In this document: positions 1 to 64,000 of the stretch, one piece after another
How positions within the stretch are numbered: the first letter of the stretch is position 1
How the letters are laid out: the number at the start of each line of letters is the position of its first letter
From: Candidatus Marinamargulisbacteria bacterium
Lineage (GTDB): Bacteria; Margulisbacteria; Marinamargulisbacteria; UBA817
DNA: 64,000 nucleotides
Direction: 5' to 3'
Assembly: GCA_049889215.1 (NCBI GenBank)
Contig: JBMHDV010000020.1
Location: 13,279-77,278, forward strand
Made by a program: the position numbers and the translations under genes
The notes under the pieces: model-generated
Told to the model about the DNA's origin: nothing
The model's input: the letters and a program-made list of their open reading frames with translations, nothing else
Database searches by the model: none

Positions 1-981
1 ATAAAATGCACCTTTCGGATCATTAATCTCAATTCCTGGGATGGCTTGCAATGTTGTTACCATTAATTTACGGCGAGCATCAAACGTTTGCCGCATATCA
101 TCTAAAACTTTCTGGTCCATTGTAAATGCTTCGATGGCTGCATATTGTGCAATGGATGTTGGATTTGATGTCGTATGTGATTGTAAACGAGCAACGGCTG
201 AGGCAATGGCTTCTGGCGCCGCAAAATAACCTACTCGGTATCCTGTCATTGCATAGGATTTTGACACACCATTGACTAAAATCGTGCGATTTTTAATCGC
301 TTCAGACAAACTAGGCGTTGATACGTGCTGACCATCATAAACCAACTTATCGTAAATCTCATCTGAAATAACCCAAAGATTCTGATCAACCGCCCACTCT
401 GCAATCGCACGTAATTCAGCCTCGGTATAAACAGAGCCGGTTGGGTTGGATGGTGAATTAAGAACAATCGCTTTGGTTGCAGGGGTTAATGCCGCTTTTA
501 GGTCATCAACTGTAACCTTGAAATCAGCCGCAGCATCCGTCTGAACCGTTACCATGGATGCACCGGTCATTTGAATTTGCTCTGGATAACTTACCCAATA
601 CGGCGCAGGAACAATCACTTCATCGCCAGGGTTTAAAATTGCAAAAAAAACATTATGCAAACTATGCTTTGCACCACAAGATACAACAATTTGATTTGGT
701 ACATAATCCAAACCATAATCAGCCTTTAAACGCTGAACAATGGCTGATTTTAATTCTGGCAAGCCAGCGGCAGGCGTGTACTTACTTTTTCCAGATTCAA
801 TGGCGGCAATGGCGGCCTGCTTTATTGGATCTGGCGTATCAAAATCAGGTTCGCCTGCACCAAACCCAATCACGTTCTGCCCCTCTGAACGTAACCGCCC
901 AGCCAACGCCGTAATGCTCATGGTTAAGCTGGGTTCAATTCCAGAAACAATGGTGGATAATTCATTGGATGTTGTTGTCAT
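1..981 (-). CDS. class I (aspartate/aromatic-type) aminotransferase, C-terminus truncated by window edge
   Basis: Reverse-complement translation from the ATG at 981 gives MTTTSNELSTIVSGIEPSLTMSITALAGRLRSEGQNVIGFGAGEPDFDTPD...NGVSKSYAMTGYRVGY...; the GAGEPDF and SKSYAMTG(W/Y)R motifs are hallmarks of the PLP-dependent aminotransferase class I family. The frame stays open to position 1, so it was not listed in the ORF track. Confidence 0.85.
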   Translation of the reverse strand, partial: MTTTSNELSTIVSGIEPSLTMSITALAGRLRSEGQNVIGFGAGEPDFDTPDPIKQAAIAAIESGKSKYTPAAGLPELKSAIVQRLKADYGLDYVPNQIVVSCGAKHSLHNVFFAILNPGDEVIVPAPYWVSYPEQIQMTGASMVTVQTDAAADFKVTVDDLKAALTPATKAIVLNSPSNPTGSVYTEAELRAIAEWAVDQNLWVISDEIYDKLVYDGQHVSTPSLSEAIKNRTILVNGVSKSYAMTGYRVGYFAAPEAIASAVARLQSHTTSNPTSIAQYAAIEAFTMDQKVLDDMRQTFDARRKLMVTTLQAIPGIEINDPKGAFY

Positions 982-986
982 TTTTT

Positions 987-1358
987 CTACCTCACTTTTG
1001 AATGCTGACTTCGAGAAATTATTACTAAGCCAATCATAATTAATACAATGGATACATATCGATTCCATTGGACATCTTCATTTAATAAAAATTCAGAACC
1101 AACGATGATAATAACATAATTTAAACTTAAAAATGGATACATAAATGATAACTGGAACTGACTCATGCCAACGATCCATAACAGCGCTGATAACACAATA
1201 AACCCAACGCCAAAAACAACACCAGGCGATGTTAAAATAAAACGCAAGCTATCCAAGGAAAATGCCATTGAAACACCGTCCACGGATGTCTTAAGTAAAA
1301 ACTCACCAATAACGGTTAGTAAAATAGGTAGAATGATAAATAAAAATTTTTGCTTCAT
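987..1358 (-). CDS. small 4-TM SMR/DMT-family membrane protein (paired with upstream gene; ArnE/ArnF- or EbrAB-like)
   Basis: 123 aa, four hydrophobic segments, overlaps the neighbouring 116-aa paralog by 4 nt; pairs of short SMR-like proteins typically form heterodimeric transporters/flippases. Confidence 0.45.
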   Translation of the reverse strand: MKQKFLFIILPILLTVIGEFLLKTSVDGVSMAFSLDSLRFILTSPGVVFGVGFIVLSALLWIVGMSQFQLSFMYPFLSLNYVIIIVGSEFLLNEDVQWNRYVSIVLIMIGLVIISRSQHSKVR

Positions 1359-1705
1359 CCGAAAATCAACACCACTGAACTCAATAAAATAAACCCAATA
1401 CCAATCATTTTGTTGCGATCCAATGACTCACCAAAAAAGAGCCGGCCACTGACCATAATGCATGCAAAACATATCCCAAATAAAGGGTAAGCAAAACTTA
1501 AATCAAAATGAGACAACACCATTACCCATAAAAAAAAGTTGATCGCCGAAACTACCAGAGCCATCCAAAATGCCCAATGCGAAAACACCAAACGAAACCC
1601 TGCCACAAAATTATGCGATTGAAACGAGACGTTTTTAACGGCCAATTTAAAACAAATATCCATAAAAACTCGGATGGCTAATGCTAAAATCAATATGAGG
1701 TTCAT
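1355..1705 (-). CDS. small 4-TM SMR/DMT-family membrane protein (pair member)
   Basis: 116 aa, four hydrophobic helices, translationally coupled to 987..1358. Confidence 0.45.
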   Translation of the reverse strand: MNLILILALAIRVFMDICFKLAVKNVSFQSHNFVAGFRLVFSHWAFWMALVVSAINFFLWVMVLSHFDLSFAYPLFGICFACIMVSGRLFFGESLDRNKMIGIGFILLSSVVLIFG

Positions 1706-1739
1706 GCCAGGTCAACTGTACTGGGATTTAAGAAATAAA

Positions 1740-2027
1740 TCAAGCCGAATTGTCTTCATCTTGAGTGTCTGCATTTTTTTTATCGTAAGCATCTTGCAAC
1801 TCTTGCTCGAGTTCACTACGTTTGTATCGATAAATCAGCTCTTTTTGAGCGTCAACCGCCACATCATCCTGCATGGAGGTTTGATGATCACTAAACGCCT
1901 GGTTGGTGCGTTCAAGTTCAGCTTTCATCTTATTTAACCGAAATTGGTATTTTCGGTATTCAACCACCATCATGCCAATAAAGGATATAATCACCACAAT
2001 GCAAAAAATAAAGGTACTTACGGCCAT
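1740..2027 (-). CDS. hypothetical membrane-anchored coiled-coil protein (FtsB/DivIC-like topology)
   Basis: 95 aa; N-terminal TM helix (VSTFIFCIVVIISFIGMMVV) followed by a charged heptad-like region and an acidic tail. Assignment by topology only. Confidence 0.35.
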   Translation of the reverse strand: MAVSTFIFCIVVIISFIGMMVVEYRKYQFRLNKMKAELERTNQAFSDHQTSMQDDVAVDAQKELIYRYKRSELEQELQDAYDKKNADTQDEDNSA

Positions 2028-2053
2028 AATATTAGTGTAACAAACGCAGCAAC

Positions 2054-5000
2054 TTATGTACCAATACTTAACGATCCACTGACATGGGAAACGGACATTG
2101 ATGATGTTCGCTCATATTCAAAGTTTCGAGCATACTTCGCATAGCTTCTTAAAAAGTCCGCCCACTCATACGCACTTAATTCTTTTTCCAACTTCTGAAC
2201 TTTTAATGCTTTTAACATTTCTTGACGATAGGCCATTTGGAAGTTTCTTGGTCGCGTAGCATGTTCAAGCACCCTCTTTATTGATGGAACATTGTTTTTA
2301 CTAGTGAATTTTAATAATTGCTCACGTTGATTATGAGACATAAGGGTCTCGCACTTTAAAGAGAATTGGGAAAGTCCGTTTGGCGATTTAATTATCGTTT
2401 TAATAACGCCCTCCATCAGCTTTAACGATTTAGCAGAGGTCGAATGTGACGCCATAGAAACAAACATATGCGCAAATAATGCACTGTTCTTTGCAGGGTT
2501 ACAAGCACCGATCAATTTTTCCCACCGTGTATGATGAGCACGGGCTGAATATGAGGTAGATTTTTCCTTAAATCGATAAAAAAGCCCTTGCCAAGACCCT
2601 TTTTTAAAGTAGTGGGCTAACTCAGCATAAAACATATCTTTTTCACGAGACGATAACTGCGCTGTAAATGAGTCAATTTTCGCAACCATTTTAAGTCCAT
2701 ATTCAGAATCACTTTTACGTTCTGACTTTAACAATTGGCCAATAATAAATTGAACCAAAAATGATTGTTGACTGCGTGACTGATTGGCATTATTTGAAAA
2801 AAGAAGATGTTTTAATGCCATTGCATTCGTTGTATTCAACTTAATTCCCTTAAATATAACATCCAAAAAGGACCGCAAACTCTGTTTACCAATCAATGAC
2901 TTTGTTTCAAAATAACTATCCACCTGTAATATATTTTGATGTTGATTCATAAACCCATCTCGAAAGCCTTGCAACACATCTTTTTGCAATTGGGTCAGTT
3001 CTTTTGATTGGAAAGAATTACCCAAAATAAACGTCATCACAGGCTCATCATTGCGGAAAAGCCCTGCCATTCGAGTATGATTAACCGCCTTTAGGTGTCG
3101 AAAAAACTTTCGTTGAAAATCTGGCTGAGTCGGGTCTTTTACAGCAATATCATACATCTTATGCCCAAGTGCATGATTATCATTCGACCCAATGCACTTA
3201 TCAAGCAATTGAAATAATTGTTGCTGACCATTGGGTTGCTGCAATCCTGCCATCACCGTTGCGTCAAAACGACTCGGGTCATCCTTAACTAATTTATTAA
3301 GGTTACTCATGTCTAAATCATCAAACTTTACCACATCTAAATCATCATCATGTGTGACTTGACGCTTTAATCCTTTAATAAACGTATCCCCATATGCTAG
3401 CCCTCTAGGTAGTTGTGCCAAATAATCTTGAATCGCCGTTTGGCCAATAAAGCGCTTTAATTTGTAAAACTGACAAAATGGGTTTTCTTTAGTTGACGTA
3501 TAATGAAGCAACAATAATACGGTTTCCTTTTGACTCGAATCCAAATGAATAGAATGATCCAGCAATTCATTAATAAAAGAAAGCGTCACTTTTTGACATT
3601 CTGGCGTTGATGCATGACGCGACACAGTTTGATACAACGGCTTTAAAACATCCAACATTCGAGACGCACTTGCCAATTGATGATGTCCAACAAACTGGGT
3701 AAATTGCTGAACCATACTAACATAAGCGGCCTGTTGTTGCCCCTTAGGAATCAATGAAAACTGCGTTAAAATTTCTGACACAGGACGATAATCATGATGG
3801 GTTTCCCTTAAAACTGAACTGGCAACCAATGACTGAACACGGGCCCCCATTTGCTGCTGAGCAACAATATTTTTTTCTGTGTTGGTATCAGCTTTAAAAA
3901 ATGACGCATCGATAGGTAAAAACGTATCCTCAAATAATTGAGAATAGTCATTGGACATCGCATGGTTAAAAACTTCGTGGATCAAATCTGTATTTTCTTT
4001 TAACCAATTCGATAACTCCCAATGACGCATACTCGGCATCTCTGCTGAAGAGATATCGTTGAACAAATTAAATTTTGATTTAACTTGATCTTTAAACATC
4101 TTCTTTCGCTCATCTTCCTCCTTAACAACACCATCTTGCCCTGGCTCATTCCCCAAAGAGACCTTTAAAAACTTGGTAAATTCAGCCAACTTATCCTTTA
4201 ATTCCTCTGCTTGAATATGAGTTTCATTTCGACGTATCCGTTGGGATGTCGCTGCAATATCAAATTGAGTTGTCATGGATGGGTTATTATGAACAAACTG
4301 ATGCAACGCTACAGAATCTGCTTGGATCATCTTCTTCAATTGATGCTTATTTGTATCCTGATAATTGGCACCGCCGACTCGATATGGATCACTGTAAACC
4401 AAACCAAATGGATCATGGTCCTTAAAATAAAATAGCTCAAGTTGTGCATGTTCAAGGGAATCTCTTTTATTGGTTTGTTCCAATCCTTGTGGATCTTGAG
4501 AGTCAGAATTCGCCAAAGGCTCAATAATTGAAGACGCTTCCGCCACAGATTGAGAGCTGCTCTGTCCAGGCTGTTCATCATTTAAAGATGGAAAAGAAAC
4601 CGATGAAACCGGCTCATTCACTTCATTGGAATGAGTATTCACCTGCGATGGAGAAGACACCATGCGATGATCCTGAGTTGATACCGGCATATCAAGTGAA
4701 TCATGTGAACTTGGAGATGTAGGTCCTGGTGGAGTTAAACCATCATCACCTTGCAAAGGATTTGGTTGCGGCTGGCTATTTTGGTTTGAACTGAATACCC
4801 CCTCATTAACACTCACCTCATTATGCTCAGCTTCCTGGACAGTTATTTCCGGCCCTTCCTCTCGATTTGGATTAAACCCACCCTCTTCAATCGTCATTGT
4901 GTTAAAGACACCTGGCTCAACAGTTATTCCCGGCCCTTCCTCTCGATTTGGATTAAATCCACCCTCTTCAATCGTCATTGTGTTAAAGACACCTGGCTCA

Positions 5001-8000
5001 ACAGTTATTCCCGGCCCTTCCTCTCGATTTAGATTAAATCTACCCTCTTCAATCGTCATTGTGTTAAAGGCACCTTCTTGAACTGATTCAGACAAATGAT
5101 CCACCATGGGACGCTTCGGCAGCTGTGTTCGAAACCGTTCCGTTTGAATAAGGGTCCGACGTTCGGTTGGCGATAATGATTTATAGGTGTGATCTGTATA
5201 ACCAAATAAATAAAAAATGGCTTTTTCTAGTTCCGGTTGTGCAAATGGTTGATCGACAGAGTTAGAAAGCGCATGATTGATGGTCGTAAACACATCACGC
5301 TTGTCGTCTTGACTTAAATTTGAAAAAAATCGCTGACCAGCTGTATCATCTTGAATTAACACTAAATTTAAAAACCGACATTGATCGTCAAACGACATGG
5401 ATTTATACAGTTTTGGCAAAACAGAACCATCAATCAACCAATTGGTTAATGATGCCAGTGGTGTTACATACTGCGTTAACGCTGATTTCATCTTTTTATT
5501 TTCAGCATTAACCAGCGCATCCATGACATTAACAGCGAGATCCGGTTGGAACTCCAACATCTCTGGCAAGAAACTTAATTGCGCATCAATATCCAACATC
5601 TGAGCAGCTACCGAAGAGTCAGTAGCATCACTTACTTCTATCCCTGAGTTAGTGGCACCCGTTGTTATTCCAGCCACCGACTGACTTGAATTCAAGTCGT
5701 CGTCGGATGCGTCTTTCACCGAAACATCTGGGTTACCTTGTGAATTCGTCGACGGCTGGAAATGACTTTCTCGTGAAAACATAAAGTTGTCCAATAATCG
5801 TGCAGGAACTGTCGCTAAAATATCACGCACTTGTTTTCGATCATTCGTTGTATGAGCCTCATTTAAAATTGCAACAACAACTGGGCCAACCGTTTGTCTA
5901 ATCGCATCAATATCAACCGTCCCCCACGCCAACTGGTGCCAATCGATTTCTTTTAATTTAGTATACAGATCCTTTGACGGCATTGGTTTGCCCCAAAGCA
6001 CCAATTGAACCTCATCTGAATCAGTTTGAACATTCATTGTAGTAGGATCATTTAACTGATCCACAATCAGACTATAGTTCTTATATTGATCAATCGGACG
6101 CTTCTCTGGGGATGAGCGTTTATTTTCACTTGATGATAAGACAGCTTTAAACTCCGAATTTAAATACACACCATGCCGCTGAAAATCCTGTGGAGTTAAC
6201 GCGCTTAAATGAGGCTTTAATCGCTGCTTAAACTGTTTGGCCAAGGATGAATAACCATCTTCCAATGACATTACAAACTGCGCAAGGCCAACCAAACGAG
6301 CCTTTTGTTCTTGCTTATTGGGCTGCTGATCCACCGCTGCCAGTGTTGCATTAAACCGATCAATCAGACGTGACCGATATTGATACCGCCACCCCAATTG
6401 CCGACTCAACGTTGTTGGCGAAAAGGGGCCTGAACCCAATGTGTGGACGGCTGTTTTTCGATCGTACTTTAACGCCTCATTCAACGATTTTGCCATGGTT
6501 TTTGACCGTTCAGGGGACGATAACCAATCATGCATAAATGTTGCCGCAGGGTCTGTCTTTGAACTAAAAAACTCCATCCCGTGCAACAACCGTCGTGCAG
6601 CCTTACCATTGCCCATCTGAAATGCTAAATCAATGATCCCATCACTCCCATTTAACATCACATCCATTTGCTGAGCTTTTGTTAAACTTAACGATCGAAC
6701 CAACGCATAAATTGATTTAGCGCCCCCTTGATTCACAGCCAATAAACGCTTTGCAAAATCCTGGGTTTGTTGTTTAACTTCATCACGTTCACTGATGGAA
6801 TGACTAAGTGCATCTTTAAAAAAGGAGACAATTTCTTCATGACGCTTCCCTTGATGATGGGACATTCGGGTAAATAACTGTGCTAAATTTTGATGCACTC
6901 GAATATCATTTGTTTTTAAGGTTTCCTGCAGGTATGCCAATGACTTACGTAATTGAATATCGTCTTGCTTGTTATCCGCTGCTTTAAATGGATTTAGGTG
7001 AACCACCGTTGCTGCAGTTGCATAAACAGCAAAATGTTGAATATTTTGAGACAACTTACTTAACGGTGCCATTTGAGGATTCAGCATTCGATGAAAAAAT
7101 CGTGACAATTTACTACTGCTTTGTGAATAGTCATCGACTTGATTGGAAATCTTGACCATTTCATCCAACGAAGCAGAGATCCGTTGCAGCAAATCCAATT
7201 GATCCATCTGAACAATCACGTCGTTGTTTTGGCGAGAAAGGTTGATTTTATGCAAGGCTTGAATATCCGCCGAGAGCGTCTTCATTTCCTTAGTAAATTG
7301 GCCAGACAAACGCTCACCACCATACCGAACCACCTGCTTATTTAAACGCCGAATGGCTTGCCAGACGCTGGCTGTTTGTTCAAGCTGGCCCAATGACCCA
7401 GAAAACTCTTTTGTTGACTTGCGAGAGAATACAGATGCAATCGATCGTCCAAGATTTTGGATAAAATTCAACTGAACCGGCTGTGCACCAACCGTTGAGG
7501 GATCCGTTAAATAAGCAGAAACCACAGCCAACGAACGCTGCGCCTTTACGCCATCATTGGTCATAATGGCCTTTGCCAAGCCATCCGCTTGATTGGCCAC
7601 CAATTGGCCATCCGAACGCAAATGGAGCTTGCCCTGATTTTGAGCTGACTTGGACCAGGAATCCACCAGGTTTCTAACTGCCTTTGAAAAGAAACCATCA
7701 AAGTACTTAATTTTAGTCACTAAATCAGCATTCACTTTTTGCTTTGCCTTTTTAATATTAGAAACATACATCATGCGTTCCACCGTAGAACCAGCAACCA
7801 TTTTATTGGCATAGTCTCCTTCAGCTGAGGCCATCACCGCGGCCTGTTTTGCAGCTAGGTCACTGCGTCGAACCGCAGATGCACCCACCCGCAACAGATC
7901 CTCAAAGAAGTTTAAGGCATTATAAAAAACGTTATCCAAAAACTTGGTTGACCAATCGCGTGTCTTTGCAGCATCCACCTGCAACGACGACGACCGTTGT

Positions 8001-11000
8001 TGGGCCCGATAATTTGAATACTGGCTTAATCCCTTCACAACGCCAACTTTAATAAATTGTTGAAATGTCTCAAATCGTTCTTTTTGAATGGCATTAAATA
8101 CACCAACCACTTCACCAGCCAGCGAATATCGATTGCCAAGGTTCTTCATCATCAACGATTTTTTTAAACTCATTAATGAACGTAAACCGCCCGCATATCC
8201 AAGGGACGTGGTCACCGCGCCCAAGTCATCCGCAATTGCCTGATACGCGTCAGCTACCGACTGACCGGCTTTTAACATGGCATCCCATTTGGCAAAAAGT
8301 TGCTTTAACAGCATATGCTGATACGCATTATGCAACCAATTGACACTTTGATATCCCAAACCTATGGCATTTCCTACCCCCGTATTGTTGTAAGCTGAAT
8401 CAAAAATCATATTCTCTTGCTGTGTTGAAAATGCCAAATAATTGGATTCAAATTCACTAGCCGCAGCTAGTGACTGACCCGAATACGGCATGGATGTTCG
8501 GCCAGCCGCCTGTTTTTTTGATGATGAATCAACATCTAATAATTGGTCAGACAATTTATTTTCAACCACACCACCACGAAAATTAATGTAACTTAACATG
8601 ATCCCTTGGAACATGTTGGCAAAGGCTTTCACCATAATAATATCAAGCAATCCAACCGATGCTTTAGCAAATAACTTTGCACCAAAATACAACCCAAAAA
8701 AGATACCTTCATACGTGACTCGCTCAACGCGACGCATGGCATTAAACTTACTATTATTTAACGATACCGCCGTTGACTGCATGGATTGAATCCGTCCCAA
8801 CTCTTCGACGTCATGGGTAACTTCACGTTCAATCACTTGAATTAAATTGCCAAAACCATCCCCGGAAACTTGGCCATCTCCACGCACTGATTTAGTCAAC
8901 GAAGAAATGTAGTTTTTGATGGCCATCATGCGCATAACCGTCAAAATAGATGTCATGCCCAACTCAATAATTTGAGTTCGCTTTGCATTAAACGCGTTAT
9001 AATCCACCGACTGTAAATGATTGGAAAACAACGATAACGACTGACCTTGCTTTAATGGCGGAATCTCAGCTGCCTCTTTTAATAGGTTGAAAGCACCTTT
9101 CCGATAATCCGCCAACGGCTGGTTAGAAAACCGGGAATCTGAAAACAAACCACCAGTTGAGGCACTGACTGTTGGTGCATATGCCGCTGTGTATCGGGCA
9201 TTGGATAAATGTTGAAGATACCCTTCCTTCTGAAAATTATTGGTCCGTATGTATTCCTCAGAATAAGGGTTATTACCAAACCAATTGTAATGCAATGCAT
9301 ACACTTCAAAAATATTAATCGTGGAATCAATTAACTGGCCAAACTTTGGCAGTGCCATCATTGGGGCAATACCGACAGATTTAAAGATGGAGTCTGTAAA
9401 TCGCTCAACACGTGTTTTATCAACATTCACATTATGATTGGTGGCTGACTCGTAATGCGATAATAAATGATCATACAATTGCACATCAACGCCCACCAAA
9501 CCAAAACTTGTTTCGAATATCTTTTGTAAATTTGATGCCACTTTTGCTTTTTGTTGGTTTCCAACCTGAGCACCTAAGGTTGCAATGGTATCGGTAATTA
9601 TCGTAACCAATTGATACATAAACCGTAAGCGTTCCTGAAACAACCGAATATGGTCCTTATGCTGACCAATATTGTACTGGTTTAGCATCACTCGTTTTGA
9701 GCTGGTATCCATTGATAAAAAAGGATCCTTCAAATCAATGCCCAATGCACGCCCTTGTGAAATCAGGCCAGTATTATCTGCCCCATTCAAGGTTTGCTGG
9801 TATCCTGTCATTAAACGTAAAATTCGACTCGAAAAATCCATCGAAAATTGCGCTGAAGGCGCCGATGATTGACCAGAACTTGCGGTTTGAAATAATGGTA
9901 ATTGTTGAGTCGAAGATGCACCAGCGGCTGTTGTTAAACGCTTTGGCACCACATAATGATTACCATTAAAATCTCTTATGTGACCGGCATGAACCAATTC
10001 ATTAAATAATCCTTGCCGATCCGCAGGCGCCGATAAGAAAGATAGGTCATTAACTGTAATTGGGGTTGTGCGAGGATGGGTTTTTAATAATGCATCAACA
10101 TCTTGTTGTTGGGCCAAATACTTGGATGACAATGGCAGTTTATAAATAACGGATTGTTGTGTCAGCTGATTACTGGATTGAACAGTGTCACCCAATTCTT
10201 GCTTCATTTGATCCTTAATATCATCGGGTGAACCATCAATAAGCGGATCTGTTCCCGATTGACCTTGGTTACGCAAGCGTTGAATAATCGCATCTCGATC
10301 TGGCGCAAACACATCACCCAATATTTGCGACGAGAAATGACCTAAAATACCCATTATATTCGTGGCTACATTGTGGCCAGTCGAACCGGGTAAAAACGCC
10401 ATAATCAATGGCTTTAGACCCGTCGAAACCAATGTCCCCACACTTTCACCCATAAAGTCAGCCAAAGGATTATCTTTGCCTGAAATATTCACAGTAAAGG
10501 TGTCAAACATTAACTCAATCGCGTCTTTTGTATGGGATGCAATAATCTCTTCATCAGACATCGACGAATCGGTTTGGAACCGATTTTCAAACATTGATCC
10601 ATCACTAAAGTCAGGAATAAATAAATCAAAAAATTCATCTGGGATCACTGTTCCCATAATGGTTCCTAAATCTTCGATTAATGACCCACCCATGGCAGAT
10701 AAATCATCCAAAAACGAATCGGTTTTTAAGCCCAACTCAGCGGGTGAATGAATGGTTGTTCCCGTTGATGTGTATGAAAACACATCCTCAACATTATAGG
10801 TTGCCTGATACTCCGCCAATGGCATCAGTTGACCAGACACCAACGATGGATCCAATACCATGGTCTGACCATCCATTGGAATGGTCATATACACATGCCC
10901 CTCACGTTGCCCATCAATCGTAACATATGCGGCATGCGACTGTGGCTTCAAGTCAGTTAAACCAGCCTCGTTAAAGGCCGCCAATAATAGGCTATGCTCC

Positions 11001-14000
11001 AAATGAACAAGGTCTTCACAATCCCCACTCAAGCGCTTAGCAACATCACCAACCGGTGCCCAGTCATCCTCAGCACCATCAGAAATATAGGTGGTTTTTG
11101 CTGCCATAAACGAATGAATCGTTTGAATAATTTCAACTGGATCAGTTGGAACCCCAGCGGGAAAACAGGCATCATGAAGCAACGCTTGAACCGCCGGATC
11201 AGACGGATTAATGTAAGTATGTGCATTGGTGTAATCCACAACGGATCTTGGCATAACATCTGTTGGAACCGTTTGAGTGGCACTGGTAGCAAAACCTGTT
11301 GAATCAAGCCCAGGCATGTTGGTTTGAAACGTATCCTCAACCTGACGCTCCAATTGATTAAACGCACCCACCTCTGCAGACATTTTTTGATGCAAGTCCT
11401 GTTCAAGATGATACCCACGCCACGATTCTGCCAAACTTAAAATGGACGATGCCATGGTTAAAAAGATACCCACAACATGGGTCAGTGGCGTTGGCGTTAA
11501 CATTAATAACGCACCAACAATGCTTGTCCAGGTGGATGTAATATCAAGGCCTCGCAAATACGGGTCTGCCAACTTCACCAAATTTAAACGCAATTTATGC
11601 ATTTCATTGATTCGTTCTGTCATTTGAACCGTACTAGAATGCACGGAAGACAACTGCCGTTCAGCAATCCCAATGTGTGATTCCATTAAATTGGATTGCC
11701 AATCGCCATAATGCGATGACGACGTTGCATTACCGTCCAGCTTTTTAGATAAACTTTCAAACAGCTTACTATACGCTGAAGTTAGCGTCATAAAGACGCG
11801 CCGCGACATGGTCATTAACATAAAGTTTTTACGCGCAACATTAATTAAATCAACATTGGCAATTTGAAACCCTGCACCTGCCTCATCAATGGCCGCTGCA
11901 GCTTGAGACAAGTGCAACGTCTTGCCCGACTGTTTATTCACCATCATGCGCTGCAATTGACGAAACTGCTCGTCTGTTAGTTTTCCTTTTACACTAGCAG
12001 GAACTGCCGCAGTTAAATCGATGGCATGCGATTGAATTTCACTATTGTTATCAATATAACCTAAGCCATTGGGGTTATCATCACTTTTTGGTCCTAACAT
12101 TTGCTTTAAGCGTGTTGTTGTTAGGGTATTCTCGTGATTCTTAATATAGTCGTATCGAATACCATAATGTGAACGAGCCGGATAATAGTTTAATATTCCA
12201 GCATCCACGAGTGCAGTTAATACACCCGCTCGATCCGCGGCTGGAATGGTTGAAAATGTTTCAGCTGTAATTGGCGTGTTTTGCTGTAACACAGTTGATA
12301 ATGCAGCCGAAATTTGAGTTTGGTATTTTTTGTAGTTGCTTGTCTCAGGCAAATCAAAGGTCGGGTTTGACGACTGAAACGGAAGTAAATCCGAGGTTGT
12401 TAAATAACTTTTTTGACCATACGTGTTATGGGTAGACTTAATATCTATTGTGCTAGATAATGCATCAAAATCAATCGAAACTGCATCATCTGACTCTCGT
12501 GCCATTAGGTCCATCACACCATGCAGTTGTTCAGACGTATTAAATCGTTGCATTGAAACAACCCCCACACCGCGCTCAGAAAGCGATTTATGGTCCTGCA
12601 ACTGACGGCGAATATTGGCCTCTAATGCGGCCTTATCTAATGTTGTATTCGGGTAACGGGTCAAAAACTGCTCAAACTGTTCTTGGATCAACGCCTTCAT
12701 TCGAATGGCTTCGTCATCCGTTGGATAAAAATCTTTTAAACCTGGCGCTTGATCAACTTGCGTCGCTGTAAATAACGGCACGGTTGCTAAATCAACGCCC
12801 GCCGAAATCATCCCATGCTCATCAATCACACCATTGGCCATCAAAGCTGACCACAAATGCATGGATGTGATTTGCGTGTTATCCTGCGCTTGATCCCACA
12901 ACATAGACGAAAAGTAAGATGGCATCACATTCGCACCAAACTGAGGAACATCAATCATGGCCAGCTGCATGCTCTTGCGGTTATCGCTTAACATATCGTA
13001 GTAATCTTGCTGCAATTGTGCTTTAAATCGTTCACCACGAATTTGATATTCGTTACCTAAAAATGCATCACCCAACTGTTTATCGACTTTGGCGAATTGC
13101 TCATCAACTTTTGATAATGCTGTTTGATAACGTGATTCATTGGTCTTATCGATGGTGGTTTGGAACATATCCATTAATGAGTTAATGGACTGGTTCAGTC
13201 CACTGGTATACCCATTAAATGACTGAACAATTTTTTGACGCTGTTTTGCAGACGACGATGCTGAAGATGCCCCTTCACCCAATTTTGCAGCGATGCTCGA
13301 TGTCATGTCAGACACACTAAATACAGCCGTTAGAATAGCAGATATTTTCGTTTGCAATGTAAACAATCGCGCCAAATCTTGTTGAAGCTTTTGTTGGTTT
13401 ATTCGTACAAATAAGCTATTGGTATCTGAATTTTTCTGATACCCGCCAATAACATACGGCGACACCGTCTGAAATGCACCTTGTGCATGCCCTGCATAAA
13501 TGGGTGTATTCGGCGCGGTTAAACCATTTAGAACCTGCTCAGATAATGTTTCAAACTCACTAAGCGCCTTGGCCAATGGTTCATTTTGAACATCGGTTGC
13601 TGCTAGTGTCGAAAAATAAAAAGCGCGTTGATTCAATAAATCAACCAGCCGTTGATAATGTGAACCAGACCCTCGCAACTCAAAATACGAGGCCATCTTT
13701 GCCATAATGGCAGGGTCTTTCAAGGCTTCTATTTGAATAACACCAGCAGAATTAATGACACCTGATGTTTCTAACACAAAAAATAAATCATTTTTAGACA
13801 CACGATGCGGGGTTTGGCTAACCGAGTGATAAGTCACCAGAGCCTTGCCATTCAATTGAGCATGAGAACGAATCATGCCCGCTGCCTCTAGTGCATTGTA
13901 AACCACCATTTGAGATACACTTAACTGCGAAAAATCAGACGGCTGCAATGGCTGATTAAAGTTTAAACTATGATTTAAGCGTTCATTAATGGCCAAGCGA

Positions 14001-31500: not shown

Positions 31501-34500
31501 TTTCTTTAAAAACGGTTGTAACTTTGCGTTTAGGGCTTTATTTTCTGGTGTTGATACGGTTACTTTATCGTCCTTACTCGGCAATGCCGGTGCATCACCT
31601 TCAGTTGTTGTTACTTGCCCATCCTGACTCGGCAATTCCGGAGCACCACCCTCAGTTGTTGTTACTTGCCCATCCTGACTCGACGATGGAAGTAGTTTCA
31701 CAGCCAAGTTCATCTTCTCTTCATCAGAAAATTTATCAAAGTTTTGTTCCACGGCGTTCTGCAAATTGGTAGGGTTACCACCAACCAATTCGTTAAATGA
31801 AGCCGAATCCAAACGTGCCAACGTACCCAATACTCGCAAGTCCTTGTCATTTAAATTACCTGCTTCAAGTTTTTCACCCATTTGTTTTTTGATAGTGCCT
31901 TTTAATTGTTTTAAAGGTTCATCCATTTTTGCATGCCCTAAAATATCAGAATCCATTTGGCTTGAATGGGACAAGACCTCACATAACACAGCCTGGGCTT
32001 GCAATGGTGTGGTGGTCTTTTCTTTTTGAAACGTTTGAATGGTATGTAACATATCTTGCAAGTTAGCCAAGTCTTGTGAATGCTCATCAACACCTGATTG
32101 CTGTTCCTGCTTAAACTCCTCAATCCCCACTCGAATCATCATTTTAAGGTCCTGTATCGCAGTATTTAGTGTTTTTTCATCTTCCAATGGAGATGGATTG
32201 TTGTCTGTTTTTTCAAAAAGATGACGAAACTCTTGCCGAGCAGTTGCAACCGCAACACGGTCCGATCCAACGGCAGAGTTTTTATGCACTGTTTGAATAA
32301 TATCCAGAGGAACATCAATCCCTTCCCGCGACACTTGCGTCATATCCGCTAAAAACTCAGGATGGTTGTTAATATGCCCACCAACCATTTTAGAAAATTC
32401 TGTATCTTTACCTTCTGCTTGTCGCAATAACCCTTGCATCAACTGATGCGCAATGGGACGTTCCTTATTAAATTTACCCGAAGGCAATGTCTCATGGATC
32501 ATATCTAACACCATCAGTGGGTTTTTTACATCGTTTTTCTGCATCGTTTGAACAGCTTGTGCAAAATCTTGTAAAAAATCTTTAGATAAAGTTCCTTCAT
32601 CTTGTTTAGATTCTATTAATGATTGCAATTCCTTCATGGCCTGAAACTCATCCAACGGTTTCCCCTGCTCTGATTTCATTGCAGCCACCACAGCTTTACA
32701 GCTATTATAATTTGGTTTTTTTGGTGCGGCTGTTGTTGCTGGTGTTGTTGCTGGTGTTGGTGATGACACTTCAGTTTTAGGTGGCACAGCATCACCTTTT
32801 AGGGTTGGGAACTGGGCATCAAGTTCTTTTAAATGTTCTTTTCTTTTGCGAAGTTCGTTCGTTAAATTCTTTAATTGTCTTTTTGCTAGACGCAAGGATC
32901 GTCCTTTGCTTTTGTTCTTATTGTTTATGTTCTTTCCTCTGGTTTCTGTACCGACTTGGGGTGTCAATTGGCGTATGATTCCTTCTTCGTTCTGTATTTT
33001 AGATTCTAAATGTTCAATCATTCTTGTTATCTGACCACGTTTAAATTGCGCATCTGATAACTGCTCACTTCCAGACGACGGAGTCACTTGTTGTAAAGAC
33101 TCAGACTCAAACTTTGCTTCTGTTCGTCTAAGTTCATTTTCTTTTTGAGCAATTACATCTGTTTCCCCTCTTAGCACTGTCTGTGCTTTCGCTAAGCCTT
33201 TTCTTGCTACATCAACCTTATAATTTAAAGACCGTAACGCAGTCTTATTCTCACCAATCTGTTGGTTAAAGCCGTCTATTTGTTGCTCAAGACCTTGTAT
33301 TTTCTTTTCTAAGCCTTCAATGCCTGGGTGTGGTTCTTTAGGTGCGGATGCCAAGTTATTAATCTCGGCTTCTGTTTGTTTAATTTCTTTGTCCAAATCC
33401 CTGGCACTATTTAATAAGGTTTCAAACGCTTGTCTTTGTTCTACCTTATCATCTCCACTCAAATCGATAACTTGACCATTTACCGTACCATCATTATATG
33501 TTTCATCATAAGTTATATCCTCAAGTTTGGATGGCACTGGATAAACACCAACTTGTTTTCCAATGTCTGCAAGTGTAGATTTTAAAAGTGAAACTTTGGC
33601 CCCCAATTCGTTTTTCTTTTCTGTAAACTGTGCCGTCTTCAATCCTTCAATCTCAGCTTTTAAGGTAGAAATTAACTTACCAGCAATTGTTTTCTTCCCT
33701 TCAAGCTTAGCGGTTTCTGCTTTATTGTCATCCACCTTCGCCTGTGCTGCACCCAGGTCTGATTTCGCATCATTCACAGCCTGTTGTTTTGATGCAGCTG
33801 CTGTTTTTGAGGCCTTAATATCACGTTTCAATTGCTCCAATACATTTGTTTGGCGCTCATTCAATCCTGTTTTCTGTGACTCTTTTTGCGGATCCGTTTG
33901 TGTAACTTCTTTCGGGGGAGTCATATTTGTTGATTGTTCCACTTTGGTATCTGGTTTTTGTTGACCAGCCTTGCTGTCGGGATTAATATTACCAACTGGT
34001 TTTCCACCACCAACACCGTCCACTCGATTATCGCCTTTGGACGTGTCCACTTTCGCATTGGTATCAATTTGATCTTGCTTGACAGGCAATGCTTGAGCGG
34101 AACTTAACCCCTTCACCACGGTCTCAATCAAGTTATAGATATGTTGTTTATCCACTGGTTTCACATTGTTATCAGGATCGGTTTGTGTTACTTGGCCAGT
34201 GGTTTCTTTGGCTGTATTTTTTAAAAATTGGTCCCCAGCACTTTTGGTCACCTTTAAACTAGCACTCAACTGCGATGCCTTAATTTCAGGGATGTCTTTA
34301 TCTTTAGCAATATCAATACCGGCAGCACTTAAAAAGTCCCGAACAACACCCGCAGCCTCACTGCCCTTGGCAGCATTTGCAGACTCTATAATCCGCTTTA
34401 CAATAGCATCCGATTCATCAAAATTAATAGATTCTGGTTTACCTGTAAGCGCCTCGTCCACTGGAACATGACTTCCGGTATCCTCCAAACCAGCAAGACG

Positions 34501-37500
34501 TGCAACGGTTGATAGCAACCCTGCTGCAACTTTACTCTCCAACGCCTCACGGGTATTTCCACCACCAGCACCACCACCACCACCAGCACCGCCACTGGAT
34601 GCCTGTTGAATATTTAACTGCTGCGTTGCATGCGAACCAGTCGCAACAGCTGGGCCTGTGCCAGCACCGCCACCCGCTTTTTCTAAAGGCGAATCACCTT
34701 TTCCATTTGGTATCGGTTGACTAGCAGGGCTGACTGCCCCTGAATTACTGCTTGAAGTTGTTGTGGTACCAACCGTACTGTTGGCTGTCGTTCCGCCTTG
34801 GTTACCCGCAGTAGTTACAGTGCCAGTTACACTGTCACCACCAGTATCGCCACCACCACCACCAGCTTCAGACCCTTGGATAGCCCCCGTTGAGGTTAAC
34901 CCTGTCGCACCTGAACTTACGGCACCACCTGTCATTGCCACCCCATTAGGAGTAGAGTTACCACCAACCTTTTGTTGACTTGCAGACATTTCACCTTCAA
35001 CGCCCCCTTTACCAACTCCTAGTGTAGCTGCTGGGGTTCCTTTGCCAGCGGCTGCCGCAACTTTTTCAGCACCACTTTTTGCGTTATGTTCACCAGGTGT
35101 AACTGCCCCACCGCCAGATCCATTCTGACCTTTAGCACCTGATGGTATGGCGATGCCGTTCTGTGCCGCTTTCTCCTCTGCTTTCGCCTTAGCCATCGAT
35201 TCTTTATCTTTTTTAACAGTATCAGCAAGCGCCTTATTTGATTTTTTCAATTCATTTAAACGCTCTCCGGTTGCAGCCATCTCTTTTTCTTTTTTTTCTA
35301 ATTGTTGTTCCAAGTCACTGATATCGACGTCTAATTGAAAACTTTCGTCATCCAACTGATCCATTTCTTCACTGCTTAGTTGTGCCCCCCCCCCGCTTTC
35401 CTCAAGTTCTTTAACAGCTTTCTCGTTCTCTTTACGTTCATTAACCGCTTCTTCAAGTGCTTTTGTTCGATTTAAAATATCTTTTTTCTTATTTTTTATC
35501 TTTTTTTCTAGTTTTTCATCTACCGGCCCACCAGCATCAAGTACGGCCATAATACCAGCCGCTTTATCCATTTGCTCTTTTACAAGCTTTCCTGTTTCTT
35601 TAATCACTTCATCCACTGTCATGCCTCTATCAATCATCCCCTTCATTTCAGGAGGCAGTTTTCGTTTAATCTTCATGACTTCACTATCATTCAAGGCTTT
35701 ATTCATTTCTTGAAATACTTGATTTGAAGCGACACGTGAAAATCGTATTGCAGATCCACCACTCTTTTTAATTTGAGGATTCCTATTCAACTCCATAATA
35801 ATATCCTGAATCTGATTTTTTGATTCAGCATCCACTCTACTTAAAAAGCCACCCTTACCCGTAACAGTATCTTCAATTAATTTTGCTGCCTTGGAATCTG
35901 GTTTAACCCCATACATCTTAATGAGTTCCTTAACCACTATTGTTTTTTGTCTTTCTTTAGTCCCGGCTTTTGCATCCATTAATAAATGCTGACCAGCTTG
36001 CAATTCCATTGCAAGCTCAGCTGCATCACCCGCTTTTTTTCTTTCTTTTTTTCTATCAAATTCTGGCCGTTGAGCAATATAATCTTTTAATTGATTTTTA
36101 TCTTCTTCAAGGGCTTTTCGAATATCTTCCTCAGCTGTCTTTGATTCTCTCAGTTCTTTTTGCTTCTCCAGCATTTCTGGTGTTGGCTGACTGCCCGCGT
36201 CCTGCTTTTTATCTATTTCAGCCTGCCTAGCTTTCTTTTCTGCAATCTTCGCTTTTAAGGCGTCCACCTCTGAGCCTTGAAGTTTTAATTGCTCGTCAAT
36301 TTCTCCAGCTTTCGCCTGTCCCTGTTTTAACCGCTGCTTATCATCCCTAAATTTATGCTGTGCAACTTGTCGCTTCTTGACTAACTCCTTTAATGCAGCA
36401 GAATTACCGGCACCTTTACCCGCAACGGCAGACACCGCCGCTTCTGGTCGTGACTCTGTTGCACCACCACCGCCAGCACTACCCAACGCATCTAAATTTC
36501 TTAATAATTCATTCTCACTGGCCTCTGCTGCAGCATCAGATCCAACCTCGGTACTTTCATTCGGTGGCACCGTTAAGTCAACACCCAATTTTCCACCCAG
36601 CTCATGAATTCGTTGCTTCTTCTCTTTATCATCTCCGGCATCCCTTAATGCCGTCTCTAAGCTTTCTTGCAAGGTATTGGTATCACCACCACTCAAAGAT
36701 TGCATCACATCTGTAATGGCCTTTTCTTCTTTCTTATTTAATACGCCAACACCCATTTTCTTTTGAGGATCGCCTGTGGCATACAATTCTGTCATGCTTG
36801 CCATCAAATTTCTTTTTTCATTAGCATCAGATCCAGCAGCCCCATTTTTTATGTCATTGTTTAAATCAGACAACTGCCGGGTTAACCCCGTTTTATTATT
36901 TTTCAATTTATGATTCAAGCGTGAACGCATGTCAGGCAACCCTCTTGCCCGTAAATTGGCCACCTGGCGTGCCGCATCAGGGCTGGTTAATAATTGTCGA
37001 AAATTTTCTTGGGTAGCCACGTTAAAGTCCTGCAAATTCTCTGATTCTTCCGGGCTACCACTATCCAACATGGCCCGAACCACTTTTGCACCACCGGCTT
37101 GGCTAACTTTATCTAAAAATCCCAATAATTTACTTGGGTCACTTTCTTCCATAAAAACGTCCATCACATTTTCCATATTGGCCGCTGCATTATCGGGCAT
37201 ATTGGCAATCACACCAGCCGCTAGACCTTGCATTTCAGGGCTATCATCGGACATTAATTCCTGCAACATCTCAGTAGCAATGCTGGGGTCTAAACCATTG
37301 GAATTTATCTGAGCACGAGCATTAATATCACTTAATACCTTGGCAACCAACTTGGGGTTTTTTGCCAAAAATTCACGCCGTTTTTTTGCAGACTCACCAG
37401 AGTCATCTTCATCAGCATGTTGGGCAAACAAGGCCATGGCCACGGCATTTTCCTTAACACGCTCCGCACGTTCTTGGGCAATCTCTTTGCTTGTCACAGC

Positions 37501-40500
37501 GTTTCTTTGCCCAAAGTACGCCGCTGATTTTGCGACAGATGCAAGCATCGATCGAACATCTTTCGCTTTAATTTGTCCGGGGTTTTTAATTAAACTCTTT
37601 AATCCAACAACCCCTTGTTTAAACGCCTTAAGAGCTGCACCAATGTTTGAAGCCCCTTTCTTCACGTTTTTCCAAGCTAACTTAAGCCGTGCTTTAAATC
37701 GCTGTAAAGGCGGCCCTGTTTCAGCCTTTGTCTCCAATTCTTCATCGTCTGCGTTTTCTAAAGATGCTTCGTCAAACTTTTTATCTGCAATTTCAGATAA
37801 CTCGATCATTCGATTTGCTGAATCTTCCAAACTAGCATCGACATCCAACTCATCAGCATCGGGCATCAATGTGCTGGACATTTTAGTGGCAATACCACTT
37901 AACCGACCCTCAAAATCACCTTCCTTATCGCCATTAGAGTCACCCTCTGCTGTAAATAGCGCTTCAACGGCAGCATCACCTTCCGCAATGCCCTCTTCAC
38001 GCATTGCTTTATCTTTTGCAAGTTTTTTTCTTGCATTTTTAATTTTCGATTCTTTATTAAACGCTTTTTTTATCGCTGTAACGATACTTTGTGCGGACTG
38101 TTGAATCAATTGCGAAATTAAATCATTCATGCCTGCCAACTCTTTGGCATTCGCAGACGTAAATTGTGCACTCATCGCCCGCGCCTCTAAACCAGATAAC
38201 TGCTTTGCCTCTTCGTCCACATCTTCGCCCATTTCCTCACCAATTGCTTGTGCCTCACCTGCCAATTGTTTTTGTGATGCTTTCCTTTCATCTTTCATTA
38301 CAGCTGCAGCGATCCCCGAAATTAATGATGACACCAGGCCTGCAACAAGATCTCCTACACTATCAAGCAATTCTTCAAGCATTTCGTCCTTTGCCTTATT
38401 TTTTTTACCATCTTTTTTGGATGATTTTTTCACATTGGTAGAGCTAACCTTACTACTTTGATCTTTGGCCTTTTCCTTCTTTTTACTTTTCATCTTTTGT
38501 TTTACAGCCTGTGTTACTCCTAAGCTAACAGCCCCCATAATAGCCGCACGCATGGCACCACTAATATCATTGGCACGGTTTGCCACAGCCTCCATTAATT
38601 GGAACCGCGTATCAATGGCCCGATCGGTTGCCTGCTTTGCCATGCCCTGCAACTGACTTAAACCACCACCAATCGATGCTTGTGCGGTTGATGCCCCCAG
38701 CGAAGCCGCCAAGTTTTTTATCATCTCAGCCTTCGATGCCCCCACTTTTTGCATCACTTCCATCATCTTAAACATTTCCTGGGCCCGACGCTTCATTTTA
38801 ATTTTTGCAGATTGATTCACAAACGTTGAACCAAAGCCAGTCGTGGTGTTTCCTGCTGTTTTTAATGTTTCCTGACCAACATTTTTACGATCTCTTCTTA
38901 GTTGTTTCTCTGTTTTTTCTGCCTCAGAATCGTTCGGATCATCCTTATCCCTATCCGTTTCTTTTTTGTTTTTTTTATTTCTATCCGCTTTTTCAAGCAC
39001 TTGGTTCTCTTCCAGGCCATCCACGAAATTGTATATGATATCTGTAATCTGAGTTGCAGCTTCAGAAATAACCATGGCCACACTTGCCAATATCCGTACG
39101 GCCATCCCCATTTTAGACCCAACACTCGATGCCAGTGCCCCCACCTGAGAAAACGCCAACGCCACCACAGCAATAATTCCTTCCAAAATAAGTTTGTCCA
39201 ACTCCTTCATTTTTTCAAAGCGCTTATTATTTGCATCAATTAACAATTGCTCCCAAATGGTCAGCGTATTGTGCATGGTAAAGTAATGTTGCCCGATCTC
39301 ACCTGTAAAACCGGTACTTGCTTGCATCGCATCATTCCCACCGGTACTCGAAAATCCCAATTTATTGGTCAACGATCGATACGATGCAATGACCATTGTA
39401 AAGTACATTTGAGTCATCATTTCGGCTGCAATTCGTCCTTGAATCCAGTCAAAAAAGTCCTCATCAGAAATCAACTTCGCACCAGACATCTTATAAATGG
39501 CGGAATCAAAAAACATCAATTTATTACCGTCACCAGGATAATGCCGTGTGGATAAACGATACAACACATGATCTTCCAAAGATGCAGACGCCACCCCTTT
39601 TGTATTGGAAGCAATATCAGTTGTTCCTGAATAGATCGTATTGGATTTTGGTGAATCGTACCCATAATCACTCCACCACTCGTTCACCACCTCATCCAAG
39701 GTTAATGTATATGCCTTGGTTGTATCTCCAAGATCATCATTTAGTCGCATTTCATTTTGAGTCACCCATTGCGCCATGTTATCAAGCACCTTTTCTTGAT
39801 GTGGAAACGTGCTGACAGAGTTATAAAGCTTTCCTTCAGGGATACTATTATTAAAACCTAAGGCCGCATAAGCATCCTGATCCAAGTTATATAGCTCTTT
39901 AATTGCTGTCAACTCAGATGTCGAACTACTCATTTGAGTATTGGTCCGCAACGAATCAACGGATTTCAAATAAAACGGATTTTGGGGGATGACAACATAC
40001 TGAAAAAACCGTTTCATAACATCAATCACACCGCTCAACGACTGCGAAAGAATGGGCTGTCGACCAAGCCAGTTCACCGATTCTGTCTGTACAAATGCCA
40101 ACACTTCCAACCCATACGACCAAGCAGCCTCCGCTCGTCTAAAATCAGACTCATAATTGGCCTGACCAATCGCCTGCTGAGTTTGCATAGCGGTTTGAAG
40201 TCCTTCCACAGAATTGGCCATTTTAGTAAAATGTGAGTTGTAAATACCTTCCATAGCAGAACTAACCCGCTGGCGTTCAAATTCACCCAACCGTGTCCCA
40301 ATTAAGGAGATAAACTCTGTCTTCAACTTCATCACCAAAAATGTTTTCTTCATTTTTAATTGAACAACAAATAAGCGGCGCTGCAGCATTTGAAATTTTG
40401 GCCAATCATAACCATAGTAGCCAGTATTATTTGCCGATAAATCAATGGGTTCAACAGCCACGTCAAACATCTCACTTACCAAGGCATGTTCTTCCATTTC

Positions 40501-43500
40501 CAACGTTAAAAATGTTCGCATCTGATTGGTAACCACATCCCCAGCCACCATCCCTGCATTACTGCCTGCAGAAAAATTAATCCCACTAATCCCTTTTGAC
40601 TGATACGCTGGCTGAGAATTGGACTTGCCACCATACTCCGAATCCGCATTAGATGTGTTTACTCCCCGAAAGTCAGGCAATGGTGTACCCGTAGAGTTTT
40701 CATTTGCCATGGTTGATTCAATATCATTCATATCCGTTGAAGTATGCTTTGGCGGAGAATCAAAATTTCCAGTTAACATTATAGAAACAGCCACCCCATC
40801 TGGGTTCACAGTACTAAAACTGGTCTCTCCATAATCAATTTTAGTTGTTAAAAAACGCTCCTCCACAACACTTCCATTTTTCTTAACGGTAAGCTTTGGT
40901 TTTCGATAAGAATTTTGATCAATATCGTAAGTATAGCCCTTTCCATCTGTAAGGCCTGTAAAATCTTTGGGCCCTTTTGGCGTTGGCCCTTCGTAAGCAG
41001 ATGCATTGTATCCAAAAATCTCAAAATCCTCAAAGCCATAACCTAAGTTGGCCGAATTACTGTTTGGCGAATCATACGAATACATCGGCTGGAAAGAACC
41101 AAATGCGTTCTCATAATCCGCTAAGGTATAAAATTCACCGTCGTTTAAGCCAAGTGTTAAATCTATTACCTTTATATCAGTCTTACTAAACTCCTTTTTG
41201 CCATTCACATTTCTTAGGTTAAAATCTCCTGTGTCGTCGTACAAAAGAACCGTATGACTTTGTGGCGCAGCGTTAAAGTGATCACCAAAGCCAACCAAAC
41301 CATTAACAACACGTAACTTGTTTTCGGAAATCCCTTTTTTTACCGCCAAAGATGCCGCTAGTACGGCAAAATCCTCACAGTCCCCTTGTTTTATTGTGGC
41401 AAATTTATCTGGGCTTAACCACACATCTGCACCCAACCCCTCCGATACATATTGAAATTGAGACCCTGACGCTTTTGGCGAAACCTTGTTAAAAATGCTC
41501 TTTAATTTTTCTGTATCGGTACCATTCCCTATTCCTGTAAGTAAAGTAACCAAACCCCCAGGCACGTTCCATTTACCATTGGTTGAAGCCAACCAAGTAT
41601 CCCCATTTATAAAAGTAATTGGTGATTTATAGCCTGATGCTTTTCGAAACTCCGTTCTCGCATCATCAATAGCATCGGCAGTATACGGTTTGGCAAAGTC
41701 ACCTGCCGATGTTATGTTTTGTGCGTTGGTACTTTCACTCAAAACATCCACCGCCATCTTACTGGGGTACCGGGTCTCCATTTGAAATTTAGCTCCCTCT
41801 TCAGCAAGTTTTGCTGAATTCGCAAATGTTTGAGCAACTTGCGCTGCGGTAAGCCAAGCATTAGCAGTAGTTTCATTAGCGGTTCCTAAGGCACTTTTAA
41901 CTGCAGAAAGTGGAGGGTTTGTGGTTGCTAATAAACCAGCTGCCGTAAAATAACCTTTAGCTGCAACCGCAAATGGAAGGTGCGCAAAATACAGCCCAGC
42001 AGCAACCAATGGTGAATATAATTGAATGGCTTTGGCCACCATAATTCCTAAATCTCCAGCGCGTATGGTGGCCATCTTTTGACGATAATAGGCGTTATTC
42101 ACCTCGGTAAATTGGGCTGTTTTTGCATTGATTTGAGAAAACAATTCCATTTGCTTCGAAATACGTTTTTCAACCACCTGCATATCACCCTCCATGGGCG
42201 CTGTCCCAGATGTAGCAACCCCATCCAAGCGTTTTGCTATGGACTGATACGAAGCCACATAGGCCTGAGTCACAAAGTAAAATAAGCGAATCCGATTTTG
42301 CATGGTTAACATGGCATTGTGTGCATTCTTTAATGCATACCAATCCACCGCCATGGTCGGTAATCGCTCAACACCATGCAATGGATGTTGAGATACTTCT
42401 CCCACCCAGCGAATCAATTGATAGTGTTTATCATTTAAAAAATCTTTACCTAAATAATCCGTACCTGTATAAATATAGTTTTTCATATCCTGCAACGTTT
42501 GGTCATGCCAGTTATTGTAATAATCAATTTTCACGTGATCATGCAAAGTCGCCTTTAAAGATCCAGGATCAGACTGAAATATACTCGCATTGGCCTTTTT
42601 ATCCTGAAAAAACGTGTTTGTAAAATGGTACCCGGTTAACTGATAATACCCCGGCTTATTTTCCAATTGCTTAAACACCGGTGACACATTTCTATTCCCC
42701 ACAAATTCATTCATAAAAGTGATGGTATCATCATCATTTTTACCAAGAACCTCTTTCACTTTTGTAAATGGAATAACAAAAGATTCATCATTAAAAGACA
42801 CCACAGGGGTCAATTCTTTTTCTAATGAATTTAATTCTGTTATTTGCTGAATTTGATCCAGTGTTTTCGTCGAAAATTGAGCCGTATGCCGACGCCAATT
42901 AAAGGCTAAATTATTGTAATCTTCTCCAGCAACAAAATACTTCATTGGGCCAATGGCCATCCCACCTTGATTCTGAAAATTACCCACTGTCTCTTTCGAT
43001 ACAACACGGGTATCAAACGGTAAGCGCTCCGATTTCCCATAATCATACGAATACCCCAAACCGGATGCCACCGGTGCTGTTTGAGCTTGAGCACTACTGG
43101 AAGACGGAATGCCAGGTAATGTTGGTACAGTATATCGAGAGTCTTCATCCCCATCCTGTCTCTCTAAAAAATCGCGTGTTGACCAATTGGCACCAAAAGA
43201 TGAAAAATTTTTACCTAACGAATTTGAAAACTTAGTTGGTGGATCAACCTTTGGATCTAAGTTGGCACCATCCTTCACCTTATTATCAAATTTATTCTGG
43301 TCATCAACTGTAATCACCCACGGAGTACTATCAAAAAATGAGTCATCATCATCCAGCACGTCCAACATCTCTTGGATTGTATACGTGTAAAAAGCTGGAT
43401 TGCTACTACTTCCAGTATTAATTACGAGTGATAGTGACGTGTTGACTTGACTCCAATCCTTAACAACAATATCGCTTTGCGGAGGCTTACTTTCAGACTG

Positions 43501-46500
43501 TGCCACGGCTGAATTCTTTGCAGTATTGGTTGTTTCTGACTGAGCTGATTCCATATTTGGATCTGCCCCTTCAATAAATTCACGTCGCACAAATTGATAG
43601 TATGTTGGGTCGTTTTCACCCCAGTAAGTACTCTTTGACGTATTGGTTAAACCAGCCAGATTTTCATCATCAGTTTTACTTAAGTCAATCCTCGTATCCA
43701 TGCTAGAACTAATATCCTTATTCGCAAAAGAATCCACATAGCCAGGTTGACCTGTCTGCCTTGAATACAATTGAATACGATTAAAATCGTATTCGATATT
43801 ACTAAAGTTATAATCATCCAAGCCAACCATCGAATAAAATCGAGCTTGCAATGCCTGATCATCATTATCACTTAAACCATTTGGTTTGGATTCCCCTGTA
43901 ATAAATTGGTAAAAGCTTTTCTCAGGTGGTTTTTTTTCTTCATACATTTGCTTAACCAATGTTTGTGTAAACCGGCCATCACCATCAACATGCTTTTCCG
44001 ATTTCAATTTATTCCAAAAAGCAGTTGATGTGATTGCAGGACTATCAATTTTTCCATTTGTATTAAATTCAAAGATGTCAACAAAATCCAACTCATCAAA
44101 CCGACGCTTTTTTTCCATATAGTAAATGCGTTTTGTGTAATCGGTTTCCCACAAACTCGTTAAATTTTTATAGGCCTCACTTTCAAACCGTTCATAAAAA
44201 GGCATGGCCTTCGAATGAATGTACTTGTATAAATCCGTTGTTTTAAAATTGTCTTTTGTGACGTTGAGTGGCGTTCCACTCCAACGAGGTGCCGCATTTT
44301 GAATCGTTGTATCCTTAAGGTTATTAATCACCCAATCATCTAATTGACTTAAAGCATTCATTCCTTCAAGTCCAGCTCCTTCAAAAAAAGATTTAAATTG
44401 GTCTTGTCGAAAAATCTCATTGTTATTTGTAAACTCATTGGCCCAACCAACGGGGTCATAAGCATTTGCATAAACCTTTACCCCATCCTTTTTGTAATAG
44501 TTAAAGTAAAAATCAATTGGATCAAGATAGCGAGTTTGACCATTAAATATTATTGGAATCCGACGATCCCCCAAAATATCCAATTCCATCTGACGCGCAA
44601 GGGCCGCAAAACTGCCCGGCTGACCTGGCGAAGTATTTAAAATATCATTATATTGATCAGAAAAGTTAATATACTTACCCAACGCTTTGGAATCTGGCAT
44701 TGTAATGGATGCCTGCAGCACCTTTTCCCGATTTTTATTCATTACATACCAATATTCAGCCTCAACCTTTTCCATCATAATGTTTTTCTTAAACGTTTCT
44801 GCGCCAGAAAAAAACACATCCAATAAGGCCGATCCCAAATTTTGAAACTTCATATTTACTTCTTGTTTATACGTTGAATAAATGCCTTGGTTTAAATCAT
44901 CATACGTCTGGGTAAATTGACTAATAAAATATTCAACCTCTTCAACCATTTTAAATACAGCACCTTGCACAGATCGTAAAAATCGTTGACGGGCTTGAAC
45001 TTCACTATGGGGTTGCTGCTCATTCATTAACTGAGACCCAATCCAGTTAAATGTATTTGCATAAGACATTATGGCTGACAAATAACAGTTAAGTATTTGT
45101 ATCTCGTCCAGTACACGTGAGTAGTCAGCCATTACCCGCGCATAATCATACACATAATAGCCATTCCACGTCTGCCCCACATATTTGTTAAGCGTTGTTT
45201 TTGTCAAATTCTCAGACATCGCCTTTAAGCGATTCATTGGTGCTTCAATAAAACCCGTAATACCAACTTCTGTATTAAAGTATTTGGCATTAACATCAAC
45301 ATTCACAATATCCCCAACGCCTACAGGCTCAACAACTGGCGGCGGTGCACTAGATGCACCCTGGTTAACAGTATCCAACGCACTTGTGCCTGGCGTTTCC
45401 CAAAACGCCTTAGAGTTACTATCAACTTTACCTGTGTTTTCTTTAACCACTGTATAGTAATGGGTTGCCTCTCGGTAATAACCTGTTGGATCATTATCAT
45501 CATTTGGATCAGGCGCAGATAACTTTGCACTACCCAACCCCATGGCCGTTAAAAATTTTTGTTTGTTGTTTGCCACATCCTTAAAGGCAGGTTTTGCAGC
45601 TGTATCAATGCGTTGCGCTTCAGCCAATGCATCCAGCGAGCTTGATGCACCATACGACATTAAGGCATGAAACCCAGCAACCCGATCATAAGCTACAAAT
45701 GATTGCACCCCTTGGGCCATCGTCGGGTCAATAACAAAACGTTGGCCATCCAATGTATACGTTAAAATCGTATGGCCCACCAAAGCACCCGTGGTGCCAA
45801 CTGCACCAGCCATTAATTCAATAGATTCCGCAATATCAGAAAACCCCGCATCCACCATTGCACGGGTTAACACACTTGCCGCTAAGTGAGCCAAGTCTTC
45901 ACAATCACCACCACCTAACGCCAGTATTTCGTCCAATGACTGCCACCGATGAACGGGTTCTGGAATATACGAAAAGTCAGCCATTATTTCTGCCACCCGT
46001 GCTGCTACATCTTGAACACTCATGCCGTCATAACCTGATGCAAATGCAGTGGCAACCAAATCAGCAACACCAACATGCATGGCATTAATAACCGTCTCAG
46101 CTTGCACGTAACGCGACCCATTTGGGTACATCATCATCTGCTGCCGCCCCATCAACTCCACTCGTTCATAATTGTCCATGGGCAACAAGTCTACCTGTGA
46201 TGCAGTCAAGCCCAGGTGCTTCCAGCCACCGGCCTCAGGCCATAAAATCCCAAATTCGGCTTCATTAAACACAGTGCGTGCATCATAGGCATGAATATCC
46301 GGACATGACTGGCCATGATGCTCAAAAAATGCCCTCATAACAGCCAACTCTAGGTTAACCAAAGCACGTGCCGACACCGGCCGTTGCAATAAAAATGGGG
46401 CCAATCGTTGATGCGCAGCCACCAACAACCGTGATGCATCAGATACAACAGGAACATCACCCAATACCGTTTGAACCATTGAATCAATAATCGGGTGGTT

Positions 46501-46725
46501 GATAGTAACCTCATCCATAAAATAATAATTCAAAATGGCATCAAATCGGCCAGCCTGCCAGTAATCAATAAACCCATCTTGTCGCAACAATGCGGCAAAC
46601 GTATCGGTAGATTCACTGGGCACATGCGGCTGAATGTGATCCTTAAACTGATCAACAAATCGTGCCTGTTGCACCTGCTGCAATTGTATTTGATCGTTTA
46701 TTCCCCTCAATTGATCCCCTTTCAA
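25525..46725 (-). CDS. giant multidomain protein (~7066 aa) with two TGc-like cysteine-peptidase cores, charged coiled-coil and Gly/Ser/Thr low-complexity regions; toxin/effector-like
   Basis: 21.2 kb uninterrupted ORF. The track start at 46725 is TTG and an in-frame stop lies at 46749..46747. The first ATG is codon 70 (46518), so the exact start is uncertain. GGGDCEDLAHLAASVL...GHTILTYTLDGQRFVIDPT lies at aa ~275 and QGDCEDFAVLAASLAV...SHTVLLYDDTGDF at aa ~1783. Confidence 0.8.
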   Translation of the reverse strand: MKGDQLRGINDQIQLQQVQQARFVDQFKDHIQPHVPSESTDTFAALLRQDGFIDYWQAGRFDAILNYYFMDEVTINHPIIDSMVQTVLGDVPVVSDASRLLVAAHQRLAPFLLQRPVSARALVNLELAVMRAFFEHHGQSCPDIHAYDARTVFNEAEFGILWPEAGGWKHLGLTASQVDLLPMDNYERVELMGRQQMMMYPNGSRYVQAETVINAMHVGVADLVATAFASGYDGMSVQDVAARVAEIMADFSYIPEPVHRWQSLDEILALGGGDCEDLAHLAASVLTRAMVDAGFSDIAESIELMAGAVGTTGALVGHTILTYTLDGQRFVIDPTMAQGVQSFVAYDRVAGFHALMSYGASSSLDALAEAQRIDTAAKPAFKDVANNKQKFLTAMGLGSAKLSAPDPNDDNDPTGYYREATHYYTVVKENTGKVDSNSKAFWETPGTSALDTVNQGASSAPPPVVEPVGVGDIVNVDVNAKYFNTEVGITGFIEAPMNRLKAMSENLTKTTLNKYVGQTWNGYYVYDYARVMADYSRVLDEIQILNCYLSAIMSYANTFNWIGSQLMNEQQPHSEVQARQRFLRSVQGAVFKMVEEVEYFISQFTQTYDDLNQGIYSTYKQEVNMKFQNLGSALLDVFFSGAETFKKNIMMEKVEAEYWYVMNKNREKVLQASITMPDSKALGKYINFSDQYNDILNTSPGQPGSFAALARQMELDILGDRRIPIIFNGQTRYLDPIDFYFNYYKKDGVKVYANAYDPVGWANEFTNNNEIFRQDQFKSFFEGAGLEGMNALSQLDDWVINNLKDTTIQNAAPRWSGTPLNVTKDNFKTTDLYKYIHSKAMPFYERFESEAYKNLTSLWETDYTKRIYYMEKKRRFDELDFVDIFEFNTNGKIDSPAITSTAFWNKLKSEKHVDGDGRFTQTLVKQMYEEKKPPEKSFYQFITGESKPNGLSDNDDQALQARFYSMVGLDDYNFSNIEYDFNRIQLYSRQTGQPGYVDSFANKDISSSMDTRIDLSKTDDENLAGLTNTSKSTYWGENDPTYYQFVRREFIEGADPNMESAQSETTNTAKNSAVAQSESKPPQSDIVVKDWSQVNTSLSLVINTGSSSNPAFYTYTIQEMLDVLDDDDSFFDSTPWVITVDDQNKFDNKVKDGANLDPKVDPPTKFSNSLGKNFSSFGANWSTRDFLERQDGDEDSRYTVPTLPGIPSSSSAQAQTAPVASGLGYSYDYGKSERLPFDTRVVSKETVGNFQNQGGMAIGPMKYFVAGEDYNNLAFNWRRHTAQFSTKTLDQIQQITELNSLEKELTPVVSFNDESFVIPFTKVKEVLGKNDDDTITFMNEFVGNRNVSPVFKQLENKPGYYQLTGYHFTNTFFQDKKANASIFQSDPGSLKATLHDHVKIDYYNNWHDQTLQDMKNYIYTGTDYLGKDFLNDKHYQLIRWVGEVSQHPLHGVERLPTMAVDWYALKNAHNAMLTMQNRIRLFYFVTQAYVASYQSIAKRLDGVATSGTAPMEGDMQVVEKRISKQMELFSQINAKTAQFTEVNNAYYRQKMATIRAGDLGIMVAKAIQLYSPLVAAGLYFAHLPFAVAAKGYFTAAGLLATTNPPLSAVKSALGTANETTANAWLTAAQVAQTFANSAKLAEEGAKFQMETRYPSKMAVDVLSESTNAQNITSAGDFAKPYTADAIDDARTEFRKASGYKSPITFINGDTWLASTNGKWNVPGGLVTLLTGIGNGTDTEKLKSIFNKVSPKASGSQFQYVSEGLGADVWLSPDKFATIKQGDCEDFAVLAASLAVKKGISENKLRVVNGLVGFGDHFNAAPQSHTVLLYDDTGDFNLRNVNGKKEFSKTDIKVIDLTLGLNDGEFYTLADYENAFGSFQPMYSYDSPNSNSANLGYGFEDFEIFGYNASAYEGPTPKGPKDFTGLTDGKGYTYDIDQNSYRKPKLTVKKNGSVVEERFLTTKIDYGETSFSTVNPDGVAVSIMLTGNFDSPPKHTSTDMNDIESTMANENSTGTPLPDFRGVNTSNADSEYGGKSNSQPAYQSKGISGINFSAGSNAGMVAGDVVTNQMRTFLTLEMEEHALVSEMFDVAVEPIDLSANNTGYYGYDWPKFQMLQRRLFVVQLKMKKTFLVMKLKTEFISLIGTRLGEFERQRVSSAMEGIYNSHFTKMANSVEGLQTAMQTQQAIGQANYESDFRRAEAAWSYGLEVLAFVQTESVNWLGRQPILSQSLSGVIDVMKRFFQYVVIPQNPFYLKSVDSLRTNTQMSSSTSELTAIKELYNLDQDAYAALGFNNSIPEGKLYNSVSTFPHQEKVLDNMAQWVTQNEMRLNDDLGDTTKAYTLTLDEVVNEWWSDYGYDSPKSNTIYSGTTDIASNTKGVASASLEDHVLYRLSTRHYPGDGNKLMFFDSAIYKMSGAKLISDEDFFDWIQGRIAAEMMTQMYFTMVIASYRSLTNKLGFSSTGGNDAMQASTGFTGEIGQHYFTMHNTLTIWEQLLIDANNKRFEKMKELDKLILEGIIAVVALAFSQVGALASSVGSKMGMAVRILASVAMVISEAATQITDIIYNFVDGLEENQVLEKADRNKKNKKETDRDKDDPNDSEAEKTEKQLRRDRKNVGQETLKTAGNTTTGFGSTFVNQSAKIKMKRRAQEMFKMMEVMQKVGASKAEMIKNLAASLGASTAQASIGGGLSQLQGMAKQATDRAIDTRFQLMEAVANRANDISGAMRAAIMGAVSLGVTQAVKQKMKSKKKEKAKDQSSKVSSTNVKKSSKKDGKKNKAKDEMLEELLDSVGDLVAGLVSSLISGIAAAVMKDERKASQKQLAGEAQAIGEEMGEDVDEEAKQLSGLEARAMSAQFTSANAKELAGMNDLISQLIQQSAQSIVTAIKKAFNKESKIKNARKKLAKDKAMREEGIAEGDAAVEALFTAEGDSNGDKEGDFEGRLSGIATKMSSTLMPDADELDVDASLEDSANRMIELSEIADKKFDEASLENADDEELETKAETGPPLQRFKARLKLAWKNVKKGASNIGAALKAFKQGVVGLKSLIKNPGQIKAKDVRSMLASVAKSAAYFGQRNAVTSKEIAQERAERVKENAVAMALFAQHADEDDSGESAKKRREFLAKNPKLVAKVLSDINARAQINSNGLDPSIATEMLQELMSDDSPEMQGLAAGVIANMPDNAAANMENVMDVFMEESDPSKLLGFLDKVSQAGGAKVVRAMLDSGSPEESENLQDFNVATQENFRQLLTSPDAARQVANLRARGLPDMRSRLNHKLKNNKTGLTRQLSDLNNDIKNGAAGSDANEKRNLMASMTELYATGDPQKKMGVGVLNKKEEKAITDVMQSLSGGDTNTLQESLETALRDAGDDKEKKQRIHELGGKLGVDLTVPPNESTEVGSDAAAEASENELLRNLDALGSAGGGGATESRPEAAVSAVAGKGAGNSAALKELVKKRQVAQHKFRDDKQRLKQGQAKAGEIDEQLKLQGSEVDALKAKIAEKKARQAEIDKKQDAGSQPTPEMLEKQKELRESKTAEEDIRKALEEDKNQLKDYIAQRPEFDRKKERKKAGDAAELAMELQAGQHLLMDAKAGTKERQKTIVVKELIKMYGVKPDSKAAKLIEDTVTGKGGFLSRVDAESKNQIQDIIMELNRNPQIKKSGGSAIRFSRVASNQVFQEMNKALNDSEVMKIKRKLPPEMKGMIDRGMTVDEVIKETGKLVKEQMDKAAGIMAVLDAGGPVDEKLEKKIKNKKKDILNRTKALEEAVNERKENEKAVKELEESGGGAQLSSEEMDQLDDESFQLDVDISDLEQQLEKKEKEMAATGERLNELKKSNKALADTVKKDKESMAKAKAEEKAAQNGIAIPSGAKGQNGSGGGAVTPGEHNAKSGAEKVAAAAGKGTPAATLGVGKGGVEGEMSASQQKVGGNSTPNGVAMTGGAVSSGATGLTSTGAIQGSEAGGGGGDTGGDSVTGTVTTAGNQGGTTANSTVGTTTTSSSNSGAVSPASQPIPNGKGDSPLEKAGGGAGTGPAVATGSHATQQLNIQQASSGGAGGGGGAGGGNTREALESKVAAGLLSTVARLAGLEDTGSHVPVDEALTGKPESINFDESDAIVKRIIESANAAKGSEAAGVVRDFLSAAGIDIAKDKDIPEIKASQLSASLKVTKSAGDQFLKNTAKETTGQVTQTDPDNNVKPVDKQHIYNLIETVVKGLSSAQALPVKQDQIDTNAKVDTSKGDNRVDGVGGGKPVGNINPDSKAGQQKPDTKVEQSTNMTPPKEVTQTDPQKESQKTGLNERQTNVLEQLKRDIKASKTAAASKQQAVNDAKSDLGAAQAKVDDNKAETAKLEGKKTIAGKLISTLKAEIEGLKTAQFTEKKNELGAKVSLLKSTLADIGKQVGVYPVPSKLEDITYDETYNDGTVNGQVIDLSGDDKVEQRQAFETLLNSARDLDKEIKQTEAEINNLASAPKEPHPGIEGLEKKIQGLEQQIDGFNQQIGENKTALRSLNYKVDVARKGLAKAQTVLRGETDVIAQKENELRRTEAKFESESLQQVTPSSGSEQLSDAQFKRGQITRMIEHLESKIQNEEGIIRQLTPQVGTETRGKNINNKNKSKGRSLRLAKRQLKNLTNELRKRKEHLKELDAQFPTLKGDAVPPKTEVSSPTPATTPATTAAPKKPNYNSCKAVVAAMKSEQGKPLDEFQAMKELQSLIESKQDEGTLSKDFLQDFAQAVQTMQKNDVKNPLMVLDMIHETLPSGKFNKERPIAHQLMQGLLRQAEGKDTEFSKMVGGHINNHPEFLADMTQVSREGIDVPLDIIQTVHKNSAVGSDRVAVATARQEFRHLFEKTDNNPSPLEDEKTLNTAIQDLKMMIRVGIEEFKQEQQSGVDEHSQDLANLQDMLHTIQTFQKEKTTTPLQAQAVLCEVLSHSSQMDSDILGHAKMDEPLKQLKGTIKKQMGEKLEAGNLNDKDLRVLGTLARLDSASFNELVGGNPTNLQNAVEQNFDKFSDEEKMNLAVKLLPSSSQDGQVTTTEGGAPELPSQDGQVTTTEGDAPALPSKDDKVTVSTPENKALNAKLQPFLKKNILSMIAEHKIPEQTLSDLIQVLPEDKQLEATAMKAVIDGKPEDFPTNMTAEGLDAVMANASDAQLQLLFSHKNNASQVVDLLTNTTMFAEHKGDLSTAKATVKEDNKQIARLDQALVGLNKDLAGSKKEISSINKQLMNPLLKLPNNKNKLTELKNRLAELKNKKAETETAIKENKANKQQLIADKKDALNTQSPVAGLNRELVDLNKELRSINSKLGQKTTIRNQTKFNRLHKQKVALEKNIRQTQTKKQQLLKSKPLRSLKRLQKNPELATMLMTEAVDLSQDNELGKQLSDLSASGSSPKFNLFKALDKNTQEHVLAALPPDTATSFVESAVNELAQNNNDAELIDLTGTLAQTRPEAFQAMSDTAMLSLAKTMEQSETPGMFTAKGKDPFGQVVQALSPSQLKTLAQTGQPTGKIAAALRQNNPAALLANVYDQNTTPEEIPQFTESFVNAFKKDDGTMDWQALGKAGNKNPKLMAKVLNQLHQNSESDTLVKELGDLATAGESLEKGIVLAMIEQNNLEFMTSFDAMPASIQDLARDIILPTRPAQTAAPALPQKADETSQKGFAGPKMSAKTQAHLLGLSLGLSATALMGDSAKPAINQALMSKIKEAPEQAARIRNAAQGLGQFGANVTAQVTLAEVLQDPDKIDEMSDDELTTMIGLADFNAIPTDQNKNILNIIQKIAPRQEEDQKTYDDNLKQAGSDIKADDLKWTSWAGRHLDSATRRKAAKFFAVRTAKQQYKQSNKSALEKKKDSLNALKTTLCVRGYANAQELQSVGSRGDGAGEGVIGSLVTDDFNTPSTFVDALSPNTSEPKKGETAEQQQTRIRQEFQNRLSSDVRQWHTAVRKEARAETTENANVLLRQQEGVLQNRMDVMESNLQTPEALKPLDDYLDQPDSAKVNESQARVLVNDIISQQQDVDPQTAVKLMSALEKQHPGIADQSFKTCLQDMIKDMIKGMDADTVKTVFQGASIGVQQTIIDSVDDPKVKSEFQQSQIAQTVMNQLSAPWTGIVSSSQIDQQQLAFQADVETALSALPDGVNKQDFLAGLIDQLPVSFRSQGPNSNAIQLARLRGLQQTIQKDSSLTDSQKAGLNQTMCQTAVAALLTSADHQLPVSDRSLDHMAHVLYGLDPASQDGAAGTLANHMAPADFKRLQSRVALHCRATKSTQSTTLATTLRKAKKTAMYATGSMSKMAQTSYVVNSKSEKLASLSKEKLQAEMAGIIDDKTLTTEVKAEILSELLVKNPGEFSNALKELNPRPLSTLETAKKGLESAKKFVNLGDGPAEEDRTTQDNILGAMFERVADDPGLKQLFDDTFSGRFNSQKSMLNPSNTMAQLNRFLLSMDPTNPESDNFQGYQPEMVAIRSSRQTELTKSMNRMAANPKHQAALDKFLGSTDNSYTLASYSSSLGADQLKGMAENDHLSTGTMEKMLDSASYLRNYATFSRVPGKMQETMTNLTTGLVDSLHENPGGVNEDVAPELPTKDAASSSTNIKSNDQRLNLLQTAIMHQPQGHLKTRSEALSDTLTNGPSNWETNQFKKDLNSNIVKSSRKQPDVGLALSRKLLQENGKPGEAQALGIMRGNHDESLLEKVGDVIANTKPGKFLFGKHEEFDLGAHLNMADDTDLTLAAMSYVKNPKLVSSPHFNSASIAKDIKGNSTQVKVLAKAVEQGYVSASDLNAVAKSLGDDGLAKIIKNAYSSPDKANVSDDSTNQVAKEMKDLANATDPKMKESMDALLPKLMGAVAKEAKPAKARATLKVVFNALDGNVPNSDPPVLPTKDGATVTTHEAPSLPAKDASQGVDAQAKSDIHKTLKDNIVASMSDFMVEPAGENYEFEPNETFTSVFGKRLQDVIDAPMDRDVGQKLKAIKEDLDDVKPKGRFVEEIKKEGIREAVGEKVSPKTVRDLFKAHDLDPNSVTNLFVDQTDNGYANFQQMLNMKVTNAARRGEQVHPNLKQQLKFVKEGCKDQSPQQFNQDVRKILDEARIS
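31560..31700. repeat. in-frame ~51-bp tandem repeat (~2.5 copies) inside the 7066-aa ORF
   Basis: actcggcaatGccggTgcaTcacCttcagttgttgttacttgcccatcctg repeated; encodes SQDGQVTTTEG(G/D)AP(E/A)LP. Confidence 0.8.
34530..35150. repeat. Gly/Ser/Thr/Ala-rich low-complexity coding tract inside the 7066-aa ORF
   Basis: Encodes ...GGGAVTPGE...SEAGGGGGDTGGDSVTGTVTTAGNQGGTTANSTVGTTTTSSSNSG...SSGGAGGGGGAGGGN; codon-level GGN/ACN runs visible in the DNA. Confidence 0.75.
35385..35394. repeat. C10 homopolymer on the plus strand (G10 on the coding strand) inside the 7066-aa ORF
   Basis: tgtgCCCCCCCCCCgctttc; encodes the GGG of ...EESGGGAQLSSEEMDQ. Confidence 0.9.
41150..41430 (-). other. TGc-like core 2 of the 7066-aa protein
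   Basis: Cys codon 41379..41377 in QGDCEDFAVLAASLAVKKG; His candidate in PQSHTVLLYDDTGDF. Confidence 0.5.
45680..45950 (-). other. TGc-like Cys-His-Asp core 1 of the 7066-aa protein
   Basis: Cys codon 45903..45901; GHTILTYTLDGQRFVIDPT closely parallels the transglutaminase-core HAWvEVYlpG.GWVpvDPT block. Confidence 0.6.
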
Positions 46726-46812
46726 AGCCAGTGATACATTGCCATATCACATTTTTTGACTCCTATTAGAGTATCGTTAAAATTCAACTAAAACTTGTGC
46801 AAAAAATAAAAA

Positions 46813-47367
46813 TTAGTTGGCCCGGTCTTCGGGTGGCATGGCATAATACACATCCATTAAGCGTGTACCAGTAAAAACATTTCCTGTCTTAATAACCACA
46901 TCTCGAGGAATCATGCGTAAAATTTGTTGCGCCACCAACACCCCATCGGAAGTAAGTGGTAAATCCTCATAATAACGAACCAAATTCATAAATAAATTCA
47001 TTTTATCTTTAAATGCTTGCTGTCGAATGGCAGGTCGAAAATAAGGGTTCTTAAAATACTCATCCAACAAAAATTGCATATACTTTGATTCCGCTAAAGT
47101 TGCAAAAATAGTAATAATTTGTTGCTTTACCTTATCTGATGATTTGGGGAAATAGACCAACATCAAATCATCATCAATTTCTTTAATTCGATACATGAGT
47201 AATTGAACAATAAAAACCGTTAGCTCTAAATCACTGGTCTCTTCCAATAATTCAAGCAAGTCCGCCAAAGGAAACACCGCTGTATCATCCTTTAAATAGT
47301 CCAGCGCCATCATCAATGCCTGACCATCCATATCATCATACATATCCATTAACGAACGCTTTGTCAT
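46813..47367 (-). CDS. hypothetical acidic alpha-helical protein encoded immediately upstream of the 7066-aa gene
   Basis: 184-aa ORF, D/E/L/M-rich, no motif recognised; 87-bp gap to the giant-gene start. Confidence 0.5.
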   Translation of the reverse strand: MTKRSLMDMYDDMDGQALMMALDYLKDDTAVFPLADLLELLEETSDLELTVFIVQLLMYRIKEIDDDLMLVYFPKSSDKVKQQIITIFATLAESKYMQFLLDEYFKNPYFRPAIRQQAFKDKMNLFMNLVRYYEDLPLTSDGVLVAQQILRMIPRDVVIKTGNVFTGTRLMDVYYAMPPEDRAN

Positions 47368-47589
47368 TGAGTTTTATCATACCGATTTAAATCAATAAAA
47401 ACCACGTATTTAAGTTCATTTATCAATGCATCATGTTTTTTCAATGCATCCAACACTTGTTTTTGCCCGATACTTTAAATACGAAGGGAGGGATGTCCAA
47501 CCAAAGAACCAAATAAGAAAGCAAACTAATAATTAAACTTAAATTTAATGGCTACCGCCATTTAAGACTTAATAAAGGGAGGAAAACTA
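47368..47589. promoter_or_regulatory. 222-bp divergent intergenic region upstream of the plus-strand operon and the minus-strand 184-aa gene
   Basis: Only sizeable non-coding gap in this part of the window; ends in a strong RBS (AAGGGAGG, 8 nt before the ATG at 47590). No confident -35/-10 assignment. Confidence 0.3.
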
Positions 47590-47850
47590 ATGGCAAACGT
47601 AAGTTTTAAATCATTAATTGACGTTGTTAAAGATCACGCTAGCAACTACGAATCCGCACTCGTCGCACTTGAATCAAGTGCAAACTCATCAAAAGGAACC
47701 AGTGGAAACCCAGGTTCTGTAAATATTACGGAAGCAACTGTGGCTACCACACGCGTGCAATTAACTCAATCATTAACAGAAATGGCCACGGGTATTGCTA
47801 AAAATGCAGCAGACCACACCAAGAGCCTTGGCCGTAAAATAGGAGGATAA
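47590..47850 (+). CDS. small (86 aa) alpha-helical protein, paralog A of a tandem triplet with invariant C-terminal ~40 residues ending in GG
   Basis: MANVSFKSLIDVVKDH...GNPGS...ATVATTRVQLTQSLTEMATGIAKNAADHTKSLGRKIGG; strong RBS; its last codons (aaa ata gga gga taa) provide the AGGAGG RBS for the next copy. Confidence 0.75.
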   Translation: MANVSFKSLIDVVKDHASNYESALVALESSANSSKGTSGNPGSVNITEATVATTRVQLTQSLTEMATGIAKNAADHTKSLGRKIGG

Positions 47851-47853
47851 TGC

Positions 47854-48114
47854 ATGACAAACGTAAGTTTTAGATCATTAATTGACGTTGTTAAAGATCA
47901 CGCTAGCAACTACGAATCAGCACTCGTCGCACTTGAATCAAGTGCAAACTCATCAAAAGGAACCAGTGGAAACCCAGGCTCTGTAAATATTACGGACGCA
48001 ACTGTAGCCACCACACGCGTGCAATTAACTCAATCATTAACAGAAATGGCCACCGGCATTGCTAAAAATGCAGCAGATCACACCAAGAGCCTTGGCCGTA
48101 AAATAGGAGGATAA
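47854..48114 (+). CDS. small (86 aa) paralog B, 4 aa differences from paralog A
   Basis: ~96% nt identity to 47590..47850; only K7R, E47D and two N-terminal substitutions. Confidence 0.75.
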   Translation: MTNVSFRSLIDVVKDHASNYESALVALESSANSSKGTSGNPGSVNITDATVATTRVQLTQSLTEMATGIAKNAADHTKSLGRKIGG

Positions 48115-48213
48115 TAAATACATTAAAAAAAATAAATACAATTTAGATTGGCTCGCCTTCGATAACTGTTATGAAGTACAATTAAAGTACGAATTTATTT
48201 GAAGGAGGCAGAA

Positions 48214-48468
48214 ATGTCAGGACAAACACCAAATCAGGGAGTAAACCTTGAAGCTTTTGTAAACATGGTCGAACAAACCGCTGGAGAATATGAAGCAGCA
48301 ATTAACAAACTTCATGACAGTGCTGAATCAACCGCCTTTAATATTACAAAAGCAACCGTTGCAACCACTGAAATTCAAGTCAATCAATCATTAACAGAAA
48401 TGGCTGCAGGAATTGCAAAAAACGCAGCGGATCACACCAAAAACCTTGGTCGAAAAATTGGTGGATAA
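48214..48468 (+). CDS. small (84 aa from the ATG; track start at 48199 is TTG) divergent paralog C with the same conserved C-terminal module
   Basis: GAAGGAGG RBS 6 nt before the ATG at 48214; C-terminus ATVATTEIQVNQSLTEMAAGIAKNAADHTKNLGRKIGG. Confidence 0.7.
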   Translation: MSGQTPNQGVNLEAFVNMVEQTAGEYEAAINKLHDSAESTAFNITKATVATTEIQVNQSLTEMAAGIAKNAADHTKNLGRKIGG

Positions 48469-48494
48469 ATAAATTAATAAGGTAAGGAATATAT

Positions 48495-48794
48495 ATGGCA
48501 TCAGTTTTTAGTTCACCGGTATCTCAATCAAACACTGTAAAAAGCGATATTTTTGGTAGTGCATTTGATTCTACAGTCGATATCTACAAATCATTAAACC
48601 AATTTGCAGGGTCCGGTGAGGATGGGAAAGTAACGTTACCCTCTGGCCAAGAAATTGATGTTAATACGTTAACTGGAATGACAACCTATAGTACCTACCT
48701 TCAATTTTTACAAGCACATAAGGAGCTCATCGATAACATATTTGTTTTCGTAAAAAATCTCGAAAACAAATTGGATAATTTGTTATCGTCGTAA
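48495..48794 (+). CDS. hypothetical 99-aa protein of the operon
   Basis: ATG with an upstream AAGGAA; no motif recognised. Confidence 0.5.
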   Translation: MASVFSSPVSQSNTVKSDIFGSAFDSTVDIYKSLNQFAGSGEDGKVTLPSGQEIDVNTLTGMTTYSTYLQFLQAHKELIDNIFVFVKNLENKLDNLLSS

Positions 48795-48798
48795 TCTC

Positions 48799-49779
48799 AT
48801 GGCTATCATTAACCCATTTTTACTAGCTGGTCCAGATCAAATTGAAGCGTACCAAAAATCTAGAATTAAAGAATGGGAATCCAAAAAGAAAGAATCCCAT
48901 GTGGATTTTGACCATTATTTCGATGAACTCATTGACCAGTGGAGTATCGATGATTTTAACGAAACCATGCTGGATATCGATGCATTTGATGAAGTGGGTG
49001 ACTTTGAGCCTCTTCAAGCCAAAGCTATCCAAAGTAAATTAAAAAACGCCAATATCTTAAACCAAAATGGCTACATCAATCTGAAACACTTAGATCAAAC
49101 TCAGATCATTGATTTTTTAAATGACCTACCCTTTTTAACAGATGCGCAGAAAAAAAGCATCATCAACATACTAACGGACATCCAAAAGAATGTTCCCACT
49201 AACTTTGAGACCTTTTCAAAAACAATGTTTACTTTCTACCCCCAAAACAATCAAGGAACAATTACAGAATCACAATCAAAAGCCATTTGGGATCAATTAA
49301 ATCAACATAATATTATTGATGACTATGGCGTGTTATTATACAAACCAAACAGTGATGATTTAACAACGGCAGTTTCCAAACTAACGGGTTTAACCCGCGA
49401 GCAAAAAGATCGTGTACTGGCGTTATTAAATCAACACCCTGAGCTATCGTATCATAACTATATCAAAGATATTAAAAATCAAGGTGGCAGCAATGCCCTG
49501 CCAACCGCAGGCATTTATTTGCCAGGTGAAGCAAATGTAAAAAAATTTACAGGCTTGTCACAAGAAGAACTGAATTACATCCGAATCATTGCTGTAATGG
49601 AATGGAATGTCATGTTAATTTCTCAAAAATCAATTCATAAAAGTCGTAAAAAATCGATTAGCAAAGTTAAATCAGATAAAAAACAAACTGAAAAAGAAAA
49701 CATGGAACACAACGAAAAAATAGCCGCAAAATACCGGGAAGAATTTCAGCGATCAATCAAAAAAAGCAAAAAAAAGTAG
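48799..49779 (+). CDS. hypothetical 326-aa protein with two internal ~50-aa repeats and a Lys-rich tail
   Basis: Repeats AKAIQSKLKNANILNQNGYINLKHLDQTQIIDFLNDLPFLTDAQKKSIINIL and SKAIWDQLNQHNIIDDYGVLLYKPNSDDLTTAVSKLTGLTREQKDRVLALL; K-rich C-terminus. Confidence 0.55.
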   Translation: MAIINPFLLAGPDQIEAYQKSRIKEWESKKKESHVDFDHYFDELIDQWSIDDFNETMLDIDAFDEVGDFEPLQAKAIQSKLKNANILNQNGYINLKHLDQTQIIDFLNDLPFLTDAQKKSIINILTDIQKNVPTNFETFSKTMFTFYPQNNQGTITESQSKAIWDQLNQHNIIDDYGVLLYKPNSDDLTTAVSKLTGLTREQKDRVLALLNQHPELSYHNYIKDIKNQGGSNALPTAGIYLPGEANVKKFTGLSQEELNYIRIIAVMEWNVMLISQKSIHKSRKKSISKVKSDKKQTEKENMEHNEKIAAKYREEFQRSIKKSKKK

Positions 49780-49789
49780 GGGGATTTAA

Positions 49790-64000: not shown

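What the first reader, a model, noticed from the sequence alone, without database searches (positions are those of the whole stretch)
2054..15436. Second giant ORF (4460 aa), paralogous in architecture to the 7066-aa protein
This ORF has the same layout as the larger one. A TGc-like core sits at about residue 279 and a second one about 1200 residues later. Large helical regions follow, and an 81-bp in-frame tandem repeat (4840..5075) gives three copies of a 27-aa EEG-FN-NREEGPGITVEPGVFNTMTI unit. Two giant paralogs on one strand, 10 kb apart, suggest an expanding family; together they account for ~54% of the window.
Basis: seen in the sequence. Interest (0 to 1): 0.55.

Follow-up and report, generated by a model that had tools for sequence, protein, structure and literature searches.

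The report
Giant twin-protease protein of Margulisbacteria
This is a real, conserved 4460-residue gene found so far only in Margulisbacteria; it carries two LapG-like cysteine-protease domains, is an ancient relative of the neighbouring 7066-residue gene, and has no known function.

Summary
Window 2054..15436 (-) is one 4460-codon ORF. It has GDCED cores at Cys279 and Cys1473 and an 81-bp x 2.9 in-frame repeat at 4839..5075.

The gene is functional. dN/dS against a 97%-identical relative is 0.19. Single-frame orthologues of at least 4330 to 4380 aa exist in diverged relatives (33-46% identity).

Both GDCED regions are transglutaminase-like (TGc) cysteine-protease domains. All five aligned modules keep the Cys-His-Asp triad. 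AlphaFold models match LapG best.

Profile comparison shows A and B (7066 aa) are collinear homologues over A 30-2604 / B 28-2909 (E 6.6e-63). Their C-terminal parts are unrelated.

The pair is old, not expanding. Two distant metagenomic relatives keep the order B, conserved small genes, a variable Cys-rich membrane gene, then A.

An exhaustive search of 1.84 billion proteins found 85 relatives. Every named one is from Margulisbacteria. None were found in the viral-contig or plasmid collections.

The C-terminal ~1760 residues, including the repeat, evolve fast. The closest strain has the same three repeat units, homogenised to a different variant.

Function is inferred only. My best guess is an envelope-associated giant protease scaffold with a variable partner-contacting arm. 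It is a new variant of a known kind and moderately interesting.

The parts
2054..15436 (-). Giant gene A, 4460 aa, ATG start
   Evidence: ORF list and translation. dN/dS is 0.19 against L001. Single-frame orthologues: P0003 at 4380 aa, L006 open for 4341 aa to the contig end, and L005 open for 3257 aa from the contig edge to its stop.
7625..15349 (-). Conserved core (residues 30-2604), shared with giant gene B
   Evidence: hhalign gives A 30-2604 ~ B 28-2909, E 6.6e-63. Identity to orthologues is 33-46%. dN/dS is 0.05-0.09 over residues 401-2700.
14282..14854 (-). TGc module 1 (residues 195-385; Cys279, with aligned His and Asp)
   Evidence: Pfam Transglut_core, E 3.1e-5, above the cut-off. 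Triad alignment. AlphaFold pLDDT is about 85-93 in the core, and the best Foldseek match is LapG 4fgq, E 1.9e-4, TM 0.58.
12944..13390 (-). Conserved block, residues 683-831 (only the last ~20 residues of my first model reach it)
   Evidence: Matches B 530-677 and the B-type proteins P0027, P0032, P0034 and P0039. Pfam and NCBIfam give only sub-threshold hits: Annexin_2, DUF948 and LIC11966.
11420..11521 (-). Conserved hydrophobic helical hairpin, residues 1306-1339
   Evidence: Kyte-Doolittle 19-residue mean is 1.6-1.76. It is nearly invariant between A and P0002. AlphaFold models two helices here. The equivalent hydrophobic stretch in the B family is at 1571-1589.
10712..11269 (-). TGc module 2 (residues 1390-1575; Cys1473, with aligned His and Asp)
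   Evidence: 31% identical to module 1, E 4e-10. Triad conserved. AlphaFold pLDDT is above 90. Foldseek matches 3isr and LapG 4fgq/4fgo (E 3e-5 to 9e-5; TM for LapG 0.57-0.58).
8594..8704 (-). Second conserved hydrophobic segment, residues 2245-2281
   Evidence: Hydropathy 1.5-1.66. It contains the most conserved peptide, NMFQGIM, which the locus scan chose as its pattern. It lies in the block that aligns with B 2496-2741, and the B family has a hydrophobic segment at 2513-2531.
2057..7336 (-). Fast-evolving C-terminal arm, residues 2701-4460
   Evidence: No similarity to B. No hit for residues 3300-4460 in the 5.8-billion-protein search. P0003 matches only up to A 3070. UBA817 matches the end at 25-28%. 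dN/dS is 0.24, 0.58 and 0.17 across its three parts.
4337..5086 (-). Acidic, Ser/Pro/Gln-rich low-complexity linker, residues 3451-3700
   Evidence: Composition scan. dN/dS 0.58. Absent from P0003 and not matched in UBA817.
4839..5075 (-). 81-bp in-frame tandem repeat: three 27-aa units
   Evidence: TRF. L001 has an array of 3.1 copies built from a different unit variant.
25525..46725 (-). Giant gene B, 7066 aa, the ancient paralogue. TGc modules at 45601-46143 and 41011-41643
   Evidence: B-type orthologues are 5076-7287 aa.
22505..25509 (-). Four small genes (301, 118, 287 and 293 aa) conserved between B and A in relatives
   Evidence: tblastn against L006 and L007 gives 38-45% identity in the same order. 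No Pfam family.
15559..21565 (-). Variable cassette just upstream of A: four overlapping genes for multi-pass membrane proteins, three of them Cys-rich
   Evidence: No Pfam family. Cys content is 2.4-4.4% in three of the four. L006 and L007 have non-homologous Cys-rich membrane genes at the same position.

Best explanation
Gene A encodes a functional giant protein. It belongs to a family found so far only in Margulisbacteria.

Shown:
- It has a ~2600-residue conserved core that it shares with its ancient neighbour and paralogue B.
- The core holds two LapG-like transglutaminase-fold cysteine-protease domains with complete Cys-His-Asp triads.
- The core also holds two conserved hydrophobic helical segments.
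- After the core comes a ~1760-residue C-terminal arm that evolves fast and differs between lineages. It contains an acidic low-complexity linker with the 3 x 27-aa repeat.

Inferred:
- The hydrophobic segments hold the protein at a membrane.
- The two TGc domains are active peptidases (or the related transamidases). They cut protein substrates, possibly the giant protein itself.
- The variable arm contacts a changing outside partner, such as a host, prey or neighbour cell surface, or a phage.

On this reading A and B are an envelope-associated protease platform for cell-surface or cell-cell interaction. They are not housekeeping enzymes.
For: The gene is real and under selection.
- dN/dS is 0.19 overall and 0.05-0.09 in the core.
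- Full-length single-frame orthologues exist.
- The start agrees with orthologue P0013.

The TGc domains look catalytic.
- Pfam hit above the cut-off.
- Triad conserved in 5 of 5 modules.
- High-confidence AlphaFold cores whose best PDB matches are cysteine proteases: 3isr, LapG, vasohibin, CPR-C4 and PeiP/PeiW.

Hydrophobic segments are conserved at equivalent positions in the A and B families.

The core-plus-variable-arm pattern is seen.

The repeat has been homogenised to different units in two strains about 97% identical.

The neighbouring Cys-rich membrane-protein cassette is replaced by non-homologous genes in relatives. That fits a fast-evolving surface locus.

A and B are Cys-poor (0.25% and 0.16%) and strongly acidic.

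The B...A synteny is conserved.

The family is restricted: 85 hits in 1.84 billion proteins, and every named hit is from Margulisbacteria.

Margulisbacteria include an intracellular animal symbiont (PMC6784892). They have been reported as enriched in uncharacterised huge proteins (PMC11573180; bioRxiv 10.1101/2023.11.21.568195).
Against: - There is no N-terminal signal peptide-like hydrophobic segment in the sequence, and no secretion-system gene in the window. Export is therefore unsupported.
- The hydrophobic segments are only borderline for transmembrane helices (hydropathy 1.3-1.76). The second one contains Lys and Asp. They could be buried helices instead.
- No activity, substrate or cleavage site is known. 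LapG-type [TPA]AA[GV] motifs occur in A but are not conserved in orthologues.
- About 2700 residues (1761-4460) have neither a structural model nor any family match.
- The source organism's lifestyle is unknown. The related contigs carry marine-sounding names only.
Confidence: 0.4

Rival explanations
1. A is an exported toxin or effector. It would be secreted, insert its hydrophobic hairpins into a target (host or prey) membrane, and use a TGc domain either to cut itself or to modify target proteins. The variable C-terminus would bind a receptor. This is the working logic of the large clostridial toxins and MARTX toxins.
For: - The layout runs protease domain, hydrophobic helical hairpin, second protease domain, then a variable C-terminal arm.
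- The protein is Cys-poor and acidic.
- The C-terminus and the neighbouring surface cassette evolve fast.
- The neighbouring 771-aa gene has an OTU-like Cys loop, a domain usually aimed at eukaryotic ubiquitin (only Pfam Otubain at E 0.11).
- The phylum includes an intracellular symbiont (PMC6784892).
Against: - Pfam reported no toxin, Peptidase_C80, pore-forming or receptor-binding-repeat family for A or B.
- The window has no secretion system or export signal.
- The pair is ancient and syntenic, with a core under strong purifying selection. That looks more like a core cellular component than an arms-race toxin.
- The OTU lead failed every statistical test I ran.
Confidence: 0.2
2. A is an internal structural or housekeeping giant: a membrane-tethered cytoplasmic scaffold, for example for cell shape, division or envelope maintenance. 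Its TGc domains would process endogenous substrates or have become binding modules.
For: - No signal peptide-like segment.
- Hairpin-type hydrophobic segments would keep both flanks on the same side of the membrane, here the cytoplasm.
- Conservation and synteny are ancient across the class.
- The gene sits in a chromosomal region next to the ribosomal-protein/SecY/RpoA genes and flagellar genes.
- Purifying selection on the core is strong.
Against: - The C-terminal 40% turns over between lineages, and the repeat linker has dN/dS 0.58. That is unusual for an internal scaffold.
- The catalytic triads are strictly kept in all modules, which argues against purely structural domains.
Confidence: 0.2
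3. The long ORF is an artefact: a misassembly, a chimaera, or a decaying pseudogene read as one frame.
For: In the closely related contig L001 the same region is called as five genes of 1249, 218, 1516, 586 and 808 aa.
Against: - The breaks in L001 are four 1-nt deletions, three of them in homopolymer runs, plus a few short indels near the repeat region and the 3' end. This is what uncorrected errors in a Pilon-polished assembly would look like.
- L001 is collinear with the window over 23.7 kb at 96.7% identity.
- Independent assemblies give uninterrupted orthologues of 4380, >4341 and >3257 aa.
- dN/dS is 0.19.
Confidence: 0.01

Closest known systems
LapG / BTLCP (bacterial transglutaminase-like cysteine proteinase; Pfam Peptidase_C93, NCBIfam CystProtLapG)
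   Same: Both TGc modules of A match it best at the fold level (TM 0.55-0.58 normalised to LapG, E 8e-5 to 2e-4). The Cys-His-Asp order is the same. LapG also acts in the biology of a giant surface protein, LapA (established knowledge).
   Different: LapG is a free-standing periplasmic enzyme of about 200 aa with a signal peptide. It works with LapD and cuts a conserved di-alanine site in LapA. Here the domain occurs twice inside a 4460-aa protein. A gives no C93 or LapG HMM hit, and B gives 15-19 bits against cut-offs of 27 and 320. No LapD, LapA, ABC-transporter or RTX-repeat family was found. No di-alanine motif is conserved.
Transglutaminase-like superfamily (Pfam PF01841 Transglut_core)
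   Same: Module 1 of A passes the Pfam gathering score, as does module 2 of B. The triad and the papain-like fold are present.
   Different: The subtype is very divergent. An exhaustive phmmer search with A 661-1860 recovered 85 proteins in 1.84 billion rather than the generic TGc family. Pfam does not detect module 2 of A at all.
Other TGc-fold proteases: 3isr putative cysteine protease, vasohibin, CPR-C4, and the pseudomurein endoisopeptidases PeiW/PeiP
   Same: All appear as Foldseek matches to both modules. All are peptide or isopeptide hydrolases.
   Different: Matches are at the fold level only (9-22% identity). None of them is part of a giant protein.
Uncharacterised giant proteins of Margulisbacteria, Omnitrophota and other uncultured phyla
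   Same: The size class is the same, and so is the phylum reported as enriched in proteins over 5000 aa without functional assignment (PMC11573180; bioRxiv 10.1101/2023.11.21.568195).
   Different: Neither paper's main text contains the word 'transglutaminase'. I found no published description of a double-TGc architecture or of the A/B gene pair.
Large multidomain toxins with an internal cysteine protease and a hydrophobic delivery region (TcdA/TcdB, MARTX)
   Same: The resemblance is in layout only: an internal protease, hydrophobic helical segments and a variable C-terminus.
   Different: Their protease is the caspase-like C80 fold, not TGc (established knowledge). Pfam reported no toxin family for A or B, and the PDB sequence searches with A found no significant match. 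Secretion is not shown.

Membership tests
Transglutaminase-like superfamily (PF01841) | HMM score above the Pfam gathering threshold | tested here: met
   A 242-292 scores 24.6 bits against a cut-off of 23, E 3.1e-5. B 1733-1799 scores 26.3 bits. Module 2 of A is linked only through homology to module 1 (E 4e-10).
Transglutaminase-like superfamily (PF01841) | Cys, His and Asp catalytic residues in that order | tested here: met
   All are conserved in A-1, A-2, B-1, B-2 and the P0002 module.
Transglutaminase-like superfamily (PF01841) | Papain-like alpha+beta fold | tested here: met
   AlphaFold core pLDDT is 85-98. The top Foldseek matches are all TGc-fold enzymes.
Transglutaminase-like superfamily (PF01841) | Catalytic activity (peptidase or transamidase) | not testable with these tools
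   Needs a biochemical assay.
LapG / BTLCP (Peptidase_C93; NF045674) | HMM score above the curated cut-off | tested here: not met
   A gives no hit. B scores 19 bits against 27 (C93) and 15.3 bits against 320 (LapG equivalog).
LapG / BTLCP (Peptidase_C93; NF045674) | Free-standing periplasmic protein of about 200 aa with a signal peptide | tested here: not met
   The domain is embedded twice in a 4460-aa protein whose N-terminus has no hydrophobic segment.
LapG / BTLCP (Peptidase_C93; NF045674) | Partner genes (LapD receptor, LapA-type RTX adhesin with a di-alanine site, type I secretion genes) | tested here: not met
   None of these families was found in A, B or the 35 other window ORFs scanned. 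The motif is not conserved.
RTX / LapA-type giant adhesins | Calcium-binding nonapeptide repeats, tandem Ig-like or cadherin-like domains, adjacent ABC/MFP exporter | tested here: not met
   Pfam finds none in A or B. The only tandem repeat in A is the 81-bp x 2.9 array. Neighbouring genes have no transporter families.
Large clostridial / MARTX toxins | Peptidase_C80 autoprocessing domain, glycosyltransferase or other effector domains, TcdA/TcdB pore region | tested here: not met
   No such Pfam or NCBIfam hit. The PDB sequence searches with A found no significant match.
Anti-phage defence or phage proteins | Match to PADLOC or PHROG families, or presence on viral or plasmid DNA | tested here: not met
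   PADLOC gave nothing. PHROGs gave only one hit for A, E 0.0016 over 66 residues with no stretch passing on its own. No relative in viral contigs or plasmids.
Margulisbacteria giant TGc family (defined here) | Collinear homology of the ~2600-aa core, including both TGc modules and both hydrophobic segments | tested here: met
   A against B: E 6.6e-63. A-type orthologues: P0002, P0003, L003/L005, L006 and L007. B-type: P0027, P0031, P0032 and P0039.

The most novel reading that the evidence does not exclude
A and B together form an ancient, phylum-specific two-gene machine. Both would be giant, self-processing, membrane-inserting proteases, and their fast-evolving C-terminal arms would mediate attachment to, or entry into, eukaryotic host or prey cells. 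Together with the adjacent hypervariable Cys-rich membrane proteins, this would be a previously unrecognised kind of host-interaction apparatus in Margulisbacteria.
Probability: 0.12. Interest if true: 0.8.

Novelty: new variant of a known kind. Interest (0 to 1): 0.45.

Why it matters
Margulisbacteria are an uncultured sister lineage of Cyanobacteria. Marinamargulisbacteria draft genomes are small, 0.5-2.0 Mb (PMC6784892), and one member lives inside animal cells. Two published surveys note that the phylum is unusually rich in huge proteins, with no function assigned to any of them.

This work gives one such pair a concrete anatomy:
- two LapG-like protease domains with intact active sites;
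- conserved hydrophobic segments;
- a 2600-residue core shared by two ancient paralogues kept in fixed gene order;
- a rapidly changing C-terminal arm.

The two genes total 34.6 kb, which would be roughly 2% of a 1.5-Mb genome of the kind reported for this class. Keeping that much DNA under purifying selection implies an important role.

The domain boundaries and catalytic residues given here make that role testable by expression and mutagenesis. If the proteins turn out to mediate cell-cell contact, that would bear on whether planktonic Marinamargulisbacteria are host-associated.

Tried and rejected
1. A 'third, fragmented copy' between A and B. A blastn table seemed to show collinear 67-72% DNA matches between the intergenic genes and A. 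These hits came from a second record (L002) stored in the same file. Direct tblastn and blastn of 15437-25524 against A and B found nothing. Rejected.

2. The full-length 4460-aa query timed out in the homology search. A's exact sequence is not in the gene-position index.

3. LapG-type autocleavage motifs [TPA]AA[GV]: two occur in A (TAAV at 1142, TAAG at 1836), but neither is conserved in P0002 or P0003. Rejected as evidence.

4. Module duplication beyond the TGc domain. The long off-diagonal hhalign hits shrank to the TGc region alone when sub-profiles were compared: A 197-430 ~ 1393-1636.

5. C-terminal arm. No similarity to B or to the core. No hit in the 5.8-billion-protein search. No PDB sequence match.

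6. Pfam, NCBIfam, PHROGs and PADLOC on A, B and the orthologues gave nothing beyond TGc. PDB profile searches were empty.

7. OTU deubiquitinase reading of the neighbouring 771-aa gene. Only Pfam Otubain at E 0.11, and no PDB hit. It remains a motif-level lead.

9. The Foldseek search against viral structures showed only generic TGc and NlpC/P60-like matches.
Full report
**1. The observation**

The ORF list shows one open frame on the minus strand at 2054..15436. It is 4460 aa with an ATG start. A second frame lies at 25525..46725, 7066 aa, with a TTG start. Together they cover 54% of the window. I call them A and B.

GDCE motifs begin at A residues 277 and 1471 (Cys279 and Cys1473) and at B residues 273 and 1781.

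Tandem Repeats Finder reports an 81-bp unit at 4839..5075, 2.9 copies, 96% matches, no indels. It encodes three 27-aa units from residue 3454.

**2. Is it a real gene?**

The gene-position index does not hold A's exact sequence. A 198-kb ENA metagenome contig (locus L001) aligns with window 25385..1702 at 96.7% identity.

In L001 the region is called as five genes. The frame breaks include four 1-nt deletions, three of them in homopolymer runs such as AAAAA, TTTTTT and GGGGG, plus a few short indels near the repeat region and the 3' end. This looks like uncorrected error in a Pilon-polished assembly.

Using the window's frame, dN/dS between the two sequences is:

| Residues | dN/dS |
|---|---|
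| whole gene | 0.19 |
| 401-2700 | 0.05-0.09 |
| 2701-3400 | 0.24 |
| 3401-3760 | 0.58 |
| 3761-4460 | 0.17 |

Independent assemblies carry uninterrupted orthologues:
- P0003, 4380 aa, 32-34% identical over A 14-1616 and 1901-3070.
- L006, open for 4341 codons up to the contig end.
- L005, open for 3257 codons from the contig edge to a stop that aligns with A's end.
- P0002, truncated at both ends by its contig, 38-41% identical over A 688-3061.

The artefact and pseudogene readings are therefore excluded.

**3. Source organism**

RpoA from the window is 99% identical to the copy on the L001 contig. It is 75-80% identical to proteins named Candidatus Margulisiibacteriota or Margulisbacteria.

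The named A and B relatives come from Candidatus Marinamargulisbacteria and Margulisiibacteriota MAGs and from UBA817 (UBP8).

The right-hand part of the window holds SecY, Map, RpoA, S9 and TruA, and a FlgE/F/G-like gene. This is a bacterial chromosome, not a mobile element. No relative was found in viral contigs or plasmids.

**4. The two GDCED regions**

- Pfam Transglut_core hits A 242-292 above its gathering score and B 1733-1799.
- Module 2 of A is invisible to Pfam but is 31% identical to module 1 (E 4e-10).
- An alignment of the five modules (A-1, A-2, B-1, B-2, P0002) keeps the Cys of GDCED, a downstream His and an Asp in every row.
- AlphaFold models of A 1160-1760 (26-row alignment, mean pLDDT 70.5, TGc core above 90) and A 1-700 (10 rows, mean 65.8, core 85-93) both fold the modules confidently.
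- Foldseek against the PDB gives, for both modules, LapG of Legionella (TM 0.55-0.58 on LapG, E 8e-5 to 2e-4), the 3isr putative cysteine protease, vasohibins, CPR-C4 and PeiW/PeiP.

So these are transglutaminase-fold cysteine-protease domains, closest in shape to LapG. They are not LapG-family members:
- The C93 and LapG HMMs are not met.
- The domains are embedded rather than free-standing.
- No LapD, LapA or type I secretion genes were found.
- Di-alanine motifs are not conserved.

**5. Relationship of A to B**

blastp gives a collinear chain of weak hits:

| A residues | B residues |
|---|---|
| 114-370 | 117-365 |
| 683-831 | 530-677 |
| 1204-1575 | 1470-1901 |
| 2224-2470 | 2496-2741 |

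I built an A-type alignment (A, P0003, P0002, P0013, P0018) and a B-type alignment (B, P0031, P0027, P0032, P0047, P0034). hhalign joins these into one alignment: A 30-2604 to B 28-2909, probability 100%, E 6.6e-63, 2185 columns, 21% identity.

Sub-profile tests show two things:
- The internal duplication is confined to the TGc region: A 197-430 ~ 1393-1636 (E 7.8e-15), and B 235-339 ~ 1735-1853 (E 2.6e-13).
- The C-terminal parts, A 2701-4460 and B 2900-7066, are not detectably related (E 0.38).

**6. Age of the pair and the neighbourhood**

Two metagenomic loci, L006 and L007, each contain the following in order:
- the C-terminal end of a B orthologue (25-29% identity);
- homologues of window genes 24604-25509, 24255-24611, 23480-24343 and 22505-23386;
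- on the other strand, homologues of 21930-22508 and the BolA gene 21670-21942;
- one gene with no similarity to anything in the window;
- an A orthologue at 37-46% identity.

The window's counterpart of that variable gene is a four-gene overlapping set at 15559-21565. It encodes multi-pass membrane proteins, three of them Cys-rich at 2.4-4.4% Cys. The L006 (604 aa) and L007 (896 aa) genes are of the same general type but are not sequence-similar.

Downstream of A, two small four-helix membrane genes (1355-1705 and 987-1358) are conserved in L003/L005. The same gene order, with one weak SMR (Multi_Drug_Res) Pfam hit, follows the P0003 orthologue in L008.

The B...A arrangement is therefore ancient and fixed, not an ongoing expansion. 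Only four TGc modules exist in the window.

**7. Size of the family**

An exhaustive phmmer search with A 661-1860 against 1.84 billion representative proteins returned 85 hits at E <= 1e-3. They fall into these groups:
- A-type orthologues and fragments.
- B-type giants of 5076-7287 aa. IMG annotates one of them as 'predicted transglutaminase-like cysteine proteinase'.
- A class of about 1900-2340 aa with a single N-terminal TGc module of the same subtype.

These groupings rest. Generic TGc proteins were not recovered, so the subtype is isolated.

Two papers list Margulisbacteria among the phyla enriched in huge proteins, and one notes they have no functional assignment (PMC11573180; bioRxiv 10.1101/2023.11.21.568195). 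Neither main text mentions transglutaminase domains.

**8. Other features of A**

- There is no N-terminal hydrophobic signal-like segment.
- Two hydrophobic stretches are conserved in the A family: 1306-1339 (modelled as a helical hairpin) and 2245-2281. The B family has hydrophobic stretches at 1571-1589 and 2513-2531, which correspond by the A/B alignment offset. Hydropathy is borderline (1.3-1.76), so membrane insertion is an inference.
- A has 11 cysteines (0.25%), two of them catalytic, and a net charge of -98. B is similar.
- Residues 3451-3700 form an acidic Ser/Pro/Gln-rich linker that contains the repeat.
- No other Pfam, NCBIfam, PHROG, PADLOC or PDB sequence match was found for A. 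Pfam on four orthologues added nothing.

**9. The variable arm and the repeat**

The C-terminal region diverges much faster than the core:
- UBA817 matches the core at 41% but the end (A 3771-4459) at only 25-28%, and it does not match A 3430-3771 at all.
- P0003 and L006 have long C-terminal regions with no BLAST match to A's.
- A search of 5.8 billion proteins with A 3300-4460 found nothing.

The repeat is specific to the window/L001 lineage. Both strains have three units, but the units differ:
- Window: EEGGFNPNREEGPGITVEPGVFNTMTI.
- L001: EGVFNPNREEGPEITVQEPEHNNVSVN.

Each array has been homogenised toward a different flanking variant. That accounts for the local peak in mismatches and for dN/dS 0.58. 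Copy number does not vary in the one comparison possible.

**10. How it most likely works**

Shown:
- a functional giant protein;
- two protease-fold domains with intact triads;
- conserved hydrophobic helices;
- a conserved core followed by a fast-evolving arm;
- an ancient syntenic partner;
- a hypervariable Cys-rich membrane-protein neighbour.

Inferred:
- The protein sits at the cell envelope, held by the hydrophobic segments.
- The TGc domains cut protein substrates, possibly the protein itself.
- The variable arm meets a changing external partner.

I give this 0.4. The rivals are an exported toxin-like effector (0.2) and an internal membrane-tethered scaffold (0.2). An artefact is excluded. 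The remainder is something not yet imagined.

No export signal, secretion system, substrate or activity is known, and 2700 residues have no model. These are the main weaknesses.

**11. Verdict**

This is an undescribed architecture built on a known catalytic fold, so I class it as a new variant of a known kind. Interest is moderate (0.45). It gives a testable anatomy to one of the unexplained giant proteins of an uncultured phylum, but nothing here shows a new mechanism.

Noticed in passing
window 15559-21565 (-); L006 6166-7980; L007 6619-9309: Four overlapping co-directional genes (431, 451, 771 and 363 aa) encode multi-pass membrane proteins with no Pfam family. Three of them are Cys-rich (2.4-4.4% Cys). 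Relatives carry non-homologous Cys-rich membrane genes at the same position, immediately upstream of the A orthologue. This is a hypervariable cassette.
   Followed up: partly
window 16614-18929 (-), C-terminal ~250 residues: The 771-aa protein has an OTU-like cysteine loop (PGDGNCAFSAA) and a GQHWQCL motif near its end. Together they resemble a deubiquitinase catalytic pair. The only statistical support is Pfam Otubain at E 0.11, and there is no PDB sequence hit.
   Followed up: partly
window 22505-25509 (-): Four small genes (301, 118, 287 and 293 aa) directly downstream of B are conserved in the same order in L006 and L007 at 38-45% identity. They have no family assignment and may work with B.
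   Followed up: partly
window 47590-48468 (+): Three paralogous small genes of 86, 86 and 89 aa. The first two form a 264-bp tandem duplication at 96% identity. They open a plus-strand cluster of unknown genes that runs to a FlgE/F/G-like gene (52581-53465) and one further small gene (53465-53815). This is probably a flagellar cluster, divergent from the B operon.
   Followed up: partly
L001 13696, 14324, 18865, 20632 and neighbours: The ENA contig agincourt1_1__contig_29386_pilon has 1-nt deletions, mostly in homopolymer runs, that split the A orthologue into five called genes. It also carries single-base indels across the intergenic genes, so gene calls there differ from the window.
   Followed up: yes
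window 987-1705 (-); L003 10472-11199; L008 13754-14442: Two small four-helix membrane genes follow A and are conserved in L003/L005 (62-68% identity). The same gene order follows the P0003 orthologue in L008, where one of the genes has a weak SMR (Multi_Drug_Res) Pfam hit.
   Followed up: partly
window ~26000-40000: There is a strongly negative AT skew on the plus strand (-0.1 to -0.27) across the part of B that encodes its C-terminal two thirds. It marks a compositional domain inside B. A 254-aa plus-strand ORF at 37340-38104 lies inside B and is probably spurious.
   Followed up: no
L009 10001-16198; L010 2385-8582: A class of about 1900-2340 aa with a single N-terminal TGc module of the same subtype. 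P0042, for example, occurs in JGI samples 3300031999 and 3300032401, surrounded by unknown genes.
   Followed up: partly

Follow-up and report, generated by a model that had tools for sequence, protein, structure and literature searches.

Two Giant Genes in a Marinamargulisbacteria Genome

The window, that is, the whole 64-kb stretch of DNA that was analysed, carries two giant genes, A and B, which encode paralogous proteins of the same MAG, from an uncultured marine bacterium of the Marinamargulisbacteria (Table 1). An exact look-up at NCBI identified protein A as MGC6367180.1, a hypothetical protein of a Candidatus Marinamargulisbacteria MAG. Both proteins have orthologues. L003 matches A with 33% identity across aa 14-3103, and the A orthologue P0133 (4380 aa) repeats the two-domain arrangement of A. 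The B orthologues L005, L008, L007, L004, and L002 share 32-42% identity and synteny, and the B orthologues P0135, P0138, and P0143 (6683-7287 aa) contain two domains each. A Pfam scan of A and B found no significant family beyond transglutaminase-like ones. Apart from two BTLCP-like domains each, these proteins are unrecognisable.

Table 1. Features of the two giant genes and their surroundings (positions are those of the window).
Feature	Residues (aa)	Window position	Strand	Basis or remark
Giant gene A	4460 aa	2054..15436	(-)	ORF list
Domain A1, BTLCP-like	198-389	14270..14845	(-)	family HMM and alignment
A1 DCED	278-281	14594-14605
A1 triad	C279, H321, D336	14600-14602, 14474-14476, 14429-14431	(-)	alignment
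Helical repeat R1 of A	670-835	12932..13429	(-)	iterated HMMs built from orthologues
Other helical repeats of A	1188-1279, 1910-2022, 2139-2229	11600-11875, 9371-9709, 8750-9022	(-)	iterated HMMs
Hydrophobic hairpin-like stretch of A	1304-1339	11420..11527	(-)	~130 aa upstream of A2; hydropathy scans
Domain A2, BTLCP-like	1389-1573	10718..11272	(-)	family HMM and alignment
A2 DCED	1472-1475	11012-11023
A2 triad	C1473, H1514, D1529	11018-11020, 10895-10897, 10850-10852	(-)	alignment
Second hydrophobic stretch of A	2245-2284	8585..8704	(-)	right after helical repeat 4
C-terminal third of A	~3100-4460	2057..6139	(-)	poorly conserved, ~20% identity to orthologue
Tandem repeat in C-terminal third of A		4839-5075		81 bp x 2.9
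Giant gene B	7066 aa	25525..46725	(-)	ORF list; length from listed TTG start
Domain B1, BTLCP-like	198-380	45586..46134	(-)	family HMM and alignment
B1 DCED	274-277	45895-45906
B1 triad	C275, H318, D333	45901-45903, 45772-45774, 45727-45729	(-)	alignment
Helical repeat R1 of B	517-681	44683..45177	(-)	iterated HMMs built from orthologues
Other helical repeats of B	1459-1553, 2098-2199, 2626-2720	42067-42351, 40129-40434, 38566-38850	(-)
Weaker hydrophobic counterpart in B	1559-1591	41953..42051	(-)	upstream of B2; hydropathy
Domain B2, BTLCP-like	1692-1907	41005..41652	(-)	family HMM and alignment
B2 DCED	1782-1785	41371-41382
B2 triad	C1783, H1824, D1855	41377-41379, 41254-41256, 41161-41163	(-)	alignment
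Hydrophobic stretch of B	2506-2564	39034..39210	(-)	hydropathy scans
Further hydrophobic stretch of B	2786-2812	38290-38370	(-)	hydropathy scans
Gene adjoining B upstream	184 aa	46813..47367	(-)	51-56% identity, syntenic in orthologous loci
Three genes 3' of B	~290-300 aa each	24604-25509, 23480-24343, 22505-23386	(-)	ORF list

Four Sites With One Catalytic Pattern

Translated in six frames, the window yields GDCED/DCED at exactly four sites, two in A and two in B. The composition-based expectation is about 1e-4 GDCED per protein because A and B hold only 11 Cys each, which argues against a recurrence by chance. The earlier note had described four G-D-C-E-D cores, two per giant protein, and this is borne out by the six-frame count, by alignment, and by a family HMM that finds exactly four copies in the six frames. 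When the four segments of ~190 aa are aligned, W, G-D-C-E-D, L, H, and D are invariant, and BLAST aligns A2 with B1 at 31% identity (E 1.6e-11). D-C-E-D is identical in all four copies, each of which has Cys, His, and Asp. Of the previously proposed pattern G-H ... D-P, the His and the Asp are thus found throughout, but the neighbouring residues are not, as A1 reads IDLL, B2 reads IDLT, and the His of B2 follows a Ser (S-H). Moreover, the Asp of B2 had been placed in 'DDTGDF', but the aligned residue is D1855 in 'KVIDLT', which lies 31 residues past H1824, with an insertion of ~16 residues between His and Asp. The Asp of an upstream D-x-W loop, which in BTLCPs belongs to the Ca2+ site next to the active centre, is kept in three of the copies (A1, A2, and B2), whereas B1 has H-R-W at this place.

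Assignment to the BTLCP Family

Sequence comparison places each site at the predicted active centre of a domain of ~190 aa that is a homologue of the bacterial transglutaminase-like cysteine proteinases (BTLCP; MEROPS C93; Pfam PF06035), whose prototypes are LapG and DvhG. The Cys-His-Asp triad of the four domains aligns with the triad of LapG, DvhG, and HvyA. An HMM built from canonical BTLCPs only matches all four sites (iE 3e-5 for A1, 6e-5 for A2, 2e-6 for B1, and 9e-13 for B2) and has no other significant match in either protein. Furthermore, a profile of the four segments matches the solved LapG 4fgo (E 2.9e-5) with GDCED aligned, and when the giant-protein domains are compared by hhalign with 33 canonical PF06035 proteins, the probability is 98.2% (E 6e-14) and the columns of C, H, and D coincide. 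The Pfam models respond less clearly. Peptidase_C93 (PF06035) scores 19.8 bits for B2, below its gathering cut-off of 27, which is reached by none of the four domains; A1, A2, and B1 give no match to it. The scan against Transglut_core (PF01841; cut-off 23) that had been suggested is positive for the A1 segment (23.3 bits), whole A (24.6 bits), and the N-terminal half of B (26.5 bits); taken as single segments, A2 gives no match and B1 and B2 remain at 16-19 bits. The threshold match to Transglut_core, the solved-LapG profile match, the hhalign result, and the structural matches described below agree with the transglutaminase-like/papain-fold superfamily named in the earlier note. The giant-protein domains group in a clade of their own in an NJ tree, separate from the canonical BTLCPs.

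The D-C-E-D motif had been regarded as unusual and as possibly defining a distinct subfamily. It is instead a known hallmark of BTLCPs: solved LapG proteins carry it (4fgo, 'GGGDCEDFA'; 4u65_E, 'GAGDCEDYA'), and the 33 canonical PF06035 proteins show no variation in its G, D, C, and E, with the second D present in at least 90%. Nor are the flanking acidic residues new, as the Asp and Glu beside the Cys are the Ca2+ site of that family, and the DvhG mutants D316A/E318A (beside Cys317) and C317A are inactive (PMC13090378). Likewise, HvyA needs C192, H226, and D241, and its function is impaired by D194G (PMC4241560). The new element is therefore not the motif but its context, a BTLCP-like domain embedded in giant proteins.

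Predicted Fold

A1 and B2 were modelled with AF2 and the models were searched with Foldseek. Core pLDDT is mostly 85-98 in A1, down to 72-74 in two blocks, and mostly 86-96 in B2, with dips to 62-72; the 10-residue blocks with triad residues range from 72 to 95. In the models, C279 and C1783 open helices, H321 and H1824 lie in strands, and D336 and D1855 are placed just after the next strand. LapG is the top match for both models (E 1e-5 to 1e-7; TM 0.54-0.57 on target), and the best six matches of B2 are all LapG (E 1e-7); these LapG-like models are not fully independent evidence because canonical BTLCPs dominated the AF2 alignments. Further matches are 3isr, PeiP/PeiW, CPR-C4, vasohibin, and TGase 2. 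As the earlier note had anticipated, A1 and B2 are thus predicted to adopt a transglutaminase-like/papain-like fold with the order Cys-His-Asp.

Since a transglutaminase-like fold allows several chemistries, the domains might perform transamidation (cross-linking), deamidation, or other acyl transfer rather than hydrolysis of peptide bonds, and the giant proteins could for example be cross-linked into a surface layer or onto the envelope. The threshold match to Transglut_core points in the same direction, and the work on HvyA allows cross-linking, hydrolysis, and deamidation for BTLCP domains (PMC4241560). However, the nearest relatives for which an activity is known are the Ca2+-dependent proteases LapG and DvhG (PMC4359373, PMC13090378) and the closest structural matches are LapG, so that acyl transfer appears very unlikely.

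Architecture of A and B

A series of BTLCP domain, helical repeats of ~100 aa, and hydrophobic hairpin is repeated in A and B, and the second domain copy goes together with this repetition (Table 1). A hydrophobic stretch 130-200 aa upstream of the second domain is also found in P0133, L003, P0135, P0138, P0143, and L005. The helical repeats of A have no significant match in the PDB. The BTLCP domains are among the best-conserved regions of A and B, and A2 is the top-conserved 100-aa block of A compared with its orthologue P0133 (56%).

A Large Family of Giant Proteins

A database-wide search returned 2077 matches and revealed a family of giant proteins reaching 7805 aa. The best 146 of the 2077 matches include 65 proteins of 1500 aa or more and 33 of 4000 aa or more, and nearly all long proteins among these 146 bear an N-terminal domain with DCE[DN]. 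A and B are hence members of a large and uncharacterised giant-protein family, known so far mainly from Margulisbacteria, in which a BTLCP-like domain near the N-terminus is all that can be recognised. Nearly all giant members have one such domain near the N-terminus; two copies are kept in the orthologues of A and B.

In 148 family domains, the triad is retained as Cys in 143, His in 138, and Asp in 130, and the residues of the Ca2+ site as Asp(-1) in 143, Glu(+1) in 143, and Asp(+2) in 140. The domains could in principle be non-catalytic pseudo-enzymes with a role in binding or folding, or the motif could recur by chance or low complexity. Five members (P0226, P0229, P0181, P0275, and P0258) hold an adjacent second copy without Cys and His, which means that degenerate copies exist in the family. 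Nevertheless, all four copies in the window retain Cys, His, Asp, and the acidic Ca2+ residues, and each of the catalytic and Ca2+ residues is found in 88-97% of the 148 domains. We therefore give this explanation almost no credence.

Neighbouring Genes, Export, and Cleavage Motifs

Upstream of distant giant genes, L019 and L020 carry genes similar in size to the 184-aa gene that adjoins B, without detectable similarity to it. In L001, homologues of two of the three genes 3' of B lie upstream of the A orthologue, and the giant genes of the P0135 contig and of L020 are followed by runs of similar genes of ~220-370 aa. Linkage between the giant gene and a FlgE/FlgG-like gene cluster persists even where a relative has just 25-29% identity.

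The N-termini of A and B are polar and show no hydrophobic stretch resembling a signal peptide, by inspection and hydropathy scan. Pfam recognised no secretion-system gene among the window ORFs of at least 150 aa, and the neighbouring genes have zero Pfam matches. Export of A and B is thus an assumption. Similarly, the GGDEF, EAL, HD-GYP, ABC, MFP, and TolC families have no Pfam or NCBIfam match in the scanned ORFs of the window. A cleavage site of the LapG type, [T/A/P]AAG, is not conserved in A, B, or their orthologues: a single TAAG in A (aa 1836) is missing from its orthologue, and the B family has no conserved di-Ala.

Possible Functions

The domains of A and B share with LapG and DvhG the G-D-C-E-D at the nucleophile, the order Cys-His-Asp, a similar spacing, and the upstream D-x-W. 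Both are also connected with giant proteins, LapG and DvhG being periplasmic proteases that release giant adhesins. However, LapG and DvhG are stand-alone proteins of ~200-330 aa with a signal peptide or membrane anchor, whereas the domains of A and B are embedded in giant chains. The c-di-GMP receptor LapD/DvhD controls LapG/DvhG, while the scanned window ORFs include no match to LapD or T1SS families, and LapG and DvhG cut a separate T1SS adhesin (N-terminal retention module) at a site of which A and B have no conserved counterpart. HvyA, which restricts capsulation in Caulobacter, likewise has a BTLCP domain with a required C/H/D triad and an important Asp two residues past the Cys, but it is a periplasmic protein of 272 aa that bears a Sec signal and is not part of any giant protein (PMC4241560).

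The best joint explanation, which we consider probable, is that A and B are giant paralogues with BTLCP-homologous domains that are Ca2+-needing peptidases acting outside the cytoplasm. We infer peptidase activity, Ca2+ dependence, location, and substrate as follows. The domains would be active peptidases that require Ca2+, and this requirement would confine their activity to Ca2+-rich places beyond the bacterial cytoplasm, in seawater or a host compartment. There they would cleave the giant proteins, acting in cis on their own chain or in trans from A to B or B to A, or else a surface protein in close association with them. The most likely function is an extracytoplasmic proteolysis gated by Ca2+, and a putative self-processing of A and B by their domains, which the earlier note had suggested alongside dual activities, is plausible.

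Alternatively, the domains may be effector or enzymatic heads that cut other proteins and not the giant protein itself. The targets could be proteins on the surface of a host, of prey, or of a neighbouring cell, or the bacterium's own adhesins, the kind of protein on which LapG acts in trans. Nearly all family members carry the domain at the N-terminus, and in this respect it can be likened to the enzymatic heads of large modular toxins, which are N-terminal. The fast-diverging C-terminal parts would suit variable target binding, and A, B, and their orthologues have no conserved cleavage motif inside. Moreover, the characterised BTLCP proteases LapG and DvhG work in trans on separate substrates (PMC4359373, PMC13090378), and some Marinamargulisbacteria live host-associated (PMC6784892). 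On the other hand, MAGs from open-water samples also carry members of the family, and the window ORFs that were scanned revealed neither a secretion system nor a signal. Cleavage of other proteins is thus possible but on balance less likely than the Ca2+-gated proteolysis proposed above.

More speculatively, the giant proteins of Margulisbacteria might be self-contained, Ca2+-triggered, self-cleaving polyproteins, i.e., a system of the LapG-LapA type, which pairs a protease with a giant surface protein, fused in one chain; we regard this as rather unlikely. Each membrane-inserting module of ~1000 aa would then have one protease, and export would use a pathway so far unrecognised, perhaps one coupled to the FlgE/FlgG-like gene cluster. 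In this case, the variable C-terminal parts would be set free or activated by cleavage once the protein has reached seawater or a host vacuole, both rich in Ca2+.

The domains of A and B have a functional analogy in the autoprocessing cysteine protease domains (CPD) of MARTX and large clostridial toxins (MEROPS C80), internal cysteine proteases in multi-thousand-residue proteins with hydrophobic membrane-insertion regions that are triggered by a small ligand, InsP6, present only at the destination. In A and B, the ligand would be Ca2+, not InsP6. The analogy is functional only, as the C80 CPD differs in fold and clan from transglutaminase-like proteins; Peptidase_C80 has no Pfam match in A or B, and the structural matches are transglutaminase-like proteins.

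Giant proteins with N-terminal peptidase domains have been described in Omnitrophota, where C39 and S8 domains of the 'Archaeovorins' are proposed to cut the giant protein (bioRxiv 10.1101/2023.11.21.568195), and Margulisbacteria are listed as enriched in huge proteins without functional assignment (PMC11573180). The word 'transglutaminase' occurs in neither paper and BTLCP domains are likewise unmentioned there, while the domains reported for these proteins (glycosyl-hydrolase, glycosyl-transferase, dockerin, SecA-like) are absent from A and B according to Pfam. What the Omnitrophota giants and the surveyed huge proteins of Margulisbacteria have in common with A and B is that they are giant ORFs of uncultured phyla.

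BTLCP-Like Domains in Two Giant Proteins

In a six-frame translation of the window, the motif D-C-E-D occurs four times and nowhere else, each time preceded by glycine. The four copies lie in two giant minus-strand ORFs, A and B, within domains resembling the bacterial transglutaminase-like cysteine proteinases (BTLCPs; MEROPS C93, Pfam PF06035/Peptidase_C93), and these are called A1, A2, B1, and B2. Because A and B contain so few cysteines (11 each), G-D-C-E-D is expected only ~1e-4 times per protein. In an alignment of the ~190-aa segments around the four sites, W, G-D-C-E-D, L, H, and D are invariant, and searching the window with a family HMM gives these four copies and no more. The earlier note, which described four G-D-C-E-D...G-H...D-P cores, two per giant protein, was right except for three details. 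The triad aspartate of B2, which it placed in DDTGDF, aligns as the aspartate of KVIDLT, after an insertion; D-P is not invariant among the four copies; and G-H stands as a core element except in B2, which has S-H.

Coordinates of the giant ORFs, their BTLCP-like domains, the structural models and two gene groups
Feature	Position	Strand	Length	D-C-E-D (aa)	Putative triad	Basis or details
Giant ORF A	2054-15436	(-)	4460 aa			ORF list
Giant ORF B	25525-46725	(-)	7066 aa			ORF list
Domain A1	A 198-389			278	C279, H321, D336	Family HMM; triad from alignment
Domain A2	A 1389-1573			1472	C1473, H1514, D1529	Family HMM; triad from alignment
Domain B1	B 198-380			274	C275, H318, D333	Family HMM; triad from alignment
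Domain B2	B 1692-1907			1782	C1783, H1824, D1855	Family HMM; triad from alignment
AlphaFold2 model A1	A aa 110-420					43-sequence alignment; mean pLDDT 69.5; core mostly 85-98, two blocks 72-74
AlphaFold2 model B2	B aa 1672-1922					43-sequence alignment; mean pLDDT 71.3; core mostly 86-96, dips 62-72
Four ORFs between A and the three post-B genes	15559-21565	(-)	363, 771, 451, 431 aa			Overlapping, operon-like
Four-gene cluster	48799-53465	(+)	326, 268, 588, 294 aa			Divergent from B

Homology to LapG and DvhG

A Pfam scan for the transglutaminase clan, to which the earlier note had assigned the cores, gave weak matches (Transglut_core, 23.3-26.5 bits; cut-off 23), and B2 reached 19.8 bits with Peptidase_C93, under the cut-off of 27. 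A profile of the four segments matched the solved Legionella LapG (4fgo, E = 2.9e-5) and also a Pseudomonas LapG (4u65_E). Aligned by hhalign to 33 canonical PF06035 proteins, the giant-protein domains gave a probability of 98.2% (E = 6e-14) with the Cys, His, and Asp columns superposed. Furthermore, an HMM built from canonical BTLCPs only found all four sites in A and B (domain E-values of 9e-13 for B2, 2e-6 for B1, 3e-5 for A1, and 6e-5 for A2) and no other significant match. At the sequence level, the four domains are clearly homologous to LapG and DvhG.

The nucleophile region of the solved LapGs reads G-G-D-C-E-D or A-G-D-C-E-D. All 33 canonical PF06035 proteins have the motif's G, D, C, and E, and its second D is nearly invariant. 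The DvhG calcium-site mutant D316A/E318A, altered in the residues either side of Cys317, is inactive (PMC13090378), and in HvyA the Asp two positions past the Cys matters (D194G; PMC4241560). Hence, D-C-E-D, which the earlier note considered unusual and a possible mark of a distinct subfamily, is the known calcium-site signature and hallmark of BTLCPs, and we reject it as a new marker.

In the models of A1 and B2, Cys opens a helix, His lies within a beta-strand, and Asp comes right after the next strand, which, as modeled, is the papain/transglutaminase arrangement. Foldseek searches of the PDB place LapG at the top for A1 and B2 (E = 1e-5 and 1e-7, TM 0.54-0.57 normalised to LapG), a likeness to be read with the dominance of canonical BTLCPs in both AlphaFold2 input alignments in mind. 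Other transglutaminase-like cysteine peptidases (3isr, PeiP/PeiW, CPR-C4, vasohibin) are the runners-up. Together with the profile matches to LapG, this supports the transglutaminase-like/papain fold proposed at the outset.

Conservation in a Giant-Protein Family

By exact look-up, the window belongs to an NCBI MAG of 'Candidatus Marinamargulisbacteria bacterium', in which protein A is MGC6367180.1, a 'hypothetical protein'. When genomes were scanned, relatives turned up almost exclusively in Margulisbacteria MAGs (Marinamargulisbacteria, Margulisiibacteriota, UBA817, Termititenax). Among the related loci, L003 carries an orthologue of A (33% identity across 3100 aa), and L005, L008, L007, L004, and L002 carry orthologues of B whose neighboring genes are conserved as well. 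Two domains in the same layout are also seen in L003, L005, L007, and L008 and in the full-length representative proteins P0133 (4380 aa), P0135 (7287 aa), P0138 (6710 aa), and P0143 (6683 aa). A HMMER scan of 1.84 billion representative proteins yielded 2077 matches, 135 of them with E < 1e-10. Among the best 146 of these 2077, 65 are at least 1500 aa and 33 at least 4000 aa long (longest, 7805 aa), and nearly all of the long proteins have a single DCE[DN] domain, mostly at residues ~80-400. A third word-indexed homologue search with distant giant-protein domains as queries returned five matches, all of at most 370 aa, for which the only names were 'hypothetical protein' from Termititenax and Margulisbacteria.

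Over 148 family domains, the triad is retained as Cys in 143, His in 138, and Asp in 130 (with Glu in six and Asn in three more), and the acidic residues as Asp(-1) in 143, Glu(+1) in 143, and Asp(+2) in 140; some of the departures are in truncated sequences or in a few degenerate second copies. This argues that the domains are probably active enzymes. A role as non-catalytic modules, third in weight among the alternatives, is unlikely since the residue conservation speaks against it.

In P0226, P0229, P0181, P0275, and P0258, a second BTLCP-like copy that has lost Cys and His adjoins the active one, directly after it or, in P0275 and P0258, directly before it. Such pairs appear to be tandems of an enzyme and a pseudo-enzyme, unlike A and B, where both copies are intact and lie far apart. 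Pacearchaeota, Sulfolobales, Dehalococcoidia, and Omnitrophota MAGs encode short proteins (170-400 aa; L010, L014, L015, L017, L018) that share the W...G-D-C-E-D...H core, suggesting that the G-D-C-E-D transglutaminase-like type is broader than the PF06035 annotation in Pfam implies. The closest metagenome relatives of A and B, L001 and L002 (ENA ERZ28548062, ERZ28548069), are broken into many short ORFs on contigs of very low coverage (0.19-0.45), and the 90%-identity cluster of A comprises 14 fragments of 95-1516 aa. Thus, giant genes of this family seem to be systematically fragmented and under-counted in protein databases. A relative that may be host-associated, P0184 (7732 aa), lies in L019 (GCA_013558375.1, JACCDG010709003.1), a bacterial-looking 102-kb contig with NusA, IF-2, and acetyl-CoA synthetase. 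Judging by how its contigs are numbered, the assembly would come from a very large project, possibly one on a eukaryotic host.

Modular Architecture of A and B

Over their whole length, A and B matched nothing outside the four domains when searched against Pfam, NCBIfam, and PDB sequences. The two proteins are paralogous in several blocks within their first ~2700 residues. Iterated HMMs identified a ~100-aa helical repeat at A 670, 1188, 1910, and 2139 and B 517, 1459, 2098, and 2626, whose profile gave no more than insignificant coiled-coil-type matches in the PDB. In A, a hydrophobic hairpin-like stretch comes after repeat copy 2 (A 1304-1339) and again after copy 4 (A 2245-2284), and all orthologues keep a hydrophobic stretch located 130-200 aa before the second BTLCP domain. 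The module order BTLCP, repeat, repeat plus hairpin occurs twice, a pattern suggesting that the second copy arose when a ~1000-aa module was duplicated within the protein long ago. In a neighbor-joining tree without bootstrap or other support measure, the giant-protein domains form their own clade, A2 falls among N-terminal-type copies, and B2-type copies branch apart; this tree did not settle whether the internal A and B copies go back to one origin. A common origin is favored by the repeat and hairpin that both have upstream.

In both proteins, conservation in the BTLCP domains is among the highest anywhere (A aa 1401-1500 share 56% identity with P0133). Toward the C-terminus, the last third of A and the second half of B have ~15-20% identity with orthologues and appear effectively free to vary. 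These variable parts contain in-frame tandem DNA repeats, at 4839-5075 in A (81 bp x 2.9, 96% matches, 27-aa unit) and at 31571-31682 in B (51 bp x 2.2).

Putative Activity and Substrates

In the best-supported reading, the four domains would be Ca2+-dependent cysteine peptidases of the BTLCP type. They are predicted to work like the homologous LapG and DvhG; a transamidation or deamidation chemistry is second in weight among the alternatives. The bacterial cytoplasm is low in free Ca2+. Given the conserved Ca2+ site, the domains should act only once the protein, or that part of it, is outside the cytoplasm. No recognisable export route was found for A and B, and by inspection and hydropathy scan both proteins are without an N-terminal hydrophobic leader.

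The autoprocessing cysteine protease domains of large toxins provide an analogy for proteases built into giant proteins. Moreover, peptidase domains in Omnitrophota giant proteins have been proposed to cut those proteins (bioRxiv 10.1101/2023.11.21.568195). Considering both analogies and the presence of one protease per module, the most economical substrate would be the giant protein or its paralogue. The alternative with the most weight is that the domains act on other proteins in trans, like the characterised BTLCP proteases LapG and DvhG. A LapG-type [T/A/P]AAG cleavage site conserved in cis was not found in A, B, and their orthologues. A has one TAAG (aa 1836; ~0.28 expected), which is missing from the orthologue P0133, and B has two [T/A/P]AAG sites (0.9 expected). 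The B family has no conserved di-Ala; in the A family, AAA is conserved at aa 1180-1182, but this is not a LapG motif.

Compared with the curated BTLCP family, the four domains are without a PF06035 threshold score, a stand-alone exported form, and, within the window, a Lap/Dvh system context. Margulisbacteria are among the bacterial phyla richest in huge proteins, none of which has a functional assignment (PMC11573180). A transglutaminase-like domain is mentioned neither there nor in the Omnitrophota study, and literature searches gave no description of BTLCP domains inside giant proteins. New is the conserved, widespread giant-protein context of a known catalytic domain; fold, triad, and D-C-E-D were already known. 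Nothing is overturned and no new principle emerges, but beyond a useful annotation the conserved, apparently active domain with its Ca2+ site offers a first experimental handle on the giant-protein family, through Cys-to-Ala mutants, Ca2+/EGTA dependence, and a search for cleavage products. The BTLCP family, with its small periplasmic regulators of giant adhesins, now also takes in domains that are part of giant proteins, and one may ask whether evolution fused protease and substrate or separated them.

Neighboring Genes

A conserved 184-aa gene precedes B and three genes of ~290-300 aa come after it. The former has no detectable similarity (E = 0.21) to the 182-aa gene upstream of the distant giant P0184. 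The four overlapping ORFs next to A have no homologue in the compared loci or the 146 family representatives and no Pfam/NCBIfam family; internal hydrophobic stretches occur in all of them, and the three longer ones begin with polar, low-complexity sequence. The first (15559-16650), which is Cys-rich, may be a spurious ORF. Across 15.5-25.5 kb and 46.8-52.6 kb, the genes belong to no Pfam/NCBIfam family, the products of 46813-47367 and 48799-49779 having sub-threshold matches well under cut-off, and show no similarity among themselves or to A and B.

The last gene of the divergent four-gene cluster encodes a genuine FlgE/FlgG homologue (TIGR03506, 96 bits; PDB FlgE 5jxl, E = 5e-14), and the other three have no recognisable family. 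The cluster is syntenic beside the giant-B orthologue in L002, L005, and L008. On the contig of P0135, which is 25-29% identical to B, the cluster and the giant gene share a strand, with the cluster immediately upstream, and a second giant gene follows after a BolA gene; L020 likewise has two giant genes. This linkage is suggestive and could be shared ancestry alone. In L021, a homologue of the 588-aa protein is found ~6 kb from the giant gene. The window has no detected tRNA or Rfam RNA. At 987-1705 (-), two small ORFs (123 and 116 aa) adjoin and overlap; their products are strongly hydrophobic and look like paired small membrane transporters.
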